Below, one piece after another: positions 1 through 49,391 of a DNA stretch of 49,391 nt. The stretch is from Ruminococcus sp. (lineage in GTDB: Bacteria; Bacillota_I; Bacilli_A; RF39; UBA660). The stretch covers positions 1 to 49,391 of the forward strand of contig JAMPHW010000001.1 in the NCBI GenBank assembly GCA_023663235.1, written 5' to 3'. The number at the start of each line of letters is the position of its first letter. Within the stretch, counting starts at the first letter, position 1. The notes beneath the pieces are model-generated. The model was not told the origin of the DNA. It saw only the letters and a list, made by a program, of their open reading frames with translations, and ran no database searches. Position numbers and translations under genes: made by a program.

Positions 1-62
1 TACACAAATTATCTGCAAATTTTATAAAATCTGTAATTTTAAAAAAAATAACACTAATAATG

Positions 63-689
63 TTATTCTTTCTCTGCCACCAAATAATTAATCTTAATGT
101 TATCATTTATAAATTTTGCTTCATATTCCGTTAAGACATTAGGAATATCACTATTAGTTAAATCTAAATTAACGTCTATAAATCTATAGCCATAATTACT
201 TAAACTAACTATAGAACTAGCAAATAATCCCAAATTATCTGTTTTCATAATAATTCTTTTTACGTCTTTAAAAATACTATCATAAATATTCAAGAACACT
301 TCACTTGTAAGCCTTCTTTTAGCTTGTCTTTTCTTAGGCCATGGATCTGAAAAATTTAAATATATTGTTTCAATTTCTTTATCAAAAACATCACATAAAT
401 TTAAAGCATCCAAATTAATAATTCTTAAATTATCTAACTTATCAGGATATTTTTTTATTGCTCTTGCTAAAACATTACTATATTTCTCTATCCCAATAAA
501 ATTAATATCAGGATTATTTATCGCCATTTGATAAATAAAATCTCCTTTACCCATACCTATTTCTAAATGAATTGGTTTATCATTTTTAAATTCCTTATTC
601 CAATTACCTTTATAACTTTTATAATCTTTAATTAAATAAAGACAAGTATCTAAATAATTATCTTTATCCTTTATATTTCTTAAACGCAT
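63..689 (-). CDS. trmB: tRNA (guanine-N7)-methyltransferase
   Basis: LEIGMGKG, GIEKY and LNFSDPWPKKRQAKRRLT motifs; start moved to MRLRN (689) because the longer ORF overlaps the divergent gene. Confidence 0.95.
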   Translation of the reverse strand: MRLRNIKDKDNYLDTCLYLIKDYKSYKGNWNKEFKNDKPIHLEIGMGKGDFIYQMAINNPDINFIGIEKYSNVLARAIKKYPDKLDNLRIINLDALNLCDVFDKEIETIYLNFSDPWPKKRQAKRRLTSEVFLNIYDSIFKDVKRIIMKTDNLGLFASSIVSLSNYGYRFIDVNLDLTNSDIPNVLTEYEAKFINDNIKINYLVAEKE

Positions 690-697
690 AGACAAAA

Positions 698-726
698 TCA
701 CTACTTTCCCAAAACTTGCATATAAT
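698..726 (+). promoter_or_regulatory. possible sigK/sigE-type sporulation promoter
   Basis: TCAC-N17-CATATAAT ahead of an AAAGGA RBS; CATATAAT also contains a sigA TATAAT, so ambiguous. Confidence 0.25.
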
Positions 727-749
727 AGAATTAGAAAGGAAATGTTAGT

Positions 750-1085
750 ATGAAAAAAGACCGAAATACTTTTTTTCAAGAATCACAAGTCTTTAACCAA
801 TCTGGTTTTCCTAATATGAATGTTGCTAATGTTCCATACACTAGTAGCTATTCTAATAATAGCTTTTATGCTGGCCCAACACCAAATATGCAAGCTCCAC
901 TAAATTATAACACACCAACCTATCAAAATCAAAACTATAATGATAATTACAGTGATTTAGAATCTCGCTTATCTAAAATTGAAAGACAAATTAACAGATT
1001 AGATCATCGTTTATCAAAATTAGAAAATACCACTATGTATTCAAATGATGAAATAGATTCTACTAATAATGTTTATATGTTATAG
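750..1085 (+). CDS. hypothetical N/Q/Y/P-rich protein with C-terminal coiled coil (spore-coat-like)
   Basis: RBS AAAGGA; low-complexity N-terminus, then heptads LESRLSKIERQINRLDHRLSKLE. Confidence 0.6.
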   Translation: MKKDRNTFFQESQVFNQSGFPNMNVANVPYTSSYSNNSFYAGPTPNMQAPLNYNTPTYQNQNYNDNYSDLESRLSKIERQINRLDHRLSKLENTTMYSNDEIDSTNNVYML

Positions 1086-1089
1086 GTCA

Positions 1090-2736
1090 TTAAGACCTCT
1101 TTTTTATTTTAAATCTACTTTTAATCTTAGATATAAACTCTTTACCTAATACTTCATCAATTAATTTAAGCTTATAAGCTATAAAGAAATAAATAACGGC
1201 TCCTACTATCGATATTATCGCTACATATATAATACAAGAAAGTCTACTTCCATAATTAACATTTAATATATTTTTTAATATTAATACTCCCATAATCATA
1301 ATTACTAAAGGTATAATACTCTTTTTCATAACTCTAAATATCTCTTGATACTTAAAATCATATTCTTTCCTTAAGAAAAACATTGCTATAATAACTGTTG
1401 TACTAAGACCTATAACTGTCGCCAAAGTAACTCCATAATATGCTGGAACATTAAACATATTTAAAAGTAGCATACAAGGTACATCTAAAATTATATTTAA
1501 AGCTATTCCTGTTATCGCTGCTATATAAACCATTTTAAATTTATTAACACTTTGTAAAGTATAATTAGCTACTGTAAATAGATTAGTAAATAATGGAGCA
1601 AATATACATACAGATAGAATACTAGCACCTAACTTATAATTATCATAAGCATAAAATATTCTCCAAATTGGTGCACTTAACATTGATATACCAACACACA
1701 TAGGAACTGATATAAATATAATTATTTCCATTGCTTTATTAAATTTACGATTAACATCTTTATAATTTTTTAAGGTATATGCCTCAACCATCGCTGGAAT
1801 TAAACTTGATGATAATCCAAGTCCAACTGATGTAATAATAATACATATTTTAACTGCCCAAGTACTAATGCCAGTTGCAATAAATTCTACATCTGCTGTT
1901 GCAAATCCTAAATGTTCCATTGTTCTTAAAAGAAAAAGCATATCTACATTATTATATATTGTAAAAGCAATACTAATAACTATAACTGGTATCGCATACT
2001 TAATTATTTTCTTAATTATTTCTTTATTTGTAATCGCATCTTTTTCCTTAAAATCTTTATCTAAATATAATTCGGTCTTATACTTAAATAATTTTCGATA
2101 AACATATAATAAGGCAAAAGCTCCTCCAACAAAAGCTCCAAAAACCGCTACTCCAACCGCATGTGTAAGTGATAAATGTAAGCAATTTAAAGCAATATAA
2201 CTTCCCCCGATAATCACCGTAACTCGAGCAAGTTGCTCTATTACTTGTGAAAAACTAGATACATAAATTATATTATGTCCCTGAAAAAATCCCCTTGATA
2301 CGCTTAAAAAAGGAAAGACTAATATTGCAAATGATACACATCTAATTACAAAAGCAACATCTTCAGGCGTATTCCCACCTGACATATCAGCAATAATTAT
2401 TTTACCTATTAAAGGAGCTAATAAAAATAAAGCTATAAATGTAATAACAGCAATAACACATAAAATTCTTTTACCTAATTTATATGTTCTAATTTTGGCT
2501 TCCTGTCTATTTAAAGTATTAAATTCATTAACAATTTTACTAACGGCATTAGGAACACCGGCCGTTGATATCTCTAAAAATAAACTATAAATATTATAAG
2601 CATAACCATATAAAGCTTTTCCTTGAGCTCCAATTATTGCACAAAATGGTATAACATATATCATACCTAATATTTTTGTAATAACAATTGCTAAAGTTGC
2701 TATAATAGTTCCTTCTATAAAGGAATTTTTTTTCAT
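1090..2736 (-). CDS. murJ: MOP-superfamily flippase, MurJ/YtgP (SpoVB family)
   Basis: KILGMIYVIPF, YAYNIYSLFLEISTAGVP, RGFFQG, SQVIEQLARV; many TM segments. Confidence 0.85.
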   Translation of the reverse strand: MKKNSFIEGTIIATLAIVITKILGMIYVIPFCAIIGAQGKALYGYAYNIYSLFLEISTAGVPNAVSKIVNEFNTLNRQEAKIRTYKLGKRILCVIAVITFIALFLLAPLIGKIIIADMSGGNTPEDVAFVIRCVSFAILVFPFLSVSRGFFQGHNIIYVSSFSQVIEQLARVTVIIGGSYIALNCLHLSLTHAVGVAVFGAFVGGAFALLYVYRKLFKYKTELYLDKDFKEKDAITNKEIIKKIIKYAIPVIVISIAFTIYNNVDMLFLLRTMEHLGFATADVEFIATGISTWAVKICIIITSVGLGLSSSLIPAMVEAYTLKNYKDVNRKFNKAMEIIIFISVPMCVGISMLSAPIWRIFYAYDNYKLGASILSVCIFAPLFTNLFTVANYTLQSVNKFKMVYIAAITGIALNIILDVPCMLLLNMFNVPAYYGVTLATVIGLSTTVIIAMFFLRKEYDFKYQEIFRVMKKSIIPLVIMIMGVLILKNILNVNYGSRLSCIIYVAIISIVGAVIYFFIAYKLKLIDEVLGKEFISKIKSRFKIKKRS

Positions 2737-2744
2737 TAAACCAC

Positions 2745-2918
2745 CTACTTATTATATATAATCATCGCTGTAAAGCAATATATTTGTTCTTCTCCAAACA
2801 TTGTTATCGCTGTTTGAAATTTAATATCTACAATATCTCCTTCTAAAGTACCTAAAAAACTATTAACTGCTTCTTCTAAATCTTTTTCATGAGATTCGTC
2901 TATTATCTTAACTTTCAT
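2745..2918 (-). CDS. cse60: sporulation protein Cse60 family
   Basis: MKVKIIDESHEKDLEEAVNSFL...DIKFQ...CFTAMIIY; GGAGG RBS before the ATG at 2918. Confidence 0.75.
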   Translation of the reverse strand: MKVKIIDESHEKDLEEAVNSFLGTLEGDIVDIKFQTAITMFGEEQIYCFTAMIIYNK

Positions 2919-2949
2919 AATAACCTCCATGAATAAGATATCATATTCA

Positions 2950-3414
2950 CTATAAAATAAATGTCGAATTAAATAATTTCTTAAATTCTTCTATAACTTC
3001 TAATTTATTATCTCTTCTATTATCCTTAATTATCTTAACAAAGCTATGATAATATTTATCAGTTCTTTTATCATATATTGTAATATCTACTCCTTTAGGT
3101 TCATTTATATTACTTGTAAGTCGTCCCGTAATTCCAACGCCTAAAAAAGAATTAGAAAAATTAGCTATATTATAAGCCATCTCATTAGCAACTTCTTCAC
3201 TATAAACAGTATATTTATCAATAGTTTCACTATTTACACCCATTTTAATTTTATATTCTGAACTATAAGTAACAGCACTAAACTTTAAAATATCACTTGC
3301 CCCAGGAATATCCGTTATTAAACTAGCTAAAAGTCCACCAGTACAAGACTCCATTGTTGCTATTGTTATTTTATTATCAATTAAATATTTAACTATTTCT
3401 TCCAAAGTAAACAC
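2950..3414 (-). CDS. pncC: CinA C-terminal domain / NMN deamidase
   Basis: ATMESCTGGLLAS, PGAS, VTYS..YK, GITG. Confidence 0.85.
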   Translation of the reverse strand: MFTLEEIVKYLIDNKITIATMESCTGGLLASLITDIPGASDILKFSAVTYSSEYKIKMGVNSETIDKYTVYSEEVANEMAYNIANFSNSFLGVGITGRLTSNINEPKGVDITIYDKRTDKYYHSFVKIIKDNRRDNKLEVIEEFKKLFNSTFIL

Positions 3415-3485
3415 CTCTAAAAATTATATTTCTACTATAATTAGTATATCATACGAAAAGTATAAATTAAATAGCTAGATTAAAC

Positions 3486-3517
3486 AAAAAAAGAATAAAT
3501 GATGTTTATTCTTTTTT
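3486..3517 (-). terminator. AT-rich intrinsic terminator after the pilin/VirB6 operon
   Basis: AAAAAAGAATAAA-loop-TTTATTCTTTTTT inverted repeat. Confidence 0.5.
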
Positions 3518-3528
3518 ATTCTATTAAT

Positions 3529-4200
3529 TCATTTTTTAGCTATATCTCTTGCATTAATCAAAGAAAGTTCTGTTCTAAATTTATTAGCTAATTCTAAAAT
3601 TTTATCAATATAACTTAAAGATCTGACGTCTAAAGCTTTAATTTTAGAACCTCCTAAACCTAACATCTCATCAACATCAACAGGCTCTCCTAAAAAAGAT
3701 GATAAATCTAAAAACTTTTTTTTAAAAGAATTTAAGAGAAATATATTGTTATATATTTTTTGAGCATTATCAGCATATATTCTATGTCTAATTGAATCAC
3801 TCATATCAAGAATCTGTGTTAAATTATTCAAAGCAGTATAAAGCAAAAGAATATTTTGATTAGAAAGAGGTGCTCCAATATTAATAGTTATTCTTCTTAA
3901 AGCTAATAAACTAGCTTTTAAAGAATCCTCACCAATTTCTATAAAAGCATCTCTTAATCTAAAATATGTTCCATCATAATAAACTTTTAATAATTCATTA
4001 TTATTACATATTTTTAAAACTTCCATTTCAGCATTAAACTTCTCCTGCTCAGCACTACTTCTTGATAAACTACTATCCCATAATGCCTCTATTTCTTCAA
4101 GTAAAGGTAAAATTTTATCTATGACTTCCTTTTTTCTAGAATTTAAACCATCGGTATCACAAGCCCAATCTTCAATTTTCCTTTTGAAGCTATTATACAT
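3529..4200 (-). CDS. hypothetical helical protein
   Basis: 223-aa ORF; its ATG overlaps the upstream stop (TAATG). Confidence 0.7.
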   Translation of the reverse strand: MYNSFKRKIEDWACDTDGLNSRKKEVIDKILPLLEEIEALWDSSLSRSSAEQEKFNAEMEVLKICNNNELLKVYYDGTYFRLRDAFIEIGEDSLKASLLALRRITINIGAPLSNQNILLLYTALNNLTQILDMSDSIRHRIYADNAQKIYNNIFLLNSFKKKFLDLSSFLGEPVDVDEMLGLGGSKIKALDVRSLSYIDKILELANKFRTELSLINARDIAKK

Positions 4201-6398
4201 TACTTATCTTCCTTTTTCTTAGAAGTACTGCTTCTATCAATTTCACGAGCAGAGATTTTTGTTAATTCTTGTTTTCCAGAAATATCTAATTTATCTAAAA
4301 CCTCTAAATAATCAATAGCATCTTGGTCGCCTCTACCTAAAGCTTCAACAAAATCATCATATTTAGTAATTTTTCTACCATTTCTAACTTCACCTGTTTC
4401 AGCGGTTAAATCAGACCACTTATCAGCACTTAATTGTAAATCTGTAAGTTTTTGTCCGGTTACTCCAGAAGATTCTAACATATTTTTTACATTAGAACTC
4501 GAAATTGTACTAATATCACCATATTTTTCCATAGTTCTTTGAATTTCTAAAGCTTTACCAGCAATTTGATTTATCTTGCTATTAGAAGTTTGTAAAGTTC
4601 TTTCTTGACTATCTTTAACAGCTTTTGCCATGTCAAATTGACGTTTAGCTTCAGCACTAGACATACCAAATTGACTGACTACATCTACTTCACTATGTCC
4701 TTTACTAATGAAATCTTGAACAGCATTATGTAAAGCCTCTGCTTTATTAGCTTCCTCTTTAGCTTTGACAAATCCAGGATCTTTTTTCCAAGAATCTTGC
4801 ATTGCACCAACTAAAGAACCAATAGCATTAATAGCTTCTTTAGTTCTAGCATCAGTTATAGGGTCGTCTCCACTAGCTCCAGCCCATTCAACAACACCTT
4901 TTCCTAAATCTGTAATATTTTTAGCTACGAAAGATTTAGCTTTATATAAAAATTCAGGATAATTATGCTGTTGTGGATGTTGTTGTCTATAAGCTTCTCT
5001 TTCACGAAATTTAGCGGCACTATCCGCTTGTCTTTGTCTTTGCTTATTAATAGCATTTTCAACAGAACTTGAAGCATTTGTTTTTAAATCTTTAAAATTT
5101 TTATATTCTTTGCCTTGTGCAGCATAAGCACTTCTTACACCACTACCTACGGCATTTCTAAATCTGTTAAAATTAGTACGAAAGCCTTGTGCAAAACCCT
5201 CAGGAGATTGATTAGTCGCACTAATACCTCTTACTATACCAGTTACACCTGCACCAAGAGTAGCCGCAGCATTCATAGCACTACCAAAGATATTATACTT
5301 ACCGCCATCTAAACCAGTTAAATCTTTAATTATTCCAGGAGCTTGATTAACAAATAAGATAATACCAACTATGATTAAAGCTTGAGCTATCATAGATACC
5401 ATGAATGCTGCTGGTCCTTCAAAAGATAAAGCAAGTGGCCCACTCCAGAAAGTTTCGCCAATCGCAGCAATTATTAAAACAGCAAAGAATAAAATAGCAA
5501 TTCTAATAAAGACTTCTGTAAAAGTTGATAAAGTTGCTTTTAACCAGTTATTAAAGAATTTACTCATTTGTTCTCCTGGAATAATCCGTGCAAATATAGG
5601 AAGTGGAGCAATAAGTTCATAAACAGCAAGTTTTACTAAACGAACTGCCATATCTAAACAATAACGCATTAAAACAAATAAGACAAAAACACCAGCAATG
5701 ACATCAAAAATAAATAAATAAGTTACATCACCATCTTGAATAGTTGAGGCTAAACTAGCAAGTTCCCAAAATGTGCCATTCGTCTCAGCTTCTTCCCAAA
5801 TCTGCCCATAGGTTTTATTATTAACCTTTAATTCAGTACAACCAAGACTATCCTTATTTAACTCTTGGCCTCTATTTTGGCAATAATCACTATTAGGATA
5901 TAAAAAGGCTTGCCAAACACCAGCGGCAATAGTATAACCTCCATTCGTAATAGTCTCTCCAGTATTTGAACCAACAATAATTTTACCAATAGTATTATAT
6001 CTTAATATTGAATCTTGAACTTCAAAAGCAAAATTAAATATAGTCGGCGTTAAAGCAACTAAAACTATCGAAATAAGAACATTTTTAATTAAATTAACTG
6101 GAGATTGTTTTCCTTTTAAAGCTTCATCTGGATTAATCATACTTCTAAGTAAAGAATAAGCAACTAAAAATAAGACTACAACCCCCAAAATTATATAAAT
6201 TCTGTCAACAAAGCCGTTAATAACACTATTACTAATTAAATTACTACCTTGACATAAAACCAAAAATATTTTATAAATAAAATTTATAAAAGTATAAATA
6301 ACAGCATTTAACCAAAGAAGTATCCAATAGAAAAAGGTCGCAATAGATGCCCCTATTTGGTCAAAAGGCCAAATAGCTATATTTATATATTTTATCAT
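4200..6398 (-). CDS. VirB6/TrbL-like polytopic membrane protein with long hydrophilic C-tail
   Basis: Multiple TMs; RLVKLAVYELIAPLPIF and FNNWLKATLSTFTEVFIRI segments typical of VirB6-like ICE membrane proteins; ~370-aa charged tail. Confidence 0.65.
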   Translation of the reverse strand: MIKYINIAIWPFDQIGASIATFFYWILLWLNAVIYTFINFIYKIFLVLCQGSNLISNSVINGFVDRIYIILGVVVLFLVAYSLLRSMINPDEALKGKQSPVNLIKNVLISIVLVALTPTIFNFAFEVQDSILRYNTIGKIIVGSNTGETITNGGYTIAAGVWQAFLYPNSDYCQNRGQELNKDSLGCTELKVNNKTYGQIWEEAETNGTFWELASLASTIQDGDVTYLFIFDVIAGVFVLFVLMRYCLDMAVRLVKLAVYELIAPLPIFARIIPGEQMSKFFNNWLKATLSTFTEVFIRIAILFFAVLIIAAIGETFWSGPLALSFEGPAAFMVSMIAQALIIVGIILFVNQAPGIIKDLTGLDGGKYNIFGSAMNAAATLGAGVTGIVRGISATNQSPEGFAQGFRTNFNRFRNAVGSGVRSAYAAQGKEYKNFKDLKTNASSSVENAINKQRQRQADSAAKFREREAYRQQHPQQHNYPEFLYKAKSFVAKNITDLGKGVVEWAGASGDDPITDARTKEAINAIGSLVGAMQDSWKKDPGFVKAKEEANKAEALHNAVQDFISKGHSEVDVVSQFGMSSAEAKRQFDMAKAVKDSQERTLQTSNSKINQIAGKALEIQRTMEKYGDISTISSSNVKNMLESSGVTGQKLTDLQLSADKWSDLTAETGEVRNGRKITKYDDFVEALGRGDQDAIDYLEVLDKLDISGKQELTKISAREIDRSSTSKKKEDK

Positions 6399-6417
6399 AA
6401 AATTACCTCCTAAATTA

Positions 6418-6725
6418 CTAACTTATGCCACATGTATTAGCACTATAAACACCCAGTAATCGTAAAACAAATTCAATTAATATCGGTAAAAAGAATATAA
6501 TTACTGCTATTATTAATCTTTTTACAGTGCTATTTATCGCTTTTTTCATTGCATCAGGACTGCTAGAAGCAGTTGCTTTTCCAAACTCTAAAACCGTAAA
6601 AACAAATAATACCACTAATGCAATATATTTTATCAAATTAAAGGTAAATTGTAAATAATAAGCTGGGTCAGGATTTTCTTTATGTTCAGGACTACCAAGA
6701 AGACTAGAGCATTCACCATTTACCG
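6418..6725. repeat. imperfect direct repeat, copy 1 (pilin 3' end)
   Basis: Colinear, gap-free with 7714-8021 (offset 1296 bp), roughly 80% identical by eye. Confidence 0.85.
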
Positions 6726-7677
6726 TAAAATTTAAATTAGTATTAGTAGTTACTCCTCCTGGATTACTGCTTCCTTCTTGACCTACACCTTCCTGCAAAT
6801 TAGAACTATTGTTATATTCATTTGCTTCATCTTCACTAGTTGTTAATTTATAACTTCCTTCTGTATAACTTTCTTCAATAAGAAAAATTGAATTAGGACT
6901 AGGACAAGCAAAATTATTATTATTAACTTGAGCAGCATTTTTTTGTTCATATATGTTACTAACTTCATTCGCTGGTAAAACAATAGTATAAGTATGACCT
7001 TTATTATTTTCTAGCCTTCCAACAGCTCCTGTATTAGTTACTTCTATATTTTGAGCTTTTGCTTCCCCATCTTTATTAAGAAAAACTTTAAAATACTTCT
7101 TACCATTATCATACATTGAAAAGTTAATTGTAAACCCATCAACATCAGGAATAGATTTATCTGTTGTAATATGATAGTCACATGAAGTAACAACCTTTGG
7201 TATATTAGGAGTCTCTTCGTTTCCTTCATAATCAAATAATTCTGTTTTTCCCTCTGACACATTAGTACTATAAGCTACACCATTTAAAGAGGTGTCTTCT
7301 TGAGGTGAAATATTAAAATTTTCGTAATTAAACGCTATATAGGGACATACCTTTTTTTCATAATATTTTTTCATAACCTCAGCACTAAAACTATCCCCAA
7401 CTGTTAAAATAGATGTAAATTGCTTGTTATCTTTAACGTTAAAAGTGCTTACATTACTATGCATTTTTACATTACTATCAACAAATTTTGTATAATCACT
7501 ACCATTTACAATCTCTTTATTTATTGTTTCATCATCATAATAAGTAATTCTATATCTAATATATGTACTTAAATCTATTATTTTAGCATCATATGTGCAT
7601 ACCATTAATTTTTCTTTAGCACTAACACTAATATTAAATGAAAGGATTGTTAATATTAATAATATAGACTTCTTCAC
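6418..7677 (-). CDS. secreted Cys-rich protein with C-terminal VirB2/TrbC-like pilin domain
   Basis: Signal peptide (ISVSA); C-terminal two-TM hairpin LEFGKA...KKAINSTVKRLIIAVIIFFLP; GTG start with AGGAGG. Confidence 0.7.
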   Translation of the reverse strand: MKKSILLILTILSFNISVSAKEKLMVCTYDAKIIDLSTYIRYRITYYDDETINKEIVNGSDYTKFVDSNVKMHSNVSTFNVKDNKQFTSILTVGDSFSAEVMKKYYEKKVCPYIAFNYENFNISPQEDTSLNGVAYSTNVSEGKTELFDYEGNEETPNIPKVVTSCDYHITTDKSIPDVDGFTINFSMYDNGKKYFKVFLNKDGEAKAQNIEVTNTGAVGRLENNKGHTYTIVLPANEVSNIYEQKNAAQVNNNNFACPSPNSIFLIEESYTEGSYKLTTSEDEANEYNNSSNLQEGVGQEGSSNPGGVTTNTNLNFTVNGECSSLLGSPEHKENPDPAYYLQFTFNLIKYIALVVLFVFTVLEFGKATASSSPDAMKKAINSTVKRLIIAVIIFFLPILIEFVLRLLGVYSANTCGIS

Positions 7678-7713
7678 AAAATCACCTCCTTATTTAAATA
7701 CTTTATAATTATT

Positions 7714-8021
7714 CTAACTTATTCCACAAGTTCCTGCATTATAAACCCCAAGTAATTGTAAAACAAATTCAATTAATATTGGTAAAAAGAAAATTATAAC
7801 TGCAATTATTAATCTTTTTACAATACTATTTATCGCTTTTTTAATTGCATCTTGATTACTAGAAACTGTCGCTTTACCAAATTCTACAACCGTAAAAATA
7901 AATAATAAGACTAAAGCTACATATTTCATTACGTTAAAAATAAACTGTAAATAATAAGCAGGGTCAGGATTTTCTTTATACTCTGTACTACCAAGAAGAC
8001 TAGAACACTCTCCATTTACCG
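7714..8021. repeat. imperfect direct repeat, copy 2 (pilin 3' end)
   Basis: Matches 6418-6725. Confidence 0.85.
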
Positions 8022-8787
8022 AAAAGTCAAGACCAAGATTCACTTTAAGTTCTTTATATTTATTTTCTAGATATTCTTCAGTAATCCCATTTTCTGCAGC
8101 CGTATTAGTAGTTACTTCAACATCTGCGGTTGCATCAGCACATTTATCCGCATCATAATCTGAACTTTTTTCATCACAATATTTTTCTTGGTCACTTCGT
8201 GCTCTATTATACGAATCTGTATAATCTCTATCATTAGAACCAGCATAAGGATTAACAGCAATCGTTTTTCCTTTTAAAGTAAACAAATCTGTACTATTAT
8301 ATGTACACTCAGCTTCATCTTCATTTGTTTCACATAAAGTAATTTCATCCATTTTAAAACTTTCATTCCAATTTATTAAAACTCCTTTAGAACATAAAGT
8401 ACTTTCGTCAAAATTTGCTTCTTCATTATATCCTCGTCTTATCAAGCGATTTTTAATACTATAAAATTGAACCCCATCATATTTAAAAATACTATTAAAA
8501 TTTAAAATATCTGTAACCCACATCGTATCACTATCACTTGGGCATTTACTAATAAACGAATTTCCCATTGCACAATAATTCGTACCACCTTTAGTATAAA
8601 TTATTCGATAGTACACTTCTGCATCTCCTAAAGCTGCACCAACGTTATAATAAGTAATAGAAATTTTATTATCTCCTTTTTCATAATTACAAGTTAATTC
8701 ACCTACAGACCAATCAGTAGCATAAACATTACCTATCAAAAGAAAATAACTACAAAAAACATATAATAAAACAATTATTTTCTTCAT
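7714..8787 (-). CDS. secreted Cys-rich protein with C-terminal VirB2/TrbC-like pilin domain
   Basis: Signal peptide (NVYA); C-terminal ~100 aa highly similar to 6418-7677. Confidence 0.7.
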   Translation of the reverse strand: MKKIIVLLYVFCSYFLLIGNVYATDWSVGELTCNYEKGDNKISITYYNVGAALGDAEVYYRIIYTKGGTNYCAMGNSFISKCPSDSDTMWVTDILNFNSIFKYDGVQFYSIKNRLIRRGYNEEANFDESTLCSKGVLINWNESFKMDEITLCETNEDEAECTYNSTDLFTLKGKTIAVNPYAGSNDRDYTDSYNRARSDQEKYCDEKSSDYDADKCADATADVEVTTNTAAENGITEEYLENKYKELKVNLGLDFSVNGECSSLLGSTEYKENPDPAYYLQFIFNVMKYVALVLLFIFTVVEFGKATVSSNQDAIKKAINSIVKRLIIAVIIFFLPILIEFVLQLLGVYNAGTCGIS

Positions 8788-9681
8788 TTAATGGCCTCCT
8801 AAACTAGTGCATCCACTTTGGTTAGGCTTAAACATACATTTTGTACAATTAGAAAATTGATTATTATAAACATCATTAGCATTACTACCTATTATATTTA
8901 TTACAAAATTTAATAAAGTTGGTATAAAGAAAATAATAATACCTGCAATAGCTCTTATTACTAAAGTTTTAGCTGATTTTTTTATTTCATCATCTTTTGA
9001 AGATAAAATAGCTTTGCCAAAATCAATACATCCAAATACAATTAAAATAATAGGGATTAATATTTTAGCTATAAAAAATACCCATCCAATTGTTGTAAAA
9101 ACTCCTAAAACTCTATCAGAGCAAGGATGCTCAGTATCAAATTTACCATCACTACTAGAAGTACTTCCATAAACATATTTATCTTTAACTGTTTTCATTC
9201 TAAGTCTAGCATCTTGACACTTAGCATCATCTTGCAATTCTGGATTATTATTACAATATTTCTCTTCATCTTCTTTAGCCGCTATATATTCTGGATCGTT
9301 TTCATAACTATTATTATTTATATCTCCATTATCTATTTTAGAAGAACTAGCATCATTAGAAAGGGTTCTATAATCAGTTTTGCTAACACTACTAACATCC
9401 GTAATTTTACCTTCTGAACCACTTATTTGAATGTAAAGAGAGCTTGGACATTTATAAGTATTATCAGAAGTTTTAAACGCACTATAAGTTAAACTCATTC
9501 TACTAAAATCTGCAGGAATATTTCCAACTGATTGATTAGTACAACTAACACTATTATTACTAGCAGTACAAGTAATACGCCAATCACCATATTTATAAGC
9601 ACAAACAGCATCTGCTTTAACATCACTTAAAAGTATAAAACAAGCCATAATCATAAATACAAAATACTTTAAGTTTTTCAT
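8788..9681 (-). CDS. secreted Cys-rich protein with C-terminal VirB2/TrbC-like pilin domain
   Basis: Signal peptide (DVKA); KILIPIILIVFGCIDFGKAILS...KKSAKTLVIRAIAGIIIFFIP; GGAGG before the ATG at 9681. Confidence 0.7.
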   Translation of the reverse strand: MKNLKYFVFMIMACFILLSDVKADAVCAYKYGDWRITCTASNNSVSCTNQSVGNIPADFSRMSLTYSAFKTSDNTYKCPSSLYIQISGSEGKITDVSSVSKTDYRTLSNDASSSKIDNGDINNNSYENDPEYIAAKEDEEKYCNNNPELQDDAKCQDARLRMKTVKDKYVYGSTSSSDGKFDTEHPCSDRVLGVFTTIGWVFFIAKILIPIILIVFGCIDFGKAILSSKDDEIKKSAKTLVIRAIAGIIIFFIPTLLNFVINIIGSNANDVYNNQFSNCTKCMFKPNQSGCTSLGGH

Positions 9682-9829
9682 AAACTCCTCCAAAATATAT
9701 AAAAAAATAATATATAAAATTAACCATAATCATTATAACAGACTTTATAGTAAAAAACTAGTAAAATCGTATTTTTATAGCTTTTTTTGCCTTCTAAGTA
9801 TATAATATAATAAGTTTAGGAGGAATTTT

Positions 9830-11206
9830 ATGAAAAAAGAACTAAAAGATTATCAAAATATCCATTTAATAGGTATTGGCGGTGCTAGTATGTATTCTAT
9901 TGCCGCTATGTTAAAAAACGATGGTAAAAATATAACTGGAAGCGATTTAGCATTATCTCAAAATGTAGAATATTTAAAAAATCTAGGTATTAATATTACT
10001 ATTGGTCATAATCCTGACATTGTAAAAAATGCTGATTTAGTTATTTATACTGCTGCGATAAGCGATGATGATATAGAACTTACAACTGCTAAAGAGAATA
10101 ATATTGAATGTGTAGAAAGAGCCGTTTTTTTAGGAATTTATACTAAAGATTACGAAAATCTTATTTGTATAAGCGGAACGCATGGCAAAAGTACTACTAC
10201 CAGTATGGTAGCATCCATCTTTTTAGAAGCCAACCTTAATCCTACTATTCAAGTTGGTGCTCACCTTAAAAAAATTAATGGAAATTATTGTATTGGTGAT
10301 AAAAAATATTTTATTTTAGAAGCTTGTGAATATGTTGATTCTTTTCTTCACTTCCATCCCACTCACGAAATAGTTTTAAATATTGATAATGACCATTTAG
10401 ATTATTTTAAAACAATTGAAAACACCAAAAAATCTTTTCAAAAATATGTAGATTTACTACCAACTAATGGCTATTTAATTAAAAACATAGACGATGATAA
10501 TACAAAGGATTTAAATACCAAAAATACTATTACTTATGGTATTAAAAACAAAGACGCCACACTACAAGCAAGGAATATTACTTATCAAGAATTAGGATTT
10601 CCAACATTTGATGTTTATTTTCATAATGAATATTATGATACCATTAACCTATCTGTTTTAGGTAATCACAACGTTTTAAATTCCCTTGCTGCTATTGCTA
10701 TTTCCCTAATTTATAATATTGATAAAAACTATGTTAAAAATGCATTAAAAGAATTTACTGGAGTCGGACGTCGCTTTGAATATTTAGGAAACTTTAATAA
10801 TATTAGTATATTTGACGATTTTGCTCATCATCCAACTGAAATTATGACGACTTATAATTCTTCTAAGTCTATTAAACATCACGAAACATGGGCCGTTTTC
10901 CAATCACATACTTTTAGTCGAACTCACGAATTGTTAAATGACTTTGCCAATGTCTTATCAAACTTTGATCATATTATTATTTGTGATATCTACCCTGCTC
11001 GCGAAATTGATGAATGGGGTAATTTAGAAGAACAATTAGTTAACTTAATAAATGAAAAAAATAAAAACGTAATTCACATTAAAACATATGAAGAAATAGC
11101 TCTATATTTAAAAGATAGTATTAAAGAAAATGATTTAATTATTACTATTGGAGCAGGACCAATAAATAAAGTAGCTAATATTCTTTTAGAAAAAAATCTT
11201 AAGTAG
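9830..11206 (+). CDS. murC: UDP-N-acetylmuramate--L-alanine ligase
   Basis: IGIGGASM, SGTHGKSTTT, EACEY, GVGRRFE, DDFAHHPTE, FQSHTFSRT. Confidence 0.95.
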   Translation: MKKELKDYQNIHLIGIGGASMYSIAAMLKNDGKNITGSDLALSQNVEYLKNLGINITIGHNPDIVKNADLVIYTAAISDDDIELTTAKENNIECVERAVFLGIYTKDYENLICISGTHGKSTTTSMVASIFLEANLNPTIQVGAHLKKINGNYCIGDKKYFILEACEYVDSFLHFHPTHEIVLNIDNDHLDYFKTIENTKKSFQKYVDLLPTNGYLIKNIDDDNTKDLNTKNTITYGIKNKDATLQARNITYQELGFPTFDVYFHNEYYDTINLSVLGNHNVLNSLAAIAISLIYNIDKNYVKNALKEFTGVGRRFEYLGNFNNISIFDDFAHHPTEIMTTYNSSKSIKHHETWAVFQSHTFSRTHELLNDFANVLSNFDHIIICDIYPAREIDEWGNLEEQLVNLINEKNKNVIHIKTYEEIALYLKDSIKENDLIITIGAGPINKVANILLEKNLK

Positions 11207-11213
11207 CATACAC

Positions 11214-12206
11214 TTAAGATTTTTCTATGACTTTAATTAAATTTTTATATTCTTCTATAACACTTAAAAACTCTTCTTCATTTTTAGCTTGACATATTTT
11301 TGTTTTATATGTTTTAGCCTCAACCATTCCTTTTAAATAGGCTAATGCATGAGTTCTAATTTCAAGTAAAGCTATATGTTCATTTTTATCTTCTTTTAGC
11401 ATTTTATAATGTTCTAAAATCATTTCTAACTTGTCTAAATCGCTTGGCTTAGCAATAATTTCTTTATTATTTAAATATGCTAAACACTCTTTAAATATCC
11501 AAGGATTTCCTAAAGCTCCTCTTCCAATCATTACAGCATCACAACCTGTAGTCTCTAACATCTCTAAACATTTATTGGCATCTGTTACATCACCATTACC
11601 AATTATAGGAATATTAACATTTTCTTTAACTTCTTTTATAACATTCCAATCCGCCTTGCCACTATACCCTTGAGCTCTAGTTCTTGCATGAATGATTATC
11701 GCTGACGCTCCATTTTCTTCAGCAATTTTAGCAACTTCGACCGCATTTATATGTTCATTATCCCAACCACTTCTAATTTTAATGGTAACTGGACAACTAA
11801 CAGAGTCTACTACAGCTTTTACTATTTCTCCTATCTTTTTTGGATTTTTAAGTAATGCACTTCCAGCTTGAGCACGTATCGCTACTTTAGGAACAGGACA
11901 TCCCATATTAATATCAATTATATCGGGACGCATAGTCTCTTCAACAATTTTAGCAGCTTCCACAAAAGTTTTAACATCACTACCAAAAATTTGCTGTGCT
12001 ATTGGTCTTTCCTCTTCACTCATTTTAAGTAAATCAAGTGTTTTGTCATTACCATAAATTAAAGCATTAGAACTCACCATTTCAGCAAAAATTAAACCTA
12101 CTCCCATCTTCTTACATATTTTACGGTAAGATGTATTAGATATACCTGCCATCGGAGCTAGAACTAATTCATTTTTAATTTCTACATTACCTATTTTAAA
12201 ACTCAA
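11214..12206 (-). CDS. dusB: tRNA dihydrouridine synthase
   Basis: LAPMAG, DINMGCPVPK, KIRSGWD, GNGD, MIGRGALGNPW. Confidence 0.95.
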   Translation of the reverse strand: MSFKIGNVEIKNELVLAPMAGISNTSYRKICKKMGVGLIFAEMVSSNALIYGNDKTLDLLKMSEEERPIAQQIFGSDVKTFVEAAKIVEETMRPDIIDINMGCPVPKVAIRAQAGSALLKNPKKIGEIVKAVVDSVSCPVTIKIRSGWDNEHINAVEVAKIAEENGASAIIIHARTRAQGYSGKADWNVIKEVKENVNIPIIGNGDVTDANKCLEMLETTGCDAVMIGRGALGNPWIFKECLAYLNNKEIIAKPSDLDKLEMILEHYKMLKEDKNEHIALLEIRTHALAYLKGMVEAKTYKTKICQAKNEEEFLSVIEEYKNLIKVIEKS

Positions 12207-12235
12207 ATTCCATCACCACTTTAAATTACTAACTT

Positions 12236-12832
12236 TTATCTTCTATTATCTTGTTTTATTATTTCTACTTCATCACCATTTTTTAGTAAAAAAGCATTTG
12301 CATCATCAACATCAATATGAATTTCAAAATAACCGTTTTCACTTACTTTAACTATCGCTTCCATATCTCCGCCTTTATCATTATCCACTCTAAGTTTAAC
12401 TAAATCCTCATGCTTTAACCCTAATTCTTCAGCTTTATATTTATTCATATGAACATGTCTTTCAGCTTGAATACATGCATTATCTAAAGTAACCTCACCT
12501 GTTTTTCCAACAATCGTAATTGCCTCACTATCTTCTAAGTCGCCACTTTCTCGAACAGGAGGATTAAGTCCCAATTTTCTAGCATCACTTCTTGATATCT
12601 CTACTTGATTATAAGGTCTAAAAGGTCCAATAATTCTTACATTTTCTATTGTATCCTTTTCTGTTTTTAAAGTAACTGTTTGAAATGAAGCATATTCTCC
12701 TATTTGATTTAACGGTCTTTTAATAGATAAAGGCTCATCAAATAACTTCTCATATACTTCTTTAGTTAAATGTAAATGATGATTACTAATAGCTACTGTT
12801 CCATATATCTTAACTTGTTCTTTCTTTTTCAT
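12236..12832 (-). CDS. pduL: PduL/EutD-type phosphate acyltransferase
   Basis: SNHHLHL, GPFRPYNQVEISRSD, PPVRESGDL, RHVHM, HIDVDDANA. Confidence 0.85.
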   Translation of the reverse strand: MKKKEQVKIYGTVAISNHHLHLTKEVYEKLFDEPLSIKRPLNQIGEYASFQTVTLKTEKDTIENVRIIGPFRPYNQVEISRSDARKLGLNPPVRESGDLEDSEAITIVGKTGEVTLDNACIQAERHVHMNKYKAEELGLKHEDLVKLRVDNDKGGDMEAIVKVSENGYFEIHIDVDDANAFLLKNGDEVEIIKQDNRR

Positions 12833-12899
12833 TTCTAATTCCTTCCTTTACTTATTTTACCATTATTTATACTAAAAATGAATGAAAATCAAAAAGAAC

Positions 12900-12928
12900 T
12901 TGCTAAAAAATTTATTTTAAGCTACAAT
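12900..12928 (+). promoter_or_regulatory. sigA-type promoter of arginase
   Basis: TTGCTA-N17-TACAAT. Confidence 0.5.
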
Positions 12929-12945
12929 TAAGCATGGTGATTAAT

Positions 12946-13821
12946 TTGAAAACAATATTAATAGGTGCTGCATCAGACTTAGGAGTTAGTGTAGATGGCG
13001 CAAATTTAGGCCCTGAATCTATTATCAGAAATCTTAATAAAGACATTAAAAATATTATAATAAACCAAAATAGTAATTTTAAAAAAAGTTTAGATAAAAA
13101 TGATTTAAAAAAGAATTTAACAGAATTAAATAATTATAACGAAAACCTATATCATAATATTTTAAAATATAATAAAGAATATTTCCCTCTAACTATTGGC
13201 GGTGATCATTCTATTGCTATACCTAGTATTTTAGCAAGTTGTAAAAAAAATGAAAATATTGGCGTTATTTGGGTTGATGCTCATCCAGATTTTAATACTT
13301 TTGAAACTACAATTACAGGAAATATTCATGGTTTACCACTCGCAGCAGTTGCTAACTATCATAACGAAGACTTAACTTTCTATCATAATGGCAGCTTTAT
13401 TAATCCTAAAAATATCGTTATAATTGGAGCTAGAAGCATTGATAAATTAGAGTTAGAAAACTTAAAAGATGCTGGCATAACTTATTTTACTACTAAAGAC
13501 CTAAAAGAAAAAGGATGTCAAGAAATAGTAACTCAAGCCTTAAATATAGCTCTTAAAAATACTAATAAAGTTCATATAAGTTTCGATTTAGATATTATAG
13601 ACCCACTAATTGCTACTGGCGTTTCAGTTCCCGAAGAAAATGGTATAAATTTAAAAGAAGCCTTAACTATCAATGAACTTTTATTAAATAACATAGATAA
13701 CATTGTTTCTTATGATTTAGTTGAATATAATCCCTTAAAAGATAAAAATAATGAAACTTTAAGTATTGCTAGTACTATTTTAAATCAAGTAATAAATAAA
13801 ATAAATGAAAAAGATATCTAA
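12946..13821 (+). CDS. rocF: arginase
   Basis: GGDHS, DAHPDFNT, GNIHG, SFDLDIIDP, VEYNP; probable TTG start at 12946. Confidence 0.85.
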   Translation: MKTILIGAASDLGVSVDGANLGPESIIRNLNKDIKNIIINQNSNFKKSLDKNDLKKNLTELNNYNENLYHNILKYNKEYFPLTIGGDHSIAIPSILASCKKNENIGVIWVDAHPDFNTFETTITGNIHGLPLAAVANYHNEDLTFYHNGSFINPKNIVIIGARSIDKLELENLKDAGITYFTTKDLKEKGCQEIVTQALNIALKNTNKVHISFDLDIIDPLIATGVSVPEENGINLKEALTINELLLNNIDNIVSYDLVEYNPLKDKNNETLSIASTILNQVINKINEKDI

Positions 13822-13837
13822 AAACAGATACCTTTTT
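13808..13837. terminator. bidirectional terminator between convergent genes
   Basis: AAAAGATATCT...AGATACCTTTTT. Confidence 0.5.
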
Positions 13838-14675
13838 AAGTCATATTAAATATATCCAAAACTTCATAACTATTTATTACTTCATACTCTAGTTTATTAT
13901 TATTTATAGTATATACTCTTTCTTCTAATATTCCATATCCATTTTCAGTATAATTTAATTCAGTAATATTTAAAGCCAAATAATATATTTTATTGTCTTC
14001 TACTTTAAAGACTACATTGCAACCTCCGTAAGCATCACTATGCTTATTACAATAATTTTCATTAATATACCATACATTTTTATTTGTATCTAATTTAGTA
14101 ACTACATTAGTATAATAATTAGAAGTGGTAAAAGCTGAATTACTGTTCTCATAAGAATCCTCTATAGCGTCTTTGCTTATTAGTTCTAAATTGTCATTAT
14201 AAACATATACTGTATCATAATTAGTTATTATTAATAAATAATTTTTATTATCTTTTCCCTTAATAATTTTATAGTTTTCTTCATTAAAACTATCTTTTAT
14301 TAAAGTAACTAAATCACCTGTAAAATCACTTTTACATCTATCTAAATAAAGAAAAATATCATTATATTTACCATCAATATTAAACTTACAAAAATCATTA
14401 AAACTATCAGCCGTATAAACTATTTCCATATTCTTAGTTTTACCATTTAATGTTATTTCTAAACTTTCAATAGTATTAACTCCATCCTGTTTTACATCTA
14501 TTAATTTTACACTGTCACTAATAATATTATCATCATCATTTATTACTTCTTGTTTACCTTCTTTATTATCATTATTATTTTTGTTACTCATAACAATATA
14601 AGTTCCGCCAACAGATATTACCGCAACTAATATAATTATAACAACTATATAAATATACTTTTCTACAACGTTCAT
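13836..14675 (-). CDS. hypothetical membrane-anchored surface protein
   Basis: N-terminal TM ending GGTYIVMSNKNN, then an N/D-rich linker. Confidence 0.75.
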   Translation of the reverse strand: MNVVEKYIYIVVIIILVAVISVGGTYIVMSNKNNNDNKEGKQEVINDDDNIISDSVKLIDVKQDGVNTIESLEITLNGKTKNMEIVYTADSFNDFCKFNIDGKYNDIFLYLDRCKSDFTGDLVTLIKDSFNEENYKIIKGKDNKNYLLIITNYDTVYVYNDNLELISKDAIEDSYENSNSAFTTSNYYTNVVTKLDTNKNVWYINENYCNKHSDAYGGCNVVFKVEDNKIYYLALNITELNYTENGYGILEERVYTINNNKLEYEVINSYEVLDIFNMT

Positions 14676-14689
14676 TCTTCTATCTCCTA

Positions 14690-15367
14690 TTAATTATTTT
14701 GATTATATTTTTTATTATAAAACTGATTTAAATAACTTTCAATTTCTCTATTTAAATTATTATCTTTTTCTAAATCATTTAAGTTATTAGACAAATAAAA
14801 TACATTAATAGTTTCTATAAATCTATTTATTATAAAACTATCAGGAATTATATCATATAAAGCTTTTTTAATAACATTAATATCACTTGTAAAATGAAAT
14901 ATTTCTAAAGATTCAAAACCTATAATTTTAGCTAAATCATACATATAATTAACAACTAAACTATATGAATTATCATATAATTCATTAGCCTTCCCAAAAT
15001 ATTTATTATTAAATATAGCATTTATAGCTTCAGAAAAAGCACCATTACTAACTAAATCAGGTTCTTGTAAATGAAATAATTCATGGGTAACGATACAAGT
15101 CGGAATATCTTGTATCTTTTTACCTCCATAAAATATAATATAATTCTCTAAAAAATAATATTCGCCACTTTTTATATTATTTTCTTCATATACAATATAA
15201 ATACTTTCTAATATTTTTAAATATCTAGTTAAATTTATCTTATCATAGTTATCAACAATAGACTTTTCCATCATTTTGAAATACTCTTTTTCTTCATTAT
15301 TTAACTTTGTATTTTTAGATAAAGAAATTTCTAATAACCTATAAATATTTTCTTTTTTAATAGACAT
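14690..15367 (-). CDS. putative zincin metallopeptidase domain protein
   Basis: THELFH (HExxH) with downstream FSEAIN (candidate third-ligand Glu). Confidence 0.6.
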   Translation of the reverse strand: MSIKKENIYRLLEISLSKNTKLNNEEKEYFKMMEKSIVDNYDKINLTRYLKILESIYIVYEENNIKSGEYYFLENYIIFYGGKKIQDIPTCIVTHELFHLQEPDLVSNGAFSEAINAIFNNKYFGKANELYDNSYSLVVNYMYDLAKIIGFESLEIFHFTSDINVIKKALYDIIPDSFIINRFIETINVFYLSNNLNDLEKDNNLNREIESYLNQFYNKKYNQNN

Positions 15368-15370
15368 TTA

Positions 15371-17137
15371 TTATTTTCTACCCATACTATTATCTTCTGG
15401 TGGAAGTAAATTACCATCTTTATCAAATATTCCACTTGTATTTGGTGCAAATAACGGTTGTCCGTCTTCTCCTATTATCCATGTTCCTCCATATGATGGT
15501 ATATTTGTATCTGGTACTGAAAGTATTTTTAGCATCTCATTATTTCCTGCTATTTCGAACATTATATGGTTCCAACCAAATTTTTTGTCTACTTCTTTTA
15601 TTCCTTCTACACCCTCAACATTAATAGTATTATTTTCACTATTATAGTTACAGTTTACATCTTTTGTTTTAGCTCCATATGTAAATTTAATTGTATTTAA
15701 TTTCGTTAAATATCCGTCTAAATCTACTTCTTTATGACATTTTATTATAAAATCTTCATGCCCTACAAACCAAACTCTTTCTTCATCACTTAAATTTTTA
15801 TTAGTTGATAGAGCTTCTACTATTAAATTATGAATATCTTTTGCATCTAATACTACTACTCTATTATTTTCATTTATTCTTTCATCAAATAAATGAGTTG
15901 GGGGGATTAAATGACCATATTGGTCAAATATTCCGTCTGTATTTGATACATCACTAACTACTCCAGTTGTTACGCCGTCTGGTGCGACTGTTGTTAATCC
16001 ATCTGCAATAGGAAGTTTATCTATTAATTTTTGACTTTGTAATAAACTTATTATTATTTGATCTGAACTAAATCTTAATCTTATTTCATTTACATTTTTT
16101 ATTCCCACAAAAGTTATAGTATTATTTTCAGCATCATATTCACATTTTGTATCTTTACCATCCTCATATGTTACTTTAACTGTTTTTATTTTTTCTATAC
16201 ATTCATCTATTTCTATATCCTCTAAATTATTTCCAATATATAAATGGGTACTAATAAATATTACTTTTTCCTCATTACTTAAATTTTCATTACTTTCTAA
16301 AGCCTCTATTATTAAATCTCGTATATCTAAAGCTGTTAAATTCACAACTCTATCAGAAGTAATTCTGCTATCAAATAAATGAGTTGGGGGGATTAAATGG
16401 CCATATTGGTCAAATATTCCGTCTGTATTTGGTACATCACTAACTACTCCAGTTGTTACACCGTCTGGTGCAATTGTTGTTAAATTTTCTGTACTATTAG
16501 GTATGAATGCTGGCTGACCGTCTTCTCCAACTATCCATGTTCCAGCACCTTCGGGAATATTCGTTGTAGGACTTTCATGACTATCAATTACTCCAGTTGT
16601 TATGCCGTCTGGAATTATAACTTCTAAATCCTCATTTTTAATATCATTTAAGACAAGTTCTTGTGCAAAAGCATCTTGTATATCATAAATAGATATAACA
16701 TCTTTATCTATATCTTTAGCAGATGCTTTTAATGTTAAACATAAACCTACAGATAATAAAACAGTTGTAACTCTAGAACCTATTTTTACAAATCTTTTAT
16801 AAAATTCACTATTTTTATTTACTGATGCAAATGCTGCATATTCATTTTGATTATTAAATGTCTTATTAAATTCTACTAAAAATTCCTTATTAAATGGTTT
16901 AAAAGTATATATATTAGTTTCATCATCTTTATATATTTGATAATTTTTACCTCTATATTTCATTTCTGTTACTAAGGTTTCATTTTTAGGTATAAGTCCA
17001 TTAATAACAGAATTAAATACCTTTCTATCTTCTAAAGTTAAATCTAAGCCACCATTAACTTTAAATTTTATTTTTCCTTCTTCTTTTACTATCAAGTATT
17101 CTTTATTATCATAATTAAATTGCATTAAATTTTCCAT
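15371..17137 (-). CDS. hypothetical internal-repeat protein
   Basis: Two ~162-aa units plus DG(V/I)TTGV and GTWI.GEDGQP repeats; AGGAG before MENLMQ. Confidence 0.75.
   Translation of the reverse strand: MENLMQFNYDNKEYLIVKEEGKIKFKVNGGLDLTLEDRKVFNSVINGLIPKNETLVTEMKYRGKNYQIYKDDETNIYTFKPFNKEFLVEFNKTFNNQNEYAAFASVNKNSEFYKRFVKIGSRVTTVLLSVGLCLTLKASAKDIDKDVISIYDIQDAFAQELVLNDIKNEDLEVIIPDGITTGVIDSHESPTTNIPEGAGTWIVGEDGQPAFIPNSTENLTTIAPDGVTTGVVSDVPNTDGIFDQYGHLIPPTHLFDSRITSDRVVNLTALDIRDLIIEALESNENLSNEEKVIFISTHLYIGNNLEDIEIDECIEKIKTVKVTYEDGKDTKCEYDAENNTITFVGIKNVNEIRLRFSSDQIIISLLQSQKLIDKLPIADGLTTVAPDGVTTGVVSDVSNTDGIFDQYGHLIPPTHLFDERINENNRVVVLDAKDIHNLIVEALSTNKNLSDEERVWFVGHEDFIIKCHKEVDLDGYLTKLNTIKFTYGAKTKDVNCNYNSENNTINVEGVEGIKEVDKKFGWNHIMFEIAGNNEMLKILSVPDTNIPSYGGTWIIGEDGQPLFAPNTSGIFDKDGNLLPPEDNSMGRK
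15884..15997. repeat. 114-bp direct repeat, copy 1
   Basis: 5 mismatches versus 16370-16483 (offset 486 bp). Confidence 0.95.
16370..16483. repeat. 114-bp direct repeat, copy 2
   Basis: Matches 15884-15997. Confidence 0.95.
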
Positions 17138-17228
17138 TTCATTTCTCCTATCTTTATACAATTTTTTATTAACTATTAACACTAATAACCCTAAATATTC
17201 TAGTTCATTAAATATTTTTTAACTATTT

Positions 17229-18070
17229 CTACACAACCTCCGTTGAATACCAATAATATCCTGTATCATTTTTCTTAAACACATGTTTGTATTTAGTAAA
17301 TTCTGTTTTATGATTTTTAAAATAATTTTTAGCACACACATCAACATCTACACTATTACTACATATTGTTGTTATATTTGTTTCTTCTTTTGTATAACAG
17401 TCTCTTATAGCCAAATCCATTGGAACTCCACCACTATCATAGTATGCCGCATATTCATATATAATTAAATCTTCATTTATAAAAGTATAGCCATCATTAA
17501 AGCTTAATTTCTCATAATAGTTTGGAGAACAATATGTGACTTGTATTTTATCATTTCAATACCGCTACATATTCCATTAATCGTGTAATCGAAATAGCCC
17601 AAACTTCCACTAGTAATTATGATATCTTTGTTATATATTTCTTTTATTTTTTTATTTATATCAGAAATATTAACATAAACAGGATCTAAAGTATTTAGTA
17701 CATTCAATAACTTTTCTTCACCATTTACAAAGTTATATATAGCCATAGTGATTAAAGTTCTATCATTTAAATCATTCGAAGTTGCTTTATTAATATTATA
17801 AGCTCCCACTATATCTGAGTATTGAATGCCTGTTGGAACATAGCCCAAATATTTATTTAACTCTTCTTCACTTAAAGTAATTTTTTCTTTACTTTCTTCC
17901 TTATTGTTAATATCATTTTTATTATCATTAACTTTATTATCTACATTATTAACCTTATCATTTATATTAGTATTACTATTATTTTTATTACTCATAACAA
18001 TATAAGTTCCACCTATTGCTATAACTACTAATAATACTACTATTATTACATAAGGTATATATTTTTTCAT
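17229..18070 (-). pseudogene. frameshifted membrane-anchored surface protein
   Basis: Downstream frame is open from 17555 to 17229 (NDKIQVTYCSP...GYYWYSTEVV) and overlaps the 188-aa ORF; one extra A near 17556 (GAA AAT GAT) would fuse them. Confidence 0.7.
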
Positions 18071-18200
18071 ATAAACTTCTCCTCTTTTTCTAGCACTATT
18101 TTATCATATATTTTTATATTAAGCAAATTTACAATTATACAATATTATTGACTATACGTTTTATTTACAACAAATATTCACAAAGATAATAATTAAAAAC

Positions 18201-18231
18201 AAAAAGATAGAATTAATTAAATTCTACCTTT
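18201..18231 (-). terminator. terminator after the second murE
   Basis: AAAAGATAGAAT...ATTCTACCTTTT hairpin. Confidence 0.45.
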
Positions 18232-18254
18232 TATTTTACCTAAAATAATGTAAA

Positions 18255-19784
18255 TTAAACATTAACCTCTTCTATATCCTTATCATATTCTCCTATCGCC
18301 TGCATTACATAATCTGTATCTGTAAGAATTGGTACATATTCCTTACCAATTTTTTGATAAGTTTCATTTCCTTTACCAGTTATTAAAATAACACTATCTA
18401 AATTTTCTTTAATTGCAGTTTTTATAGCCAATTCCCTATCATTAATTATTCTGTACTCGCCTTTATTCTTTTTTACATAAATAGCTATTTCTTCACTAAT
18501 CTTTTGAACATCCTCCATTGCTGGATCTTCTGCTGTTAAATAAGTAATATCACTATATTTTCCCGATAATAATCCTAAATCTTTTCTTCTGTTTTGTGCA
18601 TGCCCACCAGGACAACCAAATACAGTTATAATCTTTTTGTTAGGATATTCTTTAATTATAGAAGTATATAATCTTTCAAAACTCAAAGTATTGTGAGCAT
18701 AATCAACTATAGCAATTATCCTTTTGTCTTTAGTTGCATGATATTCCATTCTACCACTTGCTTTTGCTATTTTTAATCCATCATAAATGTTTTTAAATGG
18801 TACATCTAAAGATATAGCTATAGCAATCGCTGCCAAAGCATTTTCTACATTAAATAATCCTGGCATACTAAGTTCTATTTTCTCATCAAAATTCTTAGTT
18901 TTTACTCTAAAATTAATTGTTGTATCACTTGTCTTTTTAATATCATAAGCATATAAATCTGCACTTTTATCTTTTGTACTAAAAGTTAAAGTATCTACAC
19001 CTTTAGCATTTTCTAATATTTCTTCAATATGTTCTGTATCTAAATTAATAACCGCCTTCTTTACTTGTTTAAATATTTTTAACTTTGAATCAAAGTAATC
19101 TCTAAAATCAGGATGTTCAATATCACTTATATGATCAACATCAATATTTAGGAAGGCTCCAACATCATAAGTAATACCATATACTCTATCTAATTTTAAA
19201 CCTTGCGAACTAACTTCCATCACTAAGTTTTTTAAATTATGATTAACAGCATTTCTAATATGTCTTTGTAAATCAATTGATTCTGGATTAGTCATCGTTG
19301 CTTCTTTAGTCTCTAACCCATCATATGTGTCAACAGAAGACATAATCGCTGTATCTGTTCCATCAATTTCTTTATAGTAGTTGTCTAATATACTTTTAAC
19401 ATAATAAGCGGTTGTCGTCTTACCCTTTGTCCCTGTTATTCCAATCATTTTTATCCTATTAGCTGGATAATCATTATAAAGAATTGAAACTAAAGCTAAA
19501 GCCGCTCTTACATCTTTAACAATAATTCTTGGAAATTCACTATCTTGTTTATTTTCATCTTCACTTATATAGCATATAGCCCCACTATCTATCGCTTCTT
19601 CTAAGTATTCTTTTTTATATTTTAAACCTTTGCATATATATAAAGTCTTATCTTTTACTTCTTTAGAATTATGCGATAAATATAAAATATCTTCATTTAA
19701 CAATTCTTCACTTATATTATAATCTATTACTAAATTATCTTTATTTAATATATCTAAATAATCTTTAAGTTTATATAATTTCAT
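18255..19784 (-). CDS. murE: MurE ligase, non-DAP-type motif (EDPA)
   Basis: GITGTKGKTT, MEVSSQG, SGRME, VDYAHN, FGCPGG, TAEDPAME, ITGKGNE. Confidence 0.9.
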   Translation of the reverse strand: MKLYKLKDYLDILNKDNLVIDYNISEELLNEDILYLSHNSKEVKDKTLYICKGLKYKKEYLEEAIDSGAICYISEDENKQDSEFPRIIVKDVRAALALVSILYNDYPANRIKMIGITGTKGKTTTAYYVKSILDNYYKEIDGTDTAIMSSVDTYDGLETKEATMTNPESIDLQRHIRNAVNHNLKNLVMEVSSQGLKLDRVYGITYDVGAFLNIDVDHISDIEHPDFRDYFDSKLKIFKQVKKAVINLDTEHIEEILENAKGVDTLTFSTKDKSADLYAYDIKKTSDTTINFRVKTKNFDEKIELSMPGLFNVENALAAIAIAISLDVPFKNIYDGLKIAKASGRMEYHATKDKRIIAIVDYAHNTLSFERLYTSIIKEYPNKKIITVFGCPGGHAQNRRKDLGLLSGKYSDITYLTAEDPAMEDVQKISEEIAIYVKKNKGEYRIINDRELAIKTAIKENLDSVILITGKGNETYQKIGKEYVPILTDTDYVMQAIGEYDKDIEEVNV

Positions 19785-19814
19785 TTTAAACCTCCATGTA
19801 ATTTTCTAAATTCT

Positions 19815-19843
19815 ATTATACTAGACTAATAAAGACAAGTCAA
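19815..19843 (-). promoter_or_regulatory. sigA promoter of the EDPA-type murE
   Basis: TTGACT-N17-TATAAT on the minus strand, followed by a GGAGG RBS. Confidence 0.75.
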
Positions 19844-19858
19844 AACCAAATTAAGGAT

Positions 19859-21307
19859 TTACTTTACATATTTATCAATAATTTCTCTTTCATTAAAATA
19901 ATACTTTGTTCCCTTTATATCCTGATATTCTTCATGCCCTTTTCCAATTAGAATAATTAAATCACCATCTTTACTATTATCTATAGCATATTTTATTGCT
20001 TCCTCTCGCTCATCTATTTCTATATATTGAGCATTTACTTTATCTAATCCTACTTTAATATCCTCATTTATTGCGCTTATTTCTTCGAATCTTGGATTAT
20101 CCATCGTAATTATACACAAATCACTATTAGCTCCAATAATTTCTCCTGCTTTATAGCGTCTTTCCTTAGGTCTATTTCCTCCACAACCAAAAATACTTAC
20201 TAATCTCTTAGGTTGATAATTTTTTAGTGTTTTAACTAAATTTTCTATCGCATCTCCTGTATGAGCATAATCAATTAATATTTTATAATCTGCTGCAAAA
20301 ACAAGTTCCATTCTTCCCTTAACTTTAACTTCAAGTAAAGCTTTTTTTATGGCTTCTTCATCTATCCCAAGTAATTTAACAACGAGTATTCCTGCTAAAG
20401 CATTATATATATTAAACAATCCAGGCAAACTTAAAGTAAAGTACTCATTTACTAAACCATTAGTTTTAAATTTTGACCCTAACAAGTTTTCATCATTTAT
20501 AAATTCATAATTACTTACCTTTAAATCACTCTCACTATCTAAACTATATCTATAAATAGGACTATTAACATTTTCTAATACTTCTTTTAAATATTTGCTA
20601 TCATTATTTATTACTACCTTTTTACTATTTGTAAATAACTTATTCTTACATTTAATATATTCATCTTGACTTTCATGTTCTCTAGGTCCTATATGATCAC
20701 TTGTAATATTAGTTAAAACACCAATATCAAAATTTATACCATCTAACCTATCCATTTTAAAAGCTTGACTAGAAGTCTCCATCACTACATGTGTAACATT
20801 ATTATCAAGCATTTCTCTAAATGTTTTGAAAACTTCATAAGACTCTGGTGTTGTATTATCTGTATGTCTATCTATATCTCCATATTTTATACCAGTACTA
20901 CCAATTAAACCAACATTATTTCCTGCTTCTTCTAGTATTTTTTTAATAATATATGTTGTTGTCGTCTTTCCACTTGTTCCCGTAACTCCAATAACAGTTA
21001 AATGTTCTAGAGGATTACCAAAATACTTTTTAGAAAGATTGGCTAAAGTTTTTCTTGTATTATTAACTTTAATTACTGTAACATCACCATAAATACTAAC
21101 CATTTTGGAAACTACTATAACTTTAGCTCCTTTATCTATAGCTTCTGGTATAAATTCATGACCATCTACGACTTCCCCTTTTAAAGCTATAAATAAATCG
21201 CCTTTTTCTACACTCCTACTATCATATTTACTATCATTTATTTCTATATCTATATTTCCTTTTATTAAACTATAATCTATACCTTCTAAAATATCATTTA
21301 ATTTCAC
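19859..21307 (-). CDS. murE: MurE ligase, meso-DAP-type motif (DNPR)
   Basis: GVTGTSGKTTT, TTPES, METSSQ, KGRME, IDYAHT, FGCGGNR, MDNPRFE, GKGHEEYQ. Confidence 0.92.
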   Translation of the reverse strand: MKLNDILEGIDYSLIKGNIDIEINDSKYDSRSVEKGDLFIALKGEVVDGHEFIPEAIDKGAKVIVVSKMVSIYGDVTVIKVNNTRKTLANLSKKYFGNPLEHLTVIGVTGTSGKTTTTYIIKKILEEAGNNVGLIGSTGIKYGDIDRHTDNTTPESYEVFKTFREMLDNNVTHVVMETSSQAFKMDRLDGINFDIGVLTNITSDHIGPREHESQDEYIKCKNKLFTNSKKVVINNDSKYLKEVLENVNSPIYRYSLDSESDLKVSNYEFINDENLLGSKFKTNGLVNEYFTLSLPGLFNIYNALAGILVVKLLGIDEEAIKKALLEVKVKGRMELVFAADYKILIDYAHTGDAIENLVKTLKNYQPKRLVSIFGCGGNRPKERRYKAGEIIGANSDLCIITMDNPRFEEISAINEDIKVGLDKVNAQYIEIDEREEAIKYAIDNSKDGDLIILIGKGHEEYQDIKGTKYYFNEREIIDKYVK

Positions 21308-22156
21308 TTAATTTTCCCCCTCATTTAAAGTAAAATCTCCATTATATACAAAATGACTTGGACCCATCATATATATTTCTTTATCACAATTAAGTTCAAT
21401 ATCAATAAATCCACCAATTTGTTCCACTTTACATTTACTCTTAACTTTATTTAAATAATTAGCAACTACTACCGCTGATGAAGCACCTGTTGCACATCCA
21501 ATAGTTTCTCCAGTTCCTCTTTCCCATTCTCTTATTTTTATATAATCACCACTAACAATTTGAGCAAAAGTTACATTAGTTCTTTTAGGAAATATTTCTA
21601 AATTATTTTCAATTGCTGGCCCATATTTATCTATATCTAAATTGTCTAAATTATCAACAAATAAAACGGTATGTGGATTACCTAAAGAAATAGTACTAAG
21701 TCTAAAATTTTTATCTAATATTTTAACTTCTTCCATTATAAATTTTTCTTTACCTGTATTAACAGGTATTAACTTTGCTTCCATTATCGGTTTTCCAATA
21801 TTTGCTTTTACATTAACAACTCTATCATTATCTATAATTAATTCCAAATATTTTATTCCGCCTAATGTTTCAATTGTTATTTTTTTCTTATTAGTAAATC
21901 CTAAATCATAAACATATTTTCCAACACTTCTAAGAGCATTACCACACATTTCTGCTTCTGTACCATCAGGATTAAATATCCTCATTCTAAAATCTGCTTT
22001 ATCACTATTTGAAATTAATACTAAACCATCACTACCAAGCCCATAGTGTCTACTAGTAAGTTTTTTAGCTAAAATATTAGGATTTTCTATACCTTCTTTA
22101 AAAGTATTTATATAAAGGTAATCATTTCCATAAGCTTGCATTTTAACTATTTTCAT
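21308..22156 (-). CDS. dapF: diaminopimelate epimerase family
   Basis: GNDY, EAEMCGNA, GNPH, WERGTGETIGCATG (both catalytic Cys present). Confidence 0.9.
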   Translation of the reverse strand: MKIVKMQAYGNDYLYINTFKEGIENPNILAKKLTSRHYGLGSDGLVLISNSDKADFRMRIFNPDGTEAEMCGNALRSVGKYVYDLGFTNKKKITIETLGGIKYLELIIDNDRVVNVKANIGKPIMEAKLIPVNTGKEKFIMEEVKILDKNFRLSTISLGNPHTVLFVDNLDNLDIDKYGPAIENNLEIFPKRTNVTFAQIVSGDYIKIREWERGTGETIGCATGASSAVVVANYLNKVKSKCKVEQIGGFIDIELNCDKEIYMMGPSHFVYNGDFTLNEGEN

Positions 22157-23338
22157 TTAATCACCTAAAGCTTCCTTTAAATCGGCAATTATATCATCAG
22201 CATCTTCTATTCCTACTGATAATCTAAGTAAAGTTTCGGTAATTCCAAGTTTCTCTCTTATTTCTTCTGATATTTCTGTATGTGTTCTACTAACTGGATG
22301 GGTAATTAAACTTTCTACTCCACCTAAACTTTCTGCAAATAGTATTAAATTTAGTCTTTCCAAAAAAGTATTGACTGTTTCCATACTGTCTAATGTAAAT
22401 GATATCATTCCTCCAAAACCTGATGTTTGTTTTAAAGTTATATCATAATTAGGATGATCTTCAAATCCAACATAATAAACTTCTTTTACTTTCTTATGAT
22501 TTCTTAAGAATTTAGCTACTTTCATGGCATTTTCACTATGTTTATTCATCCTTATAGCAAGCGTCTTTAAACCTCTTAAAGCAAGCCATGAATCCATAGG
22601 TGATAAACAAGCTCCATATATTGCAGTTTGTAAACTTAAATATTCGGCTTGTTCTTTTGTTTTAACTACTACTACACCTGCTAAAACATCATTATGCCCG
22701 CTTATATACTTAGTAGCACTATAAATTACAATATCTGCTCCTAAATCTAATGGCTTTTGATAATAACTCGTTAAGAAAGTATTATCAACTACCAAAGTAA
22801 TACCACTTTTATGAGCAAGTTCTGCTATAGCTTTTATATCTGCAACTTTCATCATAGGATTAGTAGGTGTTTCAAGTAGTATCATTCTTGTTTTCTTGGT
22901 TATACTTTTTCGAACTGCATCCAAATCTGTAAAGTCTACTTGATTATATTTAATTCCATTAATTTTTAAAACTTCTTCACAAGCTCTAATAGTTCCACCA
23001 TAAACATCATCAGATATTAAAATATGTTCTTTAGGTTTTAACATGGTAAGAACTAGACTAACTGCTGCCATTCCACTAGATAAAGCAAAAGCTTGATATC
23101 CATGATCGAGTATTGCCATTGTTCTTTCAAATTCTTCACGAGTTGGGTTAATAATACGACTATAATTAAAATTTGTATTTTCTTTTATGCCAATATGTCT
23201 ATATGTTGCAGTTTGAAATATTGGAAAACTTATAGCACCTGATACAGGATCATGCCCTAAAGCTCCTCTAACTACTTTTGTTTCATCATGAAGATTTTCT
23301 TTTTTATCATATACTGTATAATTAGTAAAATTTTTCAT
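22157..23338 (-). CDS. Cys/Met-metabolism PLP enzyme (cystathionine gamma-synthase/lyase family)
   Basis: YSRIINPTR, SSGMAA, YGGT, ETPTNP, DNTF, SATKYISGHND, ESLGGVESL, RLSVGIE. Confidence 0.9.
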   Translation of the reverse strand: MKNFTNYTVYDKKENLHDETKVVRGALGHDPVSGAISFPIFQTATYRHIGIKENTNFNYSRIINPTREEFERTMAILDHGYQAFALSSGMAAVSLVLTMLKPKEHILISDDVYGGTIRACEEVLKINGIKYNQVDFTDLDAVRKSITKKTRMILLETPTNPMMKVADIKAIAELAHKSGITLVVDNTFLTSYYQKPLDLGADIVIYSATKYISGHNDVLAGVVVVKTKEQAEYLSLQTAIYGACLSPMDSWLALRGLKTLAIRMNKHSENAMKVAKFLRNHKKVKEVYYVGFEDHPNYDITLKQTSGFGGMISFTLDSMETVNTFLERLNLILFAESLGGVESLITHPVSRTHTEISEEIREKLGITETLLRLSVGIEDADDIIADLKEALGD

Positions 23339-23357
23339 AAACCACTTCCCTTATAAA

Positions 23358-23387
23358 ACTATATGAAAAAAAGAAAGTTTTCTTTAC
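23358..23387 (-). promoter_or_regulatory. possible sporulation-sigma (sigE-like) promoter
   Basis: GTAAA-N17-CATATAGT; no TTGACA-like -35 at sigA spacing. Confidence 0.25.
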
Positions 23388-23396
23388 TTTCTTTTT
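23366..23396 (-). terminator. weak terminator after the folA-SAS pair
   Basis: AAAAAGAAAGT-loop-ACTTTCTTTTT, T-run on the minus strand. Confidence 0.4.
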
Positions 23397-23865
23397 ACAC
23401 TTTAGTTCTTTCTAATACAGCACCATATTTACGCTCATCATGTTCTTCATGTGTACTATTAGTCCAATCACGCATTTCTTTAGTCATAATCTGTATTTCT
23501 GTACCAATTTCTTCATTTTCAAAAAAATAATTATAAGCTTTATACCCAGTCTCTTTAGGTTTTTCAAAAAAATCTACAATTCGGGTTGGTCTAAAATAAT
23601 AATCAATTAAACTTGCTATTAGTTGAACATCTTCTTCTGTATCTATTGCTATTCTAAATCCAATTATATCTGGAACATCTAGTAATTCAAAATATCCATA
23701 TCTCATTGCATATAATCTCTGCTTTAACTTTATTTTATCTAAACTTTTAATTCTAAATTCTAAAATATAATCTTTATCATATTTTGTATCTAAAAAACTT
23801 TTTAATATTTCTTGCATTTCATACGCTTCTAAATACGCTAGTTCCTCTAAATATTCTTCTTTCAT
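23395..23865 (-). CDS. small alarmone synthetase-like RelA/SpoT domain protein
   Basis: RIKS..KI..K, DIIGFRI, DFFEKPKETGYKAYN, EIQIMT..M..W...H. Confidence 0.75.
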   Translation of the reverse strand: MKEEYLEELAYLEAYEMQEILKSFLDTKYDKDYILEFRIKSLDKIKLKQRLYAMRYGYFELLDVPDIIGFRIAIDTEEDVQLIASLIDYYFRPTRIVDFFEKPKETGYKAYNYFFENEEIGTEIQIMTKEMRDWTNSTHEEHDERKYGAVLERTKV

Positions 23866-23877
23866 TTAGCTCCTCAT

Positions 23878-24363
23878 CTACTTTTTTCGGCGATATCTAG
23901 CAAATTGATAATTAATACCATTTTCCTCATTAATTCCAATTACATCTTTATCAAAATCATTTTTATTAAATTCAGGAAAATATGCATCAGCTTCTCTAAA
24001 TTCTGCGTTTATCTCTGTCAATAGCATTTCATCAACATCATTTATAAATAATTTATAAATAGAAGCTCCCCCAATTATAAATACATCTTCTTCTAAAGTT
24101 TGTAAGTATTGTATTAATTCTTCATAACTAGAAAAACGCATAACCCCTTCTATTTGTAAATCTCGATGTGTTAAAACAATATGTTCTCTACCTGGAAGTA
24201 ATTTGGGAAAAGACACAAATGTATTATAACCCATTACTATTTTATGGTTCATGGTATTATCTTTAAAATATTTTAAATCATTTTTTAAACGCCATATTAA
24301 ATTATTTTTATATCCAAGTTCGTTATTATTACCAACAGCTGCAATCATTATTAATTTTGACAT
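23878..24363 (-). CDS. folA: dihydrofolate reductase
   Basis: LIWRLKNDLKYFK, VMGYNTF, LPGREHIVLT, IIGGASIY, DAYFP. Confidence 0.95.
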   Translation of the reverse strand: MSKLIMIAAVGNNNELGYKNNLIWRLKNDLKYFKDNTMNHKIVMGYNTFVSFPKLLPGREHIVLTHRDLQIEGVMRFSSYEELIQYLQTLEEDVFIIGGASIYKLFINDVDEMLLTEINAEFREADAYFPEFNKNDFDKDVIGINEENGINYQFARYRRKK

Positions 24364-24429
24364 ACATATCACCTTTTCTTAAAACGCTTTATTATTCTAC
24401 CGTAAATAAACTATTTTGTAAAGAAAAAG

Positions 24430-26568
24430 TTATATTAGATTGACATTTAAATACTTATCAATAACTTTATTTATATACCTAAACCCATACTTTTGATACT
24501 TAATCTCTTTTAATACTTCATCATAATTAATATTGATATTATTTAGCTTTTCTTTAAGATAACTTAAAACCTGTTCTTTACTTATTGCCTTAAATTCTAT
24601 TATATCATCAAATCTCCCTAAAAATTCTTCTGTAAAATAATCATTTAAATTAGTTTCATTACCCTCTAAAAAACCTACATTTTTGTTTTTATACGCATTG
24701 GAAGTCATAAATATTAAAGTATGTGAAAAATCTATTTTTTCGCCATGTGCATCGTGAATAAACCCTTCATCCATTATTTGTAAAAATAAATTTAATACAC
24801 TAGGATGTGCCTTTTCTATTTCATCAACCAAAATTATTGAATAAGGATTATATTTAACTTTATTAAATATATAATCATCCTCATACCCAACATATCCTTG
24901 AGTTACCCCAATTAATTTATTAACTGATGTTTCTAAATTAAATTCACTCATATCAAGTCTAATTAAATTATTTTGTAAAGACTCACTTAAGAGTTTAATA
25001 CTAGAGGTTTTACCTACACCACTAGGACCTACAAGTAAAACTTTAATACTTTTATTTTTATTAAAATATAATTTTAAGTTATTAATTAATTGCTGTACCG
25101 CTTTATCTTCACCATAAATATTCTTATTTAAAGTTTTTGTTATTTTATTTATTACTTCTTTCTTATCCAAAAACATAGGTATATTACTTTTAAATTCAAT
25201 TACTTTTAAAATATCTTCTTTTGTTATCATATCATTTCTAATTTTTTTAAAACTATTTATTTCTTCTTCCTTTTTATTTATTTTTAAACATATATTTAAA
25301 GCTTCATCATAATTACCCTTTAAAACATAATCTTCTTTAGTACTAATTAAATCCTTTAGTTCATTTTCTAATAATTTAATTTTATCCTTAGTTGAGCTTT
25401 TTCTTTTAACATGTGCACAAATACTATCAAGTAAATCTATAGTTTTATCTGGATTTTTCTTCGTAAATAAATATTTATTACTATAATAAACTATATTTTC
25501 AATATTATCTTCAGTAATTGTTATTCCATGATGTTTTTCATAGCTTGTCTTTAATCCTTTAATTATTTCTTTTGTTTCTTCTAAACTTGGCTCTTTTACA
25601 TTTACTATTTCAAAACGACGTTCTAAAGCTTTATCTTTAGCTATAAATTTTTCATATTCATGCGTTGTGGTTGCTCCAATTACTCTAATATCCCCACGAG
25701 CTAAATAAGGTTTTAAAATATCGCTAGCATTTATCGCACCTTCTGCTCCTCCAGCATTAACCATAGTATGAACTTCATCTATAAAAAGAATGATATTTTT
25801 GTTTTTCATAACTTCTTTAATTATTTTAGTTAATCTTTCTTCAAATTCCCCACGATATTTTGTCCCACTTACTAAATCTCCCATTGGAAGCTCTACAATC
25901 AATTTATTTTCTAAAGCTATAGGAACATTTTTATCTTTAATTCTTCTAGCTAACTCTTCTATAATTGCTGTTTTACCAACTCCAGCTGGACCTATAAGTA
26001 ATGGGTTACTTTTCTTTTTTCTAAGTAAAACTTCTATTAAATTATTAATCTCTTTATCTCTTCCTATTACTTTATCAAATGTATCTACTTTATCATTTAA
26101 AACTGTTCCTACATTAAATATTTCACTATTTTTATTTGTAATACTTTCTGGTTTTATTTTTAGTTCATCATATAAATCATCTAAATTAATTCCCAGTCCA
26201 ATCATTATTCTAATAGCAATTCCTTCACCCTCATCAAGCATCGCTACTAATAAATGATCTTCTGTTACTACTCCTTTGTTATTTTCTTTCGCATCACTTA
26301 AAGCATTACTAAGGATTCTTTTAAGTAAAGGCGTATATAAATTAACTGGATTATTCTTTTTAGGTATACCTACAATACTAATAAGTTCTTTTCTAAAAGT
26401 TTGATAATCTAAATCATATTCTTTTAATTTTTCTTTTAATGGTGTATCACTTTTTAATATTGCTAAAAGTAAATGTTCACTTCCAACATAAGGATGTGAT
26501 AATTTATTTCTTTCTTCTTCAGCTTTCTTTAATATTTCACTACCTATAAAACCAAAATTATTAAACAT
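24430..26568 (-). CDS. clpC: ClpC-like AAA+ chaperone
   Basis: Clp N-repeats (SEHLLLA, EDHLLVA), GPAGVGKT, KYRGEFEER, GPSGVGKT, GYVGY, VGF ClpP-docking loop. Confidence 0.8.
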   Translation of the reverse strand: MFNNFGFIGSEILKKAEEERNKLSHPYVGSEHLLLAILKSDTPLKEKLKEYDLDYQTFRKELISIVGIPKKNNPVNLYTPLLKRILSNALSDAKENNKGVVTEDHLLVAMLDEGEGIAIRIMIGLGINLDDLYDELKIKPESITNKNSEIFNVGTVLNDKVDTFDKVIGRDKEINNLIEVLLRKKKSNPLLIGPAGVGKTAIIEELARRIKDKNVPIALENKLIVELPMGDLVSGTKYRGEFEERLTKIIKEVMKNKNIILFIDEVHTMVNAGGAEGAINASDILKPYLARGDIRVIGATTTHEYEKFIAKDKALERRFEIVNVKEPSLEETKEIIKGLKTSYEKHHGITITEDNIENIVYYSNKYLFTKKNPDKTIDLLDSICAHVKRKSSTKDKIKLLENELKDLISTKEDYVLKGNYDEALNICLKINKKEEEINSFKKIRNDMITKEDILKVIEFKSNIPMFLDKKEVINKITKTLNKNIYGEDKAVQQLINNLKLYFNKNKSIKVLLVGPSGVGKTSSIKLLSESLQNNLIRLDMSEFNLETSVNKLIGVTQGYVGYEDDYIFNKVKYNPYSIILVDEIEKAHPSVLNLFLQIMDEGFIHDAHGEKIDFSHTLIFMTSNAYKNKNVGFLEGNETNLNDYFTEEFLGRFDDIIEFKAISKEQVLSYLKEKLNNININYDEVLKEIKYQKYGFRYINKVIDKYLNVNLI

Positions 26569-26633
26569 AAAAAAATCCTCCTTTAAATATCTATGATTAT
26601 TAAGATAAAAAAAGAAGTATTTTATTCAAAAAA

Positions 26634-28037
26634 TTAATTAATTTCTTCAATTTTAACAAAGTTAGTAATTCTACCTTCACCAGTTAAAGGAATACCACCA
26701 GTTATAATAATCTTATTTCCATTTTCTAAATTAAAGAATTCTTGTGTTTTTTCACGTGCAATTTTAACCATTTCATCCGTTTCATTTAACACTGGCACAA
26801 TACTTGTATAAATTCCATAGTTTAAAGCTAAACTTCTTGCAACTTTTTCACTAGTACAAGTAGCCATTATAGGACATTTTGGTCTAAAATTACTAATAAA
26901 ACGCGCACTAAAACCACTTACAGAGGCACAAGCTATAGCTTTTACATCAACATATTTAGTTAAATCAACTGCTCCTTTAGCAATACATTCTGTACGTCCA
27001 ATTTTACCTAAGTATTCAAAATTACTTTGATAATGTTCTTCAGCATCGCTTGCTATACTTGCCATATAGCTAACAGCTTCAATAGGATATGATCCAATTG
27101 TTGTTTCACCACTTAACATTACTGCATCAGTTCCGTCTAAAACAGCATTTGCAACATCTGTAACTTCTGCTCTTGTTGGGCGAGGATTTTTAGTCATACT
27201 CTCTAACATTTCTGTTGCAACAATACAAATTTTTCCGTGTTCACGAGCCTTCTTTACCATTTCTTTTTGATAAACAGGAAGTAAAGGCATTGGTACTTCT
27301 TCTCCAAGGTCTCCACGAGCTACCATAATACCATCACTAACCTCTAAAATTTCATCTAGATTTTCAACACCAGTTTTACTTTCAATCTTACAAATAACTT
27401 TAATATCACTATTTTGTTCTTTAATAATTTCTTTTGCTTGTAAAACATCTTCTTTACTAGAGACAAAAGATATAGCTAAATAATCTCCATCATTTTGACA
27501 TGCATAAATTATATCTTCTCTATCAATATCACTAATATATGGAATATCAAGTACTACGCCGGGCGCAAATAAACTTTTTTTACGACCTAAAATACCTCCA
27601 TTAATAATCTTACAAGTAACACCATCATCTTCTTTAGAAATAACTTCTATTTTCATTTTACCATTTTCAAGCTGAATAGTATTACCAACATTTAATGAAT
27701 CTAATGCTTCTGGATGATTTACACTAAATCTATCCTTGTTGCCAATAACACTTTCTTTCACTACACGAATATTAGCTCCAGGCACTAATTCAATACCACC
27801 TTCTTCTACTTCTCCGTTACGAAATTCTGGTCCTTTAGTATCATATAATAAAGCTACATTTAAATTTTCTTCTTTATTTACTCTTTTAACTAAACTTTCT
27901 ACAGTTTGTCTTTCTTCTAATGTTGCATGCGAAAAATTACAACGCGCAACATTCATTCCTGCAAGAGCCATCGCTTTAAATGTTTCATAATTGTTACTTG
28001 ATGGTCCTATGCTACATACAATTTTTGTTTTTTTCAT
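26634..28037 (-). CDS. pyk: pyruvate kinase
   Basis: KTKIVCSIGP, NFSH, DTKGPE, KIES, MVARGDLG, DAVMLSGET. Confidence 0.97.
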   Translation of the reverse strand: MKKTKIVCSIGPSSNNYETFKAMALAGMNVARCNFSHATLEERQTVESLVKRVNKEENLNVALLYDTKGPEFRNGEVEEGGIELVPGANIRVVKESVIGNKDRFSVNHPEALDSLNVGNTIQLENGKMKIEVISKEDDGVTCKIINGGILGRKKSLFAPGVVLDIPYISDIDREDIIYACQNDGDYLAISFVSSKEDVLQAKEIIKEQNSDIKVICKIESKTGVENLDEILEVSDGIMVARGDLGEEVPMPLLPVYQKEMVKKAREHGKICIVATEMLESMTKNPRPTRAEVTDVANAVLDGTDAVMLSGETTIGSYPIEAVSYMASIASDAEEHYQSNFEYLGKIGRTECIAKGAVDLTKYVDVKAIACASVSGFSARFISNFRPKCPIMATCTSEKVARSLALNYGIYTSIVPVLNETDEMVKIAREKTQEFFNLENGNKIIITGGIPLTGEGRITNFVKIEEIN

Positions 28038-28131
28038 AATTATTCCCCTCTCAAAAATTAAGACACAAGCATAAATTTTACTACAAATATAATAAAAAAT
28101 AAAGAGAAAATAGTCGATTTATAAAAAATTT

Positions 28132-28863
28132 TTACAAAACATCATATTTAATAATTCTATCTTTATTAATTGCTTGAAATTTTCTTCTTTCTAAAACCAA
28201 TTCTGGTCTATAAGTTTCTTCATAATAAGTTATTGGTGTATCCAGTTCACTTATGTTCTTAGCAATTCTATGTATATAACGTCCATTATCAAATGGATGC
28301 AATAATTCAAAACTACATACAATTCCATTTTTAAGTCTTTCTATAACCGTAAATGAAGCATTTTCTACTAATACTAACCCATCATCAATTTCTTTCATTA
28401 CTCCATTACTAATAATTCTCATATCATTATCAATTCTAAATACACCATTTGGATTAACTAAAGAATGTTTGCATAAAGTTCCTTCTTTTAAAGCACCTGA
28501 TAATGACCAACTTAAACTTTTTTCTTTTAAAAACAATACCATTAGTTGAATTATTTGTTCATCATATTCCTTTAGTATTTTTAAAGCTTCACACTGAAAC
28601 ATAACATTATTTAGTTTTATAACAATTCTATTATCTTCTTGAACCCAACAATAAATAAAATCTTTTGCTACTAACTCTTGAAGTTCTTTTGTAAAATCCA
28701 AATCATCTCTTCTTCTAAAGAAATAAAACAAATCATTAAATCTTCTATCATCTATTACTTTAAAAATATCTTTTTCAAAATCAAAATTATCTACTATATC
28801 ACCAGTCATTGTCATAGCACCAATAAGTAAATAGATAAATTGACTTTTAGACCTAATCTCCAT
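28132..28863 (-). CDS. hypothetical protein
   Basis: ORF with GGGGGAG RBS before the ATG at 28863; extended -10 (TGGTATAAT) lies inside the longer ORF call. Confidence 0.65.
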   Translation of the reverse strand: MEIRSKSQFIYLLIGAMTMTGDIVDNFDFEKDIFKVIDDRRFNDLFYFFRRRDDLDFTKELQELVAKDFIYCWVQEDNRIVIKLNNVMFQCEALKILKEYDEQIIQLMVLFLKEKSLSWSLSGALKEGTLCKHSLVNPNGVFRIDNDMRIISNGVMKEIDDGLVLVENASFTVIERLKNGIVCSFELLHPFDNGRYIHRIAKNISELDTPITYYEETYRPELVLERRKFQAINKDRIIKYDVL

Positions 28864-28926
28864 CACAAATCTCCCCCAAAATTTATATGTATTATACCAC
28901 ACTTTACTAAAAAAGAAAAATCAATA

Positions 28927-28947
28927 TAAAAACAGTCCTTAAGACTG
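28927..28947 (-). terminator. terminator after ylxM
   Basis: CAGTC/GACTG stem with a T-run on the minus strand. Confidence 0.5.
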
Positions 28948-28972
28948 CTTAATTTTTTAACTAATATAAATT

Positions 28973-29272
28973 TTAATTTTCAATTATTTTAGTTAATCTT
29001 TCTTTTAAAATCTCTATATTATCTTCTGCTAATATACTATTTAATTCTTTTTTTAACTCAAACTTTTTTAAACTACTTTCATATTCTTTTAATTTAGCCT
29101 CTGCACTACTAAGTGTTTTACTAACACTGCTTTTTGAAATATTTCTATTAATAGCTATTTCACTTAATGATAAATCTTCAACATAATAATTAAGAAACGT
29201 TTCTCTTTCAATATCTGTTAATAATTCACCATATATATCAAATAAATTATTTAAATACTCTCTATTCTCCAT
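28973..29272 (-). CDS. ylxM: YlxM family HTH protein
   Basis: LFDIYGELLT, YYVEDLSLSEIA; directly downstream of ftsY. Confidence 0.85.
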   Translation of the reverse strand: MENREYLNNLFDIYGELLTDIERETFLNYYVEDLSLSEIAINRNISKSSVSKTLSSAEAKLKEYESSLKKFELKKELNSILAEDNIEILKERLTKIIEN

Positions 29273-30266
29273 CTTTAACCATATCCTTAAATAGCCCATA
29301 AATATAGTTTTCTATATCAAAAGTTCTTAAATCTTCCATTTTTTCACCTAAACCAATAAATTTTACTGGAATATTAACACTTTCTTTTATTGCTAAAACA
29401 ATACCACCCTTAGCTGTACCATCAAGCTTAGTTAAAACAATACCTGTTATATTAGTTATTTCTTTAAAACTTTCAGCCTGTAAAATACCATTTTGACCTG
29501 TTGCAGCATCTATTACTAATAATGTTTCTTGAGGTGCACCTGGAATAATACCTGCGATAACTTTATTAATCTTTTCAAGTTCTTTCATTAAATTAGTTTT
29601 ATTTTGAAGTCTACCTGCTGTATCCACTAAAACTATATCAACATTTTCCTTCTTAGCCATATTAAGTCCATCATAAATAACACCAGCTGGATCGGTATTT
29701 TCTTTTCCGAAGAATAAACTATCAGTTTTTAAAGCCCATTCTTCTAATTGTGGAACAGCTCCCGCTCTAAATGTATCACCTGCTATAAGCATAACTTTTT
29801 TACCTTCATTTTTATACTTATAAGCAAGTTTACCAATTGTTGTAGTCTTACCAACACCATTTACTCCAACCATTAATATAACCGTCGGTCCATTTTCATT
29901 TATCTTTATTTTATCACTTAAAGATTCACCACTTACATAAATAATAAATAATTCATCAACAATTACTTCTTGTAAATAATTAGTATCAACAATATTTTCT
30001 TTTTTTACTCTATCCTTTAATCTATCAATAAATTTCATAACTGTATTAATACCAATATCTGCCATAATTAAAATATTTTCTAATTCATCAAAATAATCAT
30101 CACTAACCTTAGTATATTTATGTCCAAGCATACTAAGTTCATTTACAAATTCTTTTCTTGTTTTTTCTAAACCTTTATCATAAGCATTTATTTCTTCTTT
30201 TTCCTGTTTTTCTATAATTTCTTCTTTTTTCTTAAAACTATTTCTTAATTTATCAAATAAACCCAT
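29262..30266 (-). CDS. ftsY: SRP receptor
   Basis: GVNGVGKTTT, DTFRAGA, DTAGRLQ, TKLDGTAKGG. Confidence 0.97.
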   Translation of the reverse strand: MGLFDKLRNSFKKKEEIIEKQEKEEINAYDKGLEKTRKEFVNELSMLGHKYTKVSDDYFDELENILIMADIGINTVMKFIDRLKDRVKKENIVDTNYLQEVIVDELFIIYVSGESLSDKIKINENGPTVILMVGVNGVGKTTTIGKLAYKYKNEGKKVMLIAGDTFRAGAVPQLEEWALKTDSLFFGKENTDPAGVIYDGLNMAKKENVDIVLVDTAGRLQNKTNLMKELEKINKVIAGIIPGAPQETLLVIDAATGQNGILQAESFKEITNITGIVLTKLDGTAKGGIVLAIKESVNIPVKFIGLGEKMEDLRTFDIENYIYGLFKDMVKDGE

Positions 30267-30317
30267 ATTAATTTCTCCTTTAAATTAAGTATAACATAAA
30301 TTATTTTCCATTAAAAT

Positions 30318-30350
30318 AAAAAGAAGTGAATATCTAATTAAAACACTTCT
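30318..30350 (-). terminator. terminator after the surface protein gene
   Basis: AGAAGTG...CACTTCT stem with a T-run on the minus strand. Confidence 0.45.
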
Positions 30351-31732
30351 TAAACTACTTTATAAGGATTCTCCTGTGTTCCATCACCAGTTAAAGTAAC
30401 ATCAGCACGAATATTAATTACAGGACGAATACCATATGTGGTGTGTACGCTGTAGTAGAAGAGACATCCATCAAAATACACGTCATACACAGTAGCATCT
30501 GTAGCGCTAAGTGGAGACATTGTCCAGTAGCTTAGGTCTGTATCTAAGTAGTTGCCTGATGATGATATACTATATGCCATTCCTGCATATGATACTTCAT
30601 CGGCCGTTATTAACCCGACTGGATTTTCTAATTTATTATTTCCTAAATCAGACTCACTATATGTATATAAATCTAAACTATCGGGACATTTTAATGTTGG
30701 AGTTACTTTCGTTGAGGTAGGTGTTGGAGCGCTACCTCCAGGAAATAATCTCAAATATGCTCCATAATATGTTGTAGTTATTCCTGTTCCTCCTTGATTA
30801 TTTATTGATGCATTATCTGTACTTGGAGTTCTATCTCCACAGAATCCTGCATTTAAATCTATTTTATCAAAGTATGCAGAACCTTGCTTTATATTTGAAT
30901 TTTCAAACCATTTATTTAACTCTGTATAAGCATTCGATGGGTAAGTTAAGCCTCTTAATTCTCCATCTTCTCCATACATATATCCTACATATCTATTATT
31001 ATTGTAACTACTATTAAATGCACTTGTTCCTATTTGTGTGCCCTCTCCTTTTTCATTAGGTTCTGTTCCTTGATATATCATTCTTATTGAACCATTTCCA
31101 TTTACTCTTATGATTCGCCAATAATATCCTCCAAACTCTACCCAGTTGTTTGTTGGATTTCCTGCAAAATAATAACTTGTGCCTTCATCATCTTCGGCTT
31201 CATATATATCACTATTGGTTTTTACATATGGTACATTAAATGATCTTAATTCGGTATTTCTTTCTGCTAAATCTGTATTGGCTATTATTGTTTTACATGC
31301 ACTTCCACACTTATCTGATATCTTCTCAAAGTATAAGATACATTTATCTCCCTTTGTTAAGTTTGATATGATATGTTCTCCATTTTCATTGGTATATAAT
31401 CTTGAGTTACTATCTATATTATCTTTTGTTCCTATATAACAATAACTATTCTTTTTACTTATAACATATCCCTCACTTGGCATCCGTCCATCTTTTAATT
31501 CGCTATATTTTCTATTATTCTTAATCTCAGTACCATTACTATCACTTATATACATACTTATTATATTAAAATCATATGGTGTTGATTTTACTGTTCCTTC
31601 TGCTAATTCTAGTGTTGCTGTTACTCTATAGGCTGCTCTACTTACCAATAATGTTACTGTTAGTATTATTGCTAGTCCTACTATTACTCCATACACTATT
31701 TTTTTATTATCTCTTAATCTTTCTACCTTCAT
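30350..31732 (-). CDS. membrane-anchored surface protein with C-terminal CLec-like domain; candidate DGR target
   Basis: N-terminal TM; YWRIIRVNGNGS, VGLITADE, YWTMSP...GIRPVIN...GDGT..NPY. Confidence 0.75.
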   Translation of the reverse strand: MKVERLRDNKKIVYGVIVGLAIILTVTLLVSRAAYRVTATLELAEGTVKSTPYDFNIISMYISDSNGTEIKNNRKYSELKDGRMPSEGYVISKKNSYCYIGTKDNIDSNSRLYTNENGEHIISNLTKGDKCILYFEKISDKCGSACKTIIANTDLAERNTELRSFNVPYVKTNSDIYEAEDDEGTSYYFAGNPTNNWVEFGGYYWRIIRVNGNGSIRMIYQGTEPNEKGEGTQIGTSAFNSSYNNNRYVGYMYGEDGELRGLTYPSNAYTELNKWFENSNIKQGSAYFDKIDLNAGFCGDRTPSTDNASINNQGGTGITTTYYGAYLRLFPGGSAPTPTSTKVTPTLKCPDSLDLYTYSESDLGNNKLENPVGLITADEVSYAGMAYSISSSGNYLDTDLSYWTMSPLSATDATVYDVYFDGCLFYYSVHTTYGIRPVINIRADVTLTGDGTQENPYKVV

Positions 31733-32066
31733 TAATATCTTCCTTTACTTTTCTTATTATACCCAAGTTTTTATTATCTTTCATCATCTTCGACAAAACA
31801 TTACAAAAACTATTATATTTTTCTAATATATTTTTATTATACAATATTACTGATAGATTATCAATATCATTTAACCACAATTTAATTAATTTAATCACCA
31901 TAAAAATTCATAGTCTTTTTTATAGTAATTTAATGTAATTATAAAATAATAATTAAAAAAATAAAAAGTATTAATAATAAACAAATTAAAATAATAAATA
32001 TAAATATAATGAATTATAAGTAGATTTAATTTTTATCACATTTTGTACTTTTTTGTAGAGTTTCAT

Positions 32067-32095
32067 TTGCATAAACAATTCTTTTAAGTTATAAT
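32067..32095 (+). promoter_or_regulatory. sigA promoter of ftsK
   Basis: TTGCAT-N17-TATAAT. Confidence 0.55.
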
Positions 32096-32112
32096 TATAA
32101 TTGGTGAATAAA

Positions 32113-34380
32113 ATGGCAAAGAAGAAAAAAACAAAAGCATCAGAAAAAGAAAGCTTTGAATATAGTGTAGAATTAACAGGACTTATATTAATTTTAATTG
32201 GATTAATTGGTTTTGGCTTTGGTCCAGTCGGTTCTTATATCAAGAAATTTGCAATGTTTCTTGTGGGAGGATGGGCTTGGATATTTCTTTTAATATTTCT
32301 TTTAGTACTTGGAAGTTATATGTTGTTTAAACGTAAATTACCTAAATTCTTAAGTCAACGTTTAATAGGTTTATATGTTATTATCATTATTATTTTAGTC
32401 GCTTCTCATTTCGGTTTTATAAGAGAATGTAAAAATGCTGGCGATATTTTCGAAACAACTATTAATCAATATATGGATAGAATCTCAACAATCGGTGCTA
32501 ATACTGCTTTATTTACAAGTGGTGATACCTCTATTGAAATAGGTGGTGGTATTGTTGGAGCTCTATTCTCCGTTGTTCTAAGCTCCCTTTTTGGACTTAC
32601 TGGAACTAAAATAGTATCTGTAATTCTTGTCATATTTGGTTGTATCCTTTTATTTAACGTTACCCTAGCAGATATTTTTACTAAATTTAAAAATGGCTTC
32701 AAATCTATGCAAATTCCTGAAGTTCCCAAAGCTGATATTCCAAAAGAACCTATAATAACTGGTTCTAAAATGTATGATTATGAAGAACATAAAGATTTTA
32801 CCGAAGAACCTCTTCCTCCTAAAGATGATAAAATTGTTATTACTAGCATGGAGGAATTAAAAAACATTAAAGAAGAACCTAAAGAAAGCTTAGAAGAACC
32901 AACAAAGAAAACTTATGAAATAAATTCTAGCTACACTCTTCCCCCATTATCTCTATTAGATGATGTTAAAGAATCTAAAAAAGTTAACTCAAACAACTTC
33001 ATAAGAAGTAATAAAGAAAACCTAGAAAGAGTCCTAAATGATTTCCAAATAAAAGGCCAAGTAGTCGAAATACATATTGGGCCTGCTGTTACTCAATATG
33101 AAGTTAAAGTTCCAAGTGGTACTAAAGTTAGTCGCATAAGTGGTATTAATAAAGAAATAGCTCTTGCCCTAGCTGCTAAAGATGTTCGTATTCAAGCTCC
33201 CATTCCAGGAAAAAGCACCATCGGTATTGAAATTCCGAATCCGAGTATAAGTATGGTTCAATTTAAAGAAGTACTTGCTTATGAAAATAAAGAAAATAGT
33301 GGTGCCAAAATACTTGTTGCTTTAGGAAAAGATATCATGGGTAAACCTGAACTTGTTGATTTAGCTAAAATGCCTCACCTTTTAATCGCTGGTTCTACTG
33401 GTTCTGGTAAATCTGTATGTACTAATACTATTATCTGTTCTATTTTAATGCGATATAAACCTGATGAAGTAAAATTAATGCTAGTTGATCCTAAAAAAGT
33501 TGAATTATCCAATTATAATGGGGTTCCTCACCTATTATGTCCTGTTGTAAGTGACCCTAAAAAAGCTAGTATTGCCCTTCAAAAATTAGTCGCCGAAATG
33601 GAAAAACGCTATGACTTATTTAGTGAAAAAAATGTTAAAAACATTGGTAGTTATAACGAATTAGTTGATAAAGAAAATAAAAATAAAGATACTCCAACTC
33701 CACATATGCATTATATAGTTGCTATAATCGATGAGTTAGCTGACTTAATGTTAGTAGCTTCTAAAGAAGTTGAAGATTCTATTATGCGTATTACCCAAAT
33801 GGCTCGTGCCGCTGGTATTCATTTAATTGTTGCCACCCAAAGACCTTCAACTGATGTCATTACAGGTGTTGTAAAAGCAAACATCCCATCTCGTATAGCT
33901 TTTGCTGTAGCATCTAATATCGATTCACGTACTATCTTAGATTCTAGTGGAGCTGAAAAACTGCTTGGTAAAGGTGATATGTTATATTTACCTATGGGTT
34001 CTAACGTGCCTACTCGTATTCAAGGTTGTTTCATAAATGATGATGAAATAGCAAGAATTATTGGTCATGTATGTAAAGAACAAAGTGCTCATTATGATGA
34101 AAATATGGAAAATCTAAATCCTAATGGCGCTGGTATTCATGGCTCTCCAGGTGAAACAGAAGAATATGATGACCCTTTATATAATGAAATCGTTGAATTT
34201 GCTATTCAATCAGGTAAAATAAGTACTTCTCTACTTCAAAGAAGATTTAGATTAGGCTATAATCGTGCCGCTCGTGTTATTGATTTACTTGAAGAAAGAG
34301 GTATAATTGGACCAGCCAACGGTTCTAAACCTCGAGAAGTTCTAGTTAAATTAGAAGATAATACTAATAACGCTGAATAA
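32113..34380 (+). CDS. ftsK: DNA translocase FtsK/SpoIIIE
   Basis: N-terminal TMs, PHLLIAGSTGSGKS, IDELADLM, ARAAGIHL, gamma domain LQRRFRLGYNRAAR. Confidence 0.97.
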   Translation: MAKKKKTKASEKESFEYSVELTGLILILIGLIGFGFGPVGSYIKKFAMFLVGGWAWIFLLIFLLVLGSYMLFKRKLPKFLSQRLIGLYVIIIIILVASHFGFIRECKNAGDIFETTINQYMDRISTIGANTALFTSGDTSIEIGGGIVGALFSVVLSSLFGLTGTKIVSVILVIFGCILLFNVTLADIFTKFKNGFKSMQIPEVPKADIPKEPIITGSKMYDYEEHKDFTEEPLPPKDDKIVITSMEELKNIKEEPKESLEEPTKKTYEINSSYTLPPLSLLDDVKESKKVNSNNFIRSNKENLERVLNDFQIKGQVVEIHIGPAVTQYEVKVPSGTKVSRISGINKEIALALAAKDVRIQAPIPGKSTIGIEIPNPSISMVQFKEVLAYENKENSGAKILVALGKDIMGKPELVDLAKMPHLLIAGSTGSGKSVCTNTIICSILMRYKPDEVKLMLVDPKKVELSNYNGVPHLLCPVVSDPKKASIALQKLVAEMEKRYDLFSEKNVKNIGSYNELVDKENKNKDTPTPHMHYIVAIIDELADLMLVASKEVEDSIMRITQMARAAGIHLIVATQRPSTDVITGVVKANIPSRIAFAVASNIDSRTILDSSGAEKLLGKGDMLYLPMGSNVPTRIQGCFINDDEIARIIGHVCKEQSAHYDENMENLNPNGAGIHGSPGETEEYDDPLYNEIVEFAIQSGKISTSLLQRRFRLGYNRAARVIDLLEERGIIGPANGSKPREVLVKLEDNTNNAE

Positions 34381-34442
34381 AAAAGTTAATTGCAAATAAG
34401 ATTATAATATGTTAAAATACATATATGAAAGGATATGGTTTT

Positions 34443-34952
34443 ATGAATAATAGTAAAAACCAATCACTAAAAAAAGCTTTAATATTTCTATTAAGTATCA
34501 TTGTTATAGGCTTTCTAGCTCTATACATTTATAAATGGATAGATGTTAAAGAACAATCTAAATATATAAAAAGCTATTTAATTGATACCAATACTATTAA
34601 TTTAGAGATGACTGATATTAATGAAATTAGTTCTGTTTTATCTGAAACAGCTAGTGATTATTACATATACATAAGTTATACTAAAGACAAAAACATCTAT
34701 GAATTTGAAAAGAAATTAAAGCCTTTAATAGATAAATATAATCTTCAAAATAACTTCTATTACTTAAATATAACTGATATTAAAGAAAATGATACTAAAT
34801 ACAAAGAAAAAATAACCAAAGAACTTGGTATTGAAACTAAAACATTAAATAAATTACCAGTTATTCTTTACTATCAAAATGGTAAAATCATTAGAAGTAA
34901 TATTCATACTATAAATGATTTCAAAGAATTATTAGAAAGCCAAGAACACTAA
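34443..34952 (+). CDS. membrane-anchored thioredoxin-like-fold protein without CxxC
   Basis: TM, then YYIYISY...FYYLNI...LPVILYYQNGK; upstream TTGCAA-N17-TAAAAT. Confidence 0.55.
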   Translation: MNNSKNQSLKKALIFLLSIIVIGFLALYIYKWIDVKEQSKYIKSYLIDTNTINLEMTDINEISSVLSETASDYYIYISYTKDKNIYEFEKKLKPLIDKYNLQNNFYYLNITDIKENDTKYKEKITKELGIETKTLNKLPVILYYQNGKIIRSNIHTINDFKELLESQEH

Positions 34953-34963
34953 TAGTTCTTTTT

Positions 34964-36139
34964 TTATCGCCAATAATTATTATATTCTCCTTCATTTTGA
35001 TAAAAGTTATCCATATCTATTTGCCATTTAAAATAACTATACATATTATTCTTATTATAAGTTTTGAGAACTACTCCAAAAGTACCACCAACACCCCATA
35101 AACTTTCTGCTACATAATATTTGCCATCATTAATACCAACTAAAATAGCTATATGTCCCCCATTTAATTTAGGCCCACTAAGTAAATCTCCTACTTTTAA
35201 ACTATCATTATTTAAAGCTTCTTTAATACTTATCTTATTTCCTAAATCTGTCATATCTTTATAGCTAGTTATACCTGCTCCAATATCTCCTGGATCATAT
35301 CCACCATTTACTAACACCCAAGTAATAAAACCACTACAATCAAGACCATTTCTTCGGTTTTCACCTACAACATTCATATAAATATTACATCCCCATATAT
35401 TAGGCCCTCTTAAACTTTTAATAATACCATCAAATCTTGATGCATTTAAATACAATCCTTTATGATAATATCTACCTTCTCCATCAACATAATAAGTTAC
35501 ATTATTTGTTTCTAACCTTCCATTTTCAGAAAAATAACTTATCTTATAAGGAAATTCTAACGTTAAGAATCGAGCCGCTGCTACCGCTCCTCCTCTTGTT
35601 CCAAGCCCTGCTTCTTTAACTCTATTTTCAAGTATTTTATCAAGTAAATCGTTTTCTTCTTTAGTGTATCTATTACAAGCTAAAAGATTCTTTTTATCAT
35701 TAGGTTCAATAGGTTTAATATTAATTAAATTAGTAACAGTTACTTTTATTTCCTTTTTTAAATCTCCAAGTTGTATAATAATCTTTGTTTCTCCTTCTCC
35801 ACAACCCATTACTAAACCAACTTCATTAACTCTAGCTATATTTTCGTCTAAACTACTAAAAATAACTTTATCTTCTATATCTTTTTCCATATCAAAACTG
35901 TATTCAATAAAAGTATTGTCATTTAAAGCTAAATATATCTCTTCATTTTTTATTTTAATATCTATACCATTATTTTTCTCATTTACTGTCATAGGAATAT
36001 TTAAATAAATAGTTTCCTGTATTAAATTATCTTCAAAAACTAAAGATTTAACATATAATTCTATTCCTATAATTAATAAAACAACTATAATAACTAATAT
36101 TTCAATAGTAACTATATCTTCCTCTTTATTCTTCCTCAT
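34964..36139 (-). CDS. Ig-like (Big_2) plus NlpC/P60-like cell-wall peptidase
   Basis: FSSLDENIARVNEVGLV...GETKI; GLDCSGFITW, GDLL, GHIAI, YVAES. Confidence 0.7.
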   Translation of the reverse strand: MRKNKEEDIVTIEILVIIVVLLIIGIELYVKSLVFEDNLIQETIYLNIPMTVNEKNNGIDIKIKNEEIYLALNDNTFIEYSFDMEKDIEDKVIFSSLDENIARVNEVGLVMGCGEGETKIIIQLGDLKKEIKVTVTNLINIKPIEPNDKKNLLACNRYTKEENDLLDKILENRVKEAGLGTRGGAVAAARFLTLEFPYKISYFSENGRLETNNVTYYVDGEGRYYHKGLYLNASRFDGIIKSLRGPNIWGCNIYMNVVGENRRNGLDCSGFITWVLVNGGYDPGDIGAGITSYKDMTDLGNKISIKEALNNDSLKVGDLLSGPKLNGGHIAILVGINDGKYYVAESLWGVGGTFGVVLKTYNKNNMYSYFKWQIDMDNFYQNEGEYNNYWR

Positions 36140-36280
36140 AACTACACAGCCTTCTTAAATCTATTATACCCCAATTTCATATTCCTTATTAAATATAAAA
36201 TATATTATATTTTTATAATATATATTCATTATATCAAACAATCATAAAAAAAGATAATACTTCTATTACCTTTTGCTACT

Positions 36281-36925
36281 TTATCTAGATTTTTTATTTA
36301 AAGACCTCTTAGCTACATCAATTTCTTCACTATAATATGAATCTTTAAATTCATCTTCAAATTCGCCATATTTAGCTAATTGTAGATATTTACGACGAGA
36401 AGCCCCAACTTTATATAATAATTCTAATTGTCTATTTAAAGAGACTTTTTGCTTTTCAATATCTTTACTTAAATCAACAAAGCTTGGCTCTAAATCATGT
36501 GTTATCTCTTGGCTTACAGCACTTAAGCTTTCTTTTTGAGCATCGATTTCATCTAATCTATCATAAAGATAATCAATTTCTGAATTAAGGCCCTTTCTTT
36601 TTTTATTATTAACTGTTAAGCCAACTAAACTAATGGCTAAAGCTGCTAAACTTAGTTCTCCATATATTGCTGGAACAAGTAAACCATTAACGCAACATAT
36701 AGTGCCAATAATTCCTAAAACTCCAATGCTCCCAAAGACTCCTAACCATTTCTTTATTTTAGATTTTTTACTATATTTTTGAATCATTTGCTTATTTACA
36801 ATTTCTGCTTCATTTTCAAGTTTTACTTCTTCTTCCGTTAATGAGTGAGCTTCTCTAAAATCAGGCTTAACTCTATCATCAACAATTAATACTTTTTTAC
36901 CACTATAAAATAATGCATTTTTCAT
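36281..36925 (-). CDS. hypothetical two-TM coiled-coil protein
   Basis: 214-aa ORF with RBS and consensus promoter. Confidence 0.75.
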   Translation of the reverse strand: MKNALFYSGKKVLIVDDRVKPDFREAHSLTEEEVKLENEAEIVNKQMIQKYSKKSKIKKWLGVFGSIGVLGIIGTICCVNGLLVPAIYGELSLAALAISLVGLTVNNKKRKGLNSEIDYLYDRLDEIDAQKESLSAVSQEITHDLEPSFVDLSKDIEKQKVSLNRQLELLYKVGASRRKYLQLAKYGEFEDEFKDSYYSEEIDVAKRSLNKKSR

Positions 36926-36952
36926 TAAAATTCCCCCTTAAAAATTAAACAT

Positions 36953-36981
36953 AGTATAACATATATCTAAAAATATGTCAA
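36953..36981 (-). promoter_or_regulatory. sigA promoter
   Basis: TTGACA-N17-TATACT with extended TG. Confidence 0.7.
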
Positions 36982-36989
36982 GTTAGTGA

Positions 36990-37616
36990 CTATTTATTGT
37001 TTTTATAATACTTACAGATATCTTTAAAAAGACAATTTTCACACTCAGGTTTTATCGCTTTACAATTATATCTTCCAAATAAAACTAATTGATGATGTAT
37101 CTTACTCCAAGTGTTTTTAGGAAATTTCTTCATTAATTTTTTTTCAACAGTTAAAACATTATCATTATCTTTAGCTAAGCCTAACCTTTTTGAAACTCGC
37201 TCAACATGAGTATCAACTGCAATCGCTGGAACATCATAAAGATTTGATAAAACAACATTACAAGTCTTTCTTCCTACTCCAGGCAAACTCTCTAAATATT
37301 CCCGATTATTAGGAACATTTCCATCATAATCTTTAATTAGTCTCTCTGCAATAGTTTTTAAATATATTGCCTTTTTGGTATATGATCCACATGATCTTAT
37401 AATATTTTCTATGTCCTTTAAATTCGCCTCGGCAAGAGTTTTTAAATCATATTTATCCCATAAAACTTTTGTAACAGTATTTACTCTTTTATCAGTACAT
37501 TGAGCACTTAAAACTGTTGCAATTAAAAGCTCATAATCTTTATTATAGTTAAGCTCACATAAAGCATCAGGATAATATTTATTCAAAATTTCAATTATTA
37601 CTTCCGTCTTCATCAT
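36990..37616 (-). CDS. nth: endonuclease III
   Basis: LSAQCTD, LPGVGRKT, AVDTHV, C-x6-C-x2-C-x5-C. Confidence 0.96.
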   Translation of the reverse strand: MMKTEVIIEILNKYYPDALCELNYNKDYELLIATVLSAQCTDKRVNTVTKVLWDKYDLKTLAEANLKDIENIIRSCGSYTKKAIYLKTIAERLIKDYDGNVPNNREYLESLPGVGRKTCNVVLSNLYDVPAIAVDTHVERVSKRLGLAKDNDNVLTVEKKLMKKFPKNTWSKIHHQLVLFGRYNCKAIKPECENCLFKDICKYYKNNK

Positions 37617-38235
37617 CTAACCAATTATAATCAAATATATCCTTTCTAATTTCATTAAAATCACTCTTTGTTACTAAATGTTTATTAACATCTTCTAAAT
37701 TTTTAAATCCTTTTTTGTGCCATTCATATAAAATCTTATCTATATATCTTAAATTTTTAACTCCATTATATACAGCTTCCCTTAAAGCTCCAATAATAAG
37801 TTCTTCACTAAATCCTTTTTCTAACCAAGCATTTATTATTTCATATTCCATTCCACTTAAAGTTCTGCCAAACTCCGTTTCAAACGTACTATAAATATCT
37901 GTTTTAATCTCCTCTTTAGTAACTTCTTTTTCTTCTTCACCAATCATATTATAAAAATTATCTAAACTAACTTTTTCAATCATTCTGCCTTCAATATCTT
38001 TAATAGTTTCCACACTTATAATTTTTTTTGATAATAAACTATTAAAAGTAACATAACTGCTATCTAATTTTAATCCCAAATTATTACCTAACGCTTCCAT
38101 ATCTAAATAACCATTATAATCATTATCAAAATACATTAACATCAAAAACTCTTCTAAAGAAAGATTTAAACTTCTAGCTTTTTTAATAAATATATTATTA
38201 GTAACATACTTCTTACATTTCCAAAAATTATTCAT
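37591..38235 (-). CDS. dnaD: DnaD primosomal protein
   Basis: FETEFGRTLS, ALREAV, RYIDKILYEW; dnaD-nth synteny. Confidence 0.9.
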   Translation of the reverse strand: MNNFWKCKKYVTNNIFIKKARSLNLSLEEFLMLMYFDNDYNGYLDMEALGNNLGLKLDSSYVTFNSLLSKKIISVETIKDIEGRMIEKVSLDNFYNMIGEEEKEVTKEEIKTDIYSTFETEFGRTLSGMEYEIINAWLEKGFSEELIIGALREAVYNGVKNLRYIDKILYEWHKKGFKNLEDVNKHLVTKSDFNEIRKDIFDYNWLDDEDGSNN

Positions 38236-39323
38236 TTAAGCCACCTTTCTTTATTATTTGCTATATACCTTACTATAACATCTTGCTTATTAATTATTTT
38301 ACCACTAATAATATTATTTTCAAGTTCTCCTAAAATCTTGCTTACTTTATTAGCATTATCTTGACCTATAATATTAATAATTTCTTGAGCGTCAATATCT
38401 ATATCATTACGTTCTTTAATGGGCATATCCTTATATATTTTATTTACCATTTTTTTACTTATATTAAGAATACTAGCCCCTACTTGACTTAAATATAACC
38501 CATATTTATAAATTGTAAAACTATTTATTTTATCACTCTTTATTATTTCTTTTAATTTTCTTATATGTTCTTTCTCTACTTTAGTAAAAGGTATATTATA
38601 ATTAATATCAATCTGTGCATACATAGCCTCTATATTTTTAACAGGTATAATCTTATCATAACTAATCCCAAGAAGCTCTATAATCCCTAATTCTTTTAAT
38701 AGATTTAAACCTTTTATTATATTTTCTGATAATAAGATTTTATCTAATTCCGCTTTTATTCTCGTATTAGATAATGTTAAAATAAGAGCCTTTTCTTTCT
38801 TTATAACTTTATATAATTCTTTATCTAAATTAAAATCTAAAACTATTGCAAATCTTAAAGCTCGCATAATTCTAAGAGGATCTTCTTTTATTTTTAAAGT
38901 AATATCACCAATCATTTTAACTTTCTTATCCCTTATATCTTTAGTACCTTTTAAAAGATCAATTATATCCCCATTTTTATTCATACATATAGCATTCATT
39001 CTAAAATCTCTTCTATTTAAATCTTCAACTAAATTATTAACATAATTAAACTTAATAGGTCTTCTATTGGAATACTCTATCTCTTTACGATAAGTAGTTA
39101 TCTCAAAATTATACTCTTTTTTCTTAAATTCAATTCCTCCTAAATTTCTAGTTGTACTATTAGGAAATATTTTTATTAATTCTTTAGGTGTTGCATTCGT
39201 ACATATATCTATATCAAAAGAAGATTTACCCAATAGTAAATCACGAACATAGCCACCTACAATATAGGCTTCAAATCCTTCATTCTCTAGTTTTTCTATT
39301 ATATTCTTAATTAACTTATGCAA
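38232..39323 (-). CDS. cca: CCA tRNA nucleotidyltransferase
   Basis: VGGYVRD, DIDI, RRDFRMNA, EDPLRIMRA. Confidence 0.92.
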   Translation of the reverse strand: MHKLIKNIIEKLENEGFEAYIVGGYVRDLLLGKSSFDIDICTNATPKELIKIFPNSTTRNLGGIEFKKKEYNFEITTYRKEIEYSNRRPIKFNYVNNLVEDLNRRDFRMNAICMNKNGDIIDLLKGTKDIRDKKVKMIGDITLKIKEDPLRIMRALRFAIVLDFNLDKELYKVIKKEKALILTLSNTRIKAELDKILLSENIIKGLNLLKELGIIELLGISYDKIIPVKNIEAMYAQIDINYNIPFTKVEKEHIRKLKEIIKSDKINSFTIYKYGLYLSQVGASILNISKKMVNKIYKDMPIKERNDIDIDAQEIINIIGQDNANKVSKILGELENNIISGKIINKQDVIVRYIANNKERWLK

Positions 39324-39377
39324 ATTATCACCTAATTAATTATAACATGTAACTAATGTTTATAGAATAATTTATCT

Positions 39378-40253
39378 TTAAAGTTTATTATTATCTTCTA
39401 AAAATTTCGTAACTTCATCTATTGTTTTATTAAAATCTTTAAAATTAACTTGAAACCAATTAATATCCATTTGATTATTAAACCAAGTATACTGCCTTTT
39501 GGCATAATTCCTCGTATTTTGTTGACATTCTTCCACAGCTTCTTTAAAACTTACTTTATTATCAAAAAATTCATACAATTCTTTATATCCAATCGCTGTA
39601 TTTAAAGCTTTACTCCTAATACCCCTAATATAAAAAGCTTTAACTTCATCTACTAAAGGTATAAGCATATCTAAAAATCTCTTATCTATTCTTTTGTATA
39701 ACTCTTCTCTATCAGTTGTTAAACCAATAAAAGTCGTATCATATAATAAATGATTTTTATCAAGTTTTTGAGTATCTTCACTAAGTAACGTTTTTAAAGT
39801 ACTTACAATTCTTCTTCTATTTTGGTAATCTATTTCTATCGTATCATCAATTTCTTTTATTTTATCAATTATTTCTTTATCGGATAACTCATCAACATAA
39901 TCTAAATTATCTGTATCTACAAAATCATAATTGTATAAAGCTGCTTTAATATAAAGTCCTGTTCCTCCAACAATTATAGGCACATGATTTCTTTTCTTTA
40001 TTTCTTCTATTTTTTCTCTACAATCTTTTTGAAAATCATAAACTGTATAATTATCATTTACTGAAACTATATCTAATAAATGATGCTTAATACCTTCTTT
40101 TTCTTTCTCTGTTACTTTGGCAGTCCCAATATCCATACCCTTATATACTTGAGTACTATCAGCATTTATTATCTCACCATTATAAATTTTAGCTAATCTA
40201 ACACTTAAAGCAGTCTTTCCTACACAAGTTGGACCAACAATACAAACAATCAT
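39378..40253 (-). CDS. miaA: tRNA dimethylallyltransferase
   Basis: GPTCVGKT, DSTQVYKGMDIGTAK, VGGTGLY, YAKRQYTW. Confidence 0.96.
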   Translation of the reverse strand: MIVCIVGPTCVGKTALSVRLAKIYNGEIINADSTQVYKGMDIGTAKVTEKEKEGIKHHLLDIVSVNDNYTVYDFQKDCREKIEEIKKRNHVPIIVGGTGLYIKAALYNYDFVDTDNLDYVDELSDKEIIDKIKEIDDTIEIDYQNRRRIVSTLKTLLSEDTQKLDKNHLLYDTTFIGLTTDREELYKRIDKRFLDMLIPLVDEVKAFYIRGIRSKALNTAIGYKELYEFFDNKVSFKEAVEECQQNTRNYAKRQYTWFNNQMDINWFQVNFKDFNKTIDEVTKFLEDNNKL

Positions 40254-40255
40254 TA

Positions 40256-40687
40256 TTAAGCCTTTTTATTAGATTTACTTTTATTATTTTTCTTTTTTTC
40301 TTCTTTTAGTAAATCTCTTATTTCTTCTAGTAATAGAACTTCTGCACTTTTAGCAGGTATTACTTCTTTTTCTTCCTCTTTATGTTTTAAATGCATAATC
40401 TTATTAATAAATTTAATAAGTAAAAATATACATATAGCAACTATTAAAAAATCAATTATACTTTGAATAAAAGCACCATATTCTATTCTTGTATCCCTAA
40501 ATGTTATTGCTAAATTAGAAAAATTAACTCCTCCTAAAACAAGGCCTAAAATCGGCGTTAAAATATTATTAACTAAACTAGTGACAATCGAAGAAAAAGC
40601 TCCTCCAACAATAACACCAACTGCTAAATCCATTACATTGCCTCTTGCAATAAATTTTTTAAATTCCTCTATATTTTTCTTTAACAT
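40256..40687 (-). CDS. mscL: large-conductance mechanosensitive channel
   Basis: EFKKFIARGNVMDLAVGVIVG, LLEEIRDLL. Confidence 0.96.
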   Translation of the reverse strand: MLKKNIEEFKKFIARGNVMDLAVGVIVGGAFSSIVTSLVNNILTPILGLVLGGVNFSNLAITFRDTRIEYGAFIQSIIDFLIVAICIFLLIKFINKIMHLKHKEEEKEVIPAKSAEVLLLEEIRDLLKEEKKKNNKSKSNKKA

Positions 40688-40756
40688 ATATTACACCTCT
40701 ATAAGTATTCTAACATAATTTTTTATATAATTAAAGAAAAAACTTCCTAAGAAGTT

Positions 40757-41449
40757 TTATACATAAGCATATACTAATAATCTGCCTTTAAATCCTGTAT
40801 TCATTATTTTTTCACAAGATTCATTATTACTACAAGCATTCTCATCAATCCATAAATTTAAAGAGTAGCTTTTAGATTCTCCAGGACTCAATACTCCAGA
40901 AAAATCTGTAGCTCCAGGGAATGATAAAATGAAACTATTATTTACATCAATTCTATCATCACCAGCACCTAAAACATTATCATTATCTTGACTTAAGAAA
41001 TCAAAACTACCACGACTGTCAATATCACTATATTTATGAGCAGTAAGTTGAGTTTTTCCAGTAGTACTATCGGTATTGCTAATCTTTAAAGCATAATTAA
41101 GATTAGTCATTAGTGGATCTAAATCAGTACCACTACTAGCACCTACTCTTGCTAAAACAAGTTTATAATTTACACTTTCATTTTCAGCTTTACAAGTATT
41201 AGTTATAGTAAAATTATAAGGACTTTTACTCATACCTTTATCATCACTCATTGGATAAGAATTGTTAAGTGTTATAGCACTTGTACCATTTCCATCTTCA
41301 TAAGTAATTTCAAAACATCTTGTAGCAAGCACATTATCTTTGTCTTGCACTCCACCCACTGAATAATAAGAGTAACTTGTTCCAATTGTTAAAGTTAACA
41401 AAATCATAATTGTAAGAACACCTAAAGTAATTCTATAACCTTTTCGCAT
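40757..41449 (-). CDS. secreted TasA/CalY-like protein
   Basis: IGTSYSYY signal end resembling SipW-class peptides; YNFTITNT, LSPGESKSYSLNLW. Confidence 0.45.
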   Translation of the reverse strand: MRKGYRITLGVLTIMILLTLTIGTSYSYYSVGGVQDKDNVLATRCFEITYEDGNGTSAITLNNSYPMSDDKGMSKSPYNFTITNTCKAENESVNYKLVLARVGASSGTDLDPLMTNLNYALKISNTDSTTGKTQLTAHKYSDIDSRGSFDFLSQDNDNVLGAGDDRIDVNNSFILSFPGATDFSGVLSPGESKSYSLNLWIDENACSNNESCEKIMNTGFKGRLLVYAYV

Positions 41450-41514
41450 AAATAACATCACCTATTTTACTTAACTTAATTATAAGATATTTTTCTCATT
41501 TTGAAAAGTCTTTT

Positions 41515-42933
41515 TTAAAAATTATTAATAAATATTCTTTTTTTACCATCCAAACTAAAACTTTTAGCATCAATTATTTCTACATCAATAATTTTACCTA
41601 TATCATTTAAAGCATCTGAAACATTTACAAGTTTCATCGTTTCTGTATATCCAAAAACTTTTTTAGAATCCTTTTCACTAGTCCCTAATACCAATACTTT
41701 TACTGTTTTGCCTAAATATTCTTGATTCTTTTTCAAACTATAACTATTTACTAAATTATTTAATTTTTGTAGTCTTTCTTCTTTAGTTTTCATCGTTATA
41801 TTATCTTTAATTTTTGCTGCTGGTGTACCTTCTCTTGGTGAATAAATAAATGTAAACGCACTGTCAAACTGGCATTCATCAACAACATTAATTGTTTCCT
41901 CAAAATCTTCATCACTCTCATTTGGGAATCCAACAATTATATCTGTTGTAATACTAACATTTGGTATAGCCTTTTTTATTTTCCTAAATAATTCTAAATA
42001 TTCTTCTTTTGTATATTTTCTACCCATAAGTTTTAAGATATTCGAACTACCACTTTGTAAAGGTAAATGAATATAAGGCATTATATTTGAATATTTTGCA
42101 ATTACCTCAATCATTTTATCCGTAAAATCCCAAGGATGACTGGTAACAAAACGTATTCTTGGTATATTAATTAATGCTACTTCCTCAAGTAATGTTGCAA
42201 AATCATAGTTTTCATCTAAATCTTTTCCATAAGCATTAACATTTTGACCAAGCAATGTCACTTCTTGATATCCTTTATCCTTTAAATCTCTAATTTCTTC
42301 TAATATGGCTTCCATTTTTCTACTTCTTTGTTTTCCTCGAGTATAAGGAACTATACAATAAGTACAAAATTTATCACAACCATACATAATATTAACCCAT
42401 GCTGTATACTTTGAATCTCTTATATAATCCATACCTTCATAAACATTACCTTCTATTGAATAAACTTCTATTTCTTGTTTTTTATTACTATTTAAAATCA
42501 TAGTTCCAAGTTCATTAATATTATGAGTACCAAAAACAATATCTACAAAAGGATACTTTTCTTTTAACATATTAGTAATGCTTTCTTCTTGAGTCATACA
42601 ACCACCAATACCTACAATTAAATCTGGTTTATTGCGTTTCAAATGTTTAACTCTTCCTAAAAATCCTATTACTTTATCATGAGCGTTTTCTCTTATTGCA
42701 CAAGTATTTAAAATAACAATATCTGCATCTTCTAAAGTATTTATTTCTCTAAAACCTAAATTCTCTAAAATACCTTTTATTTCTTCTGAATCATGAACAT
42801 TCATCTGACAACCATAAGTTTTTAAAAAATAATGCTTATTTTTAAATCTATCACTTTTTATATTAGATGCTTCTATATATTTAACTTCTTTTTCTGTTCT
42901 AACTCTCGCTTCTTTTAAGTCTGGTAAATGCAT
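41515..42933 (-). CDS. miaB: tRNA-i6A37 methylthiotransferase
   Basis: TYGCQMNVHDSE, NTCAIRENA, GCDKFCTYC, TRAM domain. Confidence 0.96.
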   Translation of the reverse strand: MHLPDLKEARVRTEKEVKYIEASNIKSDRFKNKHYFLKTYGCQMNVHDSEEIKGILENLGFREINTLEDADIVILNTCAIRENAHDKVIGFLGRVKHLKRNKPDLIVGIGGCMTQEESITNMLKEKYPFVDIVFGTHNINELGTMILNSNKKQEIEVYSIEGNVYEGMDYIRDSKYTAWVNIMYGCDKFCTYCIVPYTRGKQRSRKMEAILEEIRDLKDKGYQEVTLLGQNVNAYGKDLDENYDFATLLEEVALINIPRIRFVTSHPWDFTDKMIEVIAKYSNIMPYIHLPLQSGSSNILKLMGRKYTKEEYLELFRKIKKAIPNVSITTDIIVGFPNESDEDFEETINVVDECQFDSAFTFIYSPREGTPAAKIKDNITMKTKEERLQKLNNLVNSYSLKKNQEYLGKTVKVLVLGTSEKDSKKVFGYTETMKLVNVSDALNDIGKIIDVEIIDAKSFSLDGKKRIFINNF

Positions 42934-42972
42934 AAATATCACCTTTTCATCAAGAACTATTATAGCAGATAT

Positions 42973-43617
42973 TTACACTTTATGGTATGATAATTTAATA
43001 ATATAATAAAGTTTTAAAATATCTCCATCAAAATCTTTAGCTAAAGCATCTTTTAAATCATTATATATTGATGAAATATTATCTAATTCTTCCCTTTTAT
43101 ATTCATAATATAAATATTTTAATTTAGCTATATCTTTATTTTGATATAAGTTATCTATTTCTAAGTTAATTATTTTCTTAGCCTCTATCTCTTGTCTTAA
43201 CCCACTATCTATATGCTTTTCTTCTATTATTTTATATTCTAAAGGATATTCTCTTAAATTATAAGCTACTTCTAGAACATTTAAATCATCATCAAGTAAT
43301 AACTTACTTCCCATTATACTTAATCCTTCATCGTTAAATTCTAATGCTATAGCACTTTTATTATCTGTAATTAAAGCTGCATAAGGTATTTTATTTACAA
43401 TACTTTTATCGCCAGTTAAAGTCTTATCCTTAATCTGTTTTAAAAACTCTTCATTTACCATAACTTTATTAGTCATTAAATCATTTAAAACTTTTGGTTT
43501 TACTCTAAAAAGTGGAATCTTCTTTATTAATTCTAAAGGATCATTATCATTCCACTCATAAAAATCATAAAATATTTCTTCATTCCAATTTAAAATTATG
43601 TCGTAAAAGTAATTCAT
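42973..43617 (-). CDS. DUF3603/YjbA-like protein
   Basis: YDIILNW, DFYEWNDND, KKIPLF, SKLLLDD, GLRQE. Confidence 0.6.
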   Translation of the reverse strand: MNYFYDIILNWNEEIFYDFYEWNDNDPLELIKKIPLFRVKPKVLNDLMTNKVMVNEEFLKQIKDKTLTGDKSIVNKIPYAALITDNKSAIALEFNDEGLSIMGSKLLLDDDLNVLEVAYNLREYPLEYKIIEEKHIDSGLRQEIEAKKIINLEIDNLYQNKDIAKLKYLYYEYKREELDNISSIYNDLKDALAKDFDGDILKLYYIIKLSYHKV

Positions 43618-43816
43618 TTTTTATCAACCTTTCCAAAGATAAAATAACACAACCTATTCCAATAAAAATAAGCCAAAATTCTAACTTCCTACTAATAAAA
43701 TTAACAAAATCTAAAAAACTATACCCCATTGTAAATAAATTCATATAAATAATCGTAAAGAAGATGCCTAATGATGTAAAAAGAATTCCTAATAAATAAA
43801 GAAATATTTTAAACAT
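43580..43816 (-). CDS. small membrane protein
   Basis: Two TMs, IIYMNLFTMGYSF; AGGGG RBS. Confidence 0.65.
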   Translation of the reverse strand: MFKIFLYLLGILFTSLGIFFTIIYMNLFTMGYSFLDFVNFISRKLEFWLIFIGIGCVILSLERLIKNELLLRHNFKLE

Positions 43817-43882
43817 TTTAATTCCCCTTATTATTTTATTTCTTATTTTATAAAAATATTATATAATTAATTAGGTGATTAT

Positions 43883-44695
43883 ATGAAACTTCTTATTTAT
43901 ATTATTTTAGGAATTATTCAAGGATTTACAGAACCATTACCAATTAGTTCCAGTGGACATATCTTCCTTTTTAAAAACATTTTTAATACTAATATGTTTA
44001 ATGATTTAAACTTTGAAATAGTAGCCAATTTTGGTTCTTTCTTAGCTATTTTATTCATTTTTAGAAAAGATGTTATTGATTTAGTCGCAAGCTTTTTCAA
44101 ATATATCTTAAAAAAAGATGCAAGAACTAAATATAAAAATAAATTCAAATATTGTCTATGTATTATAATATCTACCATTCCTGTTGGTATCGCTGGCATT
44201 CTTTTAAAAGATGTTATTGAAAATAAATTATCTAATATTACCTTTTTAGGTTTTGCTTTTTTGTTTACTGCCCTTATCCTGTTCTTAATTAGAAATAAAA
44301 ACGGCAATAAAGAAGACAAAGATATAACATATAAAGATGCTATTATTATTGGTTTAATCGAAATGATTACTATTATGCCTGGTATTAGTAGAAGTGGAAC
44401 CGTTTTAGTCGCATGTCTCCTTTGTGGTTTAAAAAGAAGTACTGCTTTAAAGTATACTTTTATTCTTTATTTTCCAATAAGTGTTGCAACAATGCTTTTA
44501 GGAGTTACAGACTTAATAAGTATGGGTAATTTAAATGATATTATCATCCCTTATACCTTAGGTTTAATTGCTTCTTGCATCGTTACTTATTTAACTTATA
44601 AATGGCTTAGTGAGCTTGTAAAGAAAGGCAAATTATGGAAATTCTCGATTTACTGTTTAATACTAGCTATATTCATCTTTATCTATTTTAGATAA
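43883..44695 (+). CDS. uppP: undecaprenyl-diphosphatase
   Basis: QGFTEPLPISSSGH, PGISRSG. Confidence 0.95.
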   Translation: MKLLIYIILGIIQGFTEPLPISSSGHIFLFKNIFNTNMFNDLNFEIVANFGSFLAILFIFRKDVIDLVASFFKYILKKDARTKYKNKFKYCLCIIISTIPVGIAGILLKDVIENKLSNITFLGFAFLFTALILFLIRNKNGNKEDKDITYKDAIIIGLIEMITIMPGISRSGTVLVACLLCGLKRSTALKYTFILYFPISVATMLLGVTDLISMGNLNDIIIPYTLGLIASCIVTYLTYKWLSELVKKGKLWKFSIYCLILAIFIFIYFR

Positions 44696-45588
44696 AGATT
44701 TTATTTTGCTTAATAAAGCCTTTATTATATCAGAATCACTTAATTTATTTATTGCAAAAGTTCTATTACCAACTTTATTTAAAGAAGTTCCTAAATGATA
44801 AACATCTTTATTATCTAGAATAATAAATCTATCATGAAAAGTATCGTTATATATGATCTCTAAATTGTTATATTGTTCTTGATATTTAACAATATCTAAT
44901 TTCTTTAATAAAGTATTATTTTTTACAATGAGTAATATACTAACCTTTATATTTGTAATCATATCAAGCACACTTTTATCAGCATATGCATCAATTATAA
45001 TTAATTCTTTTTTACTCTTTTTCATAATATCCAAAATCTTAGAATAAGCATCATAAAACGAACCATCAAAATAAAGCATTTCTGTTTTTTCTTTATTTTT
45101 GAATTTTGAAATAAATCTTCAACCTTTTCATCTAAAACTAATAGATGTTTTTTATGATTAGCTATTTCATTATTAATATTCACTAAACTACTTAACATCT
45201 GATTATTATCTAACATAGTATGACGCATTAAAACAAAAGCGTCCATTATCGCAATACTAACTTCAATAGCCACATCAGATTTCAAAATCGTAGCTAACAT
45301 TGCAACACCCTGTTTGGTAAAAACTCTAGGATTATATCTATTTTTAGCATAATTATAGTGATTATTTGCGGTCGCAAATTGCGACCGCAAACACATAAAT
45401 TCATCATCAGTTAAAATCCAAGCAAATCTCTCAGGAAATTTATTTTTATTTCTCTTAACAGACTCATTTATTCTCCTTGTAGTAACACTATACAATCTTG
45501 CCAAATCACTATCAAGCATTACTTCTTTCTCTCTTATTATATAAATTAATTTTTTTATTTCTATATTATTTTCTACTACATTACTCAT
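44663..45588 (-). pseudogene. ORF6N DNA-binding domain protein with PLD-like C-terminal domain, frameshifted
   Basis: VMLDSDLARLY, VKRN..KFP, FTKQGVAMLATILKS; second frame IIDAY...FHDRFIILD...HLGTSLN; one added base near 45110 restores LFSKFKNKEKTEMLYFDG. Confidence 0.75.
45365..45391. repeat. perfect 13-bp inverted repeat inside the ORF6N coding region
   Basis: TTTGCGGTCGCAA-A-TTGCGACCGCAAA. Confidence 0.95.
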
Positions 45589-45613
45589 TTATATCACCCC
45601 GAACCATAATATA

Positions 45614-45642
45614 ATTATATATTAAGAATATACGTATGTCAA
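45614..45642 (-). promoter_or_regulatory. consensus sigA promoter of the ORF6N gene
   Basis: TTGACA-N17-TATAAT. Confidence 0.8.
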
Positions 45643-45684
45643 TCAAATATTCGTATATACAATTAAATTAATTATTACAACCAC

Positions 45685-45715
45685 AAAAAATACTCATTTC
45701 TTTTAAGAAATGAGC
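45685..45715 (-). terminator. terminator after the HD-domain gene
   Basis: CTCATTTC/GAAATGAG stem followed by a T-run on the minus strand. Confidence 0.65.
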
Positions 45716-45720
45716 ACTAA

Positions 45721-46266
45721 TTAATTTTTAAACATTATAACATTAAATATTAGAAGTAAAGTAACATTAGCAACATAACTAAATTGAAATCTTTCACATT
45801 CCATAACAGAAACCACTAAATCTGATGCACATATAATCCAACCTTCTTTAGACTTAGGCTTAAATTCTTTTAGACTAACTTTCTCTTTCCTATTAATAAA
45901 AGGTAATACTTTCTGTAATAATACATGATGAAACATATGTGTCTTTATATCCTCGGCCTCTTTATCACTTACATTAAAATACTTTTTAGCATTATTAGAT
46001 GCTGTGACTGGATGTCTTAAATATGAATTTTCTGGTTTCTCTTTTCTTGTTCCAAAAAAGAAATCATGTAAAAGTCCCGCTCTAGTAGTCTCTCTTAAAT
46101 CCGCTTTAAATAGTTTTCCTAATTTATAACTTAACTTAGCAACTCTAATGGAATGCTCATATTTGCTTGTTCCATGATGCAAATCTCTTTTTGTTTCCAA
46201 AAAATATTCATTTTCTAATATATCTTTAACTAACTCATCAAACTCGCTATTTACTCTTTTAGTCAT
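45721..46266 (-). CDS. HD-domain phosphohydrolase
   Basis: HHGTSKYEHS, AGLLHDFF, HP, IKTHMF, SD. Confidence 0.8.
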   Translation of the reverse strand: MTKRVNSEFDELVKDILENEYFLETKRDLHHGTSKYEHSIRVAKLSYKLGKLFKADLRETTRAGLLHDFFFGTRKEKPENSYLRHPVTASNNAKKYFNVSDKEAEDIKTHMFHHVLLQKVLPFINRKEKVSLKEFKPKSKEGWIICASDLVVSVMECERFQFSYVANVTLLLIFNVIMFKN

Positions 46267-46346
46267 TAATTTAACACTCTTCCTTTGTTTTCCGACTATT
46301 AACATTATAATAAAATATACGTAATTTGTAAAGGATAAATGCTTAT

Positions 46347-48452
46347 TTAAATAAGTTCTAATTTATTATCTCTAACATCGATAACTATTTTACTATTAGG
46401 CTTTATCTCATCTTTTATTATTTTATCAGCAATTATTGTTTCAATATTATGTGTTACAAATCTTTTAATTGGTCTAGCTCCATAAGCTTCATCATAAGCA
46501 TTATCGATTATAAATTCCTTAGCCTTACGACTTAACTCAATAGTTACTTTTAAATCTTGAAGTCGCATTTCTGTTTCTTTAATTATTTTATCTAATATTT
46601 CATATATAACATCCTTATTTAATGCTTTAAATATAATAATTTCATCTATTCTATTAATAAATTCTGGCCTAAAAGTTCTCTTTAAAGCTTCCATTACTTT
46701 TGTATCGCTATCATTTTCATTTTCTAACACATAATCACTACCTAAATTAGAAGTCATAATAATAATTGTATTTTTAAAATCAATTAATTTACCTGTTGAA
46801 TCAGTAATTCTTCCATCATCAAGTATTTGAAGTAATATATTAAAAACATCAGGATGCGCTTTTTCTATTTCATCAAATAAAACAATACTATAAGGATTGC
46901 GTCTAACAGCCTCTGTTAGTTCTCCACCTTCATCATAGCCAACATATCCAGGAGGAGCTCCAAGAAGTCTTGAAACATTAAAAGCTTCCATATATTCTGA
47001 ACAATCAATTCTAATTATATGACGTTCTGAATCAAATAGTTCATAAGCTAAAGCTTTAGCAAGTTCGGTTTTACCAACACCCGTAGGTCCCATAAATATG
47101 AATGATCCAATTGGCCTATTTGGATCTTTAATTCCACTTCTAGCTCTAATTATCGCTTCACTAACCGCCTTAACAGCTTGTTCTTGCCCAATAACTTTTT
47201 TACTTAAGTTAACAGCTAAATTTAAAAGTTTTTCTTTTTCACCACTTACCAATTTTTGAATAGGAATATTAGTCCATTTAGCAATTATTCTAGCTATATC
47301 TTCATCAGTTACTGTATCACTTAACATTTGTGAATTAATTTTTTCTCTTAAAACATCAAGTTCATTTTCAAGTTTAGGGATTTCACCATGACGAAGACGA
47401 GCAGCAGTTTCTAAATCATAATTATTTTCAGCTGTTTCTAAATTAAAACGTGCACTATCTAGTTCTTCTTTCTTTTTATTTATATCATCATTTAAATTTT
47501 TTTCTTCTTCCCATTTATAACGCATCATTTTTTCTTCATCTTTTAAAGTACTAATTTTTTTATCAAGTTCTTCTCTTCTAGCTTTAGAAAGTTCATCCTT
47601 TTCTTTTTTTATTGCTTCCCTTTCAATTTCTAAGCTCATTATTTTACGCGTTAAAGTATCAAGTTCTGTTGGAACCGAAGCCATCTGCATTTTTATTGTT
47701 GCACAAGCTTCATCTACTAAATCAATTGCTTTATCAGGCAGAAATCTATCTGTTATATATCTATCTGATAATGTAGCAGCAGCTACTATTGCACTGTCTT
47801 TTATATTAACACTATGAAATAATTCAAATTTTTCTTTTAACCCCCTAAGTATTGTTATTGTATCCATTACATTAGGTTCACTTACTTGTATTTTTTGTAA
47901 ACGGCGTTCTAATGCTCCATCTTTTTCAATATATTTACGATACTCATTTAAAGTTGTGGCCCCAATTAAACGAATTTCACCTCGAGCAAGCATCGGTTTA
48001 AGCATATTACCAGCATCCATAGCCCCTTCTGCTCCAGCACCAACTATCATATGTATTTCATCTATAAAAAGAATAATATCTCCATTAGAATCACTTATTT
48101 CTTTTAATACTTTTTTTAGTCTTTCTTCAAACTCTCCACGAAATTTAGCACCAGCAATTAAGGCTCCTAAATCTAGAGACCATACTCTTTTATTTTTTAA
48201 AGTACTTGGAACATCACCTTTAACAATTCTTATAGCTAATCCTTCAACAATCGCAGTTTTACCAACACCAGGTTCACCAATTAATACCGGATTATTCTTT
48301 GTTTTACGTGATAAAACTCTTATGATAGAACGAATTTCTTCATCACGTCCAATAACAGGATCGACTTTATTAGCTTTTACTAACTCTGTAATATCTCTTC
48401 CATACTTTTCTAATACATTATCATTTTCTTGCATTTCATTAGGATACATCAT
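46347..48452 (-). CDS. clpB: ClpB disaggregase lacking the N-terminal domain
   Basis: [26 protein letters not shown]-domain ([10 protein letters not shown]), [17 protein letters not shown]; start moved downstream of the promoter. Confidence 0.92.
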
Positions 48453-48473
48453 AATCACCCTTTCACATAAATG

Positions 48474-48502
48474 ATTATAATGCAAAAATTAGCACTTGTC
48501 AA
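48474..48502 (-). promoter_or_regulatory. sigA promoter of clpB
   Basis: TTGACA (48502-48497)-N17-TATAAT (48479-48474). Confidence 0.85.
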
Positions 48503-48515
48503 GAATAAGTGCTAA
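48489..48515. promoter_or_regulatory. CIRCE element (HrcA operator)
   Basis: TTAGCACTT-N9-AAGTGCTAA, a perfect inverted repeat with one change per arm from TTAGCACTC-N9-GAGTGCTAA, overlapping the -35. Confidence 0.9.
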
Positions 48516-49391
48516 TAAATAAGTTGGTATTCAATACTGGTTCAAGTGGGAACTATTTAGATACAGGTCAAAGCTACTGGTCAATAACTCCGTTTAGTTA
48601 TGGCGCTAGCATGTTCTTTGTTTATTTGTCTGGCTGTCTTGGTGGTAATCTCGTAACTAATACTAACGGTGTTCGTCCGGTAATAAATTTAAAGGCAGAT
48701 ATAGGATTAACCGGAAATGGGACAACAAGTGATCCATATGAAGTATTACCAGATATATTGACAAATAAGAGTGTTTTAACAAGAAATTCAGAAAATAAAG
48801 ATTTTAATGTACCGTTAGTAGACGATACAACAGGAAAGATATATAAAACTAAAGATGATGATGGAACAACATATTATTATGCTGGGAATCCAAGTGATAA
48901 CTGGGTAGAGTTTGGCGGATATTACTGGAGAATCATCAGAGTAAATGGTGATGGAAGCTATAGAATGATATATCAAGGAACAGAACCAAATGCAACAGGA
49001 GAAGGAACTCAAATAACTTTAAATGGCAAAAATATATTTGCTTTTAATACGTCATATGATGATAATGCATATGTAGGGTATTTTTATCAAAACGGAATAT
49101 TAAGAGGGTTGCAAATTTCATCAAATGCATATACTCAACTTAATAATTGGTTTGCAAGTTCAAATATAAAACAAGGTTCAGCATACTTTGATAAAATAGA
49201 TCCAAATGCAGGCTTTTGTGGCGATAGAACTCCAAGTTCTACAGCTAGTCCAAAAACTACATTGCTATACAATGTTGGAGATGGAAATGGTGGAGTAGGA
49301 ACAACAACAACATACTATGGTGCTTATGTAAGATTAAGGCCGAATGCCATTAATCCAACAGCAAACACAGAATCAGTAACTCCAACATTAA
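48509..49391 (+). pseudogene. 5'-truncated multi-unit paralogue of the 30350-31732 surface protein; frame open to the window end
   Basis: Manual translation: LVFNTGSSGNYLDTGQSYWSITP...GVRPVINLKAD...GNGTTSDPYEV...YYYAGNPSDNWVEFGGYYWRIIRVNGDGS...NAGFCGDRTPS; no RBS or signal peptide. Confidence 0.75.

Follow-up and report, generated by a model that had tools for sequence, protein, structure and literature searches.

Two MurE ligases encoded in tandem

The window analysed here, by which we mean the whole stretch of 49,391 nucleotides, comes from the 1.50 Mb genome (93.7% complete) of an uncultured spore-forming gut bacterium. Its minus strand carries genes for a PLP enzyme, a DapF-like epimerase and a MurE ligase (MurE-A), which abut with zero gap (22157/22156; 21308/21307), followed after 74 bp by the gene for another MurE ligase, MurE-B (Table 1). 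These are the only two genes in the 93.7% complete genome to pass the MurE family cut-off, and the proteins that they encode are 34% identical. As the initial annotation had noted, the tandem ligases carry differing motifs, DNPR and GCGGNR in MurE-A and EDPA and GCPGGHA in MurE-B. Both possess the middle and C-terminal Mur ligase domains (PF08245 and PF02875), and the P-loops across the pair read GTSGKT and GTKGKT. Terminator-like hairpins with U-runs lie 3' of MurE-B and at the end of the upstream DHFR/small RelA-SpoT unit; hairpin folding found no terminator between MurE-A and MurE-B (z +0.4), so that co-transcription or read-through is possible. Since no Rfam family was matched in the window or in the loci of five relatives, no riboswitch or T-box accounts for the leader.

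Table 1. Positions of genes, motifs and putative signals at the tandem murE locus
Feature	Position	Strand	Detail
PLP enzyme gene	22157..23338	-	393 aa
DapF-like epimerase gene	21308..22156	-	282 aa
MurE-A gene	19859..21307	-	482 aa
MurE-A GCGGNR	20171-20188	-	residues 374-379
MurE-A DNPR	20090-20101	-	residues 403-406
MurE-A to MurE-B gap	19785-19858		74 bp
MurE-B gene	18255..19784	-	509 aa
MurE-B GCPGGHA	18597-18617	-	residues 390-396
MurE-B EDPA	18519-18530	-	residues 419-422
sigA-type promoter TTGACT-17-TATAAT	19815..19843	-	TTGACT 19843-19838, 17-nt spacer, TATAAT 19820-19815
GGAGG	19795-19791	-	within the 74-bp gap, ahead of MurE-B
CATATAGT box	23358..23365	-	27 nt 5' of the PLP ATG; directly after terminator-like hairpin
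Terminator-like hairpin + U-run, end of upstream DHFR/small RelA-SpoT unit	23368..23396	-	-10.2 kcal/mol, z -2.6
Terminator-like hairpin + U-run, 3' of MurE-B	18196..18237	-	-12.9 kcal/mol, z -3.8, 0/200 shuffles as good
Arginase-like gene	12934..13821	+	295 aa

MurE-A scores above the cut-offs of both the subfamily model TIGR01085 (437 bits; cut-off 257) and the mDAP-ligase equivalog NF001126 (492 bits; cut-off 373), and below that of the L-lysine-adding model NF010628 (355 bits; cut-off 536). In E. coli MurE, the DNPR motif and the Arg of GGxR have roles in DAP recognition. As read from its motifs and equivalog score, the pocket of MurE-A is of the DAP type, which says nothing about the substrate actually used. 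The protein is present in 35 of 36 genus relatives, and in 30 of the 36 it is the sole MurE. PLP genes are found at 32 of the 36 genus loci and DapF at 31, with PLP-DapF-MurE-A synteny in 13 of the 15 genus genomes that made up the first set examined; in G004, PLP and MurE-A occur without DapF and without a MetA-like gene, and in G028 MurE-A stands alone at the locus. PLP-DapF-MurE-A is thus the core, genus-wide MurE pathway, and MurE-B is an add-on. This does not bear out the view in the initial annotation of the PLP-dapF-murE unit as a sporulation accessory.

The PLP enzyme matches PF01053 (481 bits; SATK lysine motif at residues 207-210) and, by this assignment, is a Cys/Met-metabolism enzyme of the cystathionine gamma-synthase/gamma-lyase kind, the only strong member of its family in the source genome. 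It reaches no NCBIfam equivalog cut-off (gamma-lyase, the top model, 453 bits against 594; synthase models, 434 against 642 and 432 against 513), obtains 325 bits with the O-acetylhomoserine/cysteine synthase model TIGR01326, and has 7d7o as its closest solved relative (386 bits). Gene adjacency alone ties it to the wall; we propose it as the maker of a thioether diamino acid. The DapF-like epimerase passes TIGR00652 (245 bits; cut-off 115), can be aligned with solved DapF from one end to the other and has both catalytic cysteines (Cys71 in CGNA, residues 71-74; Cys221 in CATG, residues 221-224). Of 31 genus sequences, 28-31 retain its GNDY, FNPDG, GNPH, TNVTF and WERG motifs; distal-site Asn, Glu and Arg residues are a hallmark of diaminopimelate epimerase. 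Gly-to-Ala motifs beside the cysteines were considered as the mark of a new substrate and dropped, CGNA being found in 27 of the 31 sequences and the second motif being canonical in 23.

Within the family, this gene set is nearly exclusive to the genus. DapF was found in none of 33 genomes from other genera of the family and PF01053 in one of 70 other genera, while a MetA-like acyltransferase, which is unlinked to the operon, occurs in 38 of 40 genus relatives and in none of the 70. Among 300 genomes sampled from the class, PLP and DapF genes adjoin each other in this genus only, the closest other pair lying 22 kb apart.

Profile searches of the source genome (93.7% complete) recovered neither dapA nor lysA and, for dapB, a score of 25 bits only (cut-off 122), making home-made DAP an unlikely residue for MurE-A. 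The same 93.7% complete genome has no match to the PALP family (PF00291), MetE and MetH were not found in it, and homoserine dehydrogenase is absent from all 41 genus genomes. It follows that the PLP enzyme and the MetA-like protein cannot serve methionine synthesis as a pair and, as homoserine cannot be made, that a cystathionine route is weakened. Elsewhere in the family, dapA is missing from 64 of 70 other genera and DNPR-type MurE is still there, without DapF; judging from this gene content, DAP scavenging is evidently workable in this lineage.

MurE-B and its gene island

MurE-B passes TIGR01085 only (300 bits; cut-off 257) and falls under all equivalog cut-offs, including those of the top-scoring DAP equivalog (361 bits; cut-off 715) and of the L-lysine-adding model NF010628 (338 bits; cut-off 536). 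It is probable, by inference, that MurE-A and MurE-B add different residues at position 3, as the initial annotation had it, given that only MurE-A reaches a DAP-ligase equivalog. A Pfam scan did not detect the N-terminal Mur ligase domain in MurE-B; residues 32-496, N-terminal domain included, align with full-length solved MurE proteins at 109-169 bits. Seventeen homologues show no variation in the P-loop or in the DH/E/GKG motifs, and GCPG[GDNS][HK]A is conserved across them as well. The argument from loss of the Arg holds for MurE-B itself, which has EDPA, but is weaker than was originally stated, since 6 of 16 homologues in the wider family have EDPR, with the Arg kept.

Within the genus, MurE-B is found in 6 of 37 genomes including the source genome (orthologues in 5 of 36 relatives). 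A scan of named genomes returned only Cyclobacteriaceae MurE genes at 28-29% identity, and the Atlas returned generic Mur ligase clusters only, one nearby cluster being automatically named L-lysine ligase, which we take as a lead only. One MurE-B homologue bears the source name 'Clostridium sp. CAG:567'.

In relatives, MurE-B shares an island with two further genes, one arginase-like and one encoding a D-aspartate-ligase-like ATP-grasp protein. The ATP-grasp gene stands between the two murE genes in four genomes; in the source genome (G000) there is none beside murE, and the sole copy lies elsewhere, adjoining an alanine-racemase-like gene. Members of this ATP-grasp family also occur in five MurE-B-less genomes. 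The protein (~400 aa) has no Pfam match and only weak carbamoyl-phosphate-synthase-like matches in NCBIfam; four among 120 listed homologues are named D-aspartate ligase by JGI. The source genome has one Asp/Glu racemase only, and an aspartate racemase was not found there. The arginase-like protein scores 218 bits on TIGR01229 (cut-off 227.6) and 95 bits as an agmatinase. Its gene adjoins MurE-B in G006, G014, G015 and G024, lies 4.4 kb off in the source genome, and is present in 6 of 41 genus genomes (5 of 6 with MurE-B versus 1 of 35 others). We regard it as a candidate ornithine supply, and MurE-B as a proposed L-Orn- or L-Lys-adding enzyme.

Promoters of the two ligase units

The promoter in the gap is the sole 11-of-12 match among 43 promoter-like sites in 17400-24700, a total not above that of shuffles (52.8 +/- 5.4); genome-wide, matches to at least 11 of the 12 positions number 342 per 3.0 Mb strand, with about 0.008 expected in 74 nt. 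In G006, G024 and G015 it is conserved ahead of the ATP-grasp/MurE-B module, with a weaker version in G014, and in G026 it is conserved 5' of MurE-B. The proposal that MurE-B has a promoter of its own therefore gains support, this promoter being conserved in five other species.

Upstream of the PLP gene of the source genome there is no sigA-type -35, in agreement with the initial annotation, which had described a box without one. This CATATAGT box is a candidate -10 element of a sigE-type sporulation promoter. In B. subtilis, the sigE-type consensus has a CATACA.T-like -10 and a -35 about 14 nt upstream; the -35 ahead of the box is poor in the source genome (TAAAGAA) and better in G014 (TAATATT) and G015 (AACATAA). 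The TATAGT inside the box matches a sigA -10 at 5 of 6 positions. A palindrome around the box, TACACTTTAGTGTA, was considered as an operator and dropped, as it is not conserved across the genus.

Boxes of the form CATA[TC]A.T lie 18-50 nt before 30 of the 1483 called genes of the source genome. Sporulation-named NCBIfam matches (E<=1e-10) were obtained for 7 of the 22 box genes scanned, compared with 0 of 20 random box-less genes; SpoVD, SpoIID, GerQ and YabP exceeded NCBIfam cut-offs, and SpoVS and a SpoIIIAH-like protein passed by Pfam. The idea of a sporulation-type box before the operon gains from this, the same type standing 5' of spoVD, spoIID, yabP and gerQ. spo0A is present in all 41 genus genomes and spoIVA in the source genome.

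Among the genomes without MurE-B, 25 could be read at the start of the core operon; a sigA promoter stands 5' of PLP in 24 of them, and the remaining one shows a TATATT variant. None of the six MurE-B genomes has this promoter; they have kept the CATATA.T box alone. Most species of the genus have the DAP-type ligase only, under both promoters. Loss of the sigA promoter and presence of MurE-B fall on one branch of the operon tree; the promoter swap is one event, not replicated evidence.

Possible position-3 chemistries and their parallels

We suggest that the PLP enzyme, for which the unlinked MetA-like acyltransferase may provide substrate, would form an L,L-thioether diamino acid (either lanthionine or cystathionine) by condensation of cysteine. 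The DapF-like enzyme would epimerise one end of it, and MurE-A would ligate the product instead of meso-DAP, for which the cell lacks a biosynthetic route. That the MurE-A residue is such a thioether rather than true DAP appears, from this gene content, nearly as probable as its opposite. MurE-B, which has neither of the distal-carboxylate Args of DAP-type enzymes, would add a diamino acid without that carboxylate, either L-ornithine via the arginase-like enzyme or imported L-lysine, after which the D-aspartate-ligase-like ATP-grasp enzyme may add a branch. In the MurE-B subclade, MurE-B would be read from its conserved sigA-type promoter in growing cells, and the core operon would have lost its sigA promoter and retained a sigE-type -10 box only, so that production of the DAP-like residue would fall mainly in sporulation and serve the cortex, a pattern known from Lysinibacillus sphaericus. 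The promoter sequences modestly favour such a stage split between growth and sporulation in the source genome. The whole reading for this subclade, an Orn/Lys vegetative wall built by MurE-B and a DAP-like thioether added by MurE-A in sporulation, is tentative, and we would place it somewhat short of evenly balanced. More doubtful is a history in which a whole genus of gut spore formers with small genomes would build its wall with such a thioether, via MetA-like, PLP, DapF and MurE proteins, and in which the residue would have become cortex-specific in this subclade, through gain of an ornithine-type MurE island and deletion of the older operon's vegetative promoter.

MurE-A might instead add meso-DAP scavenged in the gut, with the DapF-like enzyme only interconverting LL- and meso-DAP and with the PLP and MetA-like enzymes carrying out direct sulfhydrylation to cysteine or homocysteine, in the operon for unrelated reasons; the logic of two ligases would be the same. 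The DAP-ligase equivalog score of MurE-A fits this alternative, as do the dapA-less genera of the family, most of which have a DNPR-type MurE and among which scavenging must be widespread, and the TIGR01326 score of the PLP enzyme, no other cysteine synthase having been found in the genome. However, the scavengers of the family manage without DapF, so that DapF would be left without a clear job, homocysteine is a dead end without MetE or MetH, and the PLP, DapF and MurE-A genes not only abut but remain together genus-wide. Taken together, these points leave scavenged DAP unlikely.

The stage split could also be illusory, both ligases being made in growth, with the operon transcribed either by read-through from upstream or from the box, then a weak sigA -10, and with MurE-B read from its own promoter and serving as an Orn/Lys back-up when the DAP-like precursor is short, which would give mixed stems. 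The TATAGT in the box, the weak sigE-type -35 of the source genome, the lack of a terminator between the murE genes and the auxotrophy of the lineage for many precursors would all suit such an arrangement. It sits badly with the terminator-like hairpin immediately 5' of the box and the missing sigA -35, with the contrast between MurE-B genomes and others in the strong sigA promoter (missing in 6/6, present in 24/25), with the enrichment of the box type before sporulation genes (7/22 versus 0/20) and with the DNPR-bearing MurE-A, which is intact in every MurE-B genome; we judge it clearly unlikely. Very improbable, in our estimation, is that MurE-B is a diverged Mur-family paralogue acting on another acceptor, for example a different site on the stem or a different polymer, instead of a position-3 ligase. 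Its low scores against solved MurE proteins and every MurE equivalog, and the N-terminal domain that Pfam does not detect, would be expected of such a paralogue, but it passes TIGR01085, aligns over the full length of solved MurE, keeps its P-loop and DH/E/GKG motifs invariant and adjoins both MurE-A and a branch-ligase-like gene.

Cross-linking, sensing by innate immune receptors and antibiotic targets all depend on position 3 of the stem peptide. To our knowledge, thioether walls in nature have been described only in Fusobacterium and in a few relatives, and stage-specific wall chemistry from the old enzymology of L. sphaericus, without a genetic account; a literature search, in which subscription journals were largely uncovered, found neither such an operon nor natural cystathionine walls. 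In a lineage unable to make DAP, the locus brings together a compact and conserved set of genes for a DAP substitute. Sister species differ in a single island and a single promoter deletion, which opens the tie between sporulation and the choice of ligase to direct testing. If the more doubtful history of a genus-wide thioether wall is true, this would be a natural, genetically traceable switch between one-chemistry and two-chemistry walls.

E. coli dap mutants reportedly build their wall with cystathionine or lanthionine, a result credited to Mengin-Lecreulx et al. in 1994. As proposed here, thioethers would likewise be handled by a Cys/Met PLP enzyme, DapF and a DAP-type MurE; unlike those mutants, which represent laboratory suppression, our genus has a conserved natural three-gene operon in a lineage without dapA and dapB. 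DAP-type MurE enzymes accept lanthionine and cystathionine, according to a report that cites Mengin-Lecreulx 1994 (PMC12681378). Another describes F. nucleatum as having meso-lanthionine in its peptidoglycan and no DAP pathway, a CysK-like lanthionine synthase of fold type II, and a DapF homologue whose claimed epimerase activity was revised to histidine racemase (PMC11602996). The absence of a DAP pathway, a PLP enzyme and a DapF homologue are common to both systems, the thioether DAP analogue being made in F. nucleatum and proposed here. In contrast to the F. nucleatum synthase, the PLP enzyme here belongs to the fold-type-I Cys/Met family, a PALP-family protein not having been found in the source genome, and the host is a spore former of Gram-positive lineage.

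The D-aspartate ligase Aslfm of Enterococcus faecium is an ATP-grasp branch ligase. In relatives here, too, an ATP-grasp protein of ~400 aa is encoded beside a non-DAP MurE, its name coming from the JGI label; unlike Aslfm, it matches no curated family, an aspartate racemase was not found in the source genome, and the only ATP-grasp copy of that genome lies away from murE, by the alanine-racemase-like gene.

A further close parallel is L. (Bacillus) sphaericus, which uses an L-lysine-adding enzyme in growth and induces a meso-DAP-adding enzyme in sporulation, giving a Lys-type vegetative wall with a D-Asp branch and a DAP-type cortex. Our organism is likewise a spore former with two position-3 ligases, and promoters read from the sequence would place MurE-B under sigA control, with a D-Asp-ligase-like neighbour in relatives, and the MurE-A operon behind a sigE-type box. 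In contrast to L. sphaericus, the DAP pathway is missing here, the DAP-type ligase shares its operon with DapF and a PLP enzyme of the Cys/Met family, and the second ligase may use ornithine, as its arginase-like neighbour suggests; and most species of this genus have the DAP-type ligase only.

Organisation of the locus and distribution of its two ligases

The window (G+C 25-29%) lies at the start of a 278-kb contig, of which it makes up the leading 49 kb; the contig belongs to G000, a genome of 1.50 Mb in 53 contigs. Re-reading the window's sequence confirmed that the two MurE genes are real, together with the motifs reported in the initial annotation (DNPR and GCGGNR in the upstream ligase, MurE-A; EDPA and GCPGGHA in the downstream ligase, MurE-B), the gap length and promoter between them, and the CATATAGT box, which lies 27 nt upstream of the start of the PLP enzyme gene. 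A terminator search between the two murE genes of G000 found none.

Features of the MurE locus in the window
Feature	Position	Strand	Remark
Dihydrofolate reductase gene	24372..23878	minus	most upstream of the gene row
Small RelA/SpoT-domain protein gene	23865..23395	minus	second in the gene row
Terminator-like hairpin	between RelA/SpoT-domain and PLP genes	minus	
Cys/Met-family PLP enzyme gene (PLP)	23338..22157	minus	
DapF-like epimerase gene	22156..21308	minus	
MurE-A gene	21307..19859	minus	
Gap between MurE-A and MurE-B	74 bp		holds TTGACT-17-TATAAT promoter
MurE-B gene	19784..18255	minus	
Second terminator-like hairpin	3' of MurE-B	minus	

The RelA/SpoT-type protein, encoded directly 3' of the dihydrofolate reductase gene and 5' of the core operon (PLP-DapF-MurE-A), is 156 aa long with a synthetase-type PF04607 match (51 bits) as its sole domain; relatives have unrelated ORFs (187-233 aa) at this position. 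Four minus-strand ORFs (13836-18070; 279, 225, 603 and 188 aa) lie between MurE-B and an arginase-like gene and are missing at the corresponding place in relatives; they belong to no family, the 188-aa membrane protein giving a weak, sub-threshold SpoIIIAH-like match. Also on the minus strand are five successive ORFs of 223 to 732 aa without a Pfam family (3529-9693) and two double-AAA+ ATPases of ClpC/ClpB type, both 712 aa long (24430-26568 and 46347-48485) and less than 22 kb apart, the latter without a Clp_N domain match.

In NCBIfam profile searches MurE-A scored over the cut-off of a DAP-ligase equivalog and MurE-B over that of the MurE subfamily model alone. The two are 34% identical and very probably differ in substrate; a genome-wide profile search of G000 (93.7% complete) found no third MurE. 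A search of 36 further genus members turned up a MurE-A-type gene in 35 (the one without being 53% complete) and a MurE-B orthologue, 53-64% identical, in 5. Of the 15 genus genomes that were looked at first, 13 have PLP, DapF and MurE-A in one neighbourhood; the other two are G004, described below, and G028, which has MurE-A alone at the locus. PLP was recovered in 32 and DapF in 31 of the 36 loci, several misses falling at contig ends. Because MurE-A is so much the more widespread ligase and its neighbourhood is kept, the core operon is the genus's standard pathway and MurE-B an add-on to it, so that the earlier view of the operon as a sporulation accessory was not borne out. G004 is an informative natural variant: at its locus (L019) MurE-A directly follows PLP with no DapF between, the MetA-like gene described below is missing too, and an arginase-like gene and a sigA-type promoter are both present.

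Pairing of MurE genes is a theme across the family. Tandem genes both scoring above 420 bits on the MurE subfamily model TIGR01085 were found in 11 of the 70 other genera of the family (for example L048/L065 in G392, L051/L066 in G138, L052/L068 in G396 and L060/L067 in G337), one of the DNPR type (GCGG[DN]RD) and its partner with FGCTG[DS]RD and DDPH or DDLH for DNPR. The family holds further MurE classes with DDPR or YEDPR; in 12 of the 70 genera no MurE of any kind was found.

Putative substrates of MurE-A and MurE-B

A genome-wide search of G000 (93.7% complete) found neither dapA nor lysA, and the best dapB match scored 25 bits. Since dapA was found in only 6 of the 70 other genera (genomes of 0.7-1.5 Mb), this lack by itself is not special to G000. 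Most of these genera keep a DNPR-type MurE; as dapA is missing in 64 of 70 and DapF in all 33 genomes sampled from them, the position-3 residue must come to them by another route. What sets the genus apart is the set of companions: besides DapF, the PLP family occurs in 1 of 70 other genera, and a MetA-like homoserine-acyltransferase homologue in 0 of 70 versus 38 of 40 genomes in the genus. PLP-DapF adjacency was confined to this genus within a 300-genome class sample.

G000 has one strong Cys/Met PLP enzyme, and genome-wide searches found no PALP-family enzyme in it. They also found neither MetE nor MetH, and homoserine dehydrogenase was found in 0 of 41 genus genomes, which rules out methionine synthesis as what the PLP/MetA-like set is for. 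Both cysteines are retained in the DapF-like protein, as are the motifs in contact with the distal amino-acid end in solved DapF. DAP-type MurE enzymes are described as accepting lanthionine and cystathionine (PMC12681378), and Fusobacterium as living on lanthionine with no DAP pathway (PMC11602996). The simplest reading of this gene content is that MurE-A would add a thioether DAP surrogate, lanthionine or cystathionine; the MetA-like gene points towards cystathionine, the missing homoserine source away from it. In place of the DAP of the initial annotation, a thioether surrogate or scavenged DAP is more likely.

For MurE-B, GCPG[GDNS][HK]A replaces GGxR in all homologues at 55-81% identity, and the final residue of the EDPx motif is A or G in close relatives and R in 6 of 16 aligned homologues; no MurE more than 37% identical to it was found among the 70 other genera. 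The predicted substrate of MurE-B is a diamino acid that lacks a distal carboxylate, with ornithine favoured because of the linked arginase-like gene and lysine as the alternative. This gene, found in 6 of 41 genus genomes (five of the six with MurE-B, plus G004), has arginase as its best model (193-218 bits, under the cut-off of 227.6; agmatinase 85-107 bits). It abuts MurE-B in four genomes and lies 4.4 kb off in G000.

The same four genomes carry a 404-aa gene between MurE-A and MurE-B, with no Pfam family and weak, ATP-grasp-type NCBIfam matches; 4 of its 120 listed homologues bear the JGI label D-aspartate ligase. The G000 locus lacks it, one copy (43-45% identical) lying elsewhere. That sole copy belongs to a cluster on contig C6 (L028:7353-12441, minus strand), in which it lies 3' of an alanine-racemase-like gene; a DUF1848 gene and the gene of a short, 583-aa alanine-tRNA ligase complete the cluster, which may be a branch-adding module using a D-amino acid other than D-Asp.

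Promoters, growth stage and evolution

In G006, G024 and G015 the MurE-B promoter TTTTTGACTTATCTTTATTACTTTAGTATAAT was found again 5' of the ATP-grasp gene, with a weaker -35 in G014, and G026 has a similar site 5' of MurE-B. G000 no longer has the ATP-grasp gene at this place, and there the promoter adjoins MurE-B. Upstream of PLP, 24 of 25 readable MurE-B-less genomes have TTGACA-N16-18-TATACT, the 25th a TATATT variant. Most of these also carry a CATA[CT]A.T box, often CATACACT, about 35 nt upstream of the sigA site and directly after the upstream terminator. The sigA segment is missing in all six MurE-B genomes, which keep the box 25-29 nt upstream of the PLP start codon (CATAAAAT in G026); the -35 of the G000 PLP promoter is poor. 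The MetA-like gene parallels this difference: it is preceded by a CATA[TC]A.T box in G000, and a TGnTATAAT site lies 5' of it in 10 of 15 MurE-B-less versus 0 of 6 MurE-B genomes.

In MurE-B-less relatives (for example L017:8200-8340 and L021:8760-8890) two conserved elements surround the PLP sigA promoter, TGTAAAG with AGGCATTTAC 5' of the -35 and a small AAGG..CCTT hairpin lying 3' of the -10 and 5' of the ribosome-binding site. They matched no Rfam family and may form a regulatory leader.

The box, a candidate sporulation element, resembles the B. subtilis sigE -10. A genome scan placed it 18-50 nt 5' of 30 of 1483 called genes in G000, its positions peaking at 10-40 nt. Sporulation-named NCBIfam families were matched by 7 of 22 scanned box-preceded genes (SpoVD, SpoIID, GerQ and YabP over their cut-offs; SpoVB-, SpoVIF- and CwlD-like matches under theirs) and by 0 of 20 random box-less genes of G000; Pfam added SpoVS and a SpoIIIAH-like protein. 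Several of the box-preceded genes have an ACATATT- or TCATAAA-like -35 13-14 nt 5' of the box. The box positions peak a second time 90-100 nt 5' of start codons, where a single 10-nt bin holds 23 cases; a repeated element may lie behind this. spo0A is present in 41 of 41 genus genomes, and spoIVA in G000.

In a tree built from the three proteins of the operon (quick search, midpoint root), the 29 MurE-B-less genomes group as a single clade (SH-aLRT 98), with the MurE-B genomes outside it. Presence of the MurE-B island and absence of the sigA promoter are one evolutionary event. The proposed pairing of a vegetative with a sporulation ligase gains support from the promoter comparison within the MurE-B subclade, but not elsewhere in the genus, where the DAP-type operon is predicted to serve both phases. 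Sister species offer a ready experiment. The locus varies two known themes, the dual ligases of L. sphaericus and the thioether wall of Fusobacterium.
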